A stretch of 64,000 bases of DNA from Minisyncoccia bacterium (GTDB lineage: Bacteria; Patescibacteriota; Minisyncoccia; Phycocordibacterales; CAIZLB01), in the NCBI GenBank assembly GCA_041752275.1, contig JBGSHK010000008.1, positions 70,543 through 134,542 of the forward strand, given 5' to 3'. The notes under the pieces were generated by a model that did no database searches, had not been told where the DNA came from, and worked only from the letters and a program-made list of their open reading frames with translations. Shown here one piece after another: positions 1 through 64,000 of the stretch. A program made the position numbers and the translations under genes. Numbering within the stretch: position 1 is the stretch's first letter; each line of letters begins with the position of its first letter.

Positions 1-156
1 GGAAAAAATGGGTATAAATTCATACGAAAAAAAAGATGTTAAGTATATTCGTAATATTTTAGATCAATTAAATATAAAACTAGAAAGACAAGGAATAAAG
101 GATCTTTTTATAAGATCAGGTGAATCTGTTCAGATAAATAAAAAGTCTCTGTAATG

Positions 157-188
157 ACTTAAGTCGACTTAAGTAATTCTAAGTCGCT
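157..188. repeat. Three tandem copies of a 9-11 bp motif CTTAAGTCG/CTTAAGTAA/TCTAAGTCGC, containing GTCGAC and CTTAAG palindromes.
   Basis: Read directly from the sequence at 157-188. Confidence 0.5.
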
Positions 189-222
189 CAAATGATACAT
201 TCATAATGCCCGCAGGGTATTT

Positions 223-450
223 ATGAATAGTTCACAAACAAATTCAAAACAAAAAATATTGACTGATAAACTCGGTCTTGTTTTAAGTGATGATGAAATA
301 ATTGAACTATCTAAAAAACTATCCAGGCTAGCAACATTAATAAATAAACATCAAATTAGAATCAAAACCAATCTCGAGAGAGATCTTTGTCAACCCTGGG
401 ATGAATCCCGCGAGGGGGTTGTAAAACAAACAGCTCGTGGGCGAAAGTAG
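223..450 (+). CDS. Hypothetical small protein (element-borne).
   Basis: 75-aa ORF with no recognisable motif. Confidence 0.3.
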   Translation: MNSSQTNSKQKILTDKLGLVLSDDEIIELSKKLSRLATLINKHQIRIKTNLERDLCQPWDESREGVVKQTARGRK

Positions 451-703
451 GCCTCTGGTGTACGGGAAGAATGCAGGAGCTTGCCACCTAGGTCGTCATA
501 TACCAAATAATTTCTGAAATTTACTTTTTGACGACATGTGTACCACAGTCTTTTTCAAGAGACGGTGAAATAAGTAAATGAATTAATAAAGTTTTAATTT
601 TCCTTCAAGTATTCTCTTGGGGGTAGGGGGGGGATTCTCAGTCTCCTTGGTCCCAGGAAGAATGTGTAAGTGAGAAAAAAATAATTATATATAATCTAAA
701 ACT

Positions 704-1087
704 ATGAAGAATACAAAAATATTTAAATTATTTCAACAAAACAGAATGATTTATGCGGGTAGGTTATTCGCAAGATTGCAGGAGATGAGGTGTTTAAAGT
801 GTGATAATGGTAATTTAATAGATAATTTAATGAAAAAGAGGGTTGAATGTAATCAATCATGTTGCAATTTCAGTATTCCAAATAAAGAGATTAGTGAATC
901 AATGGCAAATCTTAAAAATATATCAGAACACCTTATAGGGAAGAATTCTTTTAGGGGACGGAAAAAGAAACGCGATAAAAAAATAAAGTATGTGTTAAAA
1001 CAATATGTAAATAGGGTTATTCAAAGGGATGTAGAAAAACAAAACAAAACAAGATTAAACTCTAACCCAATGCAACAAAATGGATAA
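704..1087 (+). CDS. Hypothetical Lys- and Cys-rich protein (element-borne).
   Basis: 127-aa ORF with a CLKCDNG...CNQSCC cysteine pattern and a basic C-terminus. Confidence 0.3.
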   Translation: MKNTKIFKLFQQNRMIYAGRLFARLQEMRCLKCDNGNLIDNLMKKRVECNQSCCNFSIPNKEISESMANLKNISEHLIGKNSFRGRKKKRDKKIKYVLKQYVNRVIQRDVEKQNKTRLNSNPMQQNG

Positions 1088-1101
1088 TTTTATAAAAATA
1101 T

Positions 1102-1141
1102 AAATGTCGCCAAATGTCGCGATTTTAAAAAAACAAATGTC
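1102..1141. promoter_or_regulatory. Direct repeats AAATGTCGC x2 plus AAATGTC, spanning the start codon of the HTH gene.
   Basis: Copies at 1102-1110, 1112-1120 and 1135-1141. Candidate operator or recombinase-accessory site. Confidence 0.35.
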
Positions 1142-1682
1142 TAAAAAAACAACAAAAAACAAAGATGAACACAGAATAGAAATGAGACAAAAGCAGGTAT
1201 TCATACTGCATCTCCAAGGTGTATCTATACCTATGATAGCTGAGGCTCTTAAGGTAAATACAAGGACTATAGACAGGGACCTGAGTGCATTCAGGGAGAA
1301 TAAGGTTAAATGGTTAAATGAGCAGATAAAAAAGTTCAACGTAGAGGAATATTGGGTTAAGAGAATAGAGGTAATGGAGAATATTATAAAGACTAACTGG
1401 TCACACTTAGCAGAGTCAGATGCACGAGACCGGGTGAGACTGTCGGCTGAGATAAGAGAATGTTACAAAGAGATGGATTTATTACTCCGATCAGCAGGTG
1501 TAAAGACAACACTAGTAGATCCAAACGACATAGCACAAGACACTATCAAAATAATATATCAAGGAACAGAATCACCCGTACAAACTAGAAACAGAATATT
1601 ATTAGCCAAAAGAGAGGAAAGAAGAAAAAGAGAACAAAGGGAAAAGTCGCTCCGGGACGAAAATGAAGAAGAAGATTACTAG
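1104..1682 (+). CDS. HTH-domain protein (putative regulator or recombination directionality factor). Acidic/basic coiled C-terminus.
   Basis: Helix-turn-helix-like segment GVSIPMIAEALKVNTRTIDRDL. Sits immediately upstream of the recombinase. Confidence 0.4.
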   Translation: MSPNVAILKKQMSKKTTKNKDEHRIEMRQKQVFILHLQGVSIPMIAEALKVNTRTIDRDLSAFRENKVKWLNEQIKKFNVEEYWVKRIEVMENIIKTNWSHLAESDARDRVRLSAEIRECYKEMDLLLRSAGVKTTLVDPNDIAQDTIKIIYQGTESPVQTRNRILLAKREERRKREQREKSLRDENEEEDY

Positions 1683-1738
1683 ACTTAACCTCCATAAAAT
1701 AATAGTGTGTTAACTAATCAAAAAGTAACAACAAACAT

Positions 1739-3460
1739 ATGCAACAAGACATAATCAAATCAACAAAATTTATAATTTATTCACGTAAATCATCAGAGGA
1801 CTCATCTGATAAACAAGCACTGTCGATTCAGTCTCAAATCAATGAAAATAACAGACTTATTAAAAGGTATAATATCCCACAATCAAGTGTTGAATACATG
1901 CAAGAATCTAAGTCTGCTAAAAAGTCAGGTACAAGACCTATATTCAATAGTTTGGTCCAGAAAATAGAGAGTGGAAAGATCGACGGAATAATAGTCTGGC
2001 ATCCTGATAGACTATCAAGAAACGCAGGTGATGTTGGCAGGCTAATAGACCTCATGGATGACGGTAAACTAAAGTGCATAGTCACACATCAACAAACATA
2101 CTTAAACAGACCATCTGACAAAGCATTCTTTGGAATGATATGCACCCAAGCAAAGATGGAAAACGATAACAAAAGTGAAAATGTAAAAAGGGGATACAAA
2201 AGAAAATGCGAACTAGGATATTTGCCTACATCAGCCAAGGTTGGATACAAAAATGACTTCGGTGAAAAGGGCTATTGTAAAATGCTCGATGACCCCGAGA
2301 GATTGCCTCTTGTTCAAAAAGCCTTGAAGATGTTTCTAACAGGAAACTATTCTATAAACAGCATGTATGAAGTATGTAGGGATCAGTTAAAGATAGTAAC
2401 AGTTCAGAAAAGAAGATTGGGAGGTAGACCACTATCAAGATCGGCGGTCCATAACATGTTAAGGGATTCATTCTATGCGGGATTTTTCTATCACAAAGAC
2501 GAGTTCGGAGAAAGTATCAGATATGAGACAAACAAATCCCTGACCAGAATAATCACTGAAGCTGAACATTACAAGATACAAGCATTACTTGGAAACAGGG
2601 GTAAGCCAAAACCAAAGACATATGTAAAACAATTTCCATACAAGAGGTTTAGTAAAACACCTGACAACATACCTTTCACCGCAGAACCAAAGTTTCAAGT
2701 TATATGTCCAACATGTAAATACAAATTTGCATATCAAAACAAAACTCATTGTCCAAAATGTAATCTGAAAGTATTGGAGATGATAAATGCAAAGTATCTA
2801 GACTATGTGTACTATCACCCAATAAAAAGAGATACAGGCGGTCCAAAGAATGTCTGTATCACAGAAAAAGAGATCACCGAGCAAGTTCTGAAGCATTTTG
2901 ACAGTAGCTGGATAGCACACCCAGTTTTCACAGAATGGATCGTAGAAAAACTTAAAGAATCAGAGTCAGAAGAAAAACAACTACAAACAACCATCAAAGA
3001 TACAGTAAACAACCAAGTTGAAGACCTTAAGCTCAAACTAGACAAATTGACCGACATGAAGCTCCGAGACATGATAGATGATGACGAATTCTTGGCAAAA
3101 AAAGACGCTTTAAAGGCACAAATAAAGTCAGTCGAGCAAAGTAACGAGTATGGAGAAAAAACGCAATCTGAAGCCAAAATTGACCTCTACAGAGCCTTCT
3201 CGGTAACCCAGGACATAGAGAGTATATTGAAGAAAGGAGACTATGACGAGGTGGTGGAGCTACTCTCAATATTTGGTTCGAACCTAAAGATAAATGGAAA
3301 AGTAGTCAATGTTTACAACGATATTTTGATACAGAAAATCGAAAAGGCATTCTCTGAAATTAAACAGAAGAATGCCTTGTTCGAACCTAAAAATCTTCAG
3401 GATTTATCGGACTCAAATCCAGTTTTCGTGGATGTCCGTCCTGACTTGCTCCTCCGGTAG
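1739..3460 (+). CDS. Large serine recombinase (resolvase/invertase-type N-domain, recombinase domain, zinc ribbon, coiled coil).
   Basis: N-terminal YSRKSSEDSSDKQALSIQSQ and GIIVWHPDRLSR motifs. Cys4 ribbon CPTCKYKF...HCPKCN. C-terminal coiled-coil region. The last 12 nt including the stop lie within the tRNA-Asn 3' end. Confidence 0.85.
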   Translation: MQQDIIKSTKFIIYSRKSSEDSSDKQALSIQSQINENNRLIKRYNIPQSSVEYMQESKSAKKSGTRPIFNSLVQKIESGKIDGIIVWHPDRLSRNAGDVGRLIDLMDDGKLKCIVTHQQTYLNRPSDKAFFGMICTQAKMENDNKSENVKRGYKRKCELGYLPTSAKVGYKNDFGEKGYCKMLDDPERLPLVQKALKMFLTGNYSINSMYEVCRDQLKIVTVQKRRLGGRPLSRSAVHNMLRDSFYAGFFYHKDEFGESIRYETNKSLTRIITEAEHYKIQALLGNRGKPKPKTYVKQFPYKRFSKTPDNIPFTAEPKFQVICPTCKYKFAYQNKTHCPKCNLKVLEMINAKYLDYVYYHPIKRDTGGPKNVCITEKEITEQVLKHFDSSWIAHPVFTEWIVEKLKESESEEKQLQTTIKDTVNNQVEDLKLKLDKLTDMKLRDMIDDDEFLAKKDALKAQIKSVEQSNEYGEKTQSEAKIDLYRAFSVTQDIESILKKGDYDEVVELLSIFGSNLKINGKVVNVYNDILIQKIEKAFSEIKQKNALFEPKNLQDLSDSNPVFVDVRPDLLLR

Positions 3461-3520
3461 GGATCGAACCTACGACCAATCGCTTAACAGGCGACTGCTC
3501 TACCGCTGAGCTACAGAGGA
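3449..3520 (-). tRNA. tRNA-Asn (anticodon GTT). CCA is not encoded.
   Basis: Reverse complement reads TCCTCTG-TA-GCTC-AGCGGTA-GAGC-A-GTCGC-CTGTTAA-GCGAT-TGGTC-GTAGG-TTCGATC-CCTAC-CGGAGGA-G. Gives a 7-bp acceptor stem, D-, anticodon- and T-arms, and a GTT anticodon. Confidence 0.85.
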
Positions 3521-3635
3521 ATGAATTAGGATGGGCTGAAGTCTTTTCGATTAAATATACCCAGGGGGCATAATAAATGAAACAACCTCAACCCAACCTG
3601 TTGAAATATTATCAAAAAAACAGAGATAACGCAAT

Positions 3636-3995
3636 CTATACAATTTCCTTATCAACATGTCTTCCATAATCATCTTCAAGTCTGACTATATCATTTTCAT
3701 CAAATTCACCAAAGGCTATTTCCAAGACTTTCCCGGGTATATTTTTACCAATCAGTCTATGTGTCATGTTTTTTTCAATAATATACTCATCTCCGATTTT
3801 GACATCAATTTTTTTACCATCTATTTCAAAAATAGCTTCACCTTCAATTAATTTCCAAAATTCTTGTCTATTGTTGTGATACTGTAAACTTAATCTTTGA
3901 TTAGGTTTTATTGTTAATATTTTTACTGTACTTATTTCATTCTGTGTAAATATTTCTTCTGATCCCCAAGGTCTTTCATCGTATTTTATATTCAT
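3636..3995 (-). CDS. Cupin-type mannose-6-phosphate isomerase (stand-alone type II PMI cupin domain).
   Basis: RPWGSEEIF...LQYHNNRQEFWKLIEGEA matches the ManC/PMI cupin core. Confidence 0.6.
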   Translation of the reverse strand: MNIKYDERPWGSEEIFTQNEISTVKILTIKPNQRLSLQYHNNRQEFWKLIEGEAIFEIDGKKIDVKIGDEYIIEKNMTHRLIGKNIPGKVLEIAFGEFDENDIVRLEDDYGRHVDKEIV

Positions 3996-4014
3996 AGCTA
4001 TATTCTATCTTATT

Positions 4015-4770
4015 TTATTTAATATTAATAATATTTTTTATTATTTCTTTTGTTTCATTATGATCTTTGACTTTAATATAAGGTATTTCTGTTCTAACTA
4101 TGGAATAATCATTACCTCCTTCAAATATTGCATCACCGATAAACAATAGCTCTTCTTTTTTAAAATTGAGTAATTCTTCAATCTTGTTTATAGCATAACC
4201 TTTATCTATAGATTTTTTATTTATATCTATAGATGTTGATCCACCTATTTTAACTTCAAATTCTGGTAAATATTTATCTAAACATGCTTTTATCATCTTT
4301 CTTTTTTCCATGTTTTTATCCCATTCTTTTTTTAAATCTATAGGGGCTTGTTGTCCTAAAGCTGAAAAAGTAAACTGAGTATTTCTATCTTCGAGTCTTT
4401 CTCCATATATATCTTTTGGTAAAAAATCTATTTCAGCATACATTTTATCAAAACTATCTTTAATCTTTGTTTTTTCCTCTTCGTTAAAAGGATTTTCATA
4501 TACCTTACTCCACTTTTCATCAAAAGAATACATCATAGCCCCCGAAGTAGGAAATATATATAAGTTTTTAAATATTTTTTGATCACAATCTAACTTGTCT
4601 ACAACTTGTTTTTTTAACTGTTCAAAACCACCACCGCTTATAATGGCTACTTTTTTAATTTTTAATAATTCAATAAAAAGTAAAGACATGGCCATGTCAA
4701 TTTCCTGCTTGCTTTCAGTTAATGTGTCGTCCAAATCAAATACCACTACCTTAGTTTGAGTGAAATTCAT
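4015..4770 (-). CDS. HAD-superfamily phosphomannomutase (eukaryotic PMM/Sec53-like).
   Basis: N-terminal VVVFDLDDTLT phospho-Asp motif. C-terminal FIGDAIFEGGNDYSI resembles the PMM GDKT..GGNDYEI motif. Confidence 0.6.
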   Translation of the reverse strand: MNFTQTKVVVFDLDDTLTESKQEIDMAMSLLFIELLKIKKVAIISGGGFEQLKKQVVDKLDCDQKIFKNLYIFPTSGAMMYSFDEKWSKVYENPFNEEEKTKIKDSFDKMYAEIDFLPKDIYGERLEDRNTQFTFSALGQQAPIDLKKEWDKNMEKRKMIKACLDKYLPEFEVKIGGSTSIDINKKSIDKGYAINKIEELLNFKKEELLFIGDAIFEGGNDYSIVRTEIPYIKVKDHNETKEIIKNIINIK

Positions 4771-4843
4771 ATTTTGTAATTATAACTTTTTATTGATTAG
4801 TTGTAAACTTTGATTGTTTGTCGTATGATATTATCATAGTAAT

Positions 4844-6745
4844 ATGTTTATGTTTTTAAATACTAATAAAAAAAAATTTAAAATCAACAAAAAAATAGAC
4901 ACCACCCTACCTATAGGTTTTTTAAAGAAAGATAATGACTACTCAATATTTTGCAAATCATCCAATACGCCAGAGAATATATTTATTATAAAAAATAAAA
5001 AAGGGAATATAAATGAATTCTCAATAAATAAAGAAAAATTAAATATAAAAAATAAGCTTTTTAGGAGTAAATTAGATATAGATAAAATTGATAATGTTAT
5101 TTATTCTATAAATAAAAAAAAAGAAATCATAAACTTTATATATAAAGAAGATAAAAAGCAAAAACTTTATTTAGCAATCAAGAAAAATAAAAACGATTGG
5201 ATAATTCAAAATCAAGTTTTAGATATACAAGAGAGGGGTGGTTTAGTGTCTGACTATATCAACAATAAAAAATATTATATGTATTTTGGTGAATCAAATA
5301 TAAGTACAGCCAATACCTTAAATCTAAGTAAGTGGAATATTAGTCAAGATCCTGTTCTTAAGCCTAGACCAGGTTTTTTTGATAAAAGCAATTTAAAATT
5401 TCTAGCAACTAAAGTTATCGACAGAGGAATATTGGTTTTTTATGACGCTTCATATAAAGATAAAATAAGTAAAAAATTGAAAATACAAATAGGTTTAGCG
5501 ATGTTTTCTTTAAGTGATCCCAATAAAATAATCTGGAGATCTGATGATGCAATTTTTGAAAATGAAATATCATATGAAAAAGATTTTGAAGTAAAGGGTA
5601 TTATATTTGATCAAGATAATTTTACTATTTATTGGTATTCAAAAAAAACTGGTATATTGAGTGTTACTTTAAATTTACCTTTTAACAATAGTTTGAAGTT
5701 AGAATCATTTAAGAATCTAGAAAAGCATGATAATAATCCAATTATTTCACCGAATGATAACCATTCATTATCAACACAAAAGTGGCTATTAAATGGTACT
5801 TTTAATCCAACAGCTATTAATATTGATGAAAAAATTCATTTATTATTTCGTGCTGTTGGAGAAGATGGTATATCAAGAATTGGTTATTCTGAAAGTGTAG
5901 ATGGAGTTAATTTTGCAAACATTCATCCAAAACCTGTTTTTTCTTTAAAAAAATCTCACTTTGGAAATGGTCATATTAAAAATAAATATGACCCTGTGCT
6001 ATACGAATCTGGTGGTAGTTGGGGAGGTTGTGAAGATCCTAGACTTACAAAGATAGGTGACACTATATATATGATATTTAATGCTTTTGACGGTTGGGAT
6101 TTTATAAGGGTTGCATATACTTCCATAAAAGAGAAAGATTTTATAGATAAAAGATGGAATTGGGATAGACCTAGGCTAATTTCACCTCAAGGTGAGATAA
6201 ATAAAAATTGGGTTATATTCCCAGAAAAAATTAATGGGAAATTTGCAGTTTTACATAGCCTTACACCTAATATACAAATAGATTATTTAAAAAACTTAGA
6301 AGATCTAGAAATAGGTAAATCAAAAATAAAAAGTAAATATGAAAGAAAATTTAAATCAAAATCGTGGGATACTTGGGTACGTGGAGTAGGGCCAGCTCCA
6401 TTAAAAACACCTGAAGGTTGGTTAGTTTTTTATCATGCTGTCACAGCTGATGAAACCCATAAGTATAAACTTGGTGTTTTACTTTTAGATTTAAATGATC
6501 CTACAAAAATAATTTCAAGGGCAACTGCACCTATATTGACTCCTGACATGTGGTATGAAAATGATTCAAAGCCGGGTATAGTATATGCTTGCGGGGCCAT
6601 CATAAAAAAAGATATGTTATATATTTATTATGGCGGTGGTGATAAACATGTTTGTGTTGCCACCTCATCATTAAAAGAATTTATAGACAATTTAAAAAAT
6701 AGTAAAAATCAAACACCATCAATAAAAAAAGTGATATTGTCCTAA
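4844..6745 (+). CDS. GH130-family beta-mannoside phosphorylase/glycosidase-like protein. Degenerate N-terminal GH130-like half plus a complete C-terminal GH130 domain.
   Basis: GGCEDPRLTKIGDTIYMIFNAFDG catalytic-region motif. C-terminal block (LVFYHA...LLLDLNDPTKII) repeated in weaker form near the N-terminus (ILVFYDA...FSLSDPNKII). Confidence 0.6.
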   Translation: MFMFLNTNKKKFKINKKIDTTLPIGFLKKDNDYSIFCKSSNTPENIFIIKNKKGNINEFSINKEKLNIKNKLFRSKLDIDKIDNVIYSINKKKEIINFIYKEDKKQKLYLAIKKNKNDWIIQNQVLDIQERGGLVSDYINNKKYYMYFGESNISTANTLNLSKWNISQDPVLKPRPGFFDKSNLKFLATKVIDRGILVFYDASYKDKISKKLKIQIGLAMFSLSDPNKIIWRSDDAIFENEISYEKDFEVKGIIFDQDNFTIYWYSKKTGILSVTLNLPFNNSLKLESFKNLEKHDNNPIISPNDNHSLSTQKWLLNGTFNPTAINIDEKIHLLFRAVGEDGISRIGYSESVDGVNFANIHPKPVFSLKKSHFGNGHIKNKYDPVLYESGGSWGGCEDPRLTKIGDTIYMIFNAFDGWDFIRVAYTSIKEKDFIDKRWNWDRPRLISPQGEINKNWVIFPEKINGKFAVLHSLTPNIQIDYLKNLEDLEIGKSKIKSKYERKFKSKSWDTWVRGVGPAPLKTPEGWLVFYHAVTADETHKYKLGVLLLDLNDPTKIISRATAPILTPDMWYENDSKPGIVYACGAIIKKDMLYIYYGGGDKHVCVATSSLKEFIDNLKNSKNQTPSIKKVILS

Positions 6746-6762
6746 TTTATTAAAATAAAAAA

Positions 6763-8676
6763 ATGTTTACAGTTAAAAAATCTTTACATAATCCATTATT
6801 ATCACCAAACACAAATGATCCATGGGAGGCAAAGGCTGTTTTTAATTGGTGTCCTGTTAAAGATGGTTTAATAACTCATTATGTCTATAGAGCTATGTCT
6901 TCTCATGAATCATATTTTAATAATACAATAAGTATTTCATCGATCGGGTACACATCAAGTGTAAACGATATTGATTTTTCAGAAACAAAACAGCTTATTG
7001 CCCCAGAATATGATTGGGAAAAATTTGGTTGTGAAGATCCGAGAGTTACAAAAATTGATGATAAATTTTATATTTTTTATACAGCATTATCAAATTACCC
7101 ATTTGATTCCAATAGTATAAAGATTGCCGTGGCTGTAACCAAAGATTTTAAAACTATTGAGGAAAAACATTTGGTCACACCGTTTAATGCTAAAGCTATG
7201 GCATTATTCCCAGAAAAAATAAATGGTAAATATGTTGTTGTGTTATCAGTTAATACTGATATGCCACCAGCTAAGATTTGTTTTGCTGAATTTGATAACA
7301 TAGAAGATATTTGGAATCAAAAATATTGGCAAAAATGGTACAAAGAATTGGATAAACATAGTATAAACATAAGTCGTTCCGACAAAGATCATGTTGAGGT
7401 TGGGGCTGTGCCTTTAAAAACAGATAAAGGTTGGCTACTTGTTTATAGTCATATTGAAAATTATTTTAGAGACAATAATCCATATCCCCGAGTTTTTGGT
7501 ATTGAAGCCTTACTGCTAGATTTAAATGATCCAAAAAAAATAATAGGCATAACGAATTGGCCCATTATTGTACCAAATGAAGTTTATGAAAAAAACGGAC
7601 AATTTCCAGATATAGTTTTTCCTTCAGGTGCATCTATTGATAAAGAAAATTTAAATATTTACTACGGTGCAAGTGATACATTTTGTTGTAAGGCTACTAC
7701 AAATTTACAAAATCTTTTGAACAGTATGTCAGAAAAATCTATGACAGAATATGTTTTGAGATATAAAGACAATCCTATACTTAAACCGAGACCAAATATT
7801 GCTTGGGAGGCACATGGTGTATTTAATCCAGCCGTTCTTCAGGTTGGAAATAAAATAAGCATACTTTACAGAGCGATGTCGGATGACGACACCTCATATG
7901 TTGGATTTGCATCTACTACAGATGGATACAATATTATAAAAAGAGAAGATCAACCAATATATATACCAAGAGAGTCATTTGAAAATAAACGTCGACCTGG
8001 AAACTCAGGTTGTGAAGATCCACGTTTAACCCTTATCGATAAAAAAGTTTATATGTGTTATACCGCATACGATGGAGAAAACCCACCTAGAGTAGCTCTC
8101 ACATTTATAACTTTAAAAGATTTTGAAAAAAATAATTGGAATTGGAGTAAACCTATATTGGTTTCACCTGAAAATAAAGATGATAAAGACGCCTGTGTTT
8201 TTCCTGAAAAAATTAATGGAAAATATTTGATATTACATAGAATAAACGGAGATATTTGTGCTGATTTTGTAAAGTCATTAGATTTTCCTGATGGTCCATT
8301 AAAAACATCTACACCTATAATGTTACCAAGAAAGGGTATGTGGGATGCTGAAAAAATTGGTATTTCATCTCCGCCTATAAAAACAAAAAAAGGCTGGCTA
8401 TTGCTTTATCATGGTGTGTCATCTCAAAATCATATTTATAGAGTTGGCGTAGCTCTACTCGATTTAAAAAATCCATTGAAAGTTTTATCAAGAACAAGCG
8501 CACCAATATTTGAACCTGAAACATACTATGAAAAGGTTGGAATAATACCAAATGTAGTTTTTCCTTGCGGTGCTTGTATTAGAGATGAAAAAATATTTAT
8601 TTATTATGGCGGTGCTGACGATGTGGTTGGTGTGGCTACTGTTTCAGTTGAAAAAGTTTTACAGTCTTTATTATAA
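6763..8676 (+). CDS. Tandem double GH130-family glycoside phosphorylase-like protein.
   Basis: Two complete repeats, each with GCEDPR(V/L)T...Y..YTA and (L)LLDL(N/K)(D/N)P.K motifs. Confidence 0.65.
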   Translation: MFTVKKSLHNPLLSPNTNDPWEAKAVFNWCPVKDGLITHYVYRAMSSHESYFNNTISISSIGYTSSVNDIDFSETKQLIAPEYDWEKFGCEDPRVTKIDDKFYIFYTALSNYPFDSNSIKIAVAVTKDFKTIEEKHLVTPFNAKAMALFPEKINGKYVVVLSVNTDMPPAKICFAEFDNIEDIWNQKYWQKWYKELDKHSINISRSDKDHVEVGAVPLKTDKGWLLVYSHIENYFRDNNPYPRVFGIEALLLDLNDPKKIIGITNWPIIVPNEVYEKNGQFPDIVFPSGASIDKENLNIYYGASDTFCCKATTNLQNLLNSMSEKSMTEYVLRYKDNPILKPRPNIAWEAHGVFNPAVLQVGNKISILYRAMSDDDTSYVGFASTTDGYNIIKREDQPIYIPRESFENKRRPGNSGCEDPRLTLIDKKVYMCYTAYDGENPPRVALTFITLKDFEKNNWNWSKPILVSPENKDDKDACVFPEKINGKYLILHRINGDICADFVKSLDFPDGPLKTSTPIMLPRKGMWDAEKIGISSPPIKTKKGWLLLYHGVSSQNHIYRVGVALLDLKNPLKVLSRTSAPIFEPETYYEKVGIIPNVVFPCGACIRDEKIFIYYGGADDVVGVATVSVEKVLQSLL

Positions 8677-8713
8677 TTTTTAATGACAAAATCTTAAAAA
8701 TAGTGTATGGTAT

Positions 8714-10192
8714 ATGAATATGTCAACGAACTGGGGAGAATCAATTGTAAGTTTTGATGAGGTCTCATACTCTCATGTTAAAAATAAACCTATATTAACA
8801 GAGGCTTCATTCAACATACGTAAAAACGCCAAGATAACCCTTATGGGTCAAAACGGGGCAGGAAAGTCTACTATTTTTAAACTTATAACAGGAGAACTTG
8901 AAAACGATGAGGGAGATATAAATATAAAGAAAGATCTTACTATAGCTGTGTCTCGTCAGGTTATACCTCGCACGGAACTTGAGTTTACAGTTCGTGATTT
9001 TTTCCAAAATGTATTTGATAAAAAGATTTATGATATAGATCCTCGTATTGATGAAGTGTTGGGTATAGTACATCTAAAGGCTGATAAAGAAAAAAAGATA
9101 AAAGATTTTTCTGGAGGACAACAAGCTAGACTTTTACTTGCTCAAGCTTTGATACAAAAAGCAGATCTTATACTACTGGACGAACCTACAAACAATCTTG
9201 ATAAAGCAGGTATTGATCATTTAACAAAATTTTTAAAAGAATATACAAAAACAGTTATAGTTATTTCTCACGATGCAGACTTTTTAAATAGTTTTACTGA
9301 AGGAGTTATTTATCTTGATATACATACGCAAAAAGTTGAACAATATGTTGGTACTTATAACACGGTGGTAGCTGAGATATCAGCCCGTGTTGAAAAAGAA
9401 AGAAGAGCCAATGCTCAAGCTGAAAAGAAAATACAAGAAAATAAAGATAAAGCTAACTTCTTTGCTAACAAAGGAGGTGGTATGAGACTTGTGGCTAAGC
9501 GTATGCGTGAAGATGCAGAAGAGGCGGAAGAAAATATGGTTGATGTTAGAAGAGAAGATAAGACTATAAAACCTTTTACTATAGAATCACAACAAGATTT
9601 GTCTGGTATACTATTTTCTCTTTCATCTGTTGAAATCATGGACATACATAAAAATGATGGATCTTTAAAAACAAAAAAAGTTCATGTTGAACTTAGAAAA
9701 GGAGAGCATTTACTTTTGAAAGGACCAAATGGTATTGGTAAAACAACACTTTTGGAAAACTTAGCTGGAGGTCATGCTAAAGGTGAGGCTGTAAAAGAGG
9801 GTGTGAAGATAGGATATTATAGACAAGATTTTTCAAACTTGGATTTTGATAAATCAGCATATGACATCATAAAAGAATGTGCAGATAAAGATGACAGTGA
9901 GCATTTTATAAGAAAAACATTGGCACAGTTTTTGATAGCGGGGGATGCAGCTTATACTCCTATTGGTCGTTTGTCAGAGGGTCAAAAGGGATTAGTTGCT
10001 TTCGCTAGACTTGTGGCACTTCGCCCAGGACTGCTTATACTTGATGAGCCAACAAACCATATAAACTTCCGTCACCTTCCAGTGATAGCAGAATCTTTGA
10101 AAAAGTTTCAAGGTGCCATGATAGTGATATCTCACATGCAAGAGTTTGTTGATCAGATTGGGATTGAGACGACACTTGACCTCAGTAAATAA
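8714..10192 (+). CDS. ABC-F family ATPase (two fused ABC domains, no TM domain).
   Basis: Walker A GQNGAGKST and GPNGIGKTT. Signatures FSGGQQARL and LSEGQKGLV. Walker B LLDEPTNNLD and LILDEPTNHI. Confidence 0.8.
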   Translation: MNMSTNWGESIVSFDEVSYSHVKNKPILTEASFNIRKNAKITLMGQNGAGKSTIFKLITGELENDEGDINIKKDLTIAVSRQVIPRTELEFTVRDFFQNVFDKKIYDIDPRIDEVLGIVHLKADKEKKIKDFSGGQQARLLLAQALIQKADLILLDEPTNNLDKAGIDHLTKFLKEYTKTVIVISHDADFLNSFTEGVIYLDIHTQKVEQYVGTYNTVVAEISARVEKERRANAQAEKKIQENKDKANFFANKGGGMRLVAKRMREDAEEAEENMVDVRREDKTIKPFTIESQQDLSGILFSLSSVEIMDIHKNDGSLKTKKVHVELRKGEHLLLKGPNGIGKTTLLENLAGGHAKGEAVKEGVKIGYYRQDFSNLDFDKSAYDIIKECADKDDSEHFIRKTLAQFLIAGDAAYTPIGRLSEGQKGLVAFARLVALRPGLLILDEPTNHINFRHLPVIAESLKKFQGAMIVISHMQEFVDQIGIETTLDLSK

Positions 10193-10318
10193 ATTTATAA
10201 GTTTTGATCTAGCTTTGTTTCGAAGTATTTTTTGAGAAAATCAGAATTTAGAATTTCTTTGGCAATTTTACGGTTATTCTTTATGAGAATTTCATGATTG
10301 TTTTGATATTGTTTTTAT

Positions 10319-10720
10319 ATGAATAATAAAAACTACGATCAGTGGAATATTTTAAAAAAGAGAATAAATTTTTCCCATAGAAAAATACATTATCCAAAAA
10401 TTAGAGAAATCTGGTGGATTAACATAGGTTTAAATGTTGGTTCTGAAATATATGGAAAAACAGATCAATACACTAGACCTGTTTTAATATTGAAAATACA
10501 CAATAATATGTTTATCTGTTTACCTATATCCAGTAAGATAAAAAAGGGTAGATTTAAGTTTAAGATTTATACAGATGATTTAAAGTGTCATTGTGTAATT
10601 TTTGATCAAATTCGAGTTTTTGATAGAAAAAGATTTATTAAAAGAAAGTATACAATATCTAAAAATAAATTTAAGAGAATTATAAGAAAATTTAAAAATA
10701 TGATAACCACCGGTGTTTAG
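10319..10720 (+). CDS. PemK/MazF-family toxin-like protein with no adjacent antitoxin ORF.
   Basis: REIWWINIGLNVGSE...TRPVLIL and FICLPISSK align with the MazF GDLIWVDFDPTKGSE...HRPAVVLS / CLCVPCTT blocks. Confidence 0.5.
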   Translation: MNNKNYDQWNILKKRINFSHRKIHYPKIREIWWINIGLNVGSEIYGKTDQYTRPVLILKIHNNMFICLPISSKIKKGRFKFKIYTDDLKCHCVIFDQIRVFDRKRFIKRKYTISKNKFKRIIRKFKNMITTGV

Positions 10721-10818
10721 TCGGTGGTTATTCGGCCCGAGGGCAAAGAGAGGTTAACTCCCATGTGTATATAATATCAAATATTCAAAGCATGTCAAAT
10801 CCGTGATATAATATAAAA

Positions 10819-12537
10819 ATGTTTAAATTCTTAAAAAGACTATTCGAGCCTGCTTTAAATAGAAAAATGAAATCATTCAAACTGGTTTCAGATGCATTTA
10901 TTTCATATCTTTGGTATGATCTTATACCTATAATATCTATTCCAATATTGATTGGTTATATAAACAATGGTGAATATGGTAACATACAAAAATTTTCTCT
11001 TATTATATTACTTATAACTATTATACTTTGGGTTGTGGGAACATTTACAGTTCGTTGGCAGGTTGATGCAAGATATGCTTATGAGATTTATTCAGTCAAC
11101 AAGTATTTTAGAAAAAGTATTTTAAAAAATCCGACTGCGATGGAAAAGATTGGTTCTGGAAAATTGCAATCTATTATAAAAACAGGTATAAGAAATTGGA
11201 CAACAGTAAACGCAAATATACTTTACGGTTTAACTCGTGTTATAACAGGTGTAGGAACAGGTATATATATCCTTATAAACTTTGATGCAAAATACATACC
11301 ATATTTTATTCTTGTAGTTATAGTTTCTTGTACAGGATATTATTATTTTGGAAAAAAGAAACTTAAACATGATGAAAGAGCTATAGATATGGAAAATGAG
11401 ATGGATAAAGATTATGTTCGTGTGATGATGTCTAGACAAGAAGTTATTTTGAGTGTGAACGAGAATAAAGAAAGTGAAAATATAATTTCCATAACAAAAA
11501 AACAATCAAAAGAGGATAGAATAAGTTCTGTTTATAAACATTTATCAGAACTCTTTACCGCAGGTATTTCAGTTATTCTGCCGGTACTCGGCGTTATGTT
11601 TATTATTCAAGACATAGAATTAAACCCTGTTAATGCGGCATTTTTAGTATCATTTATCTATTTTACGACTCGTTTTACAGGTACTTTGTATAATATGGTG
11701 TGGGTAGTAAGTCAGGTATTTGATTCTTATCCAAAAATAAAAAAGTTATGGAACTTTCTTGATGCGACTGCAGATTTTGAAAACTATTATAAAGGTGATA
11801 AGTTTCAACACGGAAATGGTTCTATAGAATTAAATAATATTAACTTTTCTTATGATGACAAAAAAATATTAGATAATTTTAATCTTAAAATAAATGGCGG
11901 GCAAAAAATAGCTTTTGTTGGAAAATCAGGCTCAGGTAAAACGACTATTGCTAAGCTTATTACTGGATTTGTAACTCCACAAGAAGGTCAAGTTCTTATA
12001 GACAGCCAAGATTTATCTCGTACTGCACTTAAGACATATTATCCTTATGTTGGGTATCTTACACAAAAACCGATGGTTTTTGATGGAACTATAAAAAATA
12101 ACTTGCTATATTCTTTATCTGATAAAGTCGCGAGTACGATAACTGATCAACAACTATATGAAGCACTTAAAAATGCAGAGTGTGATTTTATAACAGACTT
12201 AAATGCCGAAATAGGTGAAAAAGGTATAAGGCTTTCAGGTGGAGAAAGACAGAGATTGGCTATTGCAAAACTGATGCTTAAAAATCCGGAGATTATTATA
12301 CTTGATGAACCAACGTCGGCACTAGACTCGTTTTCTGAAGAAGCTATAACTCGAGCACTTGATCGTTTGTTTAAAAATAAAACAGTTATCATTATTGCAC
12401 ATAGACTACAAACTGTTAAAAAAGCAGATACTATTGTAGTACTTGAACATGGAAAGATTATTGAGCAAGGAACAAGTTTGGAGTTGATAGAAAAGGGTGG
12501 GCAGTACAAGAGAATGCTAGAATTACAAAGCTTTTAA
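10819..12537 (+). CDS. ABC exporter, fused permease-ATPase (MsbA/MdlB-like).
   Basis: N-terminal multi-TM region. Walker A GKSGSGKTT, signature LSGGERQRLAIAK, Walker B IILDEPTSALD. Confidence 0.8.
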   Translation: MFKFLKRLFEPALNRKMKSFKLVSDAFISYLWYDLIPIISIPILIGYINNGEYGNIQKFSLIILLITIILWVVGTFTVRWQVDARYAYEIYSVNKYFRKSILKNPTAMEKIGSGKLQSIIKTGIRNWTTVNANILYGLTRVITGVGTGIYILINFDAKYIPYFILVVIVSCTGYYYFGKKKLKHDERAIDMENEMDKDYVRVMMSRQEVILSVNENKESENIISITKKQSKEDRISSVYKHLSELFTAGISVILPVLGVMFIIQDIELNPVNAAFLVSFIYFTTRFTGTLYNMVWVVSQVFDSYPKIKKLWNFLDATADFENYYKGDKFQHGNGSIELNNINFSYDDKKILDNFNLKINGGQKIAFVGKSGSGKTTIAKLITGFVTPQEGQVLIDSQDLSRTALKTYYPYVGYLTQKPMVFDGTIKNNLLYSLSDKVASTITDQQLYEALKNAECDFITDLNAEIGEKGIRLSGGERQRLAIAKLMLKNPEIIILDEPTSALDSFSEEAITRALDRLFKNKTVIIIAHRLQTVKKADTIVVLEHGKIIEQGTSLELIEKGGQYKRMLELQSF

Positions 12538-12547
12538 TCAAAAAAAC

Positions 12548-13684
12548 ATGAAATACTTCCTCATATCAACATTTATACTCATAAACATTTTAACTCTAAA
12601 ACCTGCGCACGCAGAAGAGTTATATGTTGACTATCAAGGTACTTTTAAGGCCAAGATTTTAACAATATCAGAAGGTAGAGAAGAAAATATAGGCTTCTCT
12701 GATGTCTTGGCAAAATATCAAAACCTGGAAGTTAAGTTTTTAAACGGACCTAAGAAAGATCAAACTATAGCTTTTGAATCTGATTTTCCAAATATAAAAG
12801 AAGGTCAAAAAATATATATAAATTACAATATAAACTCTGGAAATGATGTTTACACTATTACAAATATAGATAGAGTAAATTCTATATTATTTTTTGTATT
12901 ACTTTTTATATTGATAATAATATTGTTCGGTGGCTGGCAAGGTTTTAGATCCGTCATCTCTCTAGGTTTTTCTTTTGTTGCGATATTTTACATACTTTTA
13001 CCAATACTTCTAAAAGGTTATAACCCTATATTGTCGAGTTTTGTCATAGCTGCTGCTATACTGTTTTTAGCCATATTTTTCACACATGGTTTTAACAAAG
13101 AGTCAGGCGTTGCTTATGGTGGAACCATGATAGCTGTATTACTTACATCTCTCCTGGCCATGGCTGCTGTTAAAATAACAAATCTTTCAGGTTTTACAGG
13201 TGATGAGTCAACGTATCTAAATATGAATACTGGAGGTGTACTTGATTTCTCCGGCTTGCTCTTGGCAGCTATGATAGTTGGTGTACTAGGAGTATTGGAT
13301 GATATTGCTGTGACGCAAGCATCTGTAGTGACTGAACTTTTCCACACAGATAGATCTTTGACCAGAAGACAAGTTTATCTCAAAGCTATAAGGGTTGGAA
13401 AAGAGCATGTGTCAGCTTTGGTAAATACTTTAGTCTTGGCTTATGTTGGTACAGCTTTACCTTTGTTACTTCTCATAAAAACATATGGATATGATATGCA
13501 AACAATACTCAATATGGAAGGTGTTTCAACCGAGATTATAAGAGCTATAGTTGGAAGTATTGGTTTGATTATGACTGTACCTATTGTGACTTTGCTGGCT
13601 GTGTTTTATTTGAAAAATTATGAACATAAGAAAGATAGAAAAGGGCATGGGCATAGTCACTCTCACAGTCACTCACACCAATAA
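12548..13684 (+). CDS. Polytopic membrane protein (YibE/F-like) with a secreted N-domain and a C-terminal (HS)n His-rich tail.
   Basis: Signal peptide, then a soluble domain, then about 6-7 TM helices. C-terminus KGHGHSHSHSHSHQ. Confidence 0.4.
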   Translation: MKYFLISTFILINILTLKPAHAEELYVDYQGTFKAKILTISEGREENIGFSDVLAKYQNLEVKFLNGPKKDQTIAFESDFPNIKEGQKIYINYNINSGNDVYTITNIDRVNSILFFVLLFILIIILFGGWQGFRSVISLGFSFVAIFYILLPILLKGYNPILSSFVIAAAILFLAIFFTHGFNKESGVAYGGTMIAVLLTSLLAMAAVKITNLSGFTGDESTYLNMNTGGVLDFSGLLLAAMIVGVLGVLDDIAVTQASVVTELFHTDRSLTRRQVYLKAIRVGKEHVSALVNTLVLAYVGTALPLLLLIKTYGYDMQTILNMEGVSTEIIRAIVGSIGLIMTVPIVTLLAVFYLKNYEHKKDRKGHGHSHSHSHSHQ

Positions 13685-13727
13685 AATATTTTCAAAATAG
13701 TCAAAAAAAGGTTATAATATAACCAAC

Positions 13728-16010
13728 ATGCGACTAAAATCAATTCACATCATCGGTTATAAATCCTTTGCAAAAAAGACTGATTTAGTTTTTAATACAC
13801 CTATCACTTCGATCGTAGGACCAAACGGATCTGGAAAATCAAACGTAGTAGAAGCTTTTCGTTTTGTTTTAGGCGAGCAATCTTTGAGATCTATGCGAGG
13901 TAAAAAGGGTGAGGATATGATTTTTAACGGTGGACGAGATCTTTCTAAGTCTAACCGTGCGTCAGTTAAAATAGTTTTCGACAATAGACTACTTGAAGAA
14001 AACGCTGAGTTCAATAGACTTTTTAACACACATAGCTTTGATGAGGTAACTATAGAAAGAGCTGTAAACAGAGATGGAACAAATGAGTATAGTATAAACG
14101 GCAACTCAGTCCGTCTTCGTGACATCATAGAGCTTTTAGCTGAGGCTAACATTGGTTCATCAGGACATCACATCATCTCTCAAGGTGAAGCAGATAGACT
14201 TCTATCATCATCAAACAAAGATAGAAAAGAAATGATAGAGGAAGCACTTGGTCTTAAACTTTATCAATACAGAAAAGAAGAATCACAAAAAAGACTTGTT
14301 AAAACCGAAGAGCATATGAAAGAGGTTGAGTCTTTAAGACGTGAGCTTGCACCACACATTAGATTTTTAAAAAAGCAGATTGAGAAAATAGAAAAAGCAC
14401 GAGAGATCAGAGATGAATTAAAAAATCTGTACAAAGAGTATTTTGCATATGAAAAAGTTTTTCTTGATTCAGAGAAAAATGATATTAAAGAGTCTCGTAT
14501 ATCTCCAGAGCAAGAGTTGTCAAGTCTTGATAGTAAGTTGACAGAGGTAAAAAAAATATTGGCTCAAAATCAAACATCAACAGAGTTTACAAATGAGTTG
14601 TTTGAACTAGAGGGTGAACTTAAAAATATTCGTTTTAATAAAGAAGAACTATCTCGTTCTATGGGACGCTTTGAAGGTGAGATAAACTATATAAATAAAA
14701 ACATAGATAAAAGAAAGTTAGATCTTGAAAATAAAGACAATACAGATATAAAAGTTTCATTTTTCGAAATAAAAAACCTTATAAATAAAATAAAAACTGT
14801 TTTAGGTGATATAAAATCAGGAGTGTACAAAGATGAGTCTGAAATAAAACAAGTATCAAATGATCTTATAAACGAGTGTGAATCTTATGTAAAATCAAAA
14901 AATAATGAAGGAGAAAAGGTTGATTTTGAAACTGACTATAATGAAATAGATCGTATAAAACTTTTGATTGTAAATATAGAAGATGACATTAAGGCTTTAA
15001 ACGATAAAGAGGTTAATATTTTAGAAAAATATACAGAAACAAAAAATAAAATAGAATCATTTAAAAATGAAAATGTTGAAGCTGAAAAAGACTTGTTAAA
15101 AGTTATGTCTCGTAAACACGAAATACAGTCAGAGTTGGATAAACTAAAAGTTCGTGAAATCGCCTTTACAGAAAGAAATGCAGAATACGAAAGAGATATG
15201 ATGGAGGCTACAGCAATTATTGGTGTTGAGGCTATAAGATTTGATGATATACAAGCTCATGATTTTGATAAACAAAAACAACATGATAGAAAGTATCAAG
15301 TTGAAAAGTTCAAGATAAGACTTGAAGAGCTTGGTGGTGCAGGTGATGAGTTGGTTGTTAGGGAATATAATGAAGTGAATGAAAGAGATGAATTTTTACT
15401 AAAAGAGATGGAAGACTTGACTAAGTCCATGCAAGATCTGGAACAGCTTATAGCTGAAGTTATTGAACAAATAAATAATCTTTTCAATGAAGGTGTTAAA
15501 AAAATAAACCTACAGTTCTCAACATTTTTCAAACAAATGTTTGGAGGAGGAGAGGCAAGACTTGTTGTTACTGAAGAAAAGAAAAGAAAGAAAAGAATAA
15601 CAGATATAGATGATGAGGATATGGAAGAGGAAGTTGATGAAAATGAAACTAAAGAGTTTGGTATAGATGTGTTTGTTTCTCTTCCTCATAAAAAACTAAA
15701 GGGACTGTCTATGCTTTCAGGTGGTGAAAGAGCTCTTACTTCTATAGCGTTGCTGTTTGCTATGAGTCAGGTAAATCCACCACCGTTTATAATACTTGAT
15801 GAAACTGATGCGGCACTTGATGAGGCTAACTCAAGGCGTTATGGTGACATGATAGAGCTTTTGTCTAAGCACTCTGAACTTATACTAGTAACTCATAACA
15901 GAGAGACTATGAGTAGGGCAGGAGTGCTGTACGGAGTTACTATGGGTAGTGTTGGGTATTCACAGTTGTTATCGATAGGTTTTGAGGAGGCGTCACTTAA
16001 TGCTAAATAG
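13728..16010 (+). CDS. SMC-family chromosome partition ATPase, short form (760 aa).
   Basis: N-terminal FKSFAKKT...IVGPNGSGKSNVVEAFRFVLGEQS. C-terminal LSGGERALTSIALLFA...FIILDETDAALD. Confidence 0.65.
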   Translation: MRLKSIHIIGYKSFAKKTDLVFNTPITSIVGPNGSGKSNVVEAFRFVLGEQSLRSMRGKKGEDMIFNGGRDLSKSNRASVKIVFDNRLLEENAEFNRLFNTHSFDEVTIERAVNRDGTNEYSINGNSVRLRDIIELLAEANIGSSGHHIISQGEADRLLSSSNKDRKEMIEEALGLKLYQYRKEESQKRLVKTEEHMKEVESLRRELAPHIRFLKKQIEKIEKAREIRDELKNLYKEYFAYEKVFLDSEKNDIKESRISPEQELSSLDSKLTEVKKILAQNQTSTEFTNELFELEGELKNIRFNKEELSRSMGRFEGEINYINKNIDKRKLDLENKDNTDIKVSFFEIKNLINKIKTVLGDIKSGVYKDESEIKQVSNDLINECESYVKSKNNEGEKVDFETDYNEIDRIKLLIVNIEDDIKALNDKEVNILEKYTETKNKIESFKNENVEAEKDLLKVMSRKHEIQSELDKLKVREIAFTERNAEYERDMMEATAIIGVEAIRFDDIQAHDFDKQKQHDRKYQVEKFKIRLEELGGAGDELVVREYNEVNERDEFLLKEMEDLTKSMQDLEQLIAEVIEQINNLFNEGVKKINLQFSTFFKQMFGGGEARLVVTEEKKRKKRITDIDDEDMEEEVDENETKEFGIDVFVSLPHKKLKGLSMLSGGERALTSIALLFAMSQVNPPPFIILDETDAALDEANSRRYGDMIELLSKHSELILVTHNRETMSRAGVLYGVTMGSVGYSQLLSIGFEEASLNAK

Positions 16011-16026
16011 AAGCCTCTCAAAAAAA

Positions 16027-16057
16027 AGTCTTCCAAGAAATGAAGACTATTTTTTTG
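16027..16057 (+). terminator. Rho-independent terminator after the SMC-like gene.
   Basis: Hairpin AGTCTTC / GAAGACT followed by a TTTTTTT run. Confidence 0.55.
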
Positions 16058-16104
16058 TTCGGATTTAGAGGATCTTGTTTCGAAAATAAATTTTAGTATA
16101 AACC

Positions 16105-18093
16105 TTACATCAACACCAAAAAATCAATCGTTTTCAAATCCATATCAACACCACGAAGTTTTACTCTAACTTTGTCTCCGAGACTTATGACTTTTTTTCC
16201 ATCTTGTGATTTTACAAGATAACTTTTTTTATCAACTTCCCAAAAATTATTTTCTCCTAGATCTTTCAAACGTATCAAACCTTCAGCAAGTGACTCCGGT
16301 TCTTGTATAAAAACTCCAAAGTCAGATATACCTGAAACTGTACAGTCAAACTCTTGTCCTATTTTATTAGATAAGTACTCAACTTGCTTATATTTGGTAC
16401 TTGCTCTTTCAGCCTCAGCGGCTTTAACTTCTTGAGAAGATGAATGTTCACAAATCTTGTCTAGGGACGCAAGGTATACAGGGGATAGTTTTTGATTATC
16501 TAGTAGTTTAGATAGTATACGATGTACACAAAGGTCAGGATAACGACGTATAGGGGAAGTGAAGTGTGTATAAAACTCAAAACCAAGACCAAAGTGCCCT
16601 ATGTTATTTGTTTGATACACTGCTTTCGCCATAGAGCGAAGAGTTGCTGTTTTTATGATTGTTTCAGATGGTAAACCAATACATTGCTGCAAAAGTTTCT
16701 GTATGTCTCTACTATGTATGTTTTTGTGAGGACTGAAATCAAGTCCAAGAGCATTAACAAATATAGATAGGTCAAGTATTTTCTCAGAGTCTGGAAGATC
16801 ATGGACACGATATACTCCGGGTAACTTTTTATTTCCCTCAACGTTGTGTGTAAATATATAGAGTGCTGTTTCTCTGTTAGCCAAAAGCATAAACTCTTCA
16901 ACAAGGTGATTTGTCCATATTCTCTCTTTTTTATACACCTGCGTTGGGAAGCCTTTGTCATCTAACACAAACTTAATCTCATCAGTTTCAAAATCTATTG
17001 CCCCAGCTTTTTTTCTTTCTGCATTTAGTATCTTTGAAAAACGAGATAGTTCAAACAGTTCTGGATACTCTGACTCATCGCCTTTATCAAGTACCGCCTG
17101 CGCCTCTTCATATGAAAATCTTTTATCTGAATGTATTATAGACTTTGATATTTTTTTACTTATTATATGACCTTCTTGATTCATTTCAAAAACTGTAGAA
17201 AATGCATATCTATCCTCGTTCGGGTTTAGTGAACAAAAACCATTTGAAAGCACTTCAGGAAGCATGGGTATGGTTCTATCTACTAGATATACCGAGAAAG
17301 CTCTGTCTTTAGCTTCATCATCGAGCGCGTTGCCTGGTCTAACAAAATGAGACACATCAGCTATGTGTATTCCAATCTCAACATTGCCATTATCAAGTTT
17401 GCGAAAAGATAGAGCATCATCAAAATCTTTTGCATCAACTGGGTCTATGGTACATGTAAAAACTCCTCTCATATCAAGTCTTTTCGAAACTTCTTCCTCT
17501 GTTATTTTTCCATATTCTTCCACAGCAGCTTTAGCATCTATCTCTGTTTGAGGATTATGTTCAACACTAAAACCAAAATCAGCCACTATAGAATGCATCT
17601 CAGCATTGTTTTCACCTTTGTCTCCAAAAACTTGAGACACATTTCCATAAAAAGTTCTCACTACAGTTATGTCTGTATATCCGCGATCATTGACAGATTT
17701 ATTGACTGTAACTTTTGGATTTTTTGTAAAGTCTAAAGTAACTAGTATTTTTTTATTTACAGCTATTTCAAAACCTTTAGGGTTTTGTATTTCAAATGAG
17801 CAATTTAATTTATTGTTGTCAGGTATTGCAATAATAACATTATCCTTGATTTCTTTGACTGTTGCAGAAAAGTCAGTTTTATATCTTTCTATAATTTTAA
17901 CAACTTTACCTTCTATTTCACCCCATTTGTTAGGTCTTGGAAATGTTTCTATTTCAACTTTGTCTTGTGGAAGAGAAGAGTCTATAAAGTTGTGGGGGAT
18001 TGCTATATCTTTTTCATCTTTGTTTGACTTTTCTTTTCTTAAAAACCCTTTACCTTTATTGTTTAATATTAGTTGACCTATGAATCGATGCAT
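16105..18093 (-). CDS. rnr: Ribonuclease R / RNase II family exoribonuclease.
   Basis: RNB-domain motif HFGLGFEFYTHFTSPIRRYPDL. C-terminal S1 domain. Confidence 0.85.
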   Translation of the reverse strand: MHRFIGQLILNNKGKGFLRKEKSNKDEKDIAIPHNFIDSSLPQDKVEIETFPRPNKWGEIEGKVVKIIERYKTDFSATVKEIKDNVIIAIPDNNKLNCSFEIQNPKGFEIAVNKKILVTLDFTKNPKVTVNKSVNDRGYTDITVVRTFYGNVSQVFGDKGENNAEMHSIVADFGFSVEHNPQTEIDAKAAVEEYGKITEEEVSKRLDMRGVFTCTIDPVDAKDFDDALSFRKLDNGNVEIGIHIADVSHFVRPGNALDDEAKDRAFSVYLVDRTIPMLPEVLSNGFCSLNPNEDRYAFSTVFEMNQEGHIISKKISKSIIHSDKRFSYEEAQAVLDKGDESEYPELFELSRFSKILNAERKKAGAIDFETDEIKFVLDDKGFPTQVYKKERIWTNHLVEEFMLLANRETALYIFTHNVEGNKKLPGVYRVHDLPDSEKILDLSIFVNALGLDFSPHKNIHSRDIQKLLQQCIGLPSETIIKTATLRSMAKAVYQTNNIGHFGLGFEFYTHFTSPIRRYPDLCVHRILSKLLDNQKLSPVYLASLDKICEHSSSQEVKAAEAERASTKYKQVEYLSNKIGQEFDCTVSGISDFGVFIQEPESLAEGLIRLKDLGENNFWEVDKKSYLVKSQDGKKVISLGDKVRVKLRGVDMDLKTIDFLVLM

Positions 18094-18106
18094 TTATTTT
18101 TTTATT

Positions 18107-19291
18107 TTAAAGTATTTTTTTAATATATTCTATCAAGTTTTGCAACTCAACACTTTCTTGTGATAAGTTTTTCATATTACGAACCATTACTGAGTTTTGC
18201 AAGGATTCTTTATGTCCAACAAGTAACAGGTATGGCACATTTAGTTTTTCTGCATATTGTAATTGCATAGATATTTTATCTTTTGATAAATCATGATGTA
18301 TAAGTATGTTGGCATGATGCAACATGTCTAAAACATGAAGTGTTTTAAAACGAGCCTCATTACCGAATTGTGCATAAAAAAACTTTACATCATGATCATC
18401 TATTGATTTTATTGAAGTTAAAGGTTTAAGATTTTTAGATATATTCTTTAAACCTTCTATATATACACTCAGTGTAGGTATTTCTTTTTTTCCAAGTATT
18501 TTTTTAGAAATTATGTCATGTCTACCTCCTTTTATTGTTAACACAGGTTTTGCTTCATCTGCATTTTGAACTCTAAAAATAATACCTGAATATAAGTCAG
18601 AGCTATTAAATAGAAAAGTATTTATTTTAAAATTTAGGTTTAGATTTTCTATGTATTCTAATATATCTTTAAACTCTAATCTAGATATTTCAGATAAATA
18701 ATCTATTGGATTCGGTATTGAAATATCCTCTTTCACACCTTTTTTATTTTCAGAAATTATATTTACATTTTCAAGTTCAGCAAAAGCTGCATATATATTT
18801 TTTTTAGATAATAACAATATGTTTTTGGGAATATTCTTTTGATTTTTTTTGAAAAATTGATTTAATTCTTTATTAAATTTTTGAACAGATTCTTTGTCAC
18901 CGATAAAGTTTATATCAACTACAATATTAGATTTTTTACCATACATTTCTTGCATTATTGAATAAGCAGTTTGCACTACCATTGCATCATATATATTTTT
19001 TTTAGTACCTACTATGTGATATACAAAATTATTTTCGTCTTTACTATATGCTATACTTGCAGGAAATTGAAAACCTTCAAATTTTTTATCAATAACTTTC
19101 TTTTGAAAAGAAAGTGTATCTATTAGATTCTCTTGATCATATTTTGACAATAATTTTTTTTCTAAATTTGTGTATTCAGGTTTCTGAGTATGTCTAAAAC
19201 CAAAATGCTGTAATATTTTAAATATTCTATAATGGTTTGGTAAAACACTTTCAATTGTTGTTATTTTTTTTGTGATTACAATTTTTTTCAT
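18107..19291 (-). CDS. Histidyl-tRNA synthetase-like protein (HisRS/HisZ family). The motif 3 region and anticodon-binding domain are conserved. Motifs 1 and 2 are divergent.
   Basis: YSGIIFRV...GGRHD matches the HisRS VFE...GGRYD block. C-terminal QLQYAEKLNVPYLLLVG matches the HisRS anticodon-binding domain. Confidence 0.45.
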   Translation of the reverse strand: MKKIVITKKITTIESVLPNHYRIFKILQHFGFRHTQKPEYTNLEKKLLSKYDQENLIDTLSFQKKVIDKKFEGFQFPASIAYSKDENNFVYHIVGTKKNIYDAMVVQTAYSIMQEMYGKKSNIVVDINFIGDKESVQKFNKELNQFFKKNQKNIPKNILLLSKKNIYAAFAELENVNIISENKKGVKEDISIPNPIDYLSEISRLEFKDILEYIENLNLNFKINTFLFNSSDLYSGIIFRVQNADEAKPVLTIKGGRHDIISKKILGKKEIPTLSVYIEGLKNISKNLKPLTSIKSIDDHDVKFFYAQFGNEARFKTLHVLDMLHHANILIHHDLSKDKISMQLQYAEKLNVPYLLLVGHKESLQNSVMVRNMKNLSQESVELQNLIEYIKKIL

Positions 19292-19303
19292 ATTTTTATT
19301 TTA

Positions 19304-19879
19304 TTATTTAGTATTCATATACTCCCTTATACCTGGAAATACTTGTATTTTATCAAACGGATATAGACGTAATAAAACTCTACCTTCTATAGCTTCTTTT
19401 GTTACAGGACCCCAATAACGAGAATCAAAACTAGCAAATCTGTTATCACCCATGACAAAATATTCATCTTTCTTTAGATTTATTAAAGGTGAAGTTTTTG
19501 GACTTTTGTAATAAATAAAATTCTCAGGTATTAATTCATTATTAATAAAAGTATTATCATCTTTAACTTCTATTTTTTCACCTGGTTTTGAAATAATTCT
19601 TTTTATAAATCTATTTGTATTTTCAGCTTCTGCTGGAGGGTTGAAAACTACAACGTCACCTTTTTCTGGGTTTTTGAATCTATAAGATATTTTGTCCACT
19701 ATAACATAGTCACCGTTTTTGAAAGTATTATCCATAGATGAGCCTGAAACCGTATGAGGTTCAAGAATAAATACTCTAAAAATAACAATAAAAACCAGTA
19801 TTATAAAGAAACTTGTCCAAGACATGTCTCCACTCTTATTTTTAGGTTTTGAAATGTTTATATTGTCTATTTCACTCAT
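19304..19879 (-). CDS. lepB: Signal peptidase I.
   Basis: SGSSMDNTF (Ser box) and GDNRFASFDSRYWG (GDNR box). Confidence 0.85.
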   Translation of the reverse strand: MSEIDNINISKPKNKSGDMSWTSFFIILVFIVIFRVFILEPHTVSGSSMDNTFKNGDYVIVDKISYRFKNPEKGDVVVFNPPAEAENTNRFIKRIISKPGEKIEVKDDNTFINNELIPENFIYYKSPKTSPLINLKKDEYFVMGDNRFASFDSRYWGPVTKEAIEGRVLLRLYPFDKIQVFPGIREYMNTK

Positions 19880-19903
19880 ATTTTGCTATATTATATCATA
19901 TAC

Positions 19904-20428
19904 ATGAAATATATAATAGGATTGGGAAATCCGACCAAAAAGTACAAAAATACAAGACATAATATCGGTCAAGATGTGGTTTTTCGACTTATGGATGATA
20001 TGGGGGATATAGCCGGTGTTAAGTTTATAAACCCAGAGTGCTATATGAACGAGTCTGGGGTTGCTTTGAAGAAGCTTTTGAAAAATGTTAAAGCTGGTAG
20101 TGAAAATAAGAACGTACTCGTTATACATGATGATTTGGATCAAACTATAGGAAAGGTGAAAATGAGTTATGGAGGGAACTCTGGTGGGCACAATGGTATA
20201 AACTCTATATACTCAATAATAGGTATAAAAGACTATTATAGATTGAAGATTGGTATATGCCCTGAGGTTAAGCCAAGTAAGGATGAGATTTCTGATTTTG
20301 TTGTGGGGAAATTTGGTCCTGATGAGAAAGAGGTGATGAAGAAACTGTATTCAAAAATATTGGATGGGGTGAAGCTGTTTGTGGGTGGGGAGGTTGATAG
20401 GGCTGTGGAAAGTGTAAATAAAAAATAA
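19904..20428 (+). CDS. pth: Peptidyl-tRNA hydrolase. I moved the start to the internal Met.
   Basis: IIGLGNPTKKYKNTRHNIG N-terminal signature. Confidence 0.85.
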   Translation: MKYIIGLGNPTKKYKNTRHNIGQDVVFRLMDDMGDIAGVKFINPECYMNESGVALKKLLKNVKAGSENKNVLVIHDDLDQTIGKVKMSYGGNSGGHNGINSIYSIIGIKDYYRLKIGICPEVKPSKDEISDFVVGKFGPDEKEVMKKLYSKILDGVKLFVGGEVDRAVESVNKK

Positions 20429-20465
20429 AAATTGTTAAAGAAAACACTTAATAAAACTTAAGATA

Positions 20466-20807
20466 CTATATTGTAAATATAAAAAATATATGAATTAATA
20501 TTGATATAAATAAAATAAAACTTAATATTAAATTAATATACCAACCTAATTTTGTTTCAAAATTATCTTCTCCTAAAAAGATTTCCTCAACTCTTAATTT
20601 TTTTGCTCGAAAAAGTGTTACAATACTTGCTGATTGAAATATTAAACCTATTGTTATAAATAGTATTGAAAGAAATACTGTAATCCCATCATCAGAACTA
20701 ACACTAAGTGCAGAACTGGCTATGATACCAAGGATTATAAAATAAATAATATAAGATAATGTAAAGTATAATAAACAAAGTAAGTTAAGTTTTAAGCTCT
20801 TTTTCAT
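20466..20807 (-). CDS. Small membrane protein (hypothetical).
   Basis: Three predicted hydrophobic helices. No other motif. Confidence 0.3.
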   Translation of the reverse strand: MKKSLKLNLLCLLYFTLSYIIYFIILGIIASSALSVSSDDGITVFLSILFITIGLIFQSASIVTLFRAKKLRVEEIFLGEDNFETKLGWYINLILSFILFISILIHIFFIFTI

Positions 20808-20829
20808 ACAAATATTTTAACATAGGAAA

Positions 20830-20865
20830 TAAAAAAATACATCCTATTGTCGGATGTATTTTTTC
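20830..20865. terminator. Bidirectional terminator hairpin flanked by an A-run and a T-run.
   Basis: ATACATCC / GGATGTAT stem. AAAAAAA upstream and TTTTT downstream. Confidence 0.5.
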
Positions 20866-20875
20866 AAAATCATCT

Positions 20876-21964
20876 TTAGTTCAATTTCAATATCATCCTC
20901 TGTTTCTCAGGCTCAAAGATAGAAATCTTGAAAGAATATGTCTTTCCAATCTCAACTTTCTCCTTCATAGTCTTGTCATCACCAAATTCTGATATATGTA
21001 CAAGTCCTGAAACACCTTCTTCTATAGAAGCCAATGCTCCATGTTTATTATATTTGATTATAATACCTGTAACCTCATCATCTTTTTTGTATTTTGCTGA
21101 AGCCTCAGTCCATGGATTTTCTTTTCTAGCTTTTAGAGATAGAGACACTTTTCCATCTTTAAAGTCTATGATACGAGCCTTAACTACATCACCAACTTTA
21201 AACATAGTTCTAGGGTCGTCGATCAAGCCCCAGTCTAACTCTGAGATATGGGCCAAACCTTCAAGTTCGTCGTTTATCTTTATGAAGATACCAAAGTCTA
21301 CTGTTCCTGTGATAACACCATCAACATCATCACCTACAGAGTATTTAGCACTCATTTCTGCCATCTTAGCAGCATTTCCTCTACTTTGATTAGCGTTATT
21401 TACATGAGTTCCATCAAAGTCTTTTTCAGAGAAAATAAGCTTATTTTCCTTTGCGTCAGCAGTTATAATATATACTGATATTTTTTTACCAATAAGTTTT
21501 TTAAGCTCATCTTGTATTCTATCTTTGTTACCATCTTCAACTTTAGGATAGTTTTCTGTCTTAAGTTGAGAAGCAGGAAGAAAACCTTGTATACCTTGCC
21601 ATGACATCATAAGTCCTCCTTTGTTAGCATCCTGTACAGCTAAATCAAAATGAGTTTTTTCAAGTACAGCTTGCTCAGCATCTTTCCATAGAAGTGCCTG
21701 TCTTGCTTCTTTAAGTGAAAGCTCTATATATCCATCTTTTTCATCATAGCCTGATATTTTAGCAGTTATAAGATCACCTGAGTTAACTTTTCTGATAATA
21801 TCTCTGGCTATGATAAATTCTTTACCATATATAACTCCTGTTCCATATGGTGATAAGTCTACGAAAAGTCTACTCTTATATAGAGTAATAACTTTTCCTT
21901 CAATATCATCACCAATACTTGGTGGATTAGGAATATCTTTAAATTGTTCTTCTAATGTTGTCAT
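20876..21964 (-). CDS. rpsA: 30S ribosomal protein S1, short four-S1-domain form.
   Basis: Repeated S1 domains, for example GDVVKARIIDFKDGKVSLSLK and GDDVDGVITGTVDFGIFIKI. Confidence 0.8.
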   Translation of the reverse strand: MTTLEEQFKDIPNPPSIGDDIEGKVITLYKSRLFVDLSPYGTGVIYGKEFIIARDIIRKVNSGDLITAKISGYDEKDGYIELSLKEARQALLWKDAEQAVLEKTHFDLAVQDANKGGLMMSWQGIQGFLPASQLKTENYPKVEDGNKDRIQDELKKLIGKKISVYIITADAKENKLIFSEKDFDGTHVNNANQSRGNAAKMAEMSAKYSVGDDVDGVITGTVDFGIFIKINDELEGLAHISELDWGLIDDPRTMFKVGDVVKARIIDFKDGKVSLSLKARKENPWTEASAKYKKDDEVTGIIIKYNKHGALASIEEGVSGLVHISEFGDDKTMKEKVEIGKTYSFKISIFEPEKQRMILKLN

Positions 21965-22067
21965 TTGTCTAATTGGGTATTTTCTAATTGTTCTTATTGC
22001 GGTTAATGGTCTTTGTGATGAACAAAGGGGATGAATAAGGGTTACAAAGAGAAAAGGGTTTTTAATA

Positions 22068-22340
22068 TTATTTAACGTGAACTATTTTCTTAACAGAAAC
22101 AGTGTTGTCTATGTTAATCTTTCTTTTTGAGCCAAAAGTAACTATCCCTTGTTTAGTTGCAAAAAGAGTATGGTCTTTACCCATAGATACATTTGTACCA
22201 GGTAAAACCTTACTGCCTCTTTGTCTTATGATTATTGATCCAGCAGAAGCTTTTTCACCACCATAAAGTTTAACTCCAAGATATTTTGGCTGTGAATCCT
22301 TTAAGTTCTTTGACGATCCACCTGCTTTTTTTGTTGCCAT
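22068..22340 (-). CDS. rpmA: 50S ribosomal protein L27.
   Basis: [12 protein letters not shown]...LGVKLYGGE...IIIRQRGSK...[15 protein letters not shown]. Confidence 0.9.
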
Positions 22341-22583
22341 ATTTCTTTATTTTTAATTTATATTTTCTTAATAATTTCTTTAGAATTTCTCCTGAAAAAT
22401 TTTACATTATCTATGGTAAAGATAATAGCATGAGTATACACGACATAATCACAAAAATCAATACAGATAAAAGGGAAATCGGGTTTTCGAGGTGTAAGGC
22501 TTGTTGGGTGCTTTTTTTGAGTGTGGGGATGATTTTAGGGCAGGTAGGACTATTTATTTACATATATTTAACGTTTAAATGAT

Positions 22584-22976
22584 ATGGATCAGATTTTATC
22601 CCTAATCGAGAAATACTACTATATGAAAGATGGTGAGTTTATAGAAAATCATCAGAGCTTTTTTGTGGTGCATGATGATGAGATAGATATAAGGTTAAAA
22701 TATAAGACTATAAAGCATATAGTGGAAAAGAGGAAGAAGGATGGATATAGTATTGGGGAATTAGATAATTTGATTAAGAAAGTGATTAAATTACTTGAAT
22801 CTTATGAATATAATTTTGTTCAAGATATAAAAAATAATAGCTATTTGTTGATTGAAAAAGGATATAAACTTAAAGCCTTGATTGTTGTTGTGGATATAAA
22901 CCTTGAGGACGAATCAATATGTATTAAAACAGCTTTTATCAAGTCTGCTACAAAAACAGATAAGTATATAAAGTAA
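22584..22976 (+). CDS. Hypothetical protein.
   Basis: 130-aa ORF with coding-like composition and no motif. Confidence 0.35.
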   Translation: MDQILSLIEKYYYMKDGEFIENHQSFFVVHDDEIDIRLKYKTIKHIVEKRKKDGYSIGELDNLIKKVIKLLESYEYNFVQDIKNNSYLLIEKGYKLKALIVVVDINLEDESICIKTAFIKSATKTDKYIK

Positions 22977-23116
22977 AAAACCCACCTAAGTGAGTGTTTT
23001 ACGACTGGGAGGACGGAAGACCCCTCCATTGCCACGCAGGCCAGCGGATACTCCGATTTCCCGCTTTTCAGTGTGGTTATTATATAACAGGTGCGTTTTG
23101 AATGCAAATAGAAAAA

Positions 23117-23151
23117 CACACGAACTATATGAGAACGTGTGCTTTATTTTT
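23117..23151. terminator. Hairpin terminator between convergent genes.
   Basis: CACACG / CGTGTG stem followed by CTTTATTTTTT. Confidence 0.45.
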
Positions 23152-24040
23152 TAAACTTAGCCTTGAAGGCTGAAGGTACTGTGATGACACCAAGATGCTT
23201 TCCAGAGACTTCATGACGATGTCGAGTGAAAGGACCTTTGCATTGGGTGTATATTGGGCAAATGTTACTCATATTTGATCCAACACATCTATTGCATCCA
23301 TATCTACCTAAGATCCAGGTTGCATTGACCGAACTGATGTCTTTTCTGAACTCTTTATGAAGCCTGGACATAAGTGGTCTCAATTCTTTTTCAAGACTTG
23401 AAACTTTTATCTGTCCCTTGCCTTTGAGAATACTAGTAGATGATACAATTGCCTGGACCCACACATCGATAGGTACTATATCAGCAAAATCAAAGTCAGA
23501 GAGTTCGCTTAAAAACATAGCTAACAAAGAAAATATTTTTACCTTTGCTCCTGGAAACAGGTTTTTGACAGCATGTTTTCTAGCAATCTTTTTGAGTTTG
23601 TGTATAAGTTCATCAATATTTGAAACTCCTTCATATATCTTTCTTGGGTCACCATTGAAAAATCGGTCCAAGTGATCCTTTCTTTTGATGAAAAAACCGA
23701 TCTCACCAAGTGGAAGTGCTGTTTGGTATTGTCGGAAGAGTTTAGTCATTTCATCAATAGAGGGAGAGAATCCGACAGTGAAGAGATGTGGATTTTCACT
23801 GAACATCAAAGCAAAGTTTCTGTAGAGAACTCTACTGTTGGTACGACGGTCTGACATAGCTACGAGAGCTAGCCAATAGATATGTTTTTCATCACCGGGT
23901 TTGAGACCAAGGGGAATGTAGAGTTTTTGAGGTCCAGAGTTCTCAGCGTTAAGGGATGAGAAGATGCCAGTTTTTTCTTTGTAAGCTCTGAAAATAAGTC
24001 GGAATATCTTTCGAAAACGAAGTTTGTTGATGGTTATCAT
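23144..24040 (-). CDS. Hypothetical protein with a C-terminal four-Cys cluster, possibly an HhH-GPD-like Fe-S DNA glycosylase.
   Basis: LFPGAK...DFADIVPIDVWV is HhH/Gly-Pro/Asp-like. C-terminal C-X2-C-X8-C-X5-C (CNRCVGSNMSNICPIYTQC). The assignment is tentative. Confidence 0.35.
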   Translation of the reverse strand: MITINKLRFRKIFRLIFRAYKEKTGIFSSLNAENSGPQKLYIPLGLKPGDEKHIYWLALVAMSDRRTNSRVLYRNFALMFSENPHLFTVGFSPSIDEMTKLFRQYQTALPLGEIGFFIKRKDHLDRFFNGDPRKIYEGVSNIDELIHKLKKIARKHAVKNLFPGAKVKIFSLLAMFLSELSDFDFADIVPIDVWVQAIVSSTSILKGKGQIKVSSLEKELRPLMSRLHKEFRKDISSVNATWILGRYGCNRCVGSNMSNICPIYTQCKGPFTRHRHEVSGKHLGVITVPSAFKAKFKK

Positions 24041-24149
24041 GGTTGTAGAAGGTTCGTATTAATGTAGAGTATTGGTTTATAAGGAAGTTGTCAATGAAAA
24101 AACGCCGGACCTTTTTTGGGTCCGACGCGATTCGTGGTTTATTTCGAAT

Positions 24150-24638
24150 CTATTTTTGAATGATTGGATTGCGGCAAGGATCATTGAGATCCAAGATTTG
24201 TCCAATTGTTGGCTCTACATTGGCAAGCCGTTTTTTCTCTCCGGGAGTAGCACGCTCACCTAAGGATCTCACTAATGCACGCTTCAAGGGATCCAGGATA
24301 TTACGAGCGAACTCGTAGTGGGCTAGGGTTTGATATTTGCCGTAGCTCGATTCTATTTGACCCACCTTACACTCAGGGAATGTAATTCCCCAAACTGCAT
24401 TCATGGCACCCCAAGCCCCATCGTAATGGGCGTAACCCCAACTTGGAATTATATAAGAGTCTTCATTTTCGGTCCAGCTTTGGAACCTTGTGTTACCACA
24501 ATGTGAATCAAGCTGGAGATATCCATCCCGAACACCAACAGTGTCCCTGAAGATAGTGTTGTCGTTCTCTTCACACTTCGCGTGTGGGAGGAGTTTTGGA
24601 ATAGTAAACTCTACACTGTACCTGATCACTGCTTTCAT
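24150..24638 (-). CDS. Hypothetical Trp-rich protein.
   Basis: 162-aa ORF, SWGYAHYDGAWGAMNAVWGITFPEC. No known motif. Confidence 0.35.
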   Translation of the reverse strand: MKAVIRYSVEFTIPKLLPHAKCEENDNTIFRDTVGVRDGYLQLDSHCGNTRFQSWTENEDSYIIPSWGYAHYDGAWGAMNAVWGITFPECKVGQIESSYGKYQTLAHYEFARNILDPLKRALVRSLGERATPGEKKRLANVEPTIGQILDLNDPCRNPIIQK

Positions 24639-25368
24639 ATTTTGATTTAGTTTCGATTTTTGGATAATCGGAAAGATTTCTGCCTTTCGGCGAAGCTGAT
24701 TTTTTGTCCCCTTTCCAGTTAAGACTCAGCTTTAATGATACATAGTAAATATATATCTATAAAGCTAGGTCTAACGTTCGACTTACCTATATCGGTGTTA
24801 ATGACCTACTTTTATATTATATCATATTGAATGAAAAAGTCAAAAAACACCCAGAAACCACATCAACATGGCAGGGGATAAAACCCTTTAATATCAAGCT
24901 ATTTCACCCATTTTGTAGACATTTTTACATATCCATGACCTAGTATGCTCACATTTGACACACCGTGATTATAATGACATAACTTGCATTTTATCTCAGT
25001 ATGTGCTACAATGACATTGCCACTGTAAGAGTGGTTTTCAATTTGTGCAACCTATACATTATCTCAGACGGCCTCAGTTTTCAGGATTATAGTCTTACAT
25101 AATCAATCTGGTTTTGGCCCTTCAGATGCGGGTAGATAAAGTAATAGAGATTACAAGTTAAGAAACGCTTATTTTACAAATTACAACAATAGCCTTTGTA
25201 TCTTTAGTATCAGCTGGTTTTATTAACACAACTGATATTGATACAAATGCTACTCAAAATAGTATTATTTCTACAAGTACGGAAATAGTAAGTACTTCAA
25301 CAATTAAGACAAAAACTAACTCTGGTTTAGAATCAAAAGTAAAAGTTTATTTCTCTGATACACCAATC

Positions 25369-25641
25369 ATGCAAAAAATTGCATATTGTGAGTCAAGAAA
25401 CAGACAATTTGAAAAAGATGGTTCTTCACTTAGAGGCGTTGTTAACTCTCGTGACGTTGGAATCTTTCAAGTGAATGAAAAATATCACTTAGCTGATTCT
25501 AAAAAAATGGGTATTGATATACACACAGTTGATGGAAACATGAAGTACGCCAGACACTTATATGAGAGTCAAGGTACTAGACCATGGAATTCATCACGTC
25601 CTTGTTGGGGTAAGTATCAAAATCTTGCTTTAAACAAATAA
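25369..25641 (+). CDS. Rpf-like / lysozyme-like transglycosylase domain protein. The probable true N-terminus lies further upstream from a non-ATG start (see findings).
   Basis: IAYCESRNRQF...DVGIFQVNEKYH...YARHLYESQGTRPW...C matches the Rpf transglycosylase-like and C-type lysozyme catalytic blocks. The upstream in-frame 25162-25368 encodes a hydrophobic signal-like segment plus a Thr/Ser linker. Confidence 0.55.
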   Translation: MQKIAYCESRNRQFEKDGSSLRGVVNSRDVGIFQVNEKYHLADSKKMGIDIHTVDGNMKYARHLYESQGTRPWNSSRPCWGKYQNLALNK

Positions 25642-25719
25642 TATAACAAAAAGCGTCACTATCTTAAGGTGAGGCTTTTTGTTTTGATTTTTTTTGAATA
25701 TAAAAATAGCCGTTACCTT

Positions 25720-25749
25720 AAAATGGGGTAACGGTTTTATGTGTATATA
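25720..25749. terminator. Bidirectional terminator.
   Basis: CCGTTACC / GGTAACGG 8-bp stem followed by TTTT. Confidence 0.5.
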
Positions 25750-25754
25750 GTGTG

Positions 25755-26342
25755 TTAGGATGCTACAAGACTTTGACTTGGAGACCATTCTTCTCCGACA
25801 ATTATTTGAGCTCCTTTATATACCTCACTAGCTTCAACTGTGTTAGGGCTAGGATTTAAATACGATAATGCTAAAATTACCTGATTAGGCAAAATTTCAT
25901 TTTTATTTAAAATAAAGGTTTCAATAATTGAACCTTTATCAGTTAAAAAATTTCCAATATAAACAACTTGACCACGATAGTTAAAAGCTAGCATTTGTCC
26001 TAATCGAAGTCTGAAAATCATTTTTTCTGTAACGAGTACTTTTTTGGTTTCTGCACTGGTTTTTATTTCTTTAATCGCAGGTTGATTCCGACCATTAAGG
26101 CTGGATTCGAAAAGGTTAAAACTTGAACCTTCTTTTATTTCAAATGATTTAAGGTGAATAAAATGATCTCCCGGTTTTTCTCTGTGTCTTACTTTACTTA
26201 ATGTAAGGGACACGTCTATTTTTATTCCTATAGAAACCCTTGTTTTTAATTTTCCTTTTCCATCCTCAATTAATTTGACCGTTGTAAATCTCAATGGATT
26301 TGTTTTCTTTACTGCAACTTTAGCTCGTCTCATGTTATGCAT
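25755..26342 (-). CDS. Hypothetical protein.
   Basis: 195-aa ORF with no recognised motif. Confidence 0.35.
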   Translation of the reverse strand: MHNMRRAKVAVKKTNPLRFTTVKLIEDGKGKLKTRVSIGIKIDVSLTLSKVRHREKPGDHFIHLKSFEIKEGSSFNLFESSLNGRNQPAIKEIKTSAETKKVLVTEKMIFRLRLGQMLAFNYRGQVVYIGNFLTDKGSIIETFILNKNEILPNQVILALSYLNPSPNTVEASEVYKGAQIIVGEEWSPSQSLVAS

Positions 26343-26433
26343 TGTTGTTTATTTACTTATTTCTCTCAAAGTTCGGCCTCTGTATATTAATACTAAATAC
26401 TGATTCTGTCAAATAATGTTGCAATGTTAACAA

Positions 26434-27282
26434 CTAAAATCCTGTAAAATCACTTTCATTTTTACCTTCAACAACTATTCTTTCTATCTTGTCCGCACTC
26501 ATTTTTTTTATCTTAACTCTTTTACCATCTTTGTTTATATAAAACACTCCAGGCCATATACTATAGGCTTGATATTTTTTGTATATATCTGAGATAGAGT
26601 CTTTGTCAGGAAATATTTCACCTTCAGATTTTTGTATCATTTTTGTATATGTTGCACTATCGTGATTTTGTTCTATGTATTTTATTTCATCGTTCTCATA
26701 TTTTTCCAAAGTTTCTATAAGCATATCAGCTGAAATTTTTGCCAACATTTCAGACAGTTCTTTTGTAGAACAAGGCCATATATTTTCATCGATAGAATAT
26801 TTCTTTTGCAAGACTATAGGACCATGATCCATAAGTTCGTCCACTTGTATAATAGTCACACCTGTATGACGCTGATCTTCTAAAATCGTGTTTTGTAACG
26901 GGGCCGGACCACGGAAACGCGGTAACAGAGAAGGGTGTATATTTATAAAATCAATAGTTTTTAAATCAAGTAATACTTGAGGTAAAATCTTTCCATAATC
27001 AGCAACAACACAAACGGTATTTTCTTTTATTATTTCTTTAAACTTTTGCAATGAATCTTCCGTTTTAAGTTTTTCAGGTTGAATGTATGGAATATTATAC
27101 TCCGTAGCTAGTTTTTTTATAGGTCCAGCTTCTATGATCTGATGACGTCCCACAGGTTTGTCTGGGGAGGTTATGATATATGATGGGATTTTTTTTTGCG
27201 CGAGTAAATTTTTTAAAACAGCAAGACCGAAAAAACCTGTTGAAAAAAATATAAAATTGTTTTTTTGCTCTGTATTATTCAT
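26434..27282 (-). CDS. fmt: Methionyl-tRNA formyltransferase.
   Basis: NIHPSLLPRFRGPAPLQNTIL motif. Adjacent to def. Confidence 0.85.
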   Translation of the reverse strand: MNNTEQKNNFIFFSTGFFGLAVLKNLLAQKKIPSYIITSPDKPVGRHQIIEAGPIKKLATEYNIPYIQPEKLKTEDSLQKFKEIIKENTVCVVADYGKILPQVLLDLKTIDFINIHPSLLPRFRGPAPLQNTILEDQRHTGVTIIQVDELMDHGPIVLQKKYSIDENIWPCSTKELSEMLAKISADMLIETLEKYENDEIKYIEQNHDSATYTKMIQKSEGEIFPDKDSISDIYKKYQAYSIWPGVFYINKDGKRVKIKKMSADKIERIVVEGKNESDFTGF

Positions 27283-27790
27283 GATCGTTTGGATCTAGAT
27301 ATTCTATATCTTTAGCTTTGTCTATAAAAAGTTCTCCTTTGAGATGGTCACATTCATGTTGAAATATATGAGCCAAAAGTCCACCAGCACCACGTGATTG
27401 TTTTGTTCCATTTTCATCATAGTATTCTAGAGTGACATTAGTTGATCTAAGTACTCGACCATAAAACCAACGAACAGAAAGACAACCTTCACCGTCAAGC
27501 CATTTTTTTGTTTTAGAAAATTTTACTATTTTTGGATTTATACAAACTATATCTTTATCGGCCATTTTTTCTCCTTTAACAAGGACTCTTTTTGAAACTA
27601 TAAATATTTGCAGCGGTAGATTTACCTGAGGTGCGGCCAATCCAACACCGTCGCCAATAGAGGCTAAAGTCTCTTTCATATCTGCTATGATTTTTTGTAT
27701 TTTAGGATTTTTAATATCATCTATCGGCACCAGGTTTGCAGGTGTGTCGAGTATAGGATTTCCTTTTTCTATAATAGTAAGAATAGACAT
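27275..27790 (-). CDS. def: Peptide deformylase.
   Basis: GVGLAAPQV, EGCLSV and HECDHL motifs. Confidence 0.9.
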   Translation of the reverse strand: MSILTIIEKGNPILDTPANLVPIDDIKNPKIQKIIADMKETLASIGDGVGLAAPQVNLPLQIFIVSKRVLVKGEKMADKDIVCINPKIVKFSKTKKWLDGEGCLSVRWFYGRVLRSTNVTLEYYDENGTKQSRGAGGLLAHIFQHECDHLKGELFIDKAKDIEYLDPNDHE

Positions 27791-27802
27791 ATATTGATAT
27801 TA

Positions 27803-29434
27803 CTACAGTAGTTTTCTACTATCAACCTCAATTTTTATATATTGAGGCAGGGATTTTAGATAATATATAATCGGATTTTTCAAATAATCTTTTTTACCTA
27901 TGAGTATATGTATGGTTGTTTTTATCTTGTCGTCAGCTTCAAAAAAGGTTGTATAATGTTTTAAATATTCTTTTATTGTTTCTAAAAGTTTTATACTTTT
28001 TTCTGTTGGAATGGATATTTGTATATGAGTAGAGTAAGGGGGTAGGTTTAACTCTTTTAATTCATCTTCATTTTTTATTTTATTTATATTATTTTCTTGG
28101 AGATTTTTCCAAAAAAGATTTTCTATATCCCGAGTTTGTATTATGAAGTTTTTATTTGTTTGATGTGATAGTAATGATATTTTTTTATACACCTCATACT
28201 CCATAGAATGAAGTGGTATCGCAAATAAACTTTCAAAAGATACAACTGCTATATTATCAAACTTGAAATCAAGGCCAATACTTTGATTTATTAAATAATC
28301 ATTACCTATAAAGATTGTGGACTTTTTCTTGTCTTTATTGTTTATATATTCGTTTAAAGTTTTTTTAACCTGGCTTTTAGTGTTGTTTTCATTGTCTATT
28401 TTTATTATGTCTATGTCAAATTCTTTTTGTATTTCTTTATATATAACTTCAATAGACGCTCCAAGTGGTAAAAGATTTTCATTTGAGCAAATAGGGCAGG
28501 GTGCATCTATTTTTATAGGGACATGATTATTTTTACATTTAAAAACATAAGCATTTCCTTTAAGATCTATTTCCAAATCTTCAAAACACTTAGGGCAACG
28601 CATCACATGCTTACAGTCAGGACATATAGTTTTAGGTGCATAACCTTTTTTCAGGGTATATAGTAAAAATGATTCGTTATTTTTCTCACTTTTTTTGAGA
28701 GCTGAAAAAAGTTCAGGTGAAATAAGGTTTAGTCTGTCTTTATATACTTCATTGTCTAAATTTTTCTTTTTTATAGCAGTTCTGTTTTGTGAACTTTGTT
28801 CTATTATATATAAGTTTTTGTTTTTTAGCTCAAGCTTTGTTTCTATTTCGTTTAGTTTTATTTTTCGTCTTGTACAGTATTCTTTTATAAAATATCTATA
28901 ATCAAACTTTTTGAATAAATGACGATAGTATTCTGACTCGGCTGAGTATATATTTATAGTTTTTATTGTCTCAGTATCTATTTTATACAGGTCTATAGGT
29001 AATATTTTATTTTCTAAAGAATTCGCTTGTAAATATTCTTGTACAGGAAAAATATTTATTTCTTTGGTATATGATTTTGTTATCTCTATACTATTGGATA
29101 AATTTTCTAGTATCTTTTTAGGAATCATTTCTGAAAATACTTCGCCAAATGGTTTTATATAATAGTTAGCAGTTTTAAGTACGGAAAAAATAAAATCTTG
29201 ACTGAAAAGATTCAGCCTGTTTATTTTTTCAATTTTTCTTATTGTAAAGTTTTGCGATTTTATAAACTCTTTGGCTTCATTTACAGAAATAACAGAATCA
29301 ACTACCACCCAGATCTTTCTGTTTTGTAGTGGTGCTTCTATTATATCGGCAATCTCAACATCTTCATTTATCCAATAGGTTAATGAATCAGAAAAAGTTT
29401 TTTTTAGTATGGGGTAGACTTTGATACATTTCAT
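27803..29434 (-). CDS. PriA-like primosomal protein homolog with a Cys4-Cys4 zinc-binding region and no recognisable helicase ATPase motifs. Start uncertain, with alternative Met codons at 29464 and 29497.
   Basis: CPDCKHVMRCPKC...FKCKNNH...CPICS zinc-ribbon pattern typical of PriA. Conserved priA-def-fmt gene order. I found no GxxxxGK[ST] or DExH motif. Confidence 0.45.
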   Translation of the reverse strand: MKCIKVYPILKKTFSDSLTYWINEDVEIADIIEAPLQNRKIWVVVDSVISVNEAKEFIKSQNFTIRKIEKINRLNLFSQDFIFSVLKTANYYIKPFGEVFSEMIPKKILENLSNSIEITKSYTKEINIFPVQEYLQANSLENKILPIDLYKIDTETIKTINIYSAESEYYRHLFKKFDYRYFIKEYCTRRKIKLNEIETKLELKNKNLYIIEQSSQNRTAIKKKNLDNEVYKDRLNLISPELFSALKKSEKNNESFLLYTLKKGYAPKTICPDCKHVMRCPKCFEDLEIDLKGNAYVFKCKNNHVPIKIDAPCPICSNENLLPLGASIEVIYKEIQKEFDIDIIKIDNENNTKSQVKKTLNEYINNKDKKKSTIFIGNDYLINQSIGLDFKFDNIAVVSFESLFAIPLHSMEYEVYKKISLLSHQTNKNFIIQTRDIENLFWKNLQENNINKIKNEDELKELNLPPYSTHIQISIPTEKSIKLLETIKEYLKHYTTFFEADDKIKTTIHILIGKKDYLKNPIIYYLKSLPQYIKIEVDSRKLL

Positions 29435-29464
29435 AATAGGAATATATGTATTATAATAACACAT

Positions 29465-30997
29465 ATGAAACCCGAAGAAGATTATATAGAAACACATAGT
29501 ACAGATTCAAGTATTTTTAAAGTTTATCCAAAGCAAGTTATTTTTCCGAAAGACGAAATAGAAATAGTTGATATTATAAAGCATGCAAAGGTAAATAAAA
29601 GGCATATATCAGTGCGTGCCGGTGGAAGTTGCATGGATGGAGGATCGTTGAACAATGATATTATAATGAATTTAACCAGGCATTTTACTGATATAAAAAT
29701 AAATCAATACGCCAAGTCAGTTGATATTGATATGGGTGTTTACTATAGAGATCTTGAACATGAAGTGTCAAAACTTGGACTTATGTTTGCACCATATACA
29801 TCGTCAAAAGACGTTTGCGGTATAGGTGGTATGCTTGGAAACAACGCGTCAGGTGAGAAAAGTATACGCTTCGGTGCAACTATAGATAACGTTTTATCTG
29901 CTCGTGTTTTTTTGTCCGACGGTAACTTGTATAACTTTGAAGAAATAACTGAAGATCAATGTTTAAAGTTGTCAGAGCAAAAAACTTTTATTGGAAATAT
30001 TCATAAAGAAATACGGGAAATATATAAAAATTATGCAAATGATTATGTAGAAGCTATTGGCAATGTCATCAAATCAGCTTCGGGCTATAAACTTGATAAG
30101 ATATTTAATAAAGAAAAAAATACTTGGAACTTGGCAAAGATTTTTATAGGAGCTCAGTCAACTTTGGGTATTATTCATTCTGCTAAACTTAAACTTGTAG
30201 ATATGCCAACTCACACAAGACTTATTGCCATACCTGTCAACTCCCTTGCCTCATTGCCACTCTTGTTGCAAAAAATAATGCAAAATGATCCAGAAAGTGT
30301 TGAAACATTTGATGTAAACACTTACATATCAGCAAAACCATTTTTACCTGAGGATACTTTGAAAATACAAAAATATTTTGCAAACGGTGAGCATCTCATA
30401 ATCCTGGCTCAGTTTGACGAAGACGATTTGGCTCATAAAGTTTTTTTGGAGTTGAAAGAAGTAGAACCTAAAACAGAATATATATATGATGATTCTGTTG
30501 CTACAAGTTTATGGAAAGTTAGACGATCATCTTTTGGTGTGATGAGAGATAGGGTTTATGATAAAGTGACAAAAAAAGCTGTGCCTTGTATAGAAGATAT
30601 TATTGTTCCTATAGATAAGTTTGATGAGTTCATACCAAGACTTATGGAGATCTTAAATCTGAACAATATAGAATATGGATATCACGGTCATATAGGGGAT
30701 GGTGCTATAAGAGTTATACCTATCATAGACTTTGAACATCATAAAAAAGCAATAGAGAAAATAGTGTTGTTATGTGATCAGGTTTTTGATCTCGTGAAAG
30801 AGATGGGTGGAAACATGTCCGCGGACCACAGTGATGGAATAATAAGAACACCTTTTTTGAAAGAGTTTTATGGTGTTGATCTTTATGAGGGGGTGGTTGT
30901 GGGGATTAAAAATCTGTTTGATCCAGATAGGATTTTTAATCCAGGGAAGAAGGTGGGGTTGAGGAAGGAGGATTTGGAAGGGTTTGGGTTGAGATAA
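29465..30997 (+). CDS. FAD-linked oxidase (GlcD/D-lactate dehydrogenase-like).
   Basis: FAD-binding PCMH-type N-domain VRAGGSCMDGGSLNNDIIMNL. About 500 aa, typical of the family. Confidence 0.7.
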   Translation: MKPEEDYIETHSTDSSIFKVYPKQVIFPKDEIEIVDIIKHAKVNKRHISVRAGGSCMDGGSLNNDIIMNLTRHFTDIKINQYAKSVDIDMGVYYRDLEHEVSKLGLMFAPYTSSKDVCGIGGMLGNNASGEKSIRFGATIDNVLSARVFLSDGNLYNFEEITEDQCLKLSEQKTFIGNIHKEIREIYKNYANDYVEAIGNVIKSASGYKLDKIFNKEKNTWNLAKIFIGAQSTLGIIHSAKLKLVDMPTHTRLIAIPVNSLASLPLLLQKIMQNDPESVETFDVNTYISAKPFLPEDTLKIQKYFANGEHLIILAQFDEDDLAHKVFLELKEVEPKTEYIYDDSVATSLWKVRRSSFGVMRDRVYDKVTKKAVPCIEDIIVPIDKFDEFIPRLMEILNLNNIEYGYHGHIGDGAIRVIPIIDFEHHKKAIEKIVLLCDQVFDLVKEMGGNMSADHSDGIIRTPFLKEFYGVDLYEGVVVGIKNLFDPDRIFNPGKKVGLRKEDLEGFGLR

Positions 30998-31001
30998 CAG
31001 G

Positions 31002-31292
31002 TTATTCCTTATTCTCAGCTATTCTAGGTAAATCATTTCTAATAAAATCTTCTATATCTCCATCTGGTGTGTCAAAAACCGTATTGCTATCATTTGTTGT
31101 ACTACCTATAACAAGATGCCACAATAAACAGTGTTGATATTGACCTGATGTATATTTCCGTTGAATTTTTTCATAGAATTTTTGTATTTCTGGGTCAAAA
31201 TATTTAAGTTCTATTTTGTTTATTGAGTTAAGAAATAATTCTCTGACTTCTGTGTACTTATCTTTATTTGATTCTTGTGAATATGATTCCAT
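31002..31292 (-). CDS. Hypothetical protein.
   Basis: 96-aa ORF. Confidence 0.3.
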   Translation of the reverse strand: MESYSQESNKDKYTEVRELFLNSINKIELKYFDPEIQKFYEKIQRKYTSGQYQHCLLWHLVIGSTTNDSNTVFDTPDGDIEDFIRNDLPRIAENKE

Positions 31293-31344
31293 TTAGCTAG
31301 TATACCATAGATTCAGATTTGTTATAAACTATAAAAAATAAACC

Positions 31345-32709
31345 CTAAAACACCACCGTCATAGTCGTTCCACAATTAAACTCACTCTCAACAAATATTT
31401 TTCCACCTAAATATTTCTCCGTATAATACTTCGCTGAAGATAAGCCTACACCGCAATTTTCTTTTTCTTTATTTTTACTCGAGTAAAAATGATCAAATAT
31501 AATCTCAAGATTTTCATCTTTGATACCAATGCCATTGTCGGACACGGATACATAGTTTTTATTACCATGTTTACCTAAAAGTATTTCAATCTGATATTTT
31601 TCCTTATAATTTACTTCTTTGTCCTGCAAACAAGCTTCATATGCATTTGATATTAAATTTAAAATTATATGATTTAGTATCGATTTTTTTGTATACAGTA
31701 TTTGATCCACAACACTTTCATATTTTACTATTATTTCAACCTCATTTTTAAAATAATTATTCTTTACAAGTTGAATCAATTCATTTACTTCTGTAACAAG
31801 GTTAAACTTCTCATCCTCAATCTTAAGCCCTATTTGTTTTCTTATATTTTGCAACATAGATACGAGTTTTTCATGTGTATTTTTAATACTTAAAATTGTA
31901 TTTTTTAATTCTTTATCTGTTGATATGTTTTCATGATTTAAATTTTCTAAATGAAGACTCATTGTCTGTATAGGTGTTATGAGATCATGATAAAGTCCAC
32001 CAGATAATTTACCAAATTCTATCATGTGATACATTTTAGATATTTTTTCCATTTGCATTTGTTTTATTTCATATGTTTTTTCTCTAACGATTATCTCTAG
32101 ATTATCTCTTTCTTTTTTGAGAATATTTTCAACTCTCATAGCTCTATTTAAGGTTTTATTTTGTTCTTGATTAAATTTTATTAATAAGAATGATATAAAA
32201 ATAAACATTATTGAAAATTCTATAATATCATTTATTCCAAAAGATGAATTGTTATGCCAAGATGTTTTTATATTTAAATAATTACGCAAATAATTTCCAA
32301 TAAAAATTGAAGCTATCAAAATAAAATTATAGATAAAATTTTCCTTAGTTTTTGAAGTTAGTGACAGTATAACAACACAAAATAAATATGAGATTAAAAT
32401 AGAAGGTAAATCAAAACCCCACCATATACCGGCTATAAAATTTAAAATTAATATTGTTGATATTAGTATAATTTTTGATAAATAAATTTTATTTTTTAAA
32501 TTTAAAATATAAGAAATTAAGAATATTATAGGAATAATTATGGAAAAATATAAAGGAAATAATTTTACTGTTTTATTTTCTATAAAATTATTTATATAAC
32601 TTAAGATTAAAAGTATTGAATATAATACAGAAAAACATAAAGCAAATATGTTTACATAAGACAATATTAACTTTATGCGATTTTTTTCTGCATTATTTAT
32701 ATAATTCAT
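31345..32709 (-). CDS. Membrane sensor histidine kinase.
   Basis: About 6 N-terminal TM helices. H-box GGLYHDLITPIQTM. HATPase motifs VSDNGIGI and GVGLSSAKYY. Confidence 0.75.
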   Translation of the reverse strand: MNYINNAEKNRIKLILSYVNIFALCFSVLYSILLILSYINNFIENKTVKLFPLYFSIIIPIIFLISYILNLKNKIYLSKIILISTILILNFIAGIWWGFDLPSILISYLFCVVILSLTSKTKENFIYNFILIASIFIGNYLRNYLNIKTSWHNNSSFGINDIIEFSIMFIFISFLLIKFNQEQNKTLNRAMRVENILKKERDNLEIIVREKTYEIKQMQMEKISKMYHMIEFGKLSGGLYHDLITPIQTMSLHLENLNHENISTDKELKNTILSIKNTHEKLVSMLQNIRKQIGLKIEDEKFNLVTEVNELIQLVKNNYFKNEVEIIVKYESVVDQILYTKKSILNHIILNLISNAYEACLQDKEVNYKEKYQIEILLGKHGNKNYVSVSDNGIGIKDENLEIIFDHFYSSKNKEKENCGVGLSSAKYYTEKYLGGKIFVESEFNCGTTMTVVF

Positions 32710-32956
32710 ATCTATAAATATACATATTTAATTATTCCAAGGCAAAGAGGTGATGTTTTTCATATTTTTATTTCCATAATCTTTAAAATAATATGTGAAT
32801 CGATTAAGTTCACGTATTTATTATATATAAGTCTATATTAAATAAATTTTAAGAAATAATAAAGATTTAAAAGTAAAAATAAACCTTAACGGTAGTCTGA
32901 AAATAAATATATAAATATTTTGCCCCCGACCCACCCCTCATGCTACAATACTCCAT

Positions 32957-33565
32957 ATGATAATAAACTTTTACGGCAATCAATTTACAAAACTTCAAGT
33001 AGGGGACACAACCCTAGCCTTGGACCCTTTCAAGGGCACAAAGTTCGGGGCTGACATCGTTCTTCAAACTACTCTACATGAAGATATGGGTGCGGGTGAA
33101 GATATGTTTTTTGGTAACAAAGTACCACATATTATAAAAGGACCAGGCGAGTATGAAGTAAAAAATATATTTATAAAAGGTCATGAAGCCTATACTAACT
33201 ATGATGGTATTGATCATATCTCAGGCACCACTTACTATACTTTTGAGTTTGACGGTATGAGAATACTTTTCTTAGGCGCGGCCGCAAAATCAGAAAAGAA
33301 AATCATCCTCGATGGGGAAGTAGATATTATTTTTATACCCGTATCAGGAGATGGACGTTTTTCTGCAAAAGAGGCAGCGGCTTTTTTGAAAGATATTGAT
33401 TGTAAAGCGGTTATACCTATGGGATTCACAGACAGTAAAGACAAATGTTTAGAAGATTTTATAAAGGAAACTGGATCAGAAAAAACAGAGGTGATTGATA
33501 AATTAACAATAAAGAAAAAAGATTTAGATGGTCAAGATCAAAAAGTATATATTATTAAATCATAG
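32957..33565 (+). CDS. MBL-fold (UPF0173-like) protein with a divergent metal-binding motif.
   Basis: TTLALDPF and later blocks resemble UPF0173 metallo-hydrolases. The expected HxHxDH is replaced by TLHEDM. Confidence 0.45.
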   Translation: MIINFYGNQFTKLQVGDTTLALDPFKGTKFGADIVLQTTLHEDMGAGEDMFFGNKVPHIIKGPGEYEVKNIFIKGHEAYTNYDGIDHISGTTYYTFEFDGMRILFLGAAAKSEKKIILDGEVDIIFIPVSGDGRFSAKEAAAFLKDIDCKAVIPMGFTDSKDKCLEDFIKETGSEKTEVIDKLTIKKKDLDGQDQKVYIIKS

Positions 33566-33583
33566 TATTGTATAATAAAAGTA

Positions 33584-33904
33584 ATGAATAATATTAATTA
33601 TCGAAATGAACTTTTGCATCACAAGCTACATAGACATGCAAAACATCATGTTCATAGACTTCGAGGTAAGTCAGAGGCACATAGAAAAGCCTTTGCTTTT
33701 TCTTTTGCTTTTACTATAACTTTTGTTATTTTTACACTTTGGTATTTTTTATCTCTACCAAAGATATTGGAAAGTTATGAGGTTACCAAGTCTGAAAATG
33801 AAAGGTTAAATGAAGATATTTTTGGTAAATTAAAAAATGCATTTACAGGATCGGATATAGAAAGTGGTGGATTAAATATAGAAATTAGTGAATATAATAA
33901 ATAA
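33584..33904 (+). CDS. Small membrane protein with a His-rich N-terminus.
   Basis: HHKLHRHAKHHVHRLRG followed by one TM helix. Confidence 0.3.
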   Translation: MNNINYRNELLHHKLHRHAKHHVHRLRGKSEAHRKAFAFSFAFTITFVIFTLWYFLSLPKILESYEVTKSENERLNEDIFGKLKNAFTGSDIESGGLNIEISEYNK

Positions 33905-36269
33905 ATATATAAAAACAATGAAAACAATAAAAATAATCACATTAATCTTTATCTTCGTATCAACTTTAAGTTATAAGGGTGGTATTGAAGCGTCAGTTAT
34001 ACAGGCTGATCCAAATTATGTGGCCGAATTTGAAACTGTAGCCAACACTACTATTGATCATGACTCCAGCGTAACAAATTCAAATTTAACTACTATTGTA
34101 GAAAATGATGATAAAATCATAACATTTGCTACTTATTTTGATACAATAAATTTGAGTGGTTATTTGTATTTATTACGTCTAAACAAAGATAGAACTATAG
34201 ATAATACTTTTAGTAAATATAATTATGGTGTGCAAAATGAAACAGCTTTATATGGTCTTACAAAGCAATCAGATAGTAAACTCCTTTTAGGAGGAAGAAA
34301 CGTGGAAGGTTATGGATATAAAATATTGATTAGATTAAACGCTGACGGAACTGTTGATTCAGGTTTTAGTCAAGGTTTTAGTGATCTTGAAGATGCTGAG
34401 CAAGTAGAACAAATAATAATGCAACCCGATAATAAAATCTTAGTAAGAGGAACTTTTCTTAGATACAATGGTTTTAATAGAAAGTATTTAACACGTTTAA
34501 ATACTGATGGAACTCGTGATACAGGATTCAATTTAGGTACAGGATTTAGTTCCAGTGTATCAAATATAGTTCTACAGGATGATGGCAAAATAATAGCTGT
34601 TGGTAATTTTATAACATACAGTGGAGTATCTGCAAATCGTATAATACGTCTAAACTCTGATGGAACGAGAGATAATACTTTTGATATGGGTACAGGTTTT
34701 GATCAGAATCCTACTAAAACATTAATACAGTCTGATGGTAAAATATTAGTATTTGGGAATTTTACAACATACAACGGAGTATCCGCAAATCGAATAATAC
34801 GCCTAAATAGTGATGGAAGTAGAGATAATACTTTTGATATGGGTACAGGTTTTAATAGTAGACCAACTATAGTCTTACAAGATGATGGTAAAATATTGGC
34901 TGTCGGACATTTTATAACATACAACGGAGTATCTGCAAATCGAATAATACGTCTAAACTCTGATGGAACGAGAGATAATACTTTTGATATGGGTACAGGT
35001 TTTTCTGCTGAACCTATTTTTGTAAAAATACAATCAGATGGTAAATATTTAATTAGTGCAAGATTTCCTGGGATAACATATAACGGAGTATCTACAAATG
35101 GTTTAATACGTCTAAATACTGATGGAAGTCGTGATACTACTTTTGACATAGGTACAGGCTTTGGTGTTATTGTGTCAGAAGCAATAATACAAAACAACGG
35201 TGATATACTTGTAGGAGGATCACTTCAGAACTACAATGGTTCCCCAGTAAAAAACCTCATCCGCCTAGAAAAAGACATAGTTTCAACACCTACAAATCCA
35301 GTAGACTTAAAAACATCATCAGACACAGGAACATCAACCATAGACAATATAACAAATGACAACACTCCAACATTTACACTAGGATGTGATGCAACTGCAT
35401 ACACTGTATCTTTGTATATAAACAGTGTGTTAAATGCAACAACAACATGTTCTTCAGCTTCAGTTGACATTACTACAGCAACAACATTAACAGATGATGT
35501 ATACACAGTACAATACAGTCAATCAAATAACATAAGAGAAACAACACTTTCACCATCCATATCTGTTACTGTAGATACTACAGACCCAACAACATCTATT
35601 GTATCTGTAGATACAGACTCAACCTCACCTTACAGTAGCTTAAACACATCACCTCAAATAGCTCTATCTTCTGTTGTAGATGACACTATCTCAATACCTG
35701 ACTTCACATGTTTGCCAACACCGGCAACAAGTCTTGTTGTTGTATGTACAAGAACAACTCCATATTCAATAGGAGCTAAGACAGAGATTGTAACTATTCA
35801 AGACCTTGCAGGTAATCAGGCAACTACATCTATATCATTTAGTATAGAATCAGCACCTGTTGTCTCATCAGGTGGGGGAGGAGGTTTCTCTGGTGGTGGA
35901 TCTTCATCATCATATGTACATCCTTCACTAACATCATTTACAACAACAAATAACACTCAAGCGACATCAACACTCAACCCTATTTCAACATCAACAACTT
36001 CAACAACATCAAACATCGCAAACATCATTTTCTCAACAAATCTTAGACAAAACTCAAGAGGTCAAGATGTAAAAAACCTACAAATATTTCTAAACACTAC
36101 GGGATACATAGTCTCAACAAGAGGCAACGGATCAAAAGGAAATGAGACAAACTTCTTCGGTCCTGCAACACGTGCAGCTTTGATAAGATTTCAAAAAGCA
36201 TACAATATTAAACCTGCATACGGTTTCTTTGGACCTATTACAAGAAATGTGATCAACGGTTTGAAATAG
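33888..36269 (+). CDS. Secreted surface protein: delta-60/propeller-type repeats, Thr/Ser-rich Ig-like region, Gly linker and a C-terminal peptidoglycan-binding domain.
   Basis: Signal peptide. At least 6 repeats of ...RIIRLNSDGTRDNTFDMGTGF.... GGGGGFSGGGSSSS linker. C-terminal QDVKNLQIFLN...FFGPATRAALIRFQKAYNI is PG_binding_1-like. Confidence 0.6.
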   Translation: MNIINKYIKTMKTIKIITLIFIFVSTLSYKGGIEASVIQADPNYVAEFETVANTTIDHDSSVTNSNLTTIVENDDKIITFATYFDTINLSGYLYLLRLNKDRTIDNTFSKYNYGVQNETALYGLTKQSDSKLLLGGRNVEGYGYKILIRLNADGTVDSGFSQGFSDLEDAEQVEQIIMQPDNKILVRGTFLRYNGFNRKYLTRLNTDGTRDTGFNLGTGFSSSVSNIVLQDDGKIIAVGNFITYSGVSANRIIRLNSDGTRDNTFDMGTGFDQNPTKTLIQSDGKILVFGNFTTYNGVSANRIIRLNSDGSRDNTFDMGTGFNSRPTIVLQDDGKILAVGHFITYNGVSANRIIRLNSDGTRDNTFDMGTGFSAEPIFVKIQSDGKYLISARFPGITYNGVSTNGLIRLNTDGSRDTTFDIGTGFGVIVSEAIIQNNGDILVGGSLQNYNGSPVKNLIRLEKDIVSTPTNPVDLKTSSDTGTSTIDNITNDNTPTFTLGCDATAYTVSLYINSVLNATTTCSSASVDITTATTLTDDVYTVQYSQSNNIRETTLSPSISVTVDTTDPTTSIVSVDTDSTSPYSSLNTSPQIALSSVVDDTISIPDFTCLPTPATSLVVVCTRTTPYSIGAKTEIVTIQDLAGNQATTSISFSIESAPVVSSGGGGGFSGGGSSSSYVHPSLTSFTTTNNTQATSTLNPISTSTTSTTSNIANIIFSTNLRQNSRGQDVKNLQIFLNTTGYIVSTRGNGSKGNETNFFGPATRAALIRFQKAYNIKPAYGFFGPITRNVINGLK

Positions 36270-36304
36270 ATGATGTTGGATGTTAAGTGTGGTATGATGG
36301 TGTA

Positions 36305-37732
36305 ATGCCACAATCAAATCTATATACAAACAGAGTTTTTACAAGTCAGCTTAAGGATAAACTAGGTGAAGAGGTTCAAATATTTGGCTGGATACATGTA
36401 CGTCGCGATCAAGGTAAAATGATTTTTTTTGAGATACGCGACAAAGATGGCCTTATTCAAGCTGTTGTTTTACCAAATAAAACAGAGGCTCTTTCCATTG
36501 CAAAAAACTGTCGTGACGAATACGTTATCAAGGCAACTGGTTTGATAAATAAAAGACCTGACAAAAATGTGCAGGAAGGTGTTTTCAATGGAGACATAGA
36601 GATGGAAATAAATGAGATTACTATTATAAATGAGTCAGAGACTCCGCCTTATAACATACATGATTCGAAAGATGTAAATGAAGAAGTGAGGCTAAAATAT
36701 AGATATCTAGATCTTCGTGGAAAAAGAATGCATGAAAACATAATAATGCGTGATAAGATTATAGCTTTTTTTAGAAACTATATGAGGGCTGATGGTTTTG
36801 TTGAAATAGAAACTCCTATACTTATGAAAGGAACCCCAGAGGGTTCAAGAGAGTTTTTGGTACCATCAAGACTACATAATGGTACTTTCTATGCACTACC
36901 TCAATCACCGCAACAGTTTAAACAACTACTTATGGTATCTGGTTTTGAAAGATATTTTCAAATAGCTCGTTGTATGCGTGACGAAGATCAAAGAGGCGAT
37001 AGACAACCTGAGTTTACACAACTAGACTTCGAGATGTCATTTATTGATCAAGAAACGATACTACAATACACAGAGAAAATGTTTATAGACTTAGTTAAAG
37101 GTTTATATCCAAATAAAAAGTTTACAACTATACCATTTACAAGATTAACTTACGCCGAGTCTATGGAAAAGTATGGTTCTGATAAACCAGACCTTAGAGT
37201 CAACAAAGAAGATCTGGATGAATTAGCATTTTGTTGGATTACAGATTTTCCAATGTTTGAGAAAATGAAAGATGGATCCATATCAGCAGCGCACCATCCT
37301 TTTTGTTCAACACATCCTGATGATGAAGAATTGTTCATGTCGTCAAATGCAGGTGATGAAAATCTTTTGAAAATACGCGCCAACTCATATGACTTAGTTT
37401 TGAACGGTTATGAACTTTCATCGGGAAGTATACGTATACATAAAAAAGAAGTACAAAATCATGTGTTTAAACTTCTTGGTATGAATGAAGAGCAAATACA
37501 AGCTAAGTTCGGACACATGTTAGAAGCATTTACTTTTGGATGTCCACCACATGGTGGTTTTGCACCTGGTATAGACAGAGTTGTTATGCTTTTGCAAAAT
37601 GAGCCGAACATACGCGAAGTAATAGCATTTCCAAAGACTGGTGAGGCAAGAGATCTTATGACTGGAGCTCCGGCCACTATGGGTGTGGAGCAGTTGGTTG
37701 AGTTGGGTATAAAGATTGTGGAGGGAAAATAG
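36305..37732 (+). CDS. aspS: Aspartyl-tRNA synthetase, bacterial type, lacking the GAD insertion domain.
   Basis: FGWIHVRRDQG, FEIETPIL, CMRDEDQRGDRQPEFTQLDFEMSF, YGSDKPDLR and GGFAPGIDRVVMLL motifs. Only a short linker sits where the GAD domain would be. Confidence 0.85.
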   Translation: MPQSNLYTNRVFTSQLKDKLGEEVQIFGWIHVRRDQGKMIFFEIRDKDGLIQAVVLPNKTEALSIAKNCRDEYVIKATGLINKRPDKNVQEGVFNGDIEMEINEITIINESETPPYNIHDSKDVNEEVRLKYRYLDLRGKRMHENIIMRDKIIAFFRNYMRADGFVEIETPILMKGTPEGSREFLVPSRLHNGTFYALPQSPQQFKQLLMVSGFERYFQIARCMRDEDQRGDRQPEFTQLDFEMSFIDQETILQYTEKMFIDLVKGLYPNKKFTTIPFTRLTYAESMEKYGSDKPDLRVNKEDLDELAFCWITDFPMFEKMKDGSISAAHHPFCSTHPDDEELFMSSNAGDENLLKIRANSYDLVLNGYELSSGSIRIHKKEVQNHVFKLLGMNEEQIQAKFGHMLEAFTFGCPPHGGFAPGIDRVVMLLQNEPNIREVIAFPKTGEARDLMTGAPATMGVEQLVELGIKIVEGK

Positions 37733-37820
37733 AAATATATATTTCAAAATTTGCACGTGTTATAAAATAAAAACCTCTCACAGATTCGTTCCATGAGAGG
37801 TTGAAGTGTTATTTTTTATA

Positions 37821-38618
37821 TTATCGTTTACGGCGAAGTAATCCAATAATACTAAAAACACTGATGAGTATATTTGTTGATGGTTCAGGTATAACTTCAA
37901 AATTTGAGAGTATACTGTTTCCAGAAAATCCAATAGAAGTATTATCAACAGCACCCTCGAATATGCCATTCCACCCACTTCCGGAATCAACAATCACTCC
38001 GTAAATATAAGTGTTGGCCGAAAGTGGAGTACTATTTGCATGATTTAATCCACCACCAGTTATCCACTCACTTATATCAACGTTATAGTTTTCATTTGCT
38101 CCTTTACCTGTAGTCCATTGCCACAAGTTTGAAGAAATAACATTCTGTGTTTGCCATGTGTCAGTTGGTACAGCGGTATTTCCAGGATTGCTGTTGTAAA
38201 CACTTTCCCAGACGAGGAAACCACTAGTATCACCAACTGTGAAGTTGTTATTACTGTCATTATCATTCCACCACATAATCTTGATTGATGGTTGTAAATG
38301 ATTTGGTACCGTACTTGAAGAGTTTCGGAGCCAATGATATCCCAAGGTGTCAATATTTCCAAGTGTGGTTGCAGTATCAAAAGGGTTTACACCTATAGGA
38401 TTCCATTGATAAGCAAAACCTGCTTTATCTGTCGACGTTGTCAGGTTAAGCTTTAGAGAACCATCTCCGTTTAAAGGATGATTTGCAGTGATTACAGCTG
38501 TTCCGGCACCACGAATGTCATAAGGTGCCCAACCTTGAATATTTGACGGTGTAATTGTAAGGGATGCACCCTTTGCAGAGACATATATCGCCGCTATGAT
38601 AATAATTATTTTTTTCAC
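37821..38618 (-). CDS. Secreted protein with a C-terminal PEP-CTERM-like sorting signal.
   Basis: N-terminal signal peptide MKKIIIIIAAIYVSA. C-terminus VIPEPSTNILISVFSIIGLLRRKR (PEP motif, TM helix, basic tail). Confidence 0.5.
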   Translation of the reverse strand: MKKIIIIIAAIYVSAKGASLTITPSNIQGWAPYDIRGAGTAVITANHPLNGDGSLKLNLTTSTDKAGFAYQWNPIGVNPFDTATTLGNIDTLGYHWLRNSSSTVPNHLQPSIKIMWWNDNDSNNNFTVGDTSGFLVWESVYNSNPGNTAVPTDTWQTQNVISSNLWQWTTGKGANENYNVDISEWITGGGLNHANSTPLSANTYIYGVIVDSGSGWNGIFEGAVDNTSIGFSGNSILSNFEVIPEPSTNILISVFSIIGLLRRKR

Positions 38619-38732
38619 TTTACTTTGTTGTTATTTTTCAGTATCCAGCTACTTAACTAGATTACATTATAATAACATATTTTAATTATATAGTCAAAAT
38701 AAAACCATTGACACACATGTTATAATATCCCT

Positions 38733-39599
38733 ATGAATCAACAAAATTTATTTAAAAATCAATTTCAAAACACTTTAAAGACGTCTCTGCTTATGGCGGG
38801 AATATTTCTCATAGTTGGTGTTTTAGGTTATGGTATATCACTTCGAACAGGTAATATTAACTACTTATATATATTTCTAGTTATAGGTGTTATACAAAAC
38901 ATCATTGCTTATTGGTTTTCTGGATCTATAGCTATAAAGTATTCTGGAGCTATTAAGACTGATCTCAGTACTCCTGATGGTGCTAAGCTACAAAGAACTG
39001 TAGAAAGACTTTCAAATCAAGCTGGGTTACCAACTCCGGAAGTGTACATTATTCCTGATCAAAATATGAATGCTTTTGCCACAGGTAGAAATCAAGCACA
39101 TGCAAAGGTTGCAGCTACACAAGGTTTGATAAATAAACTATCTCAAGACGAACTTGACGGTGTTATGGCGCATGAATTAGCCCACATTGGAAATAAAGAC
39201 ATACTCATATCATCTATGGTTGCTGTTATGGCAGGTATGATAACTCACATGATATATATATTTGCATCAAGAGGGGAAAATAAAAATCCTATTGTTGGTA
39301 TTGCTATCATGATACTTGCTCCATTTGTTGGGTTTATGATACAGATGGCGGTTTCTCGTAGTCGAGAGTTTCAGGCTGATGCGGGTGCCGCTAAGATAAC
39401 AAACAATCCACAAGGATTGATTAATGCGCTTGAAAAGATACATCAAAACAATGTAGAACCTATGCTAAAAGCTGACGAGTCTATGGCACACATGTATATA
39501 GCAAATCCTTTCTCAGGGCAGAATAGTATAAGCAGATTTTTTATGACTCACCCACCTGTTGAGGAGAGGTTAGAGAAGTTGAGGAGTTTGTATTTTTAA
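38733..39599 (+). CDS. htpX: HtpX-like M48 zinc metalloprotease.
   Basis: HELAHIGNKD HExxH motif with TM helices. C-terminal MTHPPVEERL. Confidence 0.85.
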   Translation: MNQQNLFKNQFQNTLKTSLLMAGIFLIVGVLGYGISLRTGNINYLYIFLVIGVIQNIIAYWFSGSIAIKYSGAIKTDLSTPDGAKLQRTVERLSNQAGLPTPEVYIIPDQNMNAFATGRNQAHAKVAATQGLINKLSQDELDGVMAHELAHIGNKDILISSMVAVMAGMITHMIYIFASRGENKNPIVGIAIMILAPFVGFMIQMAVSRSREFQADAGAAKITNNPQGLINALEKIHQNNVEPMLKADESMAHMYIANPFSGQNSISRFFMTHPPVEERLEKLRSLYF

Positions 39600-39653
39600 A
39601 ATAAATATAATAAAAAATGCCAGGACGTTTTAGGTCCTGGAATTGGTTTGGAT

Positions 39654-40115
39654 TTAAATACTATTCGTTTCCATCATAATGTATGTTTCTGGATTAATTA
39701 TTGTGTTCATATCTAACACCTCAACAGAAGATGTTAATGGGTTTATTTTTAATAATCTATCTACACATATTACTAAAATAGTATCTGTGTGCATTGCTGG
39801 TAAAAGTAAAGTATTCAAATCTTCTAGAAGGAATCTAATTAGAGTTGAAATACGACAAGGTCTAATTACTTTTTTTATTTTCATTTTTTCCAACAACTTA
39901 TCATGAGTTGTTGTTGTGCTATTGTCCATAACATACATCATTAATTGAAGTTTGATGGTTATAAAATATTCAAACTCAATCAACAAGATATCATCATTAG
40001 GAAATATTTGACTGAGAGTGGAATCTTTAAATCTCCTTTTTACAAATCTTAAACTTTTTTTGGATTTGGGTAATCCACAAATAATCTGAGGATGTTCAAA
40101 AAATCTTATATCCAT
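39654..40115 (-). CDS. Hypothetical protein.
   Basis: 153-aa ORF. Confidence 0.3.
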   Translation of the reverse strand: MDIRFFEHPQIICGLPKSKKSLRFVKRRFKDSTLSQIFPNDDILLIEFEYFITIKLQLMMYVMDNSTTTTHDKLLEKMKIKKVIRPCRISTLIRFLLEDLNTLLLPAMHTDTILVICVDRLLKINPLTSSVEVLDMNTIINPETYIMMETNSI

Positions 40116-40177
40116 AATATGTATTGGTTGTAGGTTCTACTTAAATGAGTATAATGTTATTATTGATAAAATCAATA

Positions 40178-40264
40178 GGAGAGATGGCTGAGCGGTTTAA
40201 AGTACCACCTTGGAAAGGTGGCGTATGCGAAAGTGTACCGGGAGTTCGAATCTCCCTCTCTCCG
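40178..40264 (+). tRNA. tRNA-Ser (anticodon GGA) with a long variable arm. CCA is not encoded.
   Basis: GGAGAGA acceptor stem. Anticodon stem-loop CCACC-TTGGAAA-GGTGG. Long extra arm. T-arm GGGAG-TTCGAAT-CTCCC. 3' acceptor TCTCTCC plus discriminator G. Confidence 0.85.
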
Positions 40265-40314
40265 CAAATTGTGCTAATATATAAACATAAATTAATTATT
40301 AATAAACAAAAATC

Positions 40315-40725
40315 ATGGCAATATTAAAAATATTATTATTAACAGTTATAACTTTCACGGGAGGGTCCTTATGGTTTTCAAAACTATTTGGTAAAACATG
40401 GATGAAAATACATCATGATAAAGACAAAACTCCAGAAGAGATAAAGAAAGATATGAAAGGTATGTGGAAATTTATGACTGCAGAGTTTGTATTAACTTTT
40501 ATTATAAACTTAACTCTATTTTTCATAGCTAGTGCATCTGATAGCCTATATGTTGCTTTGATATCTACATTTATATTGTGGTTTGGTTTTATTTTACCAA
40601 CAACGGTATCCAATATTATATGGGGAGGGGATGCACATAAATGGATGGTTAAAAAAATAGCTATCAGCTCAGGTTATAGATTGCTTGCTATGTTGTTTAC
40701 GGTTTGGATTTTGTTTGTTTGGTAG
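40315..40725 (+). CDS. Membrane protein (hypothetical, four TM helices).
   Basis: Hydrophobic segments only. Confidence 0.35.
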   Translation: MAILKILLLTVITFTGGSLWFSKLFGKTWMKIHHDKDKTPEEIKKDMKGMWKFMTAEFVLTFIINLTLFFIASASDSLYVALISTFILWFGFILPTTVSNIIWGGDAHKWMVKKIAISSGYRLLAMLFTVWILFVW

Positions 40726-40771
40726 GAATAATGTTGTTGGTCTAATTTAAATTCATATGTATTCATATGTA

Positions 40772-40806
40772 TAAAAAAAGCTCCACCGGATTTTATGTCC
40801 GGTGGT
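40772..40806 (-). terminator. Rho-independent terminator for the minus-strand 129-aa gene.
   Basis: CCACCGGA / TCCGGTGG stem. The T-run on the minus strand is the AAAAAAA at 40773-40779 on the plus strand. Confidence 0.55.
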
Positions 40807-40820
40807 CTTTGAGGTTAAAT

Positions 40821-41210
40821 TCACACTCGCCTGGGAACAAGTGTGCTTGTATCGACAGATTGATTTTTCTTTAACTCTTCTATAATTTTTTCGATCAAAT
40901 CATCATTCAATACTAAAGATTGATCAATTTCTTGGCTTCCGGGATTTATTATTTCTGCCACTGAATTTTCTGGATCAGTAAGCATTTGTGTTGAAGTATC
41001 CTTAGCTAATATCAATATCCCTTTTATTCCCTCGATTGCCTCCTCAAGGGTTTTAAAATAAGGTATAGAGCTTAATATTGGCCTATAACGTTTATCTTTT
41101 TCGTGAATAATTGCAAAGGAAAATAAACTACCTTCCTCCGAACCTTGTCCAACGCTTAAATGGATATTATAAGCGTTTGTAAAAATAACTAAAGCACTGT
41201 GCCTGTTCAT
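40821..41210 (-). CDS. Hypothetical protein.
   Basis: 129-aa ORF. Confidence 0.35.
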   Translation of the reverse strand: MNRHSALVIFTNAYNIHLSVGQGSEEGSLFSFAIIHEKDKRYRPILSSIPYFKTLEEAIEGIKGILILAKDTSTQMLTDPENSVAEIINPGSQEIDQSLVLNDDLIEKIIEELKKNQSVDTSTLVPRRV

Positions 41211-41352
41211 GTTTGTATATGTTAATGTTTTATTCTGACTTTTTTCATACTATCAAAAACCATATGATTTGCAACCAATTATATAAATATTTTGATTATT
41301 TGTTATGTTTATAAAAAATTACTATTGTTGATTTTTATGATATAATCCACTT

Positions 41353-42534
41353 ATGTCATCCGATAACCAAAGTAAAATAGACCAACTTTTAACTCGTGGA
41401 GTTGCTGAAATCATAGATAAAGATAATTTACTAAAAAAACTTAACTCAGGAAAAGAGCTGAGAATAAAGCTCGGCATAGATCCAACTAGTCCAAACATAC
41501 ACTTAGGACGCTCTATTCCACTTTTAAAACTTCGAGATTTTCAAGATTTAGGTCATAAGATAGTTTTACTCATAGGTGATTTTACAGGACTTATTGGAGA
41601 TACATCGGATAAAGAAAGTGAAAGACCTATGCTTTCAAAGGAGACTATAAAAACTAACTTAGAAACATATATAGAACAAGCTGGAAAAATACTTGATATA
41701 TCAAAAGTTGAAGTTGTTTATAACAGTACATGGTTATCTAAGTTAAACTATTTTGACATTTGTGAGCAAGCTGATTTATTTTCTATAAACCAGTTTATAT
41801 CTCGTGAAAATATTTCGAAAAGATTTGATGAAGGTAAAAGAGTGTCACTTCGTGAATTGATGTATCCACTTATGCAAGGCTATGATTCTGTAGAATTAAA
41901 GGCTGATGTTGAGATTGGTGGAACTGATCAAAAGTTTAATTTACTTGCAGGACGTGATTTACAGAGACATTATAAACAAGAGACTCAAGATATTATTATG
42001 GGTCCAATCATAGAAGGATTGGATGGAAGAAAAATGAGTTCAAGTTATGGAAATGGTGTAAATCTTATGGATACTGCAAATGATATGTTTGGAAAAATAA
42101 TGTCGTTAAATGATGAGTTTATTATTAAATATTTTAAACTTGCAACTCGTGTTGATTTAGGGAAAATAAAAGAATATGAAGATGAGTTGAAAAAACCAGA
42201 AACAAACCCTCGAGACATAAAAATCCTCTTAGGAAAAGAGATTGTTAAAATGTATCACTCAGCTGAAGATGCTGATAAAGCAGAACAATATTTTATAAAT
42301 ACATTTACAAAAAAAGAGATTCCTGATGATATAGAGGAGATTACACCTACAGATTACAATATTATAAGTGTACTTTTAGAGTCTAAACTTGTTGAGTCAA
42401 AAGGCGAGGCAAAACGTGTGATAGAGCAGGGTGGAGTTAGGGTAAACAGTGAGGTTGTGTCAAGTCTTGACGTCAATATTGACAAGGATTCTGTTATACA
42501 AAAAGGTAAGATGGGATTTGTAAGAGTAAGGTAG
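41353..42534 (+). CDS. tyrS: Tyrosyl-tRNA synthetase (class I, with a C-terminal S4-like domain).
   Basis: HIGH-region PNIHLGR. KMSSS motif. C-terminal S4-like EAKRVIEQGGVRVN. Confidence 0.65.
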   Translation: MSSDNQSKIDQLLTRGVAEIIDKDNLLKKLNSGKELRIKLGIDPTSPNIHLGRSIPLLKLRDFQDLGHKIVLLIGDFTGLIGDTSDKESERPMLSKETIKTNLETYIEQAGKILDISKVEVVYNSTWLSKLNYFDICEQADLFSINQFISRENISKRFDEGKRVSLRELMYPLMQGYDSVELKADVEIGGTDQKFNLLAGRDLQRHYKQETQDIIMGPIIEGLDGRKMSSSYGNGVNLMDTANDMFGKIMSLNDEFIIKYFKLATRVDLGKIKEYEDELKKPETNPRDIKILLGKEIVKMYHSAEDADKAEQYFINTFTKKEIPDDIEEITPTDYNIISVLLESKLVESKGEAKRVIEQGGVRVNSEVVSSLDVNIDKDSVIQKGKMGFVRVR

Positions 42535-42784
42535 ATTTTATGTTTTCTTTATAATTCCTTCATTATTTATTTGGAAAATCTTTATGAGAACTTTATCTCC
42601 GGTGTTTTATTATGTGTAAATGATAAACAAAAATATTTATGATCAATGGAATAATAAAAAGAAGAATATAACTCAAAATAACATTTTTTTAGAGAAAGAG
42701 ATGTTTGGTGGTGTAAGTTGGGTAAAAATAATGTTAATTTGATGTCAAATTTATAAAAATAATCAAATATGATATAATCCCCAT

Positions 42785-44398
42785 ATGCAAGACATCATCA
42801 ACAAAATCTTCCCTGAAAACCTTCCTTCAATACAAGAACTTGAGGCAAAATACCCCCTAAGGGATTTGTCACCTACAGCCATGGTAACTCGTATCTGCCC
42901 ATCACCAACAGGGTTTATGCATCTGGGTACTATTTATGCTTCATTACTTAATAAAAAATTTGCTGATCAAACAAACGGAGTTTTTTACCTGAGAATAGAA
43001 GATACTGATAAAAAAAGAGAAGTTGAAGGTGCTAAGGAAATAATCCATAGTTCATTAAAGGATTATGATTTAACTTATGATAAAAATCCTGAATACGGAC
43101 CATATATACAGTCAGAAAGAAAAGATATTTATGCCGCATATGCAAAACATTTATTTTCCAAGGGAGACGCTTACTTATGTTTTTGTACAGAAGACGAGCT
43201 TAAAATCGCCACAGAAGAACAAGAGAGATTGAAAATGAAAAGAGGATATTATGGAAAATGGGCAATATGGAGAGATGCTCCGATAGAAAAAGTTCTGGCA
43301 GAGCTCTCTAAGGGAATACCGTACGTTATACGTTTCAGATCTCATGGAAATGGTGAAAAAACTTTTACACATAAAGATTTATTAAAAGGTGATATTACTT
43401 TACCAGAAAACGATATGGATGTACCATTACTTAAAAAAGATAATGGTTTACCGACTTATCATTTGGCACACGTTGTTGATGACCATCTGATGAGAACAAC
43501 AGACGTACTTCGAGGTGATGAATGGTTATCATCTATTCCTCTTCATTATGATTTATTCCAATCCCTTGGTTTTCCTATAGTTCGATATGGTCATATTTCT
43601 CCAATAAATAAAATGGATGGATCAAGTCGTAGAAAATTATCAAAAAGAAAAGATCTAGAGGCCAACGTTGCTTTTTTTAAAGAAAAAGGTTTTGTTGTAT
43701 CAGCTGTTATTGAATATCTACTAAACCTTGCTAACTCAAACTTTGAAGATTGGCGAAAGGAAAACCCTGAAAAAGATTATACTGAATTTAATCTTACGAT
43801 AGAAAAATTGGCAAAAAGTAATGGACCACTATATGACGAAACAAAACTTAGGGATATTGCAAAAGAAAAGATTGCTTTGATGACATCAGAAAAAGTTTTT
43901 GAACATGTTTTGATCTGGGCACAAACTTATGATCAGTATTTTTATGAACTATTAAATTCAAATTCAGAATATTGGCATAAAATTTTCAATATAGAAAGAG
44001 GAGGAGATAGTATACGTAAAGATATCGCTATATGGTCTGAGGTTTATGATTTCTATAGTTTTTTTGATATAGAAAAATTTAGCAAACCTGATTGGGGTAA
44101 CTTAAAAACAGTTTTTACAGTTGATGAAATAAAAAATATATTATCAGAGTACAAAGATATATATGATGAATCTGATACTAAAGATATATGGTTGGGTAAA
44201 GTTAAAGGCTTGTGTCCAAAGTTTGGTTTAGCACCCGATATAAAGGCTTATAAAGCCGATAAGGATGCTTATAAAGGGCATGTTGGTGAGTTAACTCAAG
44301 TGTTACGTTTTGCTATTACAGGACGAACACAGAGCCCGGATATCTATGAGATATTGCAGGTTTTGGGGAGGGAGGTTGTTATAAAAAGACTTTCTTAA
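42785..44398 (+). CDS. gltX: Glutamyl-tRNA synthetase (GluRS/GlxRS).
   Basis: PSPTGFMHLG HIGH motif and KLSKR motif. Confidence 0.85.
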   Translation: MQDIINKIFPENLPSIQELEAKYPLRDLSPTAMVTRICPSPTGFMHLGTIYASLLNKKFADQTNGVFYLRIEDTDKKREVEGAKEIIHSSLKDYDLTYDKNPEYGPYIQSERKDIYAAYAKHLFSKGDAYLCFCTEDELKIATEEQERLKMKRGYYGKWAIWRDAPIEKVLAELSKGIPYVIRFRSHGNGEKTFTHKDLLKGDITLPENDMDVPLLKKDNGLPTYHLAHVVDDHLMRTTDVLRGDEWLSSIPLHYDLFQSLGFPIVRYGHISPINKMDGSSRRKLSKRKDLEANVAFFKEKGFVVSAVIEYLLNLANSNFEDWRKENPEKDYTEFNLTIEKLAKSNGPLYDETKLRDIAKEKIALMTSEKVFEHVLIWAQTYDQYFYELLNSNSEYWHKIFNIERGGDSIRKDIAIWSEVYDFYSFFDIEKFSKPDWGNLKTVFTVDEIKNILSEYKDIYDESDTKDIWLGKVKGLCPKFGLAPDIKAYKADKDAYKGHVGELTQVLRFAITGRTQSPDIYEILQVLGREVVIKRLS

Positions 44399-46992
44399 CT
44401 CTTTACAAACCTCATAAACACCCATTTCGTCAACTCAATCAAAGCTATATTCAACACATTCCAAAGAACAATAATCCAAACATGTTCCATTCCAACAAAA
44501 GATAAATCAAAAATATCTCTCATAAAAGCAAAGCTTGTTGTTGCAACAATCAACACATAACCTATAAGGTTTGCAATGTTTAATCTTATATTTGAAAATG
44601 GATTGTATTGAAAAATAAGTTTATCTAGGTTTTTAAATGAATAAGATATAGTTAAAGCATATGTTGCAAAACATGTAAATAATATAGTTTTAGCCAAGCC
44701 AGTGTCTTGTATGTTTTTTTGTAATATAAAATACAGAATAAATAAAAGTATAGAGGAAACTGTACCTATACCAAGGGCCATAAATTTTACTTTAAAGTTA
44801 AAAATCTTTTCATTTATCTTATTTTTATTAAAACTATAATCCTTATCATAGGCAAAAGCTAAAGCGGGAAGTGTACCTGTAAGTATATTTATCCATATGA
44901 TTTGCAATGCGTTGAGTGGAATAGATAAACCAACAATCAAAGCACCTGTAACAACAAACACAGCATCGAGCGATGCTGACATAAGATAAATAAAAACTTT
45001 TTGTATATTTGATTTTATTTTATGTCCCTCTGATATAGTATTTACTATAGTTTTAAAATCATTGTCTATAAGTATCATATCTGCTGCACCTTTGGCCACG
45101 TCCGTTGCTGAGGCAAGTGATATACCTATATCCATAGCATTCAGTGCTGGAGCGTCATTAACGCCGTCACCGGTCATGGCAACTATTTCACCTAAACTCC
45201 TATATAGATTTCCAATACGTAGCTTATCTTCAGGTGTAACACGTGCAAATATTTTCACATACGGAAGTGTTTTAATAAGCTCATCATCGCTCATACTTTT
45301 TATTTGATCACCGGTCAAGATCTCATCATCTGTAGTTTTTATACCAACTTGTTCACCGATGTATTTTACAGTACCGGCAAGATCACCTGATATTATTTTA
45401 ACTTTTACACCTTTAGATTGTATTTCTTTAACATAAGTGTGTATGTGTGGTCTCAATATATCTGAAAAAGAAAACATACCTAAAAGCTCAAGGTTTTCTA
45501 TACTGTCTTTTATATGTGTATGAGAACTAAGTTTACCTACAGCCACAAGTCTTTTACCTTGCTCAGATAATGTTTTAAGATGATTAATAAGTAAGTTTTG
45601 CTGCTGGGGATTTAACTTTGAGTTTTTGATAAGTACATCAGGTGCACCTAGTATTATTTTTTCTTTAGTATGCAAACTTTCAGATACAGAATATTTATTT
45701 GACGAGTTAAAAGGTAGAGTAACTTTATTTTTAATAATATTTTCTATATCAATGTCTAATACATATAAACTTTTTAAAATAACTATATCGAAAGCACTAC
45801 CTGTGTATATCCAATTGTCTTTATTGTCAGTTATTTTATCTACATCAGACTGTATGTTTAAATATGCAGTTTTTAATAAATCTTTATGTTTTGTGTGTAG
45901 GAGCTTTATATCACGAGTTTCTATTTTGGAGTCAAGTAACTCTTCTAGAGTGTATATATTTTCCAAAGATAACTGAGCCTTAGTAAGAGTACCTGTTTTG
46001 TCAGTTAATATAAGTGTTGTAGAACCGAGTGTCTCTGCAGCAGATAGTTTACGTACAAGACCTCCTTTTTTAGATATGTTTAAAACTCCTATAGAAAGTA
46101 TAACTGTCAAAGCTATAGGCAAGGCTTCGGGAACAGCTCCAACGGCAACAGCTGAAGCAAGTACAAGCATGTCAAGCATACTTTCACCTCGACTTACTCC
46201 AAGAGAAAATATAAGAATAACTATAGCTACGGCAACAACTAATATATACCAAGATATTTGCTTAACAGCTTTTTGTGTAGGTGTTTCCGCTTTTTCTGTT
46301 TGTGATATAGAAGACGCTATTTTTCCTATCTCTGTGTTACTACCAGTATTTGTAACTATAGCAAGCCCATTACCATTGGTTACATATGTACCCGCATAGA
46401 GATAATTGTGTCTATCAATAAGGGCATTTGATGTAGATATCTCTATGTTTTTACTTGAAGGTATTGATTCACCGGTTATTATTGATTCATCTATTTTTAA
46501 ATCGTTGGCTTCTATGATTGAAGCGTCGGCAGGTATACGAGATCCGTAGGCTATAACAAGTATGTCACCAGGAACTATATCGGCTGCATCTATATCTTGT
46601 ACTTTATCATTTCTTAAAACTTTTGCTTTATCTTTTATAAATGATTTTAGTTTTTCTACAGTGTTTTCTGCTTTAAACTCTTGATAGGTTGAAAAAGATA
46701 CGTTTATAAGCACAGCTCCAAATATAACAATAGACTCAATAACTTCTTTTAAATAAAGAGTAACACCACCTGCAAATATAAGTATAAAAATAAGTGGACT
46801 TAAAAACTGTATGAAGAAAAGTTTTAAAAGACCATTTTTCTTTTTATCTTCTATTGTGTTCTTACCGTATTTATCGAGCCTTTCTTTTGCATCATTGTCA
46901 TTTAAACCCTCATCACAGGATTCCTGTATTTCAAATAATGTTTCTTTTTGCAATAACCAATATTCAGTATTCATATGTGTGTATTGTAACAT
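44395..46992 (-). CDS. P-type cation-transporting ATPase (P2/P3 type).
   Basis: ILTDKTGTLT phosphorylation motif. MTGDGVNDAPAL hinge motif. Ten TM helices. The true start may be the internal MNTEYW Met. Confidence 0.85.
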   Translation of the reverse strand: MLQYTHMNTEYWLLQKETLFEIQESCDEGLNDNDAKERLDKYGKNTIEDKKKNGLLKLFFIQFLSPLIFILIFAGGVTLYLKEVIESIVIFGAVLINVSFSTYQEFKAENTVEKLKSFIKDKAKVLRNDKVQDIDAADIVPGDILVIAYGSRIPADASIIEANDLKIDESIITGESIPSSKNIEISTSNALIDRHNYLYAGTYVTNGNGLAIVTNTGSNTEIGKIASSISQTEKAETPTQKAVKQISWYILVVAVAIVILIFSLGVSRGESMLDMLVLASAVAVGAVPEALPIALTVILSIGVLNISKKGGLVRKLSAAETLGSTTLILTDKTGTLTKAQLSLENIYTLEELLDSKIETRDIKLLHTKHKDLLKTAYLNIQSDVDKITDNKDNWIYTGSAFDIVILKSLYVLDIDIENIIKNKVTLPFNSSNKYSVSESLHTKEKIILGAPDVLIKNSKLNPQQQNLLINHLKTLSEQGKRLVAVGKLSSHTHIKDSIENLELLGMFSFSDILRPHIHTYVKEIQSKGVKVKIISGDLAGTVKYIGEQVGIKTTDDEILTGDQIKSMSDDELIKTLPYVKIFARVTPEDKLRIGNLYRSLGEIVAMTGDGVNDAPALNAMDIGISLASATDVAKGAADMILIDNDFKTIVNTISEGHKIKSNIQKVFIYLMSASLDAVFVVTGALIVGLSIPLNALQIIWINILTGTLPALAFAYDKDYSFNKNKINEKIFNFKVKFMALGIGTVSSILLFILYFILQKNIQDTGLAKTILFTCFATYALTISYSFKNLDKLIFQYNPFSNIRLNIANLIGYVLIVATTSFAFMRDIFDLSFVGMEHVWIIVLWNVLNIALIELTKWVFMRFVKS

Positions 46993-47012
46993 TTTTATGT
47001 TATATTATAAAA

Positions 47013-47486
47013 ATGAAAATAAAACTAAACACAAACAAAGGAACAATAGAATTAGAATTATTTGATCAACTTAAACCTAACACTGTTGCAAACTTCGTTA
47101 AACTGGCAAAAGAAGGGTATTATGATGGTGTAAAATTTCACAGAGTTATAAAAGGTTTTATGATACAAGGTGGGGATCCGCTTACAAAAGACGATTCACA
47201 ATCTTTTGCGTGGGGAACTGGAGGTCCTGGATATATGTTTAATGATGAAATAGGAAGTGAAAATAGTAATGCTCGAGGTACTATATCTATGGCGAATGCT
47301 GGTCCAAACACAAACGGCAGTCAATTTTTCATAAATGTAAATGATAATAATTTTCTAGACCCAAAGCACACAGCTTTTGGAAAAGTTGTAAGTGGTATGG
47401 ATGTTGTTGAGGCTATAGAAAATATCGCTGTTGGAGCAGGAGATAGACCTGTTGAGGCTGTGGTGATAGAGGGTGTAGAGTTGTAA
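47013..47486 (+). CDS. ppiB: Cyclophilin-type peptidyl-prolyl cis-trans isomerase.
   Basis: FHRVIKGFMIQGGDP and MANAGPNTNGSQFFI. I set the start at the internal Met because the upstream ORF extension overlaps the ATPase gene. Confidence 0.85.
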   Translation: MKIKLNTNKGTIELELFDQLKPNTVANFVKLAKEGYYDGVKFHRVIKGFMIQGGDPLTKDDSQSFAWGTGGPGYMFNDEIGSENSNARGTISMANAGPNTNGSQFFINVNDNNFLDPKHTAFGKVVSGMDVVEAIENIAVGAGDRPVEAVVIEGVEL

Positions 47487-47528
47487 GACTGTTTGACTTT
47501 CTCTGTATTTATTATATAATATAGGTAT

Positions 47529-48179
47529 ATGAACTTTGAAACAAATCTCTTCGTTATGAGGGTTTTCTTTATTGCAACCCTTATTATTTTCTTTTCATTC
47601 TTAGAATGGTGGGTACATAGATATCCAATGCATAACAAAAAGTTTAAAAAACTTCCTGTTCTTGGATTACTTTTTGAAAGTCATGTTGGTTCAGGGGGAC
47701 ATCATAGTCGTTATGGCTATTGTCCAAATCATCCCGAGTGTCATGACGAAGATCATGAACATGAACCGATTTTGCAAAAAATTTGGTTTGGGTTTTTGGT
47801 AGCTTTTGCTGGAAGTATTCCTTTCTTTAGTTTGGAAATCCTGACTACTTTTGAATACAATCTTACTGCCATATGCGCTCTTGGAATCTATACCTACTAC
47901 TGGCTCTTTGAGTTAGTACATGTGGCAACACATGATGGAAAGCATTGGCAAAGGGTTTTACTTAAAAAGATTGATTACTTTGATATCATGCTGAGTCATC
48001 ATATGATACACCACACTATCAAGTTCAACATGAACTTTACTTTGGTAAATCATTGGTGTGATTATTTGTTTGATACCAAGTATGAGGCTAAAAAAAGTTC
48101 AGTGTTGATGGTCCGGATTATTACTTGCGTAGTCTTACTTGGACTCTTGATATCATTTCTGACTCTGGTTTACAGGTGA
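47529..48179 (+). CDS. Membrane His-box protein (fatty-acid hydroxylase/desaturase superfamily-like).
   Basis: HRYPMH, HVGSGGHH, HDEDHEH, HVATHDGKH and SHHMIHH histidine clusters with TM helices. Confidence 0.4.
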   Translation: MNFETNLFVMRVFFIATLIIFFSFLEWWVHRYPMHNKKFKKLPVLGLLFESHVGSGGHHSRYGYCPNHPECHDEDHEHEPILQKIWFGFLVAFAGSIPFFSLEILTTFEYNLTAICALGIYTYYWLFELVHVATHDGKHWQRVLLKKIDYFDIMLSHHMIHHTIKFNMNFTLVNHWCDYLFDTKYEAKKSSVLMVRIITCVVLLGLLISFLTLVYR

Positions 48180-48273
48180 GATTTTCACTGCGGCGTGTCC
48201 TTTCGGGGATGCGTCGTTTTTGTATTATTTTAAAAGTTTTGGAAATAAACTCAAGTAGTCTATAATACTCAAC

Positions 48274-49566
48274 ATGACATTAAAATTCGACCCCTACTTA
48301 TTTGAACAAAAAACCATAGACGGAGTTACTGTGCTCTATAAAAAAATAGATACAGCTCCGTGTATACATATAAGACTTGTTTTTGATTTTGGTGCTTTTA
48401 GTGACCTTGAAGGGAAAGAAGGTGTTGCGCACTTTTTAGAACATATGCTACTTAAAGGTTGTGACACATATCCAACAAAAAAAGATGTTAAACAGTTTGG
48501 TAAAAAATACATGTTAAACACTTTAAATGCGGCTACAGGTTTTTTCTCTATGTGGTTAAACGGTAAAACTTTACCAGAAAATTATGAAAAAGTTATAGAG
48601 GGGATGTTTGATATGATATTAACCTCAAAAATAACTCAAAAAGATTTTGATGAAGAAAAACCAGTGATTATAGAAGAAGCTTGGGGAAGGTACAAAAATG
48701 ATAAATATTTAAATTATGTAAAAGAGTTGATAAATAATAATGACACTATACCTGATAGAAAACGTATATCTTCACCTTTAGGTTGGCCTGAAACTATAGA
48801 AAAGTTTACAAGACAAGATATAGTGGATTGTTACAAAAAAAATATAATCAAAGAAAATTTTTCTATTGTAATAGTTGGAAATATAGATGACACACATATA
48901 GATATTTTGGAACAATATATAAAGCAGTTAAAGTCCGGTCAAAAAAACAAAGAGGTGTATATACCAGAATCTTTATTGCCTGACAAAGTTAAACTATTTA
49001 GAAATAAAAGAGTTGATATAGGTTTAGCAGATAAAAATCAAGTTTATTTGGAATACTGTATAAATTTTCCAAGAATAATAAATGATATAAATGCAGATAA
49101 TAAAAACTCTGCAATTGCTCAGGTTTTTAGAGGATTACTACAAGAAGTTTTACATGAAAGATTTAGAATAGACAACAGTTGGTGCTACAGTATCTCAGCA
49201 AGTTTATCCATGCAAAAAGATCTATCGTATCTGTATATATACTCTGATATAAACAAAGATAAAGAGACAGAAGGTTTAAAAATGCTTAATGAAATACTTG
49301 AGGATTTTAAAACAGATAAATATGCTGACAGATTTGAGGATTCAAAGAAAATGCAAATGGACCAGACGGTTTCTGCAGAAAGATTGTCTTTGGACATAGC
49401 AGATGCTGCTTTATGGGATTATGCTAAGCATGGAAAGGTGTACTCTTTGGCTGAGATGTTGCCGTATGTAGAGGCGGTTACATATGATGATATTAAGAAA
49501 TTTGCGGTAGAAAATTTTGTTGAGGAGAGAATTTTTGTTGAGGTGTTGTTGCCGAGTGGGGAATAG
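48274..49566 (+). CDS. M16-family (pitrilysin/insulinase-like) zinc peptidase.
   Basis: Inverted zinc motif HFLEHMLLKG (HxxEH). Confidence 0.7.
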   Translation: MTLKFDPYLFEQKTIDGVTVLYKKIDTAPCIHIRLVFDFGAFSDLEGKEGVAHFLEHMLLKGCDTYPTKKDVKQFGKKYMLNTLNAATGFFSMWLNGKTLPENYEKVIEGMFDMILTSKITQKDFDEEKPVIIEEAWGRYKNDKYLNYVKELINNNDTIPDRKRISSPLGWPETIEKFTRQDIVDCYKKNIIKENFSIVIVGNIDDTHIDILEQYIKQLKSGQKNKEVYIPESLLPDKVKLFRNKRVDIGLADKNQVYLEYCINFPRIINDINADNKNSAIAQVFRGLLQEVLHERFRIDNSWCYSISASLSMQKDLSYLYIYSDINKDKETEGLKMLNEILEDFKTDKYADRFEDSKKMQMDQTVSAERLSLDIADAALWDYAKHGKVYSLAEMLPYVEAVTYDDIKKFAVENFVEERIFVEVLLPSGE

Positions 49567-49624
49567 TAAGTAGGTGCTACAGATATTGTATTGTTGTGGT
49601 ATAATCATTATATGAGATATATAT

Positions 49625-49951
49625 ATGAAAAAAATAGAGTTTACAGATAATCAAAAAGAGGTTGTGAAAAAATTTGATTTAGATATCAAAGAATGTCTTT
49701 TTTTGTTGAAAAAAAACCAAGAAGAAGCTAGAGATTTTTTTAATTCGGAAATATATTTTAAATATAAGGATTATATATTTAATAGTGATGGATTTATGAG
49801 TAAATTTCAATTATCAATAATTGAAATGGATGAATATTTTAATAATGAAGGTGCAAAAGTTGCAATGTTGTATAGCACTGAAAAAAATTTTATTCTAAAT
49901 ATAGATAAAGAAGAAGAATATGTGTCTGCTATAAAAGAGTTTTTTGAATGA
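49625..49951 (+). CDS. Hypothetical small acidic protein.
   Basis: 108-aa ORF followed by a hairpin plus T-run at 49966-50002. Confidence 0.3.
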   Translation: MKKIEFTDNQKEVVKKFDLDIKECLFLLKKNQEEARDFFNSEIYFKYKDYIFNSDGFMSKFQLSIIEMDEYFNNEGAKVAMLYSTEKNFILNIDKEEEYVSAIKEFFE

Positions 49952-49965
49952 GATATATTATTAAA

Positions 49966-50002
49966 ATATACCACCGCAAGCAATGGTATATGTGAGTTTT
50001 TT
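49966..50002 (+). terminator. Rho-independent terminator.
   Basis: ATATACCA / TGGTATAT stem followed by GTGAGTTTTTT. Confidence 0.55.
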
Positions 50003-50269
50003 AGATGTAATTTAAATTACGATTTATTTTTTTTATTGTAGCTTCTGTCGGAAGAGTTATCTCCGCCACGATATTCCTTATATTCTCCATAAGATTATCC
50101 TCTCAACAACTAGAGCAACTTTTTCGTCAGTGTCAATTATTATTGCCTTACCAGTTAATCTATCAACATAATCGACATCTAGACTTAATTTTAACAAATA
50201 ATTTCTCAGTCTTTACTTATTAATTAGATATTTTTTATTTTTTTATGCTAGAATAACATTAAATAACTT

Positions 50270-51532
50270 ATGAAAGAAATAATCACACATTCACCAATTC
50301 AGGTCAGACCAATGGAGAATATTACCCATGAAAGATTACTTAGCTTACTTTCGGCTGAATCAGCTAATAATCTTTTAGAAGCACTCACGGAACAAGACAG
50401 AACACGTTTAGATGTGTGGAATACTTATCTTAAAAATGAGACTTTCGATGATCTATCTGAAGAGGGTAGAGATAAATTAATAACAGAATTAATTGACACC
50501 CGATACTCAATACTTGCAGATAATTATGATATTAAAATTGATAAAAGATTAGTTTTAAGAGACGATAAAGAAAACTACATTCATACATTAAAAGAAATAA
50601 TCTCTAGATTGTTTGACGAAAAAGTTTTAATAGTTAAACCTGAAAATTTTCATATATGTAAAAATTGTTCTTTTATTATTGCACCCAAAGATGCGAAAAT
50701 AACCGCCTGTCCCGACTGTTCATCTACAGATTTAAGCACAGTAGAAAAGAACGGAATGTTTTTAAATGTTGATACAGGTAAAATGTCTGAATTTGAAACC
50801 AGAGGGTTTGATGTGCTATCTGCAGAAGGGAGAAATAGAGTTAAATCTGCTATGTTGATGATGCCACTTGTAGTTAGTGTTGCAAAACATAGAGAACATG
50901 GTGTTTCTTTAGAAGAATTTGGTGTTAGTCCAGAATTTAAACTAGACCCAAAGATTTCTATAGCACTATCTGGAGCAGTTGCCAGAGAGGCGGGGATTGG
51001 AGAAGTCGGAATTTCTATACAAGGTATTGATTCATTAAAAAACAATGTTCCCTTTACTCTTTTATTAGACCCTGATACACAAACTAAATTTCTTAATATA
51101 GGAATGGTCCCTACTTTTTCAACCCCTGAATTAGAAAAATATAGCTCTTTATTTTATTTTCCTTTTTTAGCTTTGGTAATTGCCGGTAAATCAAAAAAAA
51201 TGAGTAGTGATGAAATTCAATTACAGTTAAAGCAATTTGAAAAAACAAGGACAAAGCTATCATCCTGTGTAGAGGCGCTGAGAAAAACAACAGAGACCTA
51301 TGCTGCAGGAAATATAAGTCTTACAAAAGATGAAATGAATAGACTTTCAGATACTCTTAAAGATGATTTAAAAGATGGTAAATTTAAACACGCTGTTGAA
51401 GCCATGCATAGTTTTATTTTTGATTGGCTTTCTCGTGTATATATAAATCAATGTAAAGATTCTGGGTCTAGAGCAGATCCTGAACTGCTTCAATACATAG
51501 AAAAGATTCTTTCGCCAATTTTTAAAAAATAG
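50270..51532 (+). CDS. Hypothetical protein with an internal CxxC...CxxC zinc ribbon.
   Basis: CKNCSF...CPDCSS. No other recognised domain. Confidence 0.4.
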   Translation: MKEIITHSPIQVRPMENITHERLLSLLSAESANNLLEALTEQDRTRLDVWNTYLKNETFDDLSEEGRDKLITELIDTRYSILADNYDIKIDKRLVLRDDKENYIHTLKEIISRLFDEKVLIVKPENFHICKNCSFIIAPKDAKITACPDCSSTDLSTVEKNGMFLNVDTGKMSEFETRGFDVLSAEGRNRVKSAMLMMPLVVSVAKHREHGVSLEEFGVSPEFKLDPKISIALSGAVAREAGIGEVGISIQGIDSLKNNVPFTLLLDPDTQTKFLNIGMVPTFSTPELEKYSSLFYFPFLALVIAGKSKKMSSDEIQLQLKQFEKTRTKLSSCVEALRKTTETYAAGNISLTKDEMNRLSDTLKDDLKDGKFKHAVEAMHSFIFDWLSRVYINQCKDSGSRADPELLQYIEKILSPIFKK

Positions 51533-51542
51533 TAAAGTTATT

Positions 51543-52292
51543 TTAAACAGATTTTTTTAAATATTCTAAATCTTCCGGTGTGTTAATGGTTAATATCTCA
51601 TCTTTGTCAACGATTTCAAAAGAAACATTTTTGAATTGATTGATTGCTACTTCAATTATCCTGCTAACTGCATATTCACCATTTGGCAGTTGTGGTATCA
51701 AATGTTTATTGTTCTCAAAATAATATTTATTTAAACAAATTATTCCTGTACCAGATAAGTGTCCATATTCACCAATTTCTTCTTTATTTACAGGTCTGAC
51801 ACCTAAAACTCTTTTTTTATCTGTTAGATATCCAACCTTATGTAACCCTTCATTAAACTCTCTTGTTAAAAGTAAACTAACCATAGCTTTTGTGCTTGTG
51901 TGTGTTTTAATTAACCTCTCTAATGTTTGAGGTTTAAGAAACCAGCCATTATCAGCAGGTAAAACTAAAACTAGATCAGTATTATTTGAAATTTTATTCA
52001 TTCCTGAAACAACAGCACCTAAAGTACCGTCTAAAATTTCCTGTATGGCAAATAAAATATTTGACAAATGATTTAAATTTTTTTTTACATGGTCTTCAAC
52101 ATCTTTAGATTTATAACCAATTACAATTATAATATTTTCAATTTTTAATTTGCTTACCGTATTAATAATTTTAACTAGAATAGATTGATTCTTAATTGTT
52201 GTAAGTGGTTTAGGAATTTGCCCACCCAATCTAGTACCTTTTCCTGCGGCCATTATTATTACAGATGTTTTTTTATCATTAATCATAGACAT
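51543..52292 (-). CDS. IspD/TarI/LicC-like cytidylyltransferase (NTP_transferase fold).
   Basis: N-terminal VIIMAAGKGTRLGGQIPKPL matches the AAG.G.R...PKQ signature. Overlaps the upstream gene by 14 nt, so probably one operon. Confidence 0.6.
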   Translation of the reverse strand: MSMINDKKTSVIIMAAGKGTRLGGQIPKPLTTIKNQSILVKIINTVSKLKIENIIIVIGYKSKDVEDHVKKNLNHLSNILFAIQEILDGTLGAVVSGMNKISNNTDLVLVLPADNGWFLKPQTLERLIKTHTSTKAMVSLLLTREFNEGLHKVGYLTDKKRVLGVRPVNKEEIGEYGHLSGTGIICLNKYYFENNKHLIPQLPNGEYAVSRIIEVAINQFKNVSFEIVDKDEILTINTPEDLEYLKKSV

Positions 52293-54594
52293 TATTCAAT
52301 AATACAGAAATATTTCTATTTAATAAAGTTGCAATTTCTTCTATCTTTGATTCTTTTGATGATTTTTCTAAATTGTTAATTATCTTAGAATACAAGTTTA
52401 ACATATCAAAAATTGCCATAATAATCGACTCTTTTGCAACTTCTTTATTGTAAATTTTCTCAACTTTTTTAATAATAAAATCTAATTCTTTATTTAAAAT
52501 ATTTGAATTTACTAAAATGATTCTTGATAAGAATTTTCCAATATCACAGCTATGTTTTCCTAATGCAAGCATTGGGTCAAGAAGGGTAAATTTATTTTCC
52601 AATTTAGAATAAATTATATTTTCAGGTTTAAAGTCACCAAAAATAATATCACACTTATTAAGTAGTTCAGGTTTTTCTTCTAGAATAGAATTTAGTTTAT
52701 TAATAATTTCTTTTAATTTATTTACTTCATCAGTATTACTTAAACCTAAATAATTTGGTAGGGATAATAATTTAAAATTTCTGGCACAATGATAATTTAA
52801 ATCATCAGTCTCAATTAATAAATTAGAGTCTACAGGGATATTTGTCAACAAATGGTGGGTATTTTTAAGTACGTCTAGAGTCTCAGAAACCATAGATATT
52901 GTTTCTGGGTTATATGATTTTATAATATTATCTAAGACTTCACCCTCAACTTGATCCATAAGTATCGCTGTACCATCTTCAATTAACTTAATATTTTTTG
53001 GTACATTAACACCGATTTTTGAAAGTTCAAAAAGCTGACTAGCATGTGTATTTATTCTTTTAATATCTCTAACCTGTTCTTTGGAGTCACTAAAATACAT
53101 TTTAAGTATCTTTCGGGTCACGTTCGACAATACAACTTTACTTTTTTCAGGAGTACCTATTCTGAATACTTTATCACTTAAATCGAGACCATACTGACCG
53201 TAATTTATATTAAGAATTTTCTCTTCCTCTTTGAGGATAATTTCCATTGTGTTTAAAATCACCAACCATTCCTGATCAATTATTTTTTCTTGACCACCAT
53301 TTAATATTTTTCTTGATAATTCTAACGCTTTTATTATTTCCTTGTCTTTTGATTTATCTAACCACCGATCCAGATCATTCATATCTATATTATTAATATT
53401 CCTAATATGTAAAAGATAGAAAACCGATATAGAAAATAATTTTGCAAATCTTCTCATCTGCTCATCTGAATTATTTAATCTTGAAATCTTCTTTTCACAT
53501 TCTCTGTAGTTTATTAAACTAGCCCTGTAACAATCATACTTAATATCTTGCACACTAACATCAATTTTAATTTTCTTTTTATCTATTGAAAAGAAGTGTT
53601 GATTTACTCCATGTGCTAAAATTGGACCTCGATTGAATCTCGAGATTTTTTCACTTAGTAAATCACTTAAATTATTAATACTTAAATCTAATTTAGTATC
53701 AAATTGTTCCTTAAACCTAAGTTGTAAATCACTTAATTCGGAAAAATGTGCTAGATACCCATCTGATAGAATATATAAATCGATATCGGAACAACCATTC
53801 TTAAAGAAGTGTGTGATTTGTGAACTACCCCAGATAAACATGTAAGTATCACTACCTAGAAGACCTATAACTCGCTCTCTCGCTATAAAACTTAAAAGAA
53901 CATTTCTAATAGGATTAGAATAATAAGTATCGATTCTGTGATCACCTTCATTCATTTCAATTGAAAATATAACACCTTGCCCATACAGATCTTTGTATTC
54001 CTGAATAGATTTAGACAGTTTAGATACATCAAGAGCACTATCATTTTTGGAATAAAATAAACTAATCGGCAAACCTGTTTTAACTAGTACATCTAAACCA
54101 TCAAAACAGTATCTCGGTTTCATTAGATCTTGGAGTTCAAAGTTCATTGATTCAGCGGGTTTGCAATTTCCTTCAGACACTAAAAATTTTATTGAATCAT
54201 TAAAGTCTTCATGAATCCAATCTGAACCAAGTCCAAAAACTGGGGAGAATAAGCTTACTCCTTTTAAATACTTATACTTAGATAAATCAATTTTTTGTAT
54301 AATTAAAGACGAGAACGAATAAGCTATTATAACAAATGACTTTTCAGAACTTTCTAGACTCTGTAGTAATAGTTCGATATTTTTGACTGTGTTTGTGACT
54401 GAAAATTCACCAATCTCTTCATATAGTCCAGGATGTCGGTATTCGTGAACAGTAAGACCTTTACCTCTAAGATCTGTCATGAATAAAAAATCTTTTTTTC
54501 TACCAGGAACACCTGGCAAGAAAACATATTCCACAGTCTCATTGTTTTTTTTCATATTTGAATATATTCTACTACGAAAATTACTACTTAGCAA
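52279..54594 (-). CDS. Three-domain protein: alpha/beta-hydrolase-like N-domain, minimal nucleotidyltransferase (pol-beta superfamily) domain, and a C-terminal APH/choline-kinase-like phosphotransferase.
   Basis: IAYSFSS nucleophile-elbow-like segment. NTase motif GSSQITHFFKNGCSDIDLYIL. Kinase Brenner motif IIFGDFKPENII and downstream LLDP. Confidence 0.55.
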   Translation of the reverse strand: MLSSNFRSRIYSNMKKNNETVEYVFLPGVPGRKKDFLFMTDLRGKGLTVHEYRHPGLYEEIGEFSVTNTVKNIELLLQSLESSEKSFVIIAYSFSSLIIQKIDLSKYKYLKGVSLFSPVFGLGSDWIHEDFNDSIKFLVSEGNCKPAESMNFELQDLMKPRYCFDGLDVLVKTGLPISLFYSKNDSALDVSKLSKSIQEYKDLYGQGVIFSIEMNEGDHRIDTYYSNPIRNVLLSFIARERVIGLLGSDTYMFIWGSSQITHFFKNGCSDIDLYILSDGYLAHFSELSDLQLRFKEQFDTKLDLSINNLSDLLSEKISRFNRGPILAHGVNQHFFSIDKKKIKIDVSVQDIKYDCYRASLINYRECEKKISRLNNSDEQMRRFAKLFSISVFYLLHIRNINNIDMNDLDRWLDKSKDKEIIKALELSRKILNGGQEKIIDQEWLVILNTMEIILKEEEKILNINYGQYGLDLSDKVFRIGTPEKSKVVLSNVTRKILKMYFSDSKEQVRDIKRINTHASQLFELSKIGVNVPKNIKLIEDGTAILMDQVEGEVLDNIIKSYNPETISMVSETLDVLKNTHHLLTNIPVDSNLLIETDDLNYHCARNFKLLSLPNYLGLSNTDEVNKLKEIINKLNSILEEKPELLNKCDIIFGDFKPENIIYSKLENKFTLLDPMLALGKHSCDIGKFLSRIILVNSNILNKELDFIIKKVEKIYNKEVAKESIIMAIFDMLNLYSKIINNLEKSSKESKIEEIATLLNRNISVLLNNVYD

Positions 54595-54639
54595 CTCAGG
54601 GTGTTTTACATACTTTGTTCTGGGTGATAAAATAATCCA

Positions 54640-55266
54640 ATGAATAAAGTTATTTTAATCAGACACGCTGAAAGCGAAAGTAATATAGGTATAGTATTTA
54701 GACATCAAAATATTATAAAAATAACTGAAAATGGTATTAAACAAGCAAATGATTTGCTTGAGATACTTGATAAGCCAGATAAAATTATCTGTTCTAAGTA
54801 TTTACGAACTATCGAAACAGCAGAGCCTATGATGTTAAAGTTTCCAGAAGTAGAAACGCATATTTGGATAGACATACATGAGTTTAAACCTGTAAATACA
54901 GACAAACATGTTGGAATAACAAGAGAAATAAGAGATAGTTTTGCAAAAGAGTATTGGGATAAAATAGATCCTATCTACTGTGACGGTGGAGATGCTGAAA
55001 GTTTTAAAGACTTTGTAAACAGAGCTAATCAATCAATTATAAAAATGAAAAATCTCAAGGGAGTTAATTATATTTTTTCACATGAAAACTTTATTCGCTG
55101 TGTTTTGATTTTATTAAATGAATTTAAAGAATTTAATAATGAAGAAAAAACAAAAGATTTATATGAACGTATAATGAAAAAATTCACTGAATCATATAAG
55201 ACAAGTGAACCATCTATTAAAAATACTGATGTTTTTGATGTGTCTGGTTTACTTATAGAGTATTAA
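54640..55266 (+). CDS. Histidine phosphatase superfamily (phosphoglycerate mutase-like) protein.
   Basis: N-terminal ILIRHAESESN (RHG-type catalytic His motif). Confidence 0.6.
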   Translation: MNKVILIRHAESESNIGIVFRHQNIIKITENGIKQANDLLEILDKPDKIICSKYLRTIETAEPMMLKFPEVETHIWIDIHEFKPVNTDKHVGITREIRDSFAKEYWDKIDPIYCDGGDAESFKDFVNRANQSIIKMKNLKGVNYIFSHENFIRCVLILLNEFKEFNNEEKTKDLYERIMKKFTESYKTSEPSIKNTDVFDVSGLLIEY

Positions 55267-55348
55267 ACGTTTTATTTTTTTGTAGTAATATATTATATTC
55301 TAAATCAAAATACCACCCCATCAAATTTTATGCTAAAATAAACCCATT

Positions 55349-56392
55349 ATGTTCACAGACTTACTTTCACTTATATTTAACAGAAACCTATCGACAAGAA
55401 AAATAGAATTTGCTTTTATAGTCCACCCCAGAAACACATATGACATTTTTCGTAAATACAAATTACTAAAAATATTTCCCAAAAAGGTTGTTGATTTATT
55501 TCTACTAATAATGTGGCCGACATACGGGGGAAGTATAAAAATTGATCAAGGTGAAAAAGGTACTAAGTGGGGAGCAATTATAATAAGTCCTTTGACAGGT
55601 AAACAGATGTTAAGATACAGAAAACTAGCTGCAAACACTGTGTTTATGGCTAGTAAGCTGGCTAAAATATATGGTTCAAAAGTTATAGGATTAGGTGCAC
55701 TTACGTCAGTTGTCACAGACGGGGGAATATATGTGAGTGATAAACTAAAAGGTTTACATTTTACATCAGGTAACGGCTTAACTGCAGCAACAACATCAAA
55801 CGATATTTTAAGAATAATAAAAGATAAAAATATTACAGGACCGATATCTGTTATTGGTGCCACTGGATCAATAGGAAAGGGTATAACAAAAGTTTTGGAT
55901 GAAGGTTGTAAAAATGATTTGATATTAATCGGAAAAAATAAAGAAAGAACAATTGGTCTGGCTCATGAGTTGTCAAGAAATAATGTTATTTGTACAACTG
56001 ACATAGAAGAAAATAACAAAGCTGAAATAGTTATTGTTACAACAAGTGCAAATGGAGCAATAATTGATCATCATTTATTAAAAAATGCTAAAATAATATA
56101 TGATATAACTCAGCCAAAAAATACTCCTGATCACATAATGGAAGGTGATGCTATATCATATATAGATGGTGGCTTAATACAGTTACCTGAAAATATCAGA
56201 ATAGGTATGGACATAAGTTTACCAAAAGGAATTGCTTTTTCTTGTCTTTCTGAAACCCTGCTTATAGCCATATCAGAAAAATATTACCTAAAATCAGAAA
56301 AAGATTTAAAAATTGAAAACATTAAAGAATTGTCTAAATTAGCAATGGAAAATAATTTTAATTCTTATTTAATCCAAAATGGAAATAAATAA
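55349..56392 (+). CDS. NAD(P)-binding oxidoreductase, acyl-ACP reductase (AAR)-like / amino-acid dehydrogenase-like.
   Basis: Rossmann motif VIGATGSIGKGITKVL at mid-protein. AAR-like length and layout. Confidence 0.4.
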   Translation: MFTDLLSLIFNRNLSTRKIEFAFIVHPRNTYDIFRKYKLLKIFPKKVVDLFLLIMWPTYGGSIKIDQGEKGTKWGAIIISPLTGKQMLRYRKLAANTVFMASKLAKIYGSKVIGLGALTSVVTDGGIYVSDKLKGLHFTSGNGLTAATTSNDILRIIKDKNITGPISVIGATGSIGKGITKVLDEGCKNDLILIGKNKERTIGLAHELSRNNVICTTDIEENNKAEIVIVTTSANGAIIDHHLLKNAKIIYDITQPKNTPDHIMEGDAISYIDGGLIQLPENIRIGMDISLPKGIAFSCLSETLLIAISEKYYLKSEKDLKIENIKELSKLAMENNFNSYLIQNGNK

Positions 56393-58025
56393 TTTTTTTA
56401 CATTTGAAAACATAGTTTTAGCTTCAACTGCTTTAGTAAATTTTATATTATTTATTATAATATTTGTTAGAAGAAACAAAAGCAAAAACACTTATTTTTT
56501 TTTAGGTTTTATACTTTCTGTTATGGGTTGGGTTTTAGGAGTTTTATTTTTTAGAGTTTTAGAAGGTAAGTATTTATTACTAGTAACAAGGTTTGTTTAC
56601 TTTGCTGCAACACTTATACCTTTTTTTATAATTTTATTTACCCAAACTTTTCCTAAAAGAGATTTAGGTTTTTCAAAAAAGAAAACTATTATATTTTTAA
56701 CATTTCCCATACTATTTTTAATTCTAACATCTATACCTGGGGCTATTATCAAAGATATCAATGAAATAAATGGATATAAATCAATTATTTTTGGACCATT
56801 TTATTATTTATATTTTGTATACATAATAACTTATTTTTTGATTGGAATAATTTTGATGATAAAAAATTATTTTAAACTAAAAGGTATTGAAAGAAATCAG
56901 ATTGAAATTATATTCTTAAGTATACTAGTTTCTTCTTTCGTGGGTATGTCAACCAACTTAATTATGCCTGCATTTAATAATTTTTCTCTTTTTTGGGTTG
57001 GGCCATTTTTTAGTGGATATATGGTTTTAACAATAGGTTATGCCATGATCAAATATGGCCTGTTTAATATAAAACTTATAGCCACAGAGTTTGCAGCCCT
57101 GTCTACTTGGGTATTAATGTTTGTTAAATTGATGTTAGATGAAAGTCTAACAGATAAACTTATAGATGGTGTAGTTTTGATAATTTTAATTATAAGTGGT
57201 TTATATGTTATAAGAAGTGTTATGAAGGAAATAGAGCTTCGTGAAAAAGATGATCAACTTGTAAGTGATATGGCCGGATTGAATCAAACTCTTGAAAAAA
57301 CAAATGTAAAACTCCAAGAACTCGACCAAAAAAAGTCCGAGTTCATGTCACTTGCCACCCATCAACTCCGCGCACCCTTAACCGCCATGCGTGGATACTA
57401 CTCCATGATACAAGATGGAACTTTTGGTAAGATCAACAACCCTGAACTAGAAGATGTCATCGGTAAAATTTCACGCTCAACTACAGACCTAACCATGATA
57501 GTGGAGGACTATCTTAACATCTCACGTATAGAGCAAGGTAAAATGCAATACAATTTTGTAAGTATAGACGTTGCAGAAATAGTGCAGGATGTTGTGAAAG
57601 AGGTAACTCCAACTGTTGCACATGCGGGACTCAAACTAAATTTGGAATATGATCAAAAACAAAAATATATTGTAACTGTAGATAAAGGAAAAATTAAACA
57701 AGTTATATTTAACATAATAGATAACTCTATAAAATACACACCAAAGGGGAGTGTGGACATTTCTATCAAGAAAACAGATAGTGATAAAAAAGTTGTTATA
57801 TCCATTAAAGACACAGGTGTTGGCATAAAACCAACTGTATTACCTCAATTATTTCAAAAATTTACCCGAGCACCGGATGCATCTGAAACAAATATACTTG
57901 GTACAGGACTTGGTTTATATGTTGCAGATCAAATACTGAAGGCACATCATGGTCGAGCATGGGCCGAGTCAGAAGGTCAAGGGAAAGGGTCTCAATTTTA
58001 TATAGAATTAAACTTATTAAAATAA
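56379..58025 (+). CDS. 7TM-receptor sensor histidine kinase (paralog A).
   Basis: Seven N-terminal TM helices. Coiled coil. H-box LATHQLRAPLTAMRGY. HATPase IKDTGVGIK and GTGLGLY. Confidence 0.7.
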   Translation: MEINNFFTFENIVLASTALVNFILFIIIFVRRNKSKNTYFFLGFILSVMGWVLGVLFFRVLEGKYLLLVTRFVYFAATLIPFFIILFTQTFPKRDLGFSKKKTIIFLTFPILFLILTSIPGAIIKDINEINGYKSIIFGPFYYLYFVYIITYFLIGIILMIKNYFKLKGIERNQIEIIFLSILVSSFVGMSTNLIMPAFNNFSLFWVGPFFSGYMVLTIGYAMIKYGLFNIKLIATEFAALSTWVLMFVKLMLDESLTDKLIDGVVLIILIISGLYVIRSVMKEIELREKDDQLVSDMAGLNQTLEKTNVKLQELDQKKSEFMSLATHQLRAPLTAMRGYYSMIQDGTFGKINNPELEDVIGKISRSTTDLTMIVEDYLNISRIEQGKMQYNFVSIDVAEIVQDVVKEVTPTVAHAGLKLNLEYDQKQKYIVTVDKGKIKQVIFNIIDNSIKYTPKGSVDISIKKTDSDKKVVISIKDTGVGIKPTVLPQLFQKFTRAPDASETNILGTGLGLYVADQILKAHHGRAWAESEGQGKGSQFYIELNLLK

Positions 58026-58026
58026 T

Positions 58027-59673
58027 ATGATTTTACACGAAATAGTAACAATTGAATCAGTAGCTTTATTGTCTACAGCTTTTTTAAATATAGTACTTTT
58101 TATTATTTTAATAACAAATGATAAAAAAAACAAAAATATATATTTTTTTTCAGGATTTATATTTTCCATGTTTTTTTGGGTAGCAAACACTTTTTTATTT
58201 TATATAATAAATGATAAAGATGTTTTACTGATAAATACTCATCTAATATACCTAGCACCACCTTTTATACCTGTTTTCATGATACTTTTTGCAAAAACTT
58301 TTCCCAAAGAAAAATTAAATTTTTCAAGAAGAAAACTGGCTATTTTTCTAACCCCTGCTTTTATTGTTTCTACAATATCTTTGATACCCAATGCTGTTAT
58401 AGACGATGTTGTTATCATAAATGAATATTATAAATATATTACATATGGACCTTTATATCCTTTATATTTTATATATATAACATTTTATTTTTACATGGTT
58501 ATAGATGTAATGATTAGAAAATATTTAATACTTAAAGGTTTACAAAGAAATCAAGTTGAAACCATTTTCTTAACATTAATTATAGGTTCTTTTGTTGGTG
58601 TATTTTCAAGTTTAATCATGCCAACATATGGAAATTTTGATTTATTCTGGGTAGGATCTTTTTATAGTGGATACTTAGCCGTTGCAGCATTTTATGGAAT
58701 AATAAAATATGGTCTTTTTGACATAAAACTTGTAGCAACGGAGTTCTTAGCTTTTTCAACATGGGTATTGTTACTTATAAAAATATTTTTTAATGATAGT
58801 TTACAGAACAGAATAATAGACTCAGTAATCCTTGTAATAATAATTATATCCAGTATATTATTAATAAAAACAGTTAAAAAAGAGATAAAATTAAGAGAGA
58901 AAGATGACACATTACTAATTGATATAACCAATTTGAATGCAAGACTCGAAAACACAAACATAAAACTTAAAGAGTTAGACCAAAAAAAATCTGAATTTAT
59001 ATCATTGGCAACACATCAGCTTAGAACACCATTAACTTCGATGAAAGGATATTCTTCCATGTTACTTGATGGAACTTTTGGTAAAATAAATAATCCAGAA
59101 ATAGAGGAAGCTATAAGTAAAATACATAGATCATCTATAGATTTATCTATGATAGTTGAAGACTATTTAAACATATCACGTATAGAGCAAGGTAAAATGC
59201 AATACAATATTTCAAGTATAAATTTAATAGATTTAATAAAAAATATTTTAGAGGAATTTAAATCTACAGCAAACAGATTACATCTTAATTTAAATTTACA
59301 TTATGATAATAATTTTGATTATAAAATAAGAGCTGATGAAGGTAAAATAAAACAAGTTTTTGTAAACATTATAGACAATGCCATTAAATATACTCCAGCA
59401 GGGGATATTGATGTTTTTATAGAAAAAATAGATGCACAAAAGAAAATATTAGTTAGAATAAAAGATACAGGAATAGGTATAAAAAAAGAAGTTTTACCAA
59501 ATCTTTTTCACAAATTTGTTCGAGCGCCGGACGCATCTCGTGTTAATATACTTGGTACAGGATTAGGACTTTACGCTGCAGGGGAAATATTAAAAGCTCA
59601 CAAATCTCGCGCATGGGTAGAATCAAACGGTGAAGGACATGGGTCAACTTTTTATGTAGAGATAAATATTTAA
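58027..59673 (+). CDS. 7TM-receptor sensor histidine kinase (paralog B). Same length as A and a tandem duplicate of it.
   Basis: Architecture collinear with 56379-58025. H-box LATHQLRTPLTSMKGY. HATPase IKDTGIGIK and GTGLGLY. Confidence 0.7.
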   Translation: MILHEIVTIESVALLSTAFLNIVLFIILITNDKKNKNIYFFSGFIFSMFFWVANTFLFYIINDKDVLLINTHLIYLAPPFIPVFMILFAKTFPKEKLNFSRRKLAIFLTPAFIVSTISLIPNAVIDDVVIINEYYKYITYGPLYPLYFIYITFYFYMVIDVMIRKYLILKGLQRNQVETIFLTLIIGSFVGVFSSLIMPTYGNFDLFWVGSFYSGYLAVAAFYGIIKYGLFDIKLVATEFLAFSTWVLLLIKIFFNDSLQNRIIDSVILVIIIISSILLIKTVKKEIKLREKDDTLLIDITNLNARLENTNIKLKELDQKKSEFISLATHQLRTPLTSMKGYSSMLLDGTFGKINNPEIEEAISKIHRSSIDLSMIVEDYLNISRIEQGKMQYNISSINLIDLIKNILEEFKSTANRLHLNLNLHYDNNFDYKIRADEGKIKQVFVNIIDNAIKYTPAGDIDVFIEKIDAQKKILVRIKDTGIGIKKEVLPNLFHKFVRAPDASRVNILGTGLGLYAAGEILKAHKSRAWVESNGEGHGSTFYVEINI

Positions 59674-60479
59674 TTTAGTCTTAAAAATTGTTAAATTAAG
59701 ACTAACAGGGGAGTACGATATCATTTTTGTAAAGTTTTAATACATACATACAATGTTCTATAATGATTATGTCATGCAAACACAACAACAAGAACTGTTT
59801 TTTGATTTTTTTGGCGAATGGATTTATCAAGTTAATTTCTCAATTTAAGATTAACTAGATTCATTTCATTTAAATAAACTCATAGGTGGGGAAATATAAA
59901 CTAATAATTTATAAACCCCACCTTTTTTATTTGTCTGGGTTTATAGAGGCTACATATTCGCACCACGGGGAGTACTTCTAGTTTACTAACTCACTTTGTT
60001 CGTAAGTAAACTATGTCGCACAATATATCTTTTGCGACATTATATATTAAATATAATTATAATGCATCTAATAAATAAACCTGGCTTAGTCTACATATAT
60101 CTGTGGCCGACTTTATGTATATTTTCAATTAATCAATATGATCACTTATATCAGATATTTATATAATTTGGCTAAATTTGGAATTTTTTGATTTTTCTTA
60201 TATTTATAGATTTCACTCGATTATATAGCTTTTTTGAGGCAAAATTTGCCCGTTTAAGCACCGTTGTTTTATAAAGTGATACTTTGATACCTTTTGATTT
60301 AATCTCAAACATCCCCTATTTTACTTTTTTTCTAAAACTTGACATAAGTACTTATATGTTATAAATTATTTAGGTTAAGCATTAAAATAATAAAAAAATG
60401 ACAATATTAATTTCCATAATCTGTGTAGCTTTAGCACTTTTATTATACTGAACTCAAATTATTATTATTTGTATTAGGT

Positions 60480-60516
60480 TATGCCATGATTATAGGAATG
60501 TTAAAATCATGGCATA
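60480..60516. promoter_or_regulatory. Perfect 12-bp inverted repeat TATGCCATGATT...AATCATGGCATA with a 13-nt spacer.
   Basis: Read directly. Lies downstream of the minus-strand NRAMP gene. No T-run follows it, so it is not a classic terminator. Confidence 0.4.
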
Positions 60517-60554
60517 TAAGAAAAAAAATTTTAAATAAATAGATAAATAGTCAA

Positions 60555-60590
60555 ACACAAAAAACCTCGCAGGTAATAAATCTGCGAGGT
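60555..60590 (-). terminator. Rho-independent terminator of the NRAMP gene.
   Basis: ACCTCGCAG / CTGCGAGGT 9-bp stem. On the minus strand a T-run follows it (the A-run at 60559-60564 on the plus strand). Confidence 0.55.
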
Positions 60591-60631
60591 AAAATTTTGT
60601 CCGTTTTTTTTGAAAGTTCTATATAAACAAA

Positions 60632-61936
60632 CTATATAAACAAACTCACAATAGTCGCAATAGATGTTAGTCCCATAAGCACAGCTATAACCCAACCAAC
60701 AACATTTACAAGCTTAGAGTTTTTAAATTCTCCCATAATCTTTTCTTTACTACTTATATAAACTATACAGATAATAATCACAGGTGCTATTATACCGTTT
60801 GCTACAGCTGAATATATAAGTGCCTTGATTGGATTTATACCTAAAAAGTTTATAAGTATACCTATAACTATAGATATAATAATAACTCCATAAAAAGCCT
60901 TTGCTTCTTTTAAACGTCTATATAAACCCTCCTTCCAGTTCATACTTTCTGATATAGCGTATGCTGTTGATCCAGCTAAAACAGGTATAGAAAGTAAACC
61001 TGTGCCAATAATACCTAAGGCAAACAAAAGACTAGCAAATGGGCCACCAAATGGCTCCAGAGCTTTTGCAGCGTCTGCAGCGGTATCTATGTTAGTTATT
61101 CCTGAGGAAAACAGGGTGTTTGCTGTAACTGCTATGATAAAGAACATAACAAGGTTTGATAAAAACATTCCCGTCCAGACATCATATCTCATTTCTTTTA
61201 TCTCTGCTTTATTTGTACCTAAGCGTGATTCATCTGTAACTTTTCCCTGAGATATTTGTTCTTCAACTTCTTGAGATGTTTGCCAGAAAAATAAGTATGG
61301 TGATATAGTTGTACCCAATATACCAGTTATAAGTAAAAGTTGAGTTTTGGTAAAATCAATTTGTGGAATAAAACTGTCATGAAATATCTGTCCCCAATCC
61401 ATTTTTATAATAAAAGCTGTGGCAATGTATGAAAATAAACTTATAACTAGCCATTTTAAATATTTTGTATATTGTTTATATGGAATAAATATTTCTAAAA
61501 CTAAAATAAACAATCCTGTCGCTATAACAAGTAATGGAAAAGATAGTTGAGGGTACAAAAGTTCAACTGCTTTTGCCATAGCCCCCAGGTTGGCACCGAT
61601 GTTTAATGTGTTGGCTAAGAAAAGAAGTATTGTAGTTAAAAATAAAACTTTTTTAGAAAAAACTTTTTTTATGTTAGCGGCTAAACCTTGACCTGTAACT
61701 AAAGCTATGCGTGCACACATCTCTTGTATTGCTGCCATAAGAGGAAAAGTCCAGGCCGCCATCCAAAGCAAACCTGTGCCATATTGAGCTCCTGTTTGAG
61801 AATATGTGGCTATACCAGAAGGATCATCATCTGCTGCACCTGTTATGAGACCGGGTCCGAGTTTTTTAAAATAGTCTTCCCCTTTTTTTAAGTCTTTCTC
61901 GAGTTCTTTTTTTATTTCATCCATGATGTGAATCAT
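60632..61936 (-). CDS. mntH: NRAMP-family divalent metal (Mn/Fe) transporter.
   Basis: GPGLITGAADDDPSGIATYSQTGAQYG matches the NRAMP GPG...DPGN...AGAQFG signature. About 11 TM helices. Confidence 0.75.
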   Translation of the reverse strand: MIHIMDEIKKELEKDLKKGEDYFKKLGPGLITGAADDDPSGIATYSQTGAQYGTGLLWMAAWTFPLMAAIQEMCARIALVTGQGLAANIKKVFSKKVLFLTTILLFLANTLNIGANLGAMAKAVELLYPQLSFPLLVIATGLFILVLEIFIPYKQYTKYLKWLVISLFSYIATAFIIKMDWGQIFHDSFIPQIDFTKTQLLLITGILGTTISPYLFFWQTSQEVEEQISQGKVTDESRLGTNKAEIKEMRYDVWTGMFLSNLVMFFIIAVTANTLFSSGITNIDTAADAAKALEPFGGPFASLLFALGIIGTGLLSIPVLAGSTAYAISESMNWKEGLYRRLKEAKAFYGVIIISIVIGILINFLGINPIKALIYSAVANGIIAPVIIICIVYISSKEKIMGEFKNSKLVNVVGWVIAVLMGLTSIATIVSLFI

Positions 61937-62024
61937 TATAACCTTTTATTTATATATGTAAAAGAAAAATCGTATCAACATACACCAAGTTGTAAGAGAT
62001 ACGATTTTAAAATTACCTTTATTT

Positions 62025-62441
62025 TTAATTTTTTATTTTATTTTTTTTCTTTTTTATTCTCTTTCTGTGTATAACACGTTTTCTTATCATATTTGCTGAT
62101 CTTTCTATACCAAGAAAGTTTATCAAGGCAATATAATAGCCTGTAGATCTGAGTTTAAATCTTTTTCCAAAACTTACTTTACCTATAAAGCTTTCTACAG
62201 ACAGAATATAAAATTCCATTTTATCGTGACATTCACGACATAATGTAACTAAATCCACCTTACAATTCTCATCTTTTAGATGTACTTTTGGTATCACATG
62301 ATGCCAAGTAAGTTTGTTTTCATCACGACAATTACACTTTAAGCAAAAGTCAGTTTTCTTAAATTTGCGAACTATTATTATTTTGTGCTCCGGTTCTGGT
62401 TTAGATTCTGGTTTAGATTTTGGTTTTGATGATAGCTCCAC
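62025..62441 (-). CDS. HNH endonuclease domain protein.
   Basis: CLKCNCRDENKLTWHHVIPK...N...LCRECHDKME gives an HNH H-N-H motif plus zinc-binding Cys pairs. N-terminal KPESKPEPE repeats. Confidence 0.6.
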   Translation of the reverse strand: MELSSKPKSKPESKPEPEHKIIIVRKFKKTDFCLKCNCRDENKLTWHHVIPKVHLKDENCKVDLVTLCRECHDKMEFYILSVESFIGKVSFGKRFKLRSTGYYIALINFLGIERSANMIRKRVIHRKRIKKKKNKIKN

Positions 62442-62495
62442 AACATAAGTTCCTTTCCGTATTTAGTTATACACCCAAAACAAGAAAACTACAAA

Positions 62496-63953
62496 TTAAA
62501 AATCATCGTGGCCACTAGGTTTATTGTTTAACAATCCATATCTTATCAAAGCCTCATTTCTAGCTAGTTTATGTTCTATAATTACTGGGACAATATAGTC
62601 TTTACCTAGCCATTTATCTCTGTAAACTCTATCTCCATCATAGTTTTCAGCCTGTGTGTATGGATTAAATATGCGTATAGGTTTTGGATCAGACCCAACA
62701 GATGCAGACCATTGCCACCCACCATTGTTTGAAGCTTCATCTAAGTCGGCAAGTATTGCTCTAAAGTACTCTTGTCCCCAGCGCCAATCTATACCAAGAT
62801 TTTTGGTTAATATACTCGCCACTATCATACGAGATCTGTTATGCATTTGACCGGTGTTTGCAACTTCTCGCATAGAAGCATCGACTATGTCATATCCTGT
62901 TTTACCTTGTATCCAAAATTTAAAAAACTTTATTGCTTCTTTGTTTTCACGCCATTCTATTTTGTTTTTATATCTTTTTTGAAATTCCTCATTTAAAACT
63001 GTAGGGTTGTGATAAAGAATATATTTATAAAACTCACGCCATACAAGTTCAGATATATAAGTTTGTATACCTAGCTGATGTATATTTTCATGACAGTTTT
63101 TTATTTCTCTCAACAATATGCGTGCTGATATTAAACCCCAAGTTAAACCTATAGCCATATCAGAGTTTGTGTTTTTTAGAAAATCTCTTTTGTCTTTATA
63201 GTTTAAAAGTCCATCATTTTTTATAAATTTTTTAAAAATAGTAAGTGCCTCTTTTTCTGTTGTGTAGACATGGTCAAGTTTTGGTCTTTCAATAAGTTCG
63301 TCTAAGTCCATGATGTTTTTACCAACTTTTATAAACCTTGTATCCGGAAACTGTTTTAATATATTTTTTTCATCTGGTTTTACTAACTGAGTTTTTGGAA
63401 AAATTTTCTCTATTTCTTTTTTAGATAAATAATTTATATCTTTATTTGGATTTGATTTTGAAGTTATAGGAGAGTCGACAAATTGAGGTAAAACATTATT
63501 TTTAAAAGGAGTAAAAATACTATAATAATTTCCAGTTATAGTTTTTGTCTCTTTGTTTACAGATATTGCATCTTCATAAACATTTATTTCGAGTCCGGCT
63601 TTTTTTAGCTTTTGTATTTGTTTATAAAAGTCTGGATGAATATCATCATTGACGTGGACCTTGACATTGTAAGATTTTGATAGTTTTGTCAATACTTGAC
63701 AAGTTTTACCTTTTATAACAAAAAAATCTTCAAAGTTTTCACCATACTGTGACAATATTTTTGATAACAAAACACGGGACGTATAACTGTATTGAAACTT
63801 AGGATCGCCCTCAGTCACATAGTCTTCAAGTATAAATAAAGGTAAAAACAAGTCATTCTCTCCCCTGCTCTTTTTCAAACAGTTGTATAAAGCCGGATTG
63901 TCATCTAAGCGAAAATCTCGTCTGGACCAGTAAATGTTGAGAACCTGCATCAC
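62496..63953 (-). CDS. phrB: Deoxyribodipyrimidine photolyase / cryptochrome family.
   Basis: N-terminal WSRRDFRLDDNPAL. C-terminal TGQMHNRSRMIVASIL...DWRWG...NNGGWQWSAS FAD-binding signature. Confidence 0.85.
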   Translation of the reverse strand: MMQVLNIYWSRRDFRLDDNPALYNCLKKSRGENDLFLPLFILEDYVTEGDPKFQYSYTSRVLLSKILSQYGENFEDFFVIKGKTCQVLTKLSKSYNVKVHVNDDIHPDFYKQIQKLKKAGLEINVYEDAISVNKETKTITGNYYSIFTPFKNNVLPQFVDSPITSKSNPNKDINYLSKKEIEKIFPKTQLVKPDEKNILKQFPDTRFIKVGKNIMDLDELIERPKLDHVYTTEKEALTIFKKFIKNDGLLNYKDKRDFLKNTNSDMAIGLTWGLISARILLREIKNCHENIHQLGIQTYISELVWREFYKYILYHNPTVLNEEFQKRYKNKIEWRENKEAIKFFKFWIQGKTGYDIVDASMREVANTGQMHNRSRMIVASILTKNLGIDWRWGQEYFRAILADLDEASNNGGWQWSASVGSDPKPIRIFNPYTQAENYDGDRVYRDKWLGKDYIVPVIIEHKLARNEALIRYGLLNNKPSGHDDF

Positions 63954-64000
63954 TATGCTTTTGGTTTAACTTGTTTTGGTTTTTTTATTTGTTTATTTTT

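Follow-up and report, generated by a model that had tools for sequence, protein, structure and literature searches.

Proteins that carry a PEP-CTERM signal have been described from bacteria that possess an outer membrane, genes for EPS production and the sorting enzyme EpsH/exosortase (Haft et al. 2006, PMC1569441). Such proteins rarely stand alone, with a median of eight per genome, and the PEP motif is the site that exosortase recognizes and cleaves in these organisms (PMC1569441). In monoderm archaea, ArtA processes proteins with a PGF-CTERM signal, as documented for Haloferax volcanii, and sorting systems dedicated to a single target, which occurs once per proteome, also exist (10.1101/2023.06.07.544157). 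A Gram-positive-like envelope with no outer membrane has been proposed for CPR bacteria; more than half of their genomes encode a sortase, and classical sortases are frequent in the group (PMC6744442).

The locus described here lies within a 64-kb stretch of DNA (31% GC; hereafter the window, meaning the whole stretch that was analyzed) from a genome that we assign to the Parcubacteria. Its central gene encodes a 265-aa protein (P0001) with a PEP-CTERM-like C-terminus, and occupies a slot between the genes for AspRS and an M48/HtpX protease. The features of the locus, in order of position, are the following:

36287-37732, AspRS gene, the left flank of the slot
37733..38665, no strand assigned, variable slot flanked by AspRS and by the M48 gene with its conserved promoter; its right edge is placed approximately
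37772..37802, minus strand, intrinsic-terminator-like hairpin with a 13-bp stem and a T-run, beginning 19 nt past the stop codon and lying between the convergent AspRS and PEP-tail genes
37821..38618, minus strand, gene for the 265-aa PEP-CTERM-tailed surface protein, with a GTG start and its stop at 37821-37823
37824..37835, minus strand, basic cluster RRKR, the last four residues (262-265), read from the sequence
37836..37880, minus strand, hydrophobic transmembrane (TM) segment, residues 247-261 (STNILISVFSIIGLL), by Kyte-Doolittle hydropathy; the predicted helix spans 248-263
37881..37889, minus strand, PEP motif P244-E245-P246 (CCT GAA CCA), in the coil that links the last strand to the TM helix
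37899..38570, minus strand, ectodomain (residues 17-240), a predicted beta-sandwich or jelly roll resembling carbohydrate-binding modules (CBMs), with no Pfam or NCBIfam model
38574..38618, minus strand, signal peptide, approximately residues 1-15 (MKKIIIIIAAIYVSA), a heuristic reading with a putative signal peptidase I site after V-S-A
38669..38714, minus strand, two overlapping sigma-70-like promoter matches (10/12), identified by consensus match only
38733-39599, M48/HtpX protease gene, the right flank of the slot

Translation of the gene yields a product that terminates in ...FEVIPEPSTNILISVFSIIGLLRRKR, or, over a longer C-terminal stretch, ...NFEVIPEPSTNILISVFSIIGLLRRKR. The same protein, with the same neighbours, is predicted in two independent assemblies, an NCBI contig of 144,578 bp and a Logan contig (SRR28170465). 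The N-terminus, MKKIIIIIAAIYVSA followed by KG, can be read heuristically as a basic n-region (MKK), a hydrophobic core of 10-12 residues and then V-S-A, and in an alignment this V-S-A falls in register with the AxA signal-peptide sites of homologs; in the AlphaFold model, residues 1-15 have pLDDT values below 50 and the first strand begins at residue 17. The original prediction had described a secreted protein of this length whose cleavable signal peptide is matched at the other end by a PEP tripeptide, a hydrophobic helix and an Arg/Lys cluster, and both parts of that description hold: the signal peptide, read from the translation, is supported by the (heuristic) alignment with homologs, and the tail reads ...VIPEP-STNILISVFSIIGLL-RRKR-stop. 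Both sigma-70-like matches fall inside the 114-nt divergent intergenic region that the gene shares with M48/HtpX, and the conserved M48 promoter falls in this same region. Only one other low-GC genome was found to carry the gene: GCA_040384245.1 (locus L002; hereafter the sister genome) holds a 59%-identical ortholog (P0002) in the same slot between AspRS and M48.

In its form, the protein resembles the substrates of the PEP-CTERM/exosortase (EpsH, XrtA) system. It combines a signal peptide, a PEP motif, a TM helix and an Arg/Lys cluster in the product of a single-gene transcription unit, and it is homologous over its full length to proteins that pass the PEP-CTERM models and are encoded in genomes full of PEP-CTERM genes. 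It differs from that system in having a CPR host that, judging from taxonomy, lacks an outer membrane; in being the one such gene seen; in the absence of an exosortase from the 64 kb of the window and approximately 40 kb of the sister contig; in an upstream intergenic region that is short (114 nt) rather than large; and in a glycine-poor tail that scores just below both curated cut-offs. The PGF-CTERM/ArtA system of Haloferax volcanii offers a different likeness, namely a surface protein with a three-part C-terminal signal in a single-membrane cell, but the motif here is PEP rather than PGF, the host is bacterial, and neither the window nor the same portion of the sister contig yielded an archaeosortase homolog. 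The PGF-CTERM model PF18204 did not match the window tail, and it gave the sister tail 13.4 bits against a cut-off of 18.8. LPXTG/sortase A substrates share the logic of motif, TM helix and basic tail, as well as a Gram-positive-like envelope; the window protein, in contrast, has no LPXTG-type motif, a regular-expression scan recovered none in the C-termini of all window proteins, and none of the window proteins scanned was identified as a sortase. What we describe is a PEP-CTERM-derived surface protein, PEP-CTERM in both form and ancestry, from an unexpected host.

The first point to settle is whether the tail belongs to the PEP-CTERM class by ancestry or merely looks like it, a C-terminal TM anchor that came to resemble the signal by chance. 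A pattern scan of the 289 six-frame, stop-to-stop ORFs of at least 50 aa in the window recovered this ORF and one spurious 52-aa ORF with a non-hydrophobic tail. Scanned alone, the window tail matched the PEP-CTERM models and nothing else, and matched them end to end, although just below the curated cut-offs (15.1 bits for PF07589, cut-off 20.7; 15.0 for TIGR02595, cut-off 16). The full-length protein has no match in Pfam or NCBIfam at E-values up to 10. Taken by themselves, these sub-threshold scores and this lack of a family assignment would suit a fortuitous resemblance. The relatives of the protein tell against it. The tail of its closest relative, the sister ortholog, passes both cut-offs (PF07589, 24.1 bits; TIGR02595, 16.6). 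A single-sequence search, with best matches at E 1e-26 and 2e-19, found four homologs with identities down to 37%, and all four end in NFEV[IV]PEP, a hydrophobic stretch and a basic cluster. A profile search enlarged the family to at least 405 proteins, homologous in both ectodomain and tail. Among the 120 members listed, every one (120/120) carries V[VI]PEP, a TM segment and a basic cluster at its C-terminus, and most have a precomputed PF07589 match; some matches of the profile search are named 'PEP-CTERM putative exosortase interaction domain'. In tblastn searches the protein aligns with diderm loci at E-values from 4e-37 to 1e-20, the lowest of these to a PEP-CTERM protein of the Chthoniobacterales.

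The tblastn results, the profile family, the tail scans and the tail alignment refute the reading of a fortuitous anchor, which we now regard as having almost no probability; the original prediction had named exactly this as the outcome that would undo it, and the family-wide homology of the tail points the other way. Because the tail is homologous to those of the family, including tails that pass PF07589 and TIGR02595, the comparison identifies it as PEP-CTERM by descent. By the HMM criterion the window tail is not itself a member, a narrow operational miss for which 'PEP-CTERM-derived' appears the appropriate term. In the alignment the tail is glycine-poor relative to those of the family, and since the glycines typical of the helix have been lost, it is somewhat degenerate.

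The AspRS, RNase R and ABC-F proteins of the window each fall into a cluster, at 90% identity or more, with proteins of 'Candidatus Parcubacteria bacterium', and on this evidence the host is identified as a Parcubacteria (CPR) bacterium. The suspicion of a CPR-like lineage, first raised from the sequence alone, is thereby borne out. Its envelope type is one that we infer from this taxonomy; the window proteins that were scanned included none involved in outer-membrane biogenesis or EPS export, and a neighbouring exported protein of 793 aa terminates in a peptidoglycan-binding domain.

The rest of the family has a very different distribution. Among species representatives, a set that excludes both the window genome and GCA_040384245.1, all 32 of the 32 loci that encode a family member belong to GC-rich bacteria (50-71% GC): Armatimonadota/Fimbriimonadales, Verrucomicrobiota, Planctomycetota/Phycisphaerae, two Proteobacteria and a few MAGs labelled only 'bacterium'. 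In these diderm loci the family gene sits among other PEP-CTERM genes, with up to 11 PEP tails in 14 kb, and the PEP tails within one diderm genome are near-identical. A neighbour-joining tree, which carries no support values, places the two low-GC proteins in one clade nested within the diderm family, with a Chthoniobacterales protein as nearest neighbour.

The slot itself is variable. In relatives whose AspRS is 91-96% identical to that of the window, it holds unrelated small cytoplasmic genes or a PemK toxin, and homology between genomes ends directly past the AspRS stop codon and restarts at the conserved M48 promoter, approximately 70 nt ahead of the M48 start. The gene also stands out in composition: within the window it lies 1.6 SD above the mean in GC3 and 1.9 SD above it in GC1+2, and at locus L002 the ortholog has the highest GC3 of 16 genes (0.59; the others range from 0.25 to 0.54). 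Because the family is otherwise confined to GC-rich diderms, the slot varies among relatives and the gene is an outlier in GC, the comparison indicates that this accessory gene was acquired horizontally from diderm bacteria as a single-gene cassette. The simplest reading is a single transfer into this Parcubacteria lineage from a donor of the PVC/Armatimonadota type.

Elevated GC in a gene whose other relatives all reside in diderms could also arise artifactually, through a chimeric assembly or through diderm contamination binned into a CPR contig. We consider such an artifact highly improbable, because the gene is present in two assemblies, has a syntenic ortholog and shows ameliorated codon usage. 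The two assemblies are independent and place the same gene between the same flanks, and a second low-GC genome holds the 59%-identical ortholog in the AspRS-M48 slot. Its GC3 of 0.27, moreover, lies close to the window mean (0.21) and a long way from the overall GC of the donors (50-71%), and the intergenic DNA on its flanks runs unbroken into conserved Parcubacteria sequence. Whatever becomes of the tail in its present host, the locus records the passage of a gene from PVC/Armatimonadota-type bacteria into a genome of the episymbiont type.

A transferred gene need not have remained useful, and this one might be a decaying, functionless relic of the transfer event. Its single copy, its position in a variable slot, its sub-threshold tail and its absence from closer relatives could all be taken in that sense. 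The pattern of change between the two CPR genomes argues otherwise. Synonymous sites are saturated between the window and L002 for every gene tested, and the PEP-tail gene, for which there is accordingly a dN of 0.35 but no NG86 dN/dS ratio, nonetheless retains an intact ORF in both genomes. N-F-E-V-x-P-E-P-S and G-L-L-R-R-K-R are identical in the two, despite 10 synonymous codon differences; RRKR alone is unchanged across 4 synonymous codon changes. The TM core between them, by contrast, has kept only 1 of 11 aligned positions and has undergone an indel. As the PEP motif and the basic cluster have both been kept while synonymous sites became saturated and the TM core turned over, we conclude from the comparison that both elements are under purifying selection in the CPR lineage. 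All 31 invariant columns of a 40-sequence family alignment are also present in the window protein (31/31). In addition, the window gene has ameliorated codon usage, a terminator of its own and promoter-like sites. A functionless relic is therefore an improbable account of the gene.

The original prediction had found no exosortase in the window, and this stands for ORFs of at least 120 aa with at least three predicted TM segments: the multi-TM proteins of the window are YibE/F, three histidine kinases, a P-type ATPase, Nramp, an ABC transporter, DUF1761, M48 and a fatty-acid-hydroxylase-like protein. Approximately 40 kb of the sister contig contained neither an exosortase nor any multi-TM candidate, and no PEP tail other than that of the ortholog; no exosortase was found at locus L002 or locus L044. 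A second PEP tail was likewise not found in the 64-kb window, the same portion of the sister contig or the loci of relatives, and among the window proteins the PEP-tail protein alone has both a signal peptide and a TM segment at the C-terminus. When the 30-aa tail served as query in an exhaustive phmmer search of 1.84 billion representatives, a search that needs approximately 34 bits from a single tail and would miss diverged ones, only read-through concatenations of diderm PEP-CTERM genes were returned. No paralogs sharing the window tail were apparent in that search; the window protein itself was also absent from the matches, presumably represented by another cluster member. A literature search returned nothing linking exosortase or PEP-CTERM with CPR, and a survey of CPR protein families does not use the term exosortase in its supplementary tables (PMC6744442).

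Two groups of candidates for a processing enzyme were also considered. The adjacent M48/HtpX protease was rejected as a dedicated processing enzyme, as it occurs in the same place and with the same promoter in relatives that have no PEP gene. Beside the PEP-CTERM genes of diderms are proteins with 7-9 TM segments that could have been exosortases; one proved to be a zinc ABC permease and one a ClC channel, and the remaining such neighbours, from Armatimonadota and other diderm loci, had no NCBIfam match.

The explanation that we favor, at about even confidence, is that the gene encodes an exported, uncleaved, membrane-anchored glycan-binding surface protein with an inherited PEP-CTERM tail. The protein would be exported through the Sec pathway by its N-terminal signal peptide, which signal peptidase I would then remove; an S26 signal peptidase I is encoded at 19304-19879. 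The CBM-like beta-jelly-roll ectodomain, of approximately 225 residues, would fold extracellularly, and the C-terminal helix would reside in the sole membrane of the cell with RRKR on its cytoplasmic side. Export, removal of the signal peptide and this placement of ectodomain and helix follow directly from the features of the sequence. The tail would then most likely act as a plain stop-transfer membrane anchor, displaying at the surface a glycan-binding module that would plausibly serve to attach the bacterium to a host cell or to matrix polysaccharide. We favor anchoring without cleavage because the cassette is foreign and stands alone, neither an enzyme nor co-substrates can be seen, the host would have no outer membrane to cross, and the tail is drifting from the model. 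Should the genome prove to have no exosortase, the protein would show what becomes of a sorting signal after transfer into a one-membrane cell, namely its co-option as a plain anchor.

A plain anchor explains the retention of the PEP motif poorly, as it would not obviously need one. The main alternative, which we hold more tentatively and which follows the suggestion of the original prediction that such a sorting system may exist in this organism, is that an exosortase/archaeosortase-family protease or another intramembrane sorting protease encoded elsewhere in the genome cleaves the protein at PEP and re-anchors it, for example to a lipid. The tail would in that case be a functional sorting signal in a cell lacking an outer membrane. 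P-E-P-S and G-L-L-R-R-K-R have been kept in full across a divergence that has saturated dS and turned over the TM core. In the AlphaFold model the last strand comprises residues 234-240 and the helix residues 248-263, with PEP in the coil outside the fold, and the conservation of the motif is therefore not explained by folding. The sister tail, furthermore, still scores above both curated PEP-CTERM cut-offs, and there are precedents in the action of ArtA on PGF-CTERM in monoderm archaea and in the once-per-proteome, single-target systems (10.1101/2023.06.07.544157). Against such an enzyme stand its absence from the 64-kb window and the surveyed 40 kb or so of the sister genome, and the recovery of one candidate substrate where a median of eight per genome is usual (PMC1569441). 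Known single-target systems have the enzyme beside its target, whereas the neighbours here are AspRS and a housekeeping M48 protease that is also present in relatives without the PEP-tail gene. The silence of the literature and of the CPR survey tables, and a window tail that lacks the usual glycines and falls below the cut-offs, weigh in the same direction.

The fullest version of this idea, a working exosortase/archaeosortase-type pathway in a single-membrane Parcubacteria lineage, acquired with, or recruited for, the transferred substrate and able to cleave the PEP tail and re-anchor the CBM-like adhesin, seems to us unlikely, but is kept alive by the selective retention of P-E-P-S across saturated divergence. 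If a sorting enzyme is present, removal of the helix and attachment to a lipid in the manner of ArtA may be the most relevant working model, and an exosortase in this genome would point to an undescribed CPR sorting pathway. Were such a pathway indeed at work, no earlier sorting system of the PEP-CTERM type would be on record for CPR or for a monoderm bacterium.

Under the favored reading of an uncleaved anchor and under that of a cleaved and re-anchored protein alike, the ectodomain makes the protein a candidate surface adhesin or lectin for contact between CPR bacteria and their hosts. Its predicted structure is a jelly roll of the carbohydrate-binding, lectin or polysaccharide-lyase type, similar in fold to the beta-jelly-roll modules CBM22, CBM16, CBM11, CBM30 and CBM4 and to lectin and polysaccharide-lyase folds, with identities of approximately 10-14% and no match at the level of sequence; it is also larger, at approximately 225 residues, than typical CBMs. 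The fold and the many invariant aromatic residues suggest that the domain binds glycans, an assignment that reflects fold similarity at approximately 10% identity and moderate scores. A lyase-like catalytic role may be an alternative to binding. At least 405 proteins make up the family that this ectodomain defines, which has a CBM-like fold and is still without a model in Pfam or NCBIfam.

Beyond its PEP-CTERM-type tail, the 265-aa surface protein carries an ectodomain (window 37899-38570) whose family (P0001-P0137) has at least 405 members, chiefly in Armatimonadota and PVC bacteria; the tail aside, no Pfam or NCBIfam model covers it. The family conserves a GSGW...F.GA.DN signature and numerous invariant Trp residues. 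When the representative library was searched by phmmer with the 30-aa tail of the window protein, all of the matches P0178-P0185 except P0180 were 1,198-2,500 aa long with 4-10 complete PEP-CTERM tails in series, apparently because gene calling ran on from one PEP-CTERM gene into the next in a tandem array. The exception, P0180, is an unrelated protein with 74-aa tandem repeats and contains VPEP.

The PEP-tail gene lies in the variable slot between AspRS and the M48/HtpX gene, and three further genes bear on how this neighborhood varies:

Window 33888-36269, + strand: exported protein, 793 aa, between Lactamase_B_3 and AspRS
L002 (sister genome GCA_040384245.1) 6154-6492: 112-aa ORF, broken by a run of N, in the slot beside the PEP-tail gene
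L002 7811-8602: 263-aa cytoplasmic-looking protein, likewise in the slot beside the PEP-tail gene

The exported protein combines seven DUF5122/delta-60 beta-propeller repeats with an Ig-like Big_13 domain and has PG_binding_1 at its C-terminus, whereas the close relatives L037 (3368-3685) and L040 (9671-9994) have just a short gene, ~105 aa, at its position; lineage-specific surface-protein insertions are therefore found on both sides of AspRS. In the sister genome, the two additional genes, the 263-aa product of which has no Pfam match on record, flank the PEP-tail gene inside the slot, and slot content is thus unlike even in the two carriers of that gene.

Elsewhere in the window lie the following genes:

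1739-3460: large serine recombinase with Resolvase and Recombinase domains
3449-3520: tRNA gene, on the strand opposite to the recombinase
10319-10720, + strand: PemK-family toxin-like gene

The PemK-like gene is closely similar, as judged from the N-termini, to the PemK gene (5892-6293) that occupies the AspRS-M48 slot in L037, and from this resemblance toxin cassettes appear to shift among variable slots of the lineage. The 3' end of the recombinase gene overlaps the tRNA gene, and the recombinase is preceded by a pair of small proteins, of which one matches sigma-70 region 4 weakly; the stretch 704-3520 resembles the border of a mobile element that has integrated here.

Other window genes include:

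56379-58025 and 58027-59673, + strand: tandem paralogous histidine kinases, 548 aa each, both with N-terminal HisKA_7TM
4844-6745 and 6763-8676, + strand: neighboring GH130 (mannoside phosphorylase) proteins, ~635 aa
12548-13684, + strand: membrane protein of the YibE/F family, its N-terminus resembling a signal peptide

Proteins of 420 aa (50270-51532, + strand), 771 aa (52279-54594, - strand) and 298 aa (23144-24040, - strand) have no Pfam match at E <= 0.001. The kinase genes are one base apart, with no response regulator noted beside them. The GH130 pair adjoins a PMM/HAD-type phosphatase (4015-4770), and each member has its GH130 domain in the C-terminal half, the N-terminal ~300 aa being without an assigned domain. 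Finally, the YibE/F-family protein ends in a His-rich tail (...GHGHSHSHSHSHQ), which suggests that it binds metal.

Follow-up and report, generated by a model that had tools for sequence, protein, structure and literature searches.

Six activities form one rare, conserved cytoplasmic enzyme cassette of uncultured bacteria, undescribed so far. The cassette comprises a MetRS-like zinc-knuckle protein without its ATP-activation motifs, a serine alpha/beta-hydrolase, an atypical kinase resembling Bud32, a histidine phosphatase, and two NTases, one of minimal pol-beta type and one stand-alone of GlmU type. These activities are tied into one system because of synteny across approximately 20 metagenomic loci and Rosetta-stone fusions, and synteny together with gene fusion and fission establishes the parts as one predicted functional unit. 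Sequence comparison likewise establishes the predicted identity of each part and, the MetRS-like protein excepted, the conservation of its catalytic residues. The sole genome match is one Patescibacteria MAG; the remaining relatives are metagenomic. In the window—the whole 64-kb stretch of DNA that was analyzed—the features are as follows:

50270..51532, + strand: MetRS-like protein, 420 aa, class Ia aaRS fold, outside the original finding
nt 50657-50719, + strand: zinc knuckle CxxC...CxxC of the MetRS-like protein (C130, C133, C147, C150)
51543..52292, − strand: stand-alone NTase of the GlmU N-terminal type, 249 aa, without acetyltransferase domain
52279..54555, − strand: fusion protein hydrolase + NTase + kinase, 758 aa (the ORF reaches a TTG at 54594, 771 aa)
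53851..54555, − strand: domain 1 (residues 1-235), alpha/beta-hydrolase with the triad Ser80 (AYSFS)/Asp172/His206
53200..53850, − strand: domain 2 (residues 236-452), minimal pol-beta-type NTase with G243-S244 ... D257-x-D259 ... D290
52279..53199, − strand: domain 3 (residues 453-758), atypical Bud32-like protein-kinase-like phosphotransferase with Lys485, D641-x-K643-x-x-N646, and D660
54640..55266, + strand: histidine phosphatase His_Phos_1, 208 aa, with R8-H9, R56, E81, and H148, divergent from the fusion gene

The three ORFs of the initial annotation are confirmed at 52279-54594 (− strand, 771 aa from TTG), 51543-52292 (− strand, 249 aa), and 54640-55266 (+ strand, 208 aa), as is the overlap of the NTase gene with the upstream fusion gene by exactly 14 nt (52279-52292). 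The 771-aa frame exists, but the true start of the fusion protein is almost certainly ATG 54555, giving 758 aa, because all full-length homologs (754-761 aa; one ORF called 796 aa) start at the position equivalent to this internal ATG. The flagged frames are not chance ORFs: 758 codons in DNA of 28% GC are kept at 50-96% identity in approximately 10 metagenomic relatives, and the 249-aa and 208-aa proteins score above the Pfam gathering thresholds. The block had been described as strongly AT-rich and, hence, as an accessory region. The three genes do have a GC content of 27-28%, but this is not distinctive against the window mean of 31%; their GC z of −0.74 to −0.96 versus 47 window genes marks an ordinary composition, with which the argument for an accessory region falls.

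The fusion protein has 11 homologs among 5.8 billion proteins, and the Pfam scan gives no match for it as a whole. Its AF2 model has a pLDDT of 72, with a poorly modelled kinase N-lobe. The tripartite layout proposed earlier—alpha/beta-hydrolase, minimal pol-beta NTase, and protein-kinase-like phosphotransferase—is upheld, as is its non-canonical character, and elsewhere its parts stand alone or join in different fusions. The motifs read from the sequence are all present: GS...SDIDL (W242-S245, S256-L260), FGDFKPEN (639-646), and LLDPM (658-662) in the fusion protein, MAAGKGTRL...PKPL (14-30) in the 249-aa protein, and RHAESE (8-13) in the 208-aa protein. The Ser-Asp-His triad of the hydrolase is conserved in homologs. 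The motif residues of the pol-beta NTase are invariant, and the helical domain that follows it carries an invariant ExIxRxNRG motif (302-310). In the domain 2 family, Polbeta matches seven of nine members (best E 9e-4) and NTP_transf_2 three of nine, all below threshold; the relative P0090 exceeds the Polbeta gathering score (27.5 versus 26.9), and a PDB sequence search with domain 2 yields no match.

The kinase domain features the β3 Lys485, the catalytic loop D641-x-K643-x-x-N646, and a DFG-equivalent D660 within LLDPM. The conservation of these residues, on which the earlier kinase assignment depended, holds in a deep alignment: K643, N646, and D660 are kept in 13/13 sequences and D641 in 12/13. 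The choline-kinase type assigned to this domain does not hold. The closest named and solved relatives, as judged by profile searches, are Bud32/KEOPS kinases: NCBIfam Bud32 reaches E 3e-8 for the window kinase and 5e-12 for relatives that stand alone, well short of the cut-off in every case, and a broad kinase-family profile against the PDB finds Bud32-type chains first (8e-9 to 5e-6) and ePKs after. Pfam APH, Pkinase, and RIO1 all stay sub-threshold on the window family.

The 249-aa protein had been taken for an IspD/TarI/LicC-like cytidylyltransferase. It profiles as a GlmU-type domain, predicted to be sugar-1-phosphate uridylyltransferase-like—the outcome that had been named as speaking against that assignment. 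Pfam assigns NTP_transf_3 (58 bits) and NTP_transferase (52 bits). NCBIfam GlmU covers residues 10-245 with E 1e-25, and IspD the N-terminal half only with 2.5e-10. GlmU is the best match in the PDB for the single sequence, and the family profile finds it at approximately 1e-16 over the full length and IspD at 2e-4. Invariant in the family are G17-x-G19-x-R21, K28, Q84, G89-T90, D114, G181-T182-G183, E206, and N237; the uracil-type Q84...G89-T90, the Mg ligands D114/N237, and a GEY motif are kept. The positions that we take to be equivalent to the GlmU sugar-binding residues E154/N169 (E. coli numbering) are not conserved in this family; therefore, the substrate would not simply be GlcNAc-1-P. 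The orthogroup stands apart, its 13 members sharing ≥48% identity and the next match dropping to 31%. It is as small and as discrete as the fusion-protein and MetRS-like families, with both of which it shares contigs.

These assignments bear on the pathway originally envisaged, in which a LicA/LicC- or TarI/TarJ-like kinase and cytidylyltransferase make a CDP-alcohol (choline, ribitol, glycerol, or ethanolamine) for cell-surface decoration. The 14-nt overlap of a kinase-bearing gene with an NTP-transferase-fold gene, the conserved kinase residues, and a Pfam IspD score of 35.2 for the N-terminal half, above the gathering cut-off of 27, would fit it. Against it stand the same-profile PDB scores of LicC (0.021) and TarI (0.063), confined to the first approximately 50 residues, and the lack of any choline-kinase family match. 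The LicB/LicD- or TagF-like transferases that were to be sought are, like TarJ-like genes, absent from the scanned window ORFs, and a comparison of 11 non-redundant loci finds none that recurs; the same holds for transporters and glycosyltransferases. Nor does the pathway account for the MetRS-like partner, for the hydrolase and pol-beta NTase domains, or for the variants lacking the GlmU-type NTase. A phosphocholine or teichoic-acid pathway is, hence, rejected, and CDP-alcohol formation in general is extremely improbable.

The histidine phosphatase is a genuine cassette member, as the initial annotation had assumed on adjacency. Pfam His_Phos_1 matches it with 65 bits, an ortholog of 62% identity occupies the same position in L001, and in L018-20 a His_Phos gene is divergent and adjoins the MetRS-like gene. 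Fusions join a His_Phos domain to the kinase in P0087, P0091, P0093, and P0177 and to the hydrolase-NTase in P0063; the window phosphatase shares 23-28% identity with these fused domains, that is, family-level kinship only.

The gene set as first framed left out the MetRS-like protein, which invariably accompanies the kinase–nucleotidyltransferase pair and is the core and best-conserved cassette member: its identity is 70-78% in lineages whose fusion protein is approximately 50% identical. Foldseek places MetRS or the PyrN MetRS-like domain in all of the top 50 PDB matches (E down to 6e-7), with a poor model (pLDDT 57, TM approximately 0.3). The sequence itself gives weak collinear matches to MetRS/LeuRS/IleRS, and Pfam Anticodon_1 weakly matches 5/16 family members at residues 355-413. 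HIGH and KMSKS, the ATP-activation motifs, are both absent in the deep-family comparison, and the protein, so predicted, cannot form a canonical aminoacyl-adenylate. It could be read as a divergent housekeeping synthetase whose adjacency is inherited synteny in one lineage, with no system at all. Its conservation far above that of its neighbors would agree with this, as would the convergent gene in the window type (10 nt between its stop codon and that of the NTase gene), hence no co-transcription, and the absence of a visible canonical metG from the 64-kb window. The missing motifs, a family with only approximately 16 close members in a set of 5.8 billion clustered proteins, and the persistence of the adjacency make this highly improbable. 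The gene adjoins other components in every locus with room for it and is co-directional, in one operon with cassette partners, in L010, L011, L012, and L023-26.

Reading MetRS-like → ← GlmU-like ← kinase ← hydrolase-NTase, one gene order is shared by the window, L001-6, L009 (whose contig ends before any MetRS-like gene), and L015-21; relatives with this order are only approximately 50% identical and differ in their flanking genes. Adjacency persists where the genes have been turned, reordered, fused or split, or given other flanks, and does so in relatives down to approximately 22% identity. The fusion pairings are hydrolase+NTase+kinase, hydrolase+NTase, His_Phos+kinase(+His_Phos'), and hydrolase+NTase+His_Phos; in L022 every part is a separate gene. 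No additional gene family recurs near the cassette in the 11 non-redundant loci.

The neighborhoods bear on two further readings. The first is modification of an antibiotic or xenobiotic, or the making of or immunity to an aminoacyl-nucleoside natural product: a MetRS-targeting compound would be inactivated, or assembled, by an ANT-like NTase, an esterase, and an APH-like kinase, and the MetRS-like protein, incapable of adenylation, would act as a decoy, a binder, or a ligase-like tailoring enzyme. Bifunctional aminoglycoside-modifying enzymes have a layout comparable to NTase, helical domain, and kinase on one chain, and the kinase gives weak APH(3') and APH matches, but this likeness to resistance enzymes is sub-threshold. 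Self-resistance is a frequent role of aaRS paralogs in biosynthetic clusters, and a MetRS-like domain is active in secondary metabolism in hydrazine synthetases, for example, PyrN; the cupin domain and N-hydroxylase that define these are, however, absent here. Radical SAM, YcaO, ThiF, and aminotransferase genes lie within approximately 8 kb in L003 and L005 but are not conserved across loci, and no transporter, NRPS/PKS, or precursor gene recurs in the compared loci. With a host lineage that appears genome-reduced, per the single Patescibacteria genome match, this reading is unlikely. Still less likely is anti-phage defence or a toxin–antitoxin-like function comparable to HipA-GltX or MNT-HEPN, with kinase, NTase, and hydrolase acting on translation components. 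The rare, patchy distribution, the minimal-NTase-type domain, the known targeting of aaRSs by the kinase HipA, and methyltransferases, T5orf172, Fic, Zeta_toxin, DGR, transposases, or a CRISPR-like array near some loci would suit it. Conversely, PADLOC gives no significant match for any component (one marginal AbiZ match of the 420-aa protein, E 0.003, 15 bits), none of the viral contigs searched carries the cassette, the window copy is of ordinary composition and surrounded by housekeeping genes, nothing in the cassette is obviously a toxin or an effector (nuclease, pore, NADase), and a GlmU-like enzyme and a phosphatase are atypical of defence systems.

The main rival is a reversible modification system directed at tRNA (or protein), a possibility of rather modest probability. 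The MetRS-like protein would either recognize the tRNA or itself be the regulated target. Phosphate would be added by the Bud32-like kinase and removed by the histidine phosphatase; likewise, the pol-beta NTase would write, and the alpha/beta-hydrolase erase, a nucleotidyl or ester-linked group, and the GlmU-like enzyme would be a lineage-specific add-on supplying an activated donor. The Bud32/KEOPS kinship of the kinase and the fold, anticodon-domain-like C-terminus, missing motifs, and top conservation of the MetRS-like protein point this way. So does the GlmU-less core, the more widespread form: 34 contigs carry P0177, and the gene after it encodes an ASCH (putative RNA-binding) protein. 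Kinase and phosphatase in a single chain are typical of switch enzymes (PFK-2/FBPase-2), and GluQRS is a precedent of an aaRS paralog that modifies tRNA. A further precedent is ArkI, a tRNA 2'-kinase of the ePK superfamily whose operon also encodes a tRNA nucleotidyltransferase and whose action is countered by an eraser (PMC9095486). On the other side, GlmU-type NTases use small phosphate esters, and in the window type 14 nt are common to this gene and the kinase-bearing one; distant kinase relatives exceed the Pfam APH gathering score and, hence, score as small-molecule kinases; and no tRNA gene recurs near the cluster. Alpha/beta-hydrolases are not known to erase nucleotidylation.

The best guess for the function, a tentative one, is activation of a sugar-like small molecule in the order kinase → phosphatase → nucleotidyltransferase, together with the adenylation-dead MetRS-like protein. 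Several points weigh against small-molecule activation: the nearest solved relatives of the kinase are Bud32-type tRNA-associated kinases, not sugar kinases; the GlmU sugar-binding positions are not conserved; the highly conserved MetRS-like protein with its anticodon-domain-like C-terminus suits a tRNA role better; no transferase that could act downstream on a UDP-activated product lies nearby; and AF2 gives poor models of both the kinase N-lobe and the MetRS-like protein. In addition, the deepest variants (L010-13, L023-26) lack the GlmU-like gene; therefore, NDP-sugar formation cannot be the core function. The proposed order resembles ADP/GDP-heptose synthesis and AmgK-MurU or NahK-GlmU salvage and differs in its logic from LicA/LicC and TarI/TarJ; precedents are HldE/GmhB/HddA/HddC and AmgK/MurU. 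In small-molecule activation, the kinase would phosphorylate a hydroxyl on a sugar-like (or nucleoside-like) compound, the histidine phosphatase would take off a second or distal phosphate, and the GlmU-type enzyme would convert the phosphate ester and UTP into a UDP-activated compound. The hydrolase may de-esterify, and the pol-beta NTase transfer NMP to, members of the same substrate series. Because it would not form a canonical aminoacyl-adenylate, the MetRS-like protein may provide specificity or binding, with an amino-acid/adenosine-type compound or a tRNA as its ligand, and receive or present the product.

The genes of the cassette lie side by side in the window as follows:

50270–51532, plus strand, 420-aa MetRS-like protein
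51543–52292, minus strand, 249-aa GlmU-like nucleotidyltransferase (NTase)
52279–54594, minus strand, hydrolase–NTase–kinase fusion, 771 aa when read from a TTG
54640–55266, plus strand, 208-aa histidine phosphatase (His_Phos)

The latter three were found where the initial annotation had placed them, with an overlap of exactly 14 nt between the first two of these and with every sequence motif it had quoted. Full-length homologs of the fusion (n = 9) have a length of 754–761 aa, with one ORF called at 796 aa, and begin at the equivalent of an internal ATG; hence, the true gene most likely spans 52279–54555 and encodes 758 aa. The 420-aa gene is absent from the initial annotation, carries no Pfam domain, and corresponds to a convergent gene of the relatives. 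The description of the block as AT-rich and therefore accessory fails, since the whole window has a GC content of 31% and the three flagged genes have GC z-scores of −0.74, −0.77, and −0.96 relative to the window's own genes. The surroundings are ordinary chromosome, featuring GluRS, TyrRS, a class II aminoacyl-tRNA synthetase, a P-type ATPase, PriA, RNase R, S1, SMC, Nramp, and a photolyase. A promoter and terminator scan performed no better than on shuffled sequence.

Several further features of the window were recorded. A 108-aa ORF (49625–49951) between an M16 peptidase and the MetRS-like gene has the lowest GC content of the window (22%, z = −2.07), with no Pfam match, and the related loci contain no homolog of it. 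The cassette region is bracketed by a 347-aa protein (55349–56392) resembling acyl-ACP reductase and the PigE N-terminal domain (NCBIfam E 1e-31 and 3e-16, below the cut-offs) and by a 216-aa fatty-acid-hydroxylase-like membrane protein (47529–48179, sub-threshold in Pfam), a lipid-type pair that is unusual in a Patescibacterium. Two paralogous histidine kinases of 548 aa, each with a multi-pass (7TM-type) region at its N-terminus, are encoded in tandem only 1 nt apart (56379–58025 and 58027–59673); related kinases occur near the cassette in the loci L002 (HisKA_7TM) and L005, probably as lineage synteny. Tandem proteins of 633 and 637 aa (4844–6745 and 6763–8676) each carry a C-terminal GH130 (beta-1,4-mannooligosaccharide phosphorylase) domain, preceded by ~300 aa that match nothing in Pfam. 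Enzymes of the GH130 type liberate a sugar-1-phosphate; with 45 kb between these two genes and the cassette, no link is claimed. A 793-aa protein (33888–36269), likely located at the cell surface, combines seven DUF5122 beta-propeller repeats with a Big_13 Ig-like domain and ends in a peptidoglycan-binding domain.

In a collection of 5.8 billion clustered proteins, the fusion family counts only 11 members; all relatives come from metagenomes, one of them from a Patescibacteria MAG. Where the contigs of the relatives hold enough sequence, the fusion is followed directly downstream by an NTP_transferase protein of ~240–250 aa and faced by the convergent ~420-aa gene. The flanking genes vary from locus to locus, and when 11 non-redundant loci were compared all against all by BLAST, no further family recurred; that the genes stay together by mere inherited synteny is given very little credence. 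An HMM search run exhaustively over 1.84 billion representatives returned 112 relatives, in which the domains are variously joined: hydrolase and NTase only (~450 aa, about 25 clusters), stand-alone kinases (~308 aa), His_Phos_1 and kinase (P0087), the same with a second divergent His_Phos_1 (P0091, P0093, and P0177), and hydrolase, NTase, and His_Phos_1 (P0063). Local HMM mapping of 22 loci together with context look-ups resolves the following four layouts.

Gene layouts of the cassette
Window type: MetRS-like gene convergent with the GlmU-like gene, which is preceded on its own strand by the hydrolase–NTase–kinase gene; His_Phos divergent beside the fusion in the window and L001
Split type (L009, L018–L021): ordered as in the window type, but the kinase is encoded by its own gene; His_Phos divergent beside the 420-aa gene in L018–L020
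Operon type (L010–L013, L023–L026): 420-aa gene, then hydrolase–NTase, then His_Phos–kinase with or without a second His_Phos; no GlmU-like gene; in L011, hydrolase–NTase–His_Phos instead
L022: 420-aa gene, then separate hydrolase, then separate pol-beta NTase

The upstream genes of L010, L011, and L012 are homologous to the 420-aa protein (hhalign probabilities of 99.7, 98.9, and 99.2%). Taken together, synteny and gene fusions show the fusion and the MetRS-like protein to be predicted functional partners of four enzyme activities that can be recognised. Scans of GTDB-representative genomes gave no true MetRS-like locus and, with the fusion, a single genome match: a hydrolase-domain fragment in the Patescibacteria MAG (L008), a placement consistent with the low GC content of the window. 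In this gene (JBAZKO010000005.1, positions 8001–9194 of the locus), residues 1–252 of the fusion hydrolase are matched at 56% identity and joined to an unrelated C-terminus, and the downstream frames are broken; this copy has either recombined or is decaying.

The neighbourhoods of the cassette hold additional elements. Genes for NUDIX, Ham1p-like ITPase, Maf, HD_4, CYTH, Fic, and NTP_transf_2 proteins occur within ~10 kb of several independent cassettes (L002 6651–9863; L005 2701–3198 and 21138–21683; L007 8127–9185; L023–L026 364–5367 and 12442–12783), and a gene of the putative RNA-binding ASCH type lies directly 3′ of the operon in L023–L026. These house-cleaning, nucleotide-signalling, and ASCH neighbours may point to a function connected with nucleotides or RNA. 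No tRNA gene recurs near the cassette. L011 carries a CRISPR-array-like stretch (10840–12412) in which a ~36-nt repeat (ATCTACAAAAGTAGAAATATAATGCTTACATTAGAT) occurs about 24 times at a spacing of ~63–64 nt, located ~0.8 kb downstream of the hydrolase–NTase–His_Phos gene; the 2.4-kb stretch contains no ORF of at least 60 aa except one of 61 aa inside the repeats. L001, the closest non-identical relative, carries a diversity-generating-retroelement-like pair (reverse transcriptase RVT_1 and bAvd, 495–1903) as well as Y1 and IS110 transposases within ~8 kb of the cassette. An RiPP cluster was considered and rejected: neighbours of the radical SAM, YcaO, ThiF, and M16-peptidase types are not kept between loci. 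A reading as an antibiotic, natural-product, or immunity cassette is doubtful.

The 249-aa NTase passes the Pfam thresholds of NTP_transf_3, NTP_transferase, and IspD, the last of these over residues 11–139 only (model positions 3–126 of 221), that is, the shared N-terminal half. GlmU ranks first in NCBIfam (E 1e-25, residues 10–245 against model positions 2–232; IspD 2.5e-10) and in a single-sequence search of the PDB. The profile of its 13-member orthogroup (A5) aligns over the full length with GlmU chains of the PDB at 9e-17 to 4e-8; HddC-type chains are matched at 2e-7, IspD and CobY each at 2e-4, LicC (1jyk) at E 0.021 over residues 1–53 only, and TarI (4jis) at 0.063, like IspD over the N-terminal part only. 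The family features invariant GxGxR, K28, Q84…G89-T90, D114, GTG, E206, and N237. The pyrophosphorylase signature of GlmU (LxxGxGTRMxxxxPK and the Mg and uracil residues) is thereby present, as MAAGKGTRLGGQIPKPL and the invariant Q84, G89-T90, D114, and N237. The orthogroup is discrete: its next relatives have an identity of at most 31%, its members lie on the same contigs as the fusion and MetRS-like families, and the gene is consistently linked to the kinase, hydrolase, and MetRS-like genes.

Compared with the N-domain of GlmU, the NTase aligns across both the nucleotide- and the sugar-binding lobes and shares the LxAGxGTR…PK signature, the Q…GT uracil-type motif, Asp/Asn at the Mg-ligand positions, and the GEY motif. 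It differs in that the left-handed beta-helix acetyltransferase domain is lacking and the GlcNAc-contacting positions appear changed, as read from an alignment against the GlmU reference numbering. Because the protein ends at residue 249 without an acetyltransferase domain and scores below the GlmU equivalog cut-off (90.4 against 366.85 bits), it is not GlmU proper. As judged by profiles and motifs, it is a stand-alone GlmU-N-type NTase, neither GlmU itself nor a LicC/TarI/IspD-type cytidylyltransferase, and on account of the Q…GT motif, we infer a UTP-type enzyme. The IspD/TarI/LicC-like cytidylyltransferase of the initial annotation is thus superseded by the GlmU-type profile that this annotation had itself named as contrary to it. 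Cobamide nucleotide-loop assembly, with a kinase, a CobY-like NTase, and a CobC-like phosphatase, was also rejected: CobY is matched at 2e-4 and GlmU at 1e-16, the resemblance to CobC is generic and does not reach the cut-off, and the loci have no recurring CobS/CbiB-like gene.

Searches with the whole 771-aa sequence against Pfam and the PDB returned nothing useful. The hydrolase domain features the alpha/beta-hydrolase fold with the nucleophile-elbow Ser, the acid, and the His of the triad all present. Residues 236–452 carry the invariant pol-beta NTase motif G243-S244-x11-S256-D257-I-D259-L and a third carboxylate, D290, in agreement with the consensus hG[GS]x9-13Dh[DE]h of the minimal (MNT/ANT-type) nucleotidyltransferases. 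In a scan of nine close family members, Pfam Polbeta is weakly matched in seven and NTP_transf_2 in three (sub-threshold, best E 9e-4), with neither listed for the window fusion itself; the remote relative P0090 passes the Polbeta gathering score (27.5 against 26.9). Residues 453–758 form a protein-kinase-like domain with the beta3 Lys, K485, invariant in the close family and the catalytic loop D641-x-K643-x-x-N646. Across the deep alignment, neither N646 nor the DFG-equivalent D660 varies, and D641 is kept in 12 of the 13 sequences, P0102 having GE. The catalytic residues of the kinase are conserved, and a kinase domain with non-conserved residues, which would have weighed against the initial proposal, is therefore not what is observed.

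The choline-kinase-type assignment did not survive. Against Pfam, APH, Pkinase, and RIO1 all stay sub-threshold, and Choline_kinase is absent even at E ≤ 10. NCBIfam names only Bud32, at E 3e-8 for the window protein and 5e-12 for the stand-alone relatives, the family scoring 33–46 bits against an equivalog cut-off of 125. With a broadened profile, the leading PDB matches are Bud32-type chains (8e-9 to 5e-6, covering both lobes); ordinary Ser/Thr kinases follow, and no APH or choline kinase is among the best 60 matches. Since Bud32 is nearest in both collections and more distant relatives exceed the Pfam APH threshold, the family can be placed, at the level of sequence profiles, between Bud32/RIO and APH. 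With Bud32, RIO, and ArkI, its best named and solved relatives, it shares the alignment of both lobes, the HGD/YGD-x-K/T-x-x-N catalytic loop, and a DFG-like IDP/IDF. Unlike Bud32, it bears a ~50-residue helical insertion with the motifs NYHCA-NF (invariant) and GRxSCDxGK, in which it is closer to APH-type small-molecule kinases; in contrast to KEOPS, the partners Kae1, Cgi121, and Pcc1 are lacking, and no locus holds a Kae1-like gene.

The initial model of a CDP-alcohol pathway shares with LicA/LicC and TarI/TarJ the generic logic only, namely a kinase and an NTP-transferase-fold enzyme that activate a phosphate ester. The differences are that the NTase is GlmU-type, the kinase is not of the choline-kinase type, and the partners are entirely other. 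The LicB permease and the LicD and TagF transferases are absent from the window ORFs scanned and have no recurrent counterpart in the 11 non-redundant loci; nor was a TarJ dehydrogenase or a GHMP-kinase IspE partner found, the kinase being protein-kinase-like and no dehydrogenase recurring in the loci. Of all readings, this one retains the least probability.

The 208-aa protein matches Pfam His_Phos_1 with 65 bits (cut-off 21.7) and has R8-H9, R56, E81, and H148 all present; by these residues and this score, it is classified as a bona fide His_Phos_1 protein. No specific NCBIfam equivalog (CobC, GpmB, or SixA) reaches its cut-off. Its membership in the cassette, first proposed for the window, is upheld by the fusions and by two different adjacencies, although its relation to the His_Phos domains fused in the relatives is at family level only.

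The 420-aa family (16 members) is the best conserved of the three core families, with 70–78% identity where the fusion has ~50%, and features an invariant CxxC…CxxC knuckle. The best 50 Foldseek matches of its AF2 model in the PDB are all MetRS or the MetRS-like domain of the hydrazine synthetase PyrN; the model has a pLDDT of 57, with E values down to 6e-7 and a TM score of ~0.3. Weak sequence matches comprise Pfam Anticodon_1 in 5 of the 16 members (residues 355–413), TIGR ileS (residues 355–398), and, with a deeper profile, human MetRS (residues 44–153, E 0.12), LeuRS (101–169), and IleRS (345–415, E 0.07). These weak matches, independent of the model, are collinear with a class Ia synthetase. 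In an hhalign comparison with an E. coli MetRS sequence, the zinc knuckle alone aligns (138–154 against 137–153, probability 2.8%, non-significant); its seemingly equal distance from the N-terminus is a lead only. In the deep alignment (A6), with positions assigned by alignment reading, there is no conserved His at the HIGH or Lys at the KMSKS position, the invariants being R208, G211, D226-P227-K228, Q251-G252, N258, and P261. On the low-confidence model and the weak matches, the protein is probably MetRS-derived and incapable of canonical adenylation.

Compared with repurposed class I aminoacyl-tRNA synthetase paralogs (MshC, GluQRS, the MetRS-like domain of PyrN/Spb40, and the cyclodipeptide synthases, CDPSs), the 420-aa protein would feature a class Ia/MetRS-like fold with a MetRS-type zinc knuckle and a helical anticodon-domain-like C-terminus, yet the family has no significant sequence similarity to MshC, GluQRS, PyrN/Spb40, or CDPSs. 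MshC, GluQRS, and the hydrazine synthetases retain HIGH/KMSKS and adenylate their amino acid, whereas the 420-aa family lacks both motifs; the CDPSs, which derive from TyrRS/TrpRS and have no anticodon domain, have likewise lost the ATP-binding signatures. A hydrazine synthetase (PyrN/Spb40) was rejected, as the protein has no cupin or extra domain, no N-hydroxylase neighbour, and no recurring monooxygenase. The MetRS paralog of Aravind et al. is of the cupin-linked hydrazine-synthetase type and differs in context from the 420-aa protein (PMC2922099). A defence or toxin-antitoxin system is improbable: PADLOC gave no significant match, with one marginal AbiZ hit on the 420-aa protein (E 0.003, 15 bits), and the viral contigs scanned hold no cassette.

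Comparative analysis of the sequences establishes what the six activities are predicted to be, that their catalytic residues are conserved, and that they are linked to one another. The best model, which is tentative, is a kinase, phosphatase, and nucleotidyltransferase activation of a sugar-like substrate. These three steps would act in this order on the sugar-like compound, with the 14-nt overlap of the kinase-bearing and GlmU-type genes suggesting consecutive steps; the hydrolase would add a de-esterification, the pol-beta NTase an NMP transfer, and the MetRS-like protein may serve as a binding or specificity module. Such a succession is known from HldE/GmhB or HddA/GmhB/HddC in NDP-heptose synthesis and from the AmgK-MurU(-MupP) and NahK-GlmU salvage pathways. 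As in these, the three chemistries are encoded together and variously fused, and, as in amgK-murU, the gene of a protein-kinase-fold kinase adjoins that of an NTP_transferase-fold enzyme. The differences are a Bud32-like kinase instead of a GHMP, PfkB, or typical APH kinase; a His_Phos_1 phosphatase instead of a HAD phosphatase; the hydrolase, pol-beta NTase, and MetRS-like protein, which have no counterpart; and variants without an NTP_transferase. Similarity to MurU or at the level of HddC was not found either (HddC-type 2e-7 against 1e-16 for GlmU): no MurU-named chain is among the A5 matches in the PDB at E ≤ 1, and MurU structures exist there.

The main weaknesses of the activation model are the operon-type variants without a GlmU-like gene, the Bud32-like kinase, and the resemblance of the most conserved member to a tRNA-binding scaffold. 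For these reasons, a tRNA- or protein-directed writer/eraser system is its main rival, somewhat unlikely in itself. A precedent is ArkI, an ePK-family tRNA kinase whose gene lies beside that of a tRNA nucleotidyltransferase (PMC9095486). A further and more novel reading, which is rather unlikely, has the 420-aa protein founding a class of adenylation-dead MetRS that uses tRNA or aminoacyl-tRNA in a CDPS-like manner, with the cassette as a tRNA-linked pathway of uncultured bacteria including Patescibacteria. It would amount either to a new tRNA hypermodification, with the Bud32-like kinase, pol-beta NTase, histidine phosphatase, and esterase as writers and erasers, or to an aminoacyl-tRNA-dependent aminoacylation of a UDP-activated sugar supplied by the kinase and the GlmU-like enzyme.

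The combination matches none of LicA/C, TarI/J, IspD/E, GlmU proper, AmgK/MurU, KEOPS, hydrazine synthetase, or the PADLOC defence systems. Since each domain falls in a known superfamily, the cassette is conservatively filed among the kinase/NTase activation modules as a novel combination. Of its three core proteins, two (the 758-aa fusion and the MetRS-like protein of 420 aa) are members of families for which there is no Pfam model, cluster look-ups gave no source names, and no literature was located. The sole genome match places the cassette in the Patescibacteria, a genome-reduced and for the most part epibiotic group. Under either reading, the compact and fully defined set of genes is amenable to in vitro tests. 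If the activation model is true, it would represent a new way in which a sugar-like compound, once scavenged, is activated with a nucleotide; if the tRNA-linked reading is true, it would represent a new lineage of repurposed aminoacyl-tRNA synthetases, a MetRS-derived analogue of the CDPSs, and a further case of a Bud32/ArkI-like kinase partnered with a nucleotidyltransferase.

Follow-up and report, generated by a model that had tools for sequence, protein, structure and literature searches.

A reductase gene followed by a gene for a seven-transmembrane (7TM) sensor is, judged by gene order, a conserved module of Patescibacteria that extends beyond one locus. In the window (the whole 64-kb stretch of DNA that was analysed), the reductase precedes two paralogous histidine kinases, A and B. 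I give a probability of about 0.5 to the reading that this locus exemplifies a conserved "enzyme plus 7TM sensor" operon working in the following way. The reductase would convert an acyl thioester to an aldehyde, the substrate probably being a lipid-derived acyl chain in these lipid-scavenging organisms. The 7TM bundle would sense a cue that resides in the membrane or resembles a lipid and that is connected with the substrate or product of the partner enzyme. In the lineage of the window, the sensor was duplicated long ago into A and B types, which may read two related cues. A single regulator encoded elsewhere, probably a stand-alone receiver like those beside the kinase in a few relatives, would take the signal of both kinases.

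Anatomy of the locus and the reductase

The host is a tiny-genome Patescibacteria bacterium, and housekeeping genes such as dnaK-dnaJ ... trpS-aspS flank the module. The features are as follows.

55349..56392, + strand: AAR-family (COG5322) NAD(P)H-dependent thioester reductase, 347 aa (ORF, Pfam, NCBIfam, phmmer against PDB)
55856..55876, + strand: GATGSIG dinucleotide-binding motif of the reductase, aa 170-176 (read from the sequence; aligns with VGATGDIG of AAR)
56243..56245, + strand: Cys299 codon, counterpart of the acyl-enzyme Cys294 of AAR (FSC-LSETLL aligned with FAC-FAEAMLL of 6jzq)
56379..56392, + strand: 14-nt reductase/kinase A overlap, reductase stop and kinase A start, a junction of the translational-coupling type
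56379..58025, + strand: kinase A, HisKA_7TM sensor histidine kinase, 548 aa, A-type DHp (RGYYSMIQD); Pfam HisKA_7TM 9.8e-18, HisKA 3e-12, HATPase_c 6.9e-26
56418..57071, + strand: HisKA_7TM domain of kinase A, aa 14-231, a bundle of seven helices in a GPCR fold; TM4 and TM5 are separated by a beta-hairpin
57075..57218, + strand: TM8-TM9 helical hairpin of kinase A, aa 233-280, then coiled coil (model helices 231-253 and 257-289)
57333..57539, + strand: HisKA/DHp of kinase A, aa 319-387, H-box T-H-Q-L-R-A-P-L (Pfam; His328 codon 57360-57362)
57681..58016, + strand: HATPase_c catalytic domain of kinase A, aa 435-546, N/G1/F/G2 boxes intact (Pfam)
58027..59673, + strand: kinase B, paralogous HisKA_7TM sensor histidine kinase, 548 aa, B-type DHp (KGYSSMLLD); Pfam HisKA_7TM 6.1e-12, HisKA 1.9e-15, HATPase_c 1.8e-22
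58066..58725, + strand: HisKA_7TM domain of kinase B, aa 14-233 (Pfam)

The sequence-only reading had described three co-transcribed plus-strand genes, and its junctions were exact: besides the 14-nt overlap, a 1-nt spacer (position 58026) separates kinases A and B. From this spacing I infer that the three genes form one transcript, and the overlap suggests translational coupling of the reductase and kinase A. In nearly all related loci, the reductase-sensor junction ranges from -29 to +21 nt.

The first gene had been called an AAR-like Rossmann oxidoreductase with a GATGSIGKG motif. The motif lies at aa 170-178 (nt 55856-55882), Pfam matches a Shikimate_DH-type Rossmann domain, and homology to solved AAR together with an invariant catalytic cysteine bears out the identity. 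The NCBIfam matches were the PigE N-terminal domain (1e-31, the best) and AAR TIGR04058 (2.6e-16), both far under the equivalog cut-offs (59.9 bits against 449.7 for TIGR04058). In PDB, phmmer matched AAR 6jzq (3e-14) and PigE 4ppm (6e-14). Among 17 homologs, G170, G173, S174 and G176 are invariant, as are C299, E302 and T303.

The reductase is homologous over about 250 residues to cyanobacterial AAR (PDB 6jzq/6jzu), the enzyme of the AAR-ADO alkane pathway. They share the NAD(P)-binding GxTGxIG and the acyl-enzyme cysteine (mechanism in PMC10829540), followed by xxE(T/A)(M/L)L. However, no aldehyde-deformylating oxygenase (ADO) was detected in the window or related loci, and in place of ADO the reductase here has a membrane sensor kinase as its conserved partner. 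Also unlike the AAR setting, ACP and fatty-acid synthesis are reportedly missing in CPR bacteria (PMC7242380), a caution for the thioester substrate proposed above. The other relatives are the PigE/KecF-type reductase-transaminases (PDB 4ppm; prodigiosin, koreenceine). Two non-CPR homologs (L024 and L026) sit directly after a class-III aminotransferase, a split version of that fusion, whereas the Patescibacteria genes have no adjoining aminotransferase. The constant neighbour of these Patescibacteria genes is the 7TM sensor, and a PlsC-type acyltransferase frequently precedes them.

Kinases A and B

For HisKA_7TM (over the full model length), HisKA and HATPase_c, both kinases (exact proteins on record, P0125 for A and P0144 for B) pass the gathering thresholds of Pfam. 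In the AlphaFold model, the membrane part forms a GPCR-like seven-helix bundle with the N-terminus outside, followed by two helices, a coiled coil, the DHp and the ATP-binding domain. Thus, the 7TM domain of the sequence-only reading is present, while the model counts nine transmembrane helices, the extra two being the TM8-TM9 hairpin. In kinase A, the charges of the TM8-TM9 loop agree with the positive-inside rule. The 7TM region is thus more than a generic anchor: it belongs to PF16927, a modular sensor family already recognised, and its fold is GPCR-like. The model shows resemblance to GPCRs in fold, not demonstrated homology or ligand class: identity is 4-16%, and DRY, NPxxY and CWxP are absent. 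In the comparison with the GPCR-fold 7TM proteins of prokaryotes (Lee et al., Nature 2026, PMC13581589), a further difference is that the output here is a kinase joined covalently to the membrane part rather than a G protein.

Reports of HisKA_7TM kinases come mainly from haloarchaea (Galperin et al. 2018, PMC5847659). The family has no published ligand or characterised member; the Patescibacteria clade differs from it by an H-Q H-box, systematic coupling to an upstream enzyme and two extra transmembrane helices. DesK (membrane-state sensing), BceS with BceAB and LiaS with LiaF, as kinases with intramembrane input or a co-encoded non-TCS partner, offer an analogy to kinases A and B. However, they have no sequence relationship to them, their regulators are adjacent, and they are paired with transporters or membrane proteins where A and B have a soluble enzyme.

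An old duplication had been proposed for the two 548-aa kinases, and it stands. They are 55% identical with 2 gaps, and pairs of A-type and B-type kinases are common to at least 7 contigs. In the tree, the A clade and the B clade each have 100% bootstrap; A-type orthologs are 78-80% identical to kinase A, and the kinase B ortholog in L044 is 65% identical (100% bootstrap). The 7TM domain is the most diverged region (47.6% identical). The DHp is 78.3% identical, against only 59% for an equally distant ortholog. The membrane part holds an excess of the type-II sites between A and B (OR 3.4, p 4e-4), and the differences concentrate in TM2, TM3, TM6 and TM7. This divergence of the membrane bundle, with the DHp kept similar, fits different inputs feeding a similar output.

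Conservation of the reductase-sensor pairing

The reductase survey covered 38 genome loci, including 30 species-representative Patescibacteria loci with downstream DNA and four non-CPR homologs. A HisKA_7TM sensor follows the reductase in 30/30 of the former, a recurrence far beyond chance; it is adjacent in 29 and split off by a mobile element (AbiEii and IS200) in L012. In L027, the following protein is a 7TM-GAF-GAF-HD-GYP with an HD-GYP output instead of a kinase, so that the pairing is tied to the sensor, not to the kinase output. None of the four non-CPR homologs has the sensor beside it. Adjacency is kept where the genes on both sides have changed completely, and between reductases as little as 29% identical. 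The recurrence and its persistence under the swap of the output domain support a functional, not accidental, link between reductase and sensor.

The proposed link to lipids comes from annotation at family level (PF01553, the AAR family, CMAS-like and UbiE-like methyltransferases). A PlsC-type acyltransferase lies directly upstream of the reductase in 13 loci and no more than two genes away in another 3; none was found in the 64-kb window itself. Among 87 kinases of a kinase-seeded survey, the upstream partner is the reductase in 27 plus 3 divergent cases and a methyltransferase in 21, while 25-30% have no recognisable upstream enzyme. Kinase clades track this enzyme, be it the reductase, one of three kinds of SAM methyltransferase, or an acyltransferase: the tree needs 5 changes of partner, where permutations averaged 16.5 and never went below 9, although organismal relatedness confounds part of this clustering. 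Sister lineages that share the synteny have a SAM methyltransferase instead of the reductase, which indicates that the kinases do not depend on the reductase product as such.

The sequence-only reading had suggested a lipid or aldehyde product of the reductase as a possible ligand of the paralogous receptors. It is unlikely, then, that the fatty aldehyde of the reductase or a derived alcohol is itself the 7TM ligand in a product feedback, with A and B tuned to related chain lengths or states of oxidation. Consistent with this idea are a reductase that has everything an aldehyde-forming AAR needs for catalysis, the obligatory pairing of reductase with sensor, the helices in which A and B differ, and a fold used by many lipid-binding GPCRs. 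However, the fold matches span all GPCR classes and are thus uninformative on lipid ligands, and in L047 and L048, with the synteny unchanged, a methyltransferase stands upstream of the pair of A-type and B-type kinases, so that the pair would function without the reductase product.

Another view denies any signalling relationship: the kinases would be general envelope or membrane-stress sensors, and the enzyme a co-expressed passenger in a compact, operon-dense genome. In favour of this view, genes are densely packed in Patescibacteria genomes, where housekeeping genes strongly keep their local order, and the upstream gene is variable as seen from the kinase. I consider this view quite unlikely, since the adjacency outlasts both the turnover of the flanks and the replacement of the kinase output by HD-GYP, the arrangement of enzyme and sensor is restored in kind after an enzyme swap, kinases cluster by partner far above permutations, and the sensor never occurs beside non-CPR reductase homologs.

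Output of the kinases

The sequence-only reading had counted three histidine kinases and no receiver gene in the window. The third kinase was confirmed (31345-32709, - strand, 454 aa, HATPase_c 6e-18, canonical H-D in the H-box YHDLITP), and two different profile HMMs found no receiver domain in the six frames of the window, nor did Pfam scans. No regulator lies just beyond the point matching the window end in the DNA of four syntenic relatives, and none of 80 kinase-seeded loci has a receiver domain within 5 kb of the kinase. Having no linked regulator is therefore the norm for the clade and not the unusual wiring that had been supposed. The regulator had been called distant or absent; distant is the likelier, given this norm and the stand-alone receivers of a few relatives (directly after the kinase in L021, near it in L042).

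The core of the kinases resembles the HK853/WalK/PhoR-type HisKA (HPK1) kinases (1e-35 to Thermotoga HK853, PDB 2c2a/3dge), including the DHp, the phospho-acceptor histidine and the ATP-binding boxes. Unlike these, they have no adjoining response regulator, and a nine-helix membrane sensor takes the place of a periplasmic or PAS domain. The H-box also differs: it is H-Q-L-R-A/T in A and B (T-H-Q-L-R-T-P-L in B, His330 codon 59014-59016), against H-E/D-x-x-T/N, with S-H-E-L-R-T-P-L aligned in HK853. The commonest form in the clade is HQLRTPL, with the phosphatase Thr kept; kinase A and most close homologs (HQLRA or HQLRG) lack the phosphatase Thr/Asn. Multi-domain HisKA_7TM members with PAS/GAF retain H-E. 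Among the homologs, His328 (A) or His330 (B) is strictly conserved, and the N, G1, F and G2 box columns are nearly invariant in 50 of them. Substitutions of E to Q or A at H+1 gave kinase-negative, phosphatase-positive proteins in CrdS, NtrB and HK853 (PMC3510030), which makes H-Q awkward for a conventional phosphorelay, although the H+1 rule is not valid for all HisKA-like families (bioRxiv 10.64898/2026.02.27.708494). The invariant H-Q thus suggests altered, possibly weak, autokinase chemistry. This H-box, the exchangeable enzyme slot and the conservation throughout the phylum go beyond what the sequence-only reading had noticed.

A distinctly improbable alternative is a complex at the membrane between the receptor and the enzyme translated just ahead of it, needing no response regulator, with control in either direction by binding or direct phosphorylation; H-Q would then mark either phosphoryl chemistry of a non-canonical kind or an ATP-dependent switch that works by conformation alone. 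The overlapping stop/start junction conserved across the family, the lack of nearby receivers, the agreement of kinase clades with enzyme type and the different soluble enzymes in the same upstream position are all compatible with such a complex. However, conserved histidines and ATP-binding boxes are expected of a working phosphorelay, and the DHp surface is the most conserved part, as with a conserved partner regulator. Stand-alone receivers do occur near some of the kinases, and orphan kinases are common in bacteria. Moreover, 25-30% of the kinases lack an upstream enzyme, and the amphipathic N-terminal helix of the reductase, a potential docking element, is not conserved among homologs.

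It is very unlikely that A and B are phosphatase-biased or pseudo-kinase sensors that dephosphorylate or sequester a regulator phosphorylated by, for example, the third kinase or acetyl phosphate: the CrdS, NtrB and HK853 mutants, the Thr of HQLRTPL and the canonical H-D of the third kinase would allow it, but by the same rule kinase A and most close homologs would have neither activity, which is implausible under such constraint, the rule itself fails for some families, and the ATP-binding boxes are conserved.

The proposed "enzyme plus 7TM sensor" operon centres on a pairing that has not been described before: a reductase with a sensor, kept throughout the Patescibacteria, without a nearby response regulator and with an atypical catalytic motif.

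The reductase gene and its two kinases

As the sequence-only reading had proposed, three plus-strand genes lie together, and their ORFs match the proposed positions exactly:

55349-56392 (+), reductase ORF, 347 aa
56379-58025 (+), kinase A ORF, 548 aa
58027-59673 (+), kinase B ORF, 548 aa

The tight junctions were also found as described. The reductase and kinase A genes overlap by 14 nt, with the kinase A ATG inside ...CAAAATGGAAATAAATAA, and one base separates the TAA of kinase A from the ATG of kinase B. The kinases are indeed equal-length paralogs, being 55% identical with two gaps only. The G+C content of the window is about 30%, and the close relatives all come from Patescibacteria (CPR) assemblies. 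A promoter scan was at background (45 found versus 43 expected), and a single sub-threshold Rfam match to a snoRNA, within the kinase A coding region, was taken as chance. The parts of the module are all from families already known, namely the COG5322/AAR superfamily, HisKA_7TM, and HK853-like kinase cores. The reading that I favor, with a probability of about 0.5, is a joint one in which an aldehyde-forming reductase, a lipid-derived substrate, cue sensing by the 7TM domains, and one shared, unlinked receiver belong to the same system.

The first gene had been described as an AAR-like Rossmann oxidoreductase. Its GATGSIGKG motif is present, and its Pfam match is a Shikimate_DH-type Rossmann family. 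The GATGSIG segment (residues 170-176) aligns with GATGDIG, the NAD(P)H-binding Rossmann motif of AAR, while C299 (FSC-LSETLL) aligns with the acyl-enzyme residue Cys294 of Synechococcus elongatus AAR (FAC-FAEAMLL). In 17 diverse homologs with identity down to 27%, the glycine motif and C299, E302, and T303 do not vary. A PDB sequence search found Synechococcus AAR (6jzq, E 3e-14) and PigE (4ppm, E 6e-14). In AAR, the acyl group is moved onto Cys294, and hydride transfer from NADPH then frees the aldehyde; PigE's N-terminal domain has been re-interpreted as a thioester reductase of the AAR mechanism (PMC10829540). Since C299 corresponds to Cys294, the key residues are invariant, and the mechanism is published, "AAR-like" is justified at the level of superfamily and catalytic residues, but not at that of an equivalog: the protein scores 59.9 bits against the AAR model TIGR04058 (equivalog cut-off 449.7) and 109.8 bits against the PigE model (cut-off 850). 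It is a member of the AAR/COG5322 superfamily and not an AAR equivalog. The enzyme would turn an acyl thioester into an aldehyde. While AAR pairs with aldehyde-deformylating oxygenase, the window reductase adjoins kinases instead; a phmmer search with an oxygenase query gave no match at E<=1 in the window, nor at E<=0.01 in the reductase-seeded loci described below. An N-terminal amphipathic helix of the reductase was considered as a docking or membrane element and rejected, since it is found in some lineages only.

Several features of the neighboring DNA were recorded. A histidine-phosphatase-family gene (54640-55266) lies 82 nt upstream of the reductase, on the opposite strand to an NTP_transferase/IspD-like gene (51543-52292, -) and a gene for a 771-aa protein (52279-54594, -), which overlap by 14 nt and are kept as a pair in the relatives L001 and L043. 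The 771-aa protein has no Pfam family and only weak Bud32/protein-kinase-like matches in its C-terminal third. This cluster may represent a nucleotide-activated head-group or sugar pathway. On the other side, kinase B is followed by 959 bp of AT-rich DNA (59674-60632, 26% G+C) with no ORF of 60 aa or more; the matching gap is 140 bp in L043 and holds a DUF1653 gene in L002. A decayed gene was rejected here, as there is no protein similarity and only a short conserved hairpin. The hairpin is a perfect 8-bp inverted repeat, ATGTCGCA-N12-TGCGACAT, at 60013-60040 (also L043:7812-7839 and L002:12952-12979), in the gap between the kinase and Nramp genes, which converge. The repeat lies within a stretch of about 90 nt that is 81-84% identical among the three lineages, while the adjoining intergenic DNA is not alignable, and it might terminate transcription in both directions, belong to a small RNA, or bind a protein. 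A strong terminator-like hairpin (60564-60590, 11-bp stem, 6 G-C) lies beside the 3′ end of the Nramp gene. Between Nramp and photolyase, a Cys/His-rich ORF of 138 aa with a GTG start (62025-62441, -) occupies a slot that holds an HNH endonuclease gene in L047 and is empty in L043 and L048, which suggests a mobile HNH insertion.

Partner enzymes of the 7TM sensors

A reductase-seeded scan with one genome per species gave 38 loci, in which sensors were detected by a profile HMM built from the 7TM region and the reductase-sensor junctions were measured. A HisKA_7TM sensor gene lies downstream of the reductase in all 30 Patescibacteria loci having downstream DNA, and is directly adjacent on the same strand in 29 of them, where nearly all junctions measure -29 to +21 nt. 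The sole broken pair is at locus L012, where the sensor is 4 kb from the reductase, beyond an insertion that sits exactly between the two genes:

L012:11192-13840, AbiEii-type toxin gene, a 206-aa ORF just upstream of it without a Pfam match, and an IS200-like transposase gene

The flanks of the reductase-sensor pair are wholly different between lineages. No sensor was found at the four reductase homologs from Firmicutes and Bacteroidales (4/4). The non-CPR homologs at L024 and L026 directly follow a class-III aminotransferase, which is the split form of the PigE fusion. At L027, the gene after the reductase encodes a HisKA_7TM-GAF-GAF-HD-GYP protein with no kinase. Since the output is HD-GYP in this case, it is the 7TM sensor, not the kinase output, that is the conserved partner of the reductase. 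In gene order, the coupling of the reductase to the 7TM sensor is obligatory in Patescibacteria, and the module is widespread and internally consistent.

Since this survey was seeded with the reductase, it was repeated from the kinase side. Two relatives, L047 and L048, share the gene order of the window (PPIase ... two tandem 7TM kinases, Nramp, photolyase, PIF1 helicase, tRNA synthetase). In both, the reductase slot is taken by a class-I SAM methyltransferase (Methyltransf_20), which overlaps the first kinase by 7 nt and shows no similarity to the reductase. When metagenomes were scanned with the kinase alignment as the seed, 80 loci were recovered, and 87 kinases had upstream DNA.

Table. 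Upstream partners of 87 kinases (gene immediately upstream on the same strand)
Reductase: 27/87, plus 3 divergent
SAM methyltransferase: 21/87 (13 Methyltransf_20-like, 6 UbiE-like, 2 Methyltransf_11/CMAS-like)
Other 7TM kinase: 4-6/87
Acyltransferase: 2/87
FabH-like enzyme; class I/II aminotransferase; transglutaminase-like protein: one case each
None recognisable: remaining kinases

When reductase and methyltransferase were mapped on the neighbor-joining kinase tree, 5 label changes were needed (permutations: mean 16.5, minimum 9); for five partner classes, 6 were needed (mean 21.7, minimum 17). The kinases cluster by partner enzyme far beyond the permutations, and organismal relatedness contributes to this signal. 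These results show that the kinase-enzyme partnerships are stable and that swaps are few.

In 13 loci, the gene directly upstream of the reductase encodes a PlsC-type acyltransferase (PF01553), and in 3 others such a gene is at most two genes away; it is absent from the window and its closest relatives. Lipid scavenging has been reported for CPR bacteria, as have the presence of PlsC/PlsY and the absence of PlsX, ACP, and fatty-acid synthesis (PMC7242380). These reports, the PlsC-type neighbor, and the kinds of alternative partner enzymes suggest that the substrate of the reductase would be lipid-derived. The 7TM bundle would sense a membrane-resident cue tied to the chemistry of the partner enzyme. 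As a speculative extension of the direct-receptor possibility described below, the AAR-like enzyme might run oxidatively, so that PlsC/PlsY would receive activated acyl groups (thioester or acyl phosphate) in cells without PlsX, ACP, and fatty-acid synthesis. An ether-lipid pathway composed of the acyltransferase, the reductase, and an alkyl-DHAP synthase (the FAD-linked oxidase of the window) was rejected, because the oxidase is LctD/GlcD-like. As a separate observation, a gene of about 215-240 aa with a faint FA_hydroxylase match (PF04116) recurs in the lineage of the window; its neighbor is a cyclophilin gene, and the kinase module follows one to a few genes downstream (window 47529-48179, L044:5920-6645, L045:1966-2670, L047:3317-3961).

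Is the aldehyde product of the reductase itself the ligand? The constant pairing with the reductase is consistent with this, but related sensors follow methyltransferases and acyltransferases in the same slot; I consider a product-ligand relationship unlikely. The enzyme and the kinases might also have no signaling relationship at all. With the pair kept among unlike flanks and the kinase tree following the partner, such an accident of gene order seems rather improbable.

Sensor input, missing regulators, and the H-Q box

The membrane region of both kinases, when checked against profiles, matched PF16927 (HisKA_7TM) N-terminal to the output domain, scoring 65.3 and 46.3 bits (gathering threshold 28.6) and covering model positions 2-222 of 224. 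Thus, the seven-helix domain claimed earlier is present, although the helices predicted in the membrane region total nine and not seven. The predicted seven-helix bundle, its packing, and its N-out/C-in topology resemble those of GPCRs, a likeness already noted in general terms for 7TM kinases. However, the structural alignments are only 4-16% identical, and the DRY, CWxP, and NPxxY micro-switch motifs are in neither kinase; the kinases are not GPCR family members. Conservation showed no inside/outside bias that might mark a docking site on the cytoplasmic face of the 7TM domain; the TM7-TM8 loop alone stands out. Some HisKA_7TM proteins (P0247, P0256, P0276, P0291, P0367, and P0370; about 940-1560 aa) have 2-4 tandem 7TM copies in one polypeptide, and after these come GAF/PAS and a kinase core with the canonical H-E. 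They are the fused counterpart of the tandem sensor genes.

The A/B duplication had been called old, and the phylogeny agrees. Split-based bootstrap support was 100% for each of three groups: window B with the second kinase of L044; the A orthologs; and the A orthologs together with the single kinases of L002 and L005, a group that excludes B. Proteins of the A type (…RGYYSMIQD) and the B type (…KGYSSMILD) co-occur on at least seven contigs. L043 shares the synteny of the window and has a reductase 86% identical to that of the window and one kinase, while L044-L046 (reductase 84% identical) have two. B evolves faster, since its orthologs are 65% identical where those of A are 80% identical. 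The identity between A and B is 47.6% in the 7TM region, 62.5% in the coiled coil, 78.3% in the DHp (HisKA) domain, and 56.6% in the catalytic domain; an ortholog from L004 with equal sensor divergence (49%) has a DHp identity of only 59%. The membrane part has 33 sites that are conserved within each type and differ between the types, and the cytoplasmic part has 10 (odds ratio 3.4, p 4e-4); such sites are densest in TM7, TM2, TM3, and TM6. Since the differences concentrate in the membrane part while the DHp domain is 78.3% identical, the comparison supports an old duplication after which the input probably diverged and a similar output surface was retained. A and B would feed one unlinked receiver, probably a stand-alone one.

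Where would this receiver lie? The sequence-only reading had counted three histidine kinases and no receiver in the 64 kb, and both counts hold. Two profile HMMs run over every frame of the window detected no receiver domain, and neither did Pfam scans. The third kinase is unrelated to A and B:

31345-32709 (-), third histidine kinase, 454 aa, canonical H-D H-box YHDLITP, HATPase_c 6e-18

It has several N-terminal hydrophobic segments, its HisKA domain is not called by Pfam, and the genes on its two sides encode a metallo-beta-lactamase-fold protein and a D-lactate-dehydrogenase-like FAD oxidase, with no regulator nearby. A regulator just past the window end was judged from syntenic relatives; L002, L043, L047, and L048 contradict it, as none has a receiver domain in the 8-10 kb downstream. 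There is also none in L043-L046, and the 80 kinase-seeded loci, 599,537 bp in total, have none either. Receivers were found at just four of the loci seeded with the reductase (+/-10 kb):

L021:13239-13610, receiver, and L021:4633-5001, receiver
L042:4401-4763, receiver
L010:20178-20555, receiver
L009:13230-14015, receiver

They are stand-alone single (120-125 aa) or double (261 aa) receivers without DNA-binding or other output domains, and one at L021 is directly 3′ of the kinase. As stand-alone receivers do occur, if at four loci only, these organisms have regulators, but the genes of these are systematically unlinked from the kinases. Adjacency of kinase and regulator genes is typical of two-component sensors, but not strictly defining. 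The near absence of linked receivers would also suit an enzyme-receptor complex that works independently of any regulator; with intact kinase cores and receivers present in these organisms, this is quite improbable.

The cores are well preserved. HisKA and HATPase_c of both kinases are above the Pfam cut-offs, and the H-box histidines His328 (A) and His330 (B) are present. In the homolog alignment, the phospho-acceptor histidine is strictly conserved, and the columns of the N, G1, F, and G2 boxes hardly vary. Among solved structures, Thermotoga HK853 comes closest (E 1e-35); opposite its S-H-E-L-R-T-P-L, kinase A has T-H-Q-L-R-A-P-L and kinase B has T-H-Q-L-R-T-P-L:

57360-57365, H-Q site of kinase A
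59014-59019, H-Q site of kinase B

Thus, neither H-Q-L-R-A (A) nor H-Q-L-R-T (B) matches the canonical H-E/D-x-x-T/N motif. Gln follows the histidine (H+1) in 114/114 close homologs and in 87/110 of the nearest 7TM-domain representatives, while HisKA_7TM kinases containing PAS/GAF retain H-E. One reductase-linked sub-clade (L025, L031, L033, and L035) has H-H, and the kinase A subclade has Ala/Gly at H+4 instead of the phosphatase Thr/Asn. In HisKA proteins, an acidic residue at H+1 is essential to kinase activity and T/N to phosphatase activity (PMC3510030), although a preprint cautions that the H+1/H+4 rule may fail for some HisKA-like families (bioRxiv 10.64898/2026.02.27.708494). H-Q is treated here as an unexplained anomaly of the clade and not as proof of kinase inactivity. 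A division of labor between A and B as kinase and phosphatase, based on Ala/Thr at H+4, was rejected, since the L044 B ortholog and most B-types have Ala. Phosphatase-biased pseudo-kinases would fit the loss of the acidic residue but not the Ala/Gly at H+4 in the A subclade, and are very unlikely. An equally faint possibility is that the H-Q 7TM "kinases" are receptors acting directly with the preceding reductase, methyltransferase, or acyltransferase, with no response regulator needed; the receptor would then gate, or be gated by, membrane lipid-modifying chemistry in lipid-scavenging episymbionts.

Implications for Patescibacteria and the HisKA_7TM family

In the searchable literature, I found no description of a clade-wide H-Q H-box, of an exchangeable enzyme slot whose occupant is mirrored in the kinase clades, or of the systematic absence of a linked regulator in the clade. 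The reductase-sensor pairing is likewise not described in such literature on HisKA_7TM, COG5322, PF12147, or Parcubacteria two-component systems, and no literature on two-component signaling in Patescibacteria was found. Taken singly, orphan kinases and kinases beside metabolic genes are common. The Patescibacteria make up a large part of bacterial diversity and are mostly uncultured, and their membrane lipids are thought to be host-derived. The module combines a GPCR-fold sensor having H-Q, a regulator that is almost never linked, a stable partnership with the gene of one soluble enzyme (aldehyde-forming reductase, SAM methyltransferase, or acyltransferase), and occasional A/B pairs. If the regulator-independent alternative were true, this would be a new signaling architecture. 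If the coupling of enzyme and sensor is functional, the H-Q clade would show, as a test provided by nature, whether HisKA kinases can do without their "essential" acidic residue, and the module would give a tangible way into how CPR bacteria sense membranes or lipids and a first genomic clue to what the HisKA_7TM family perceives.
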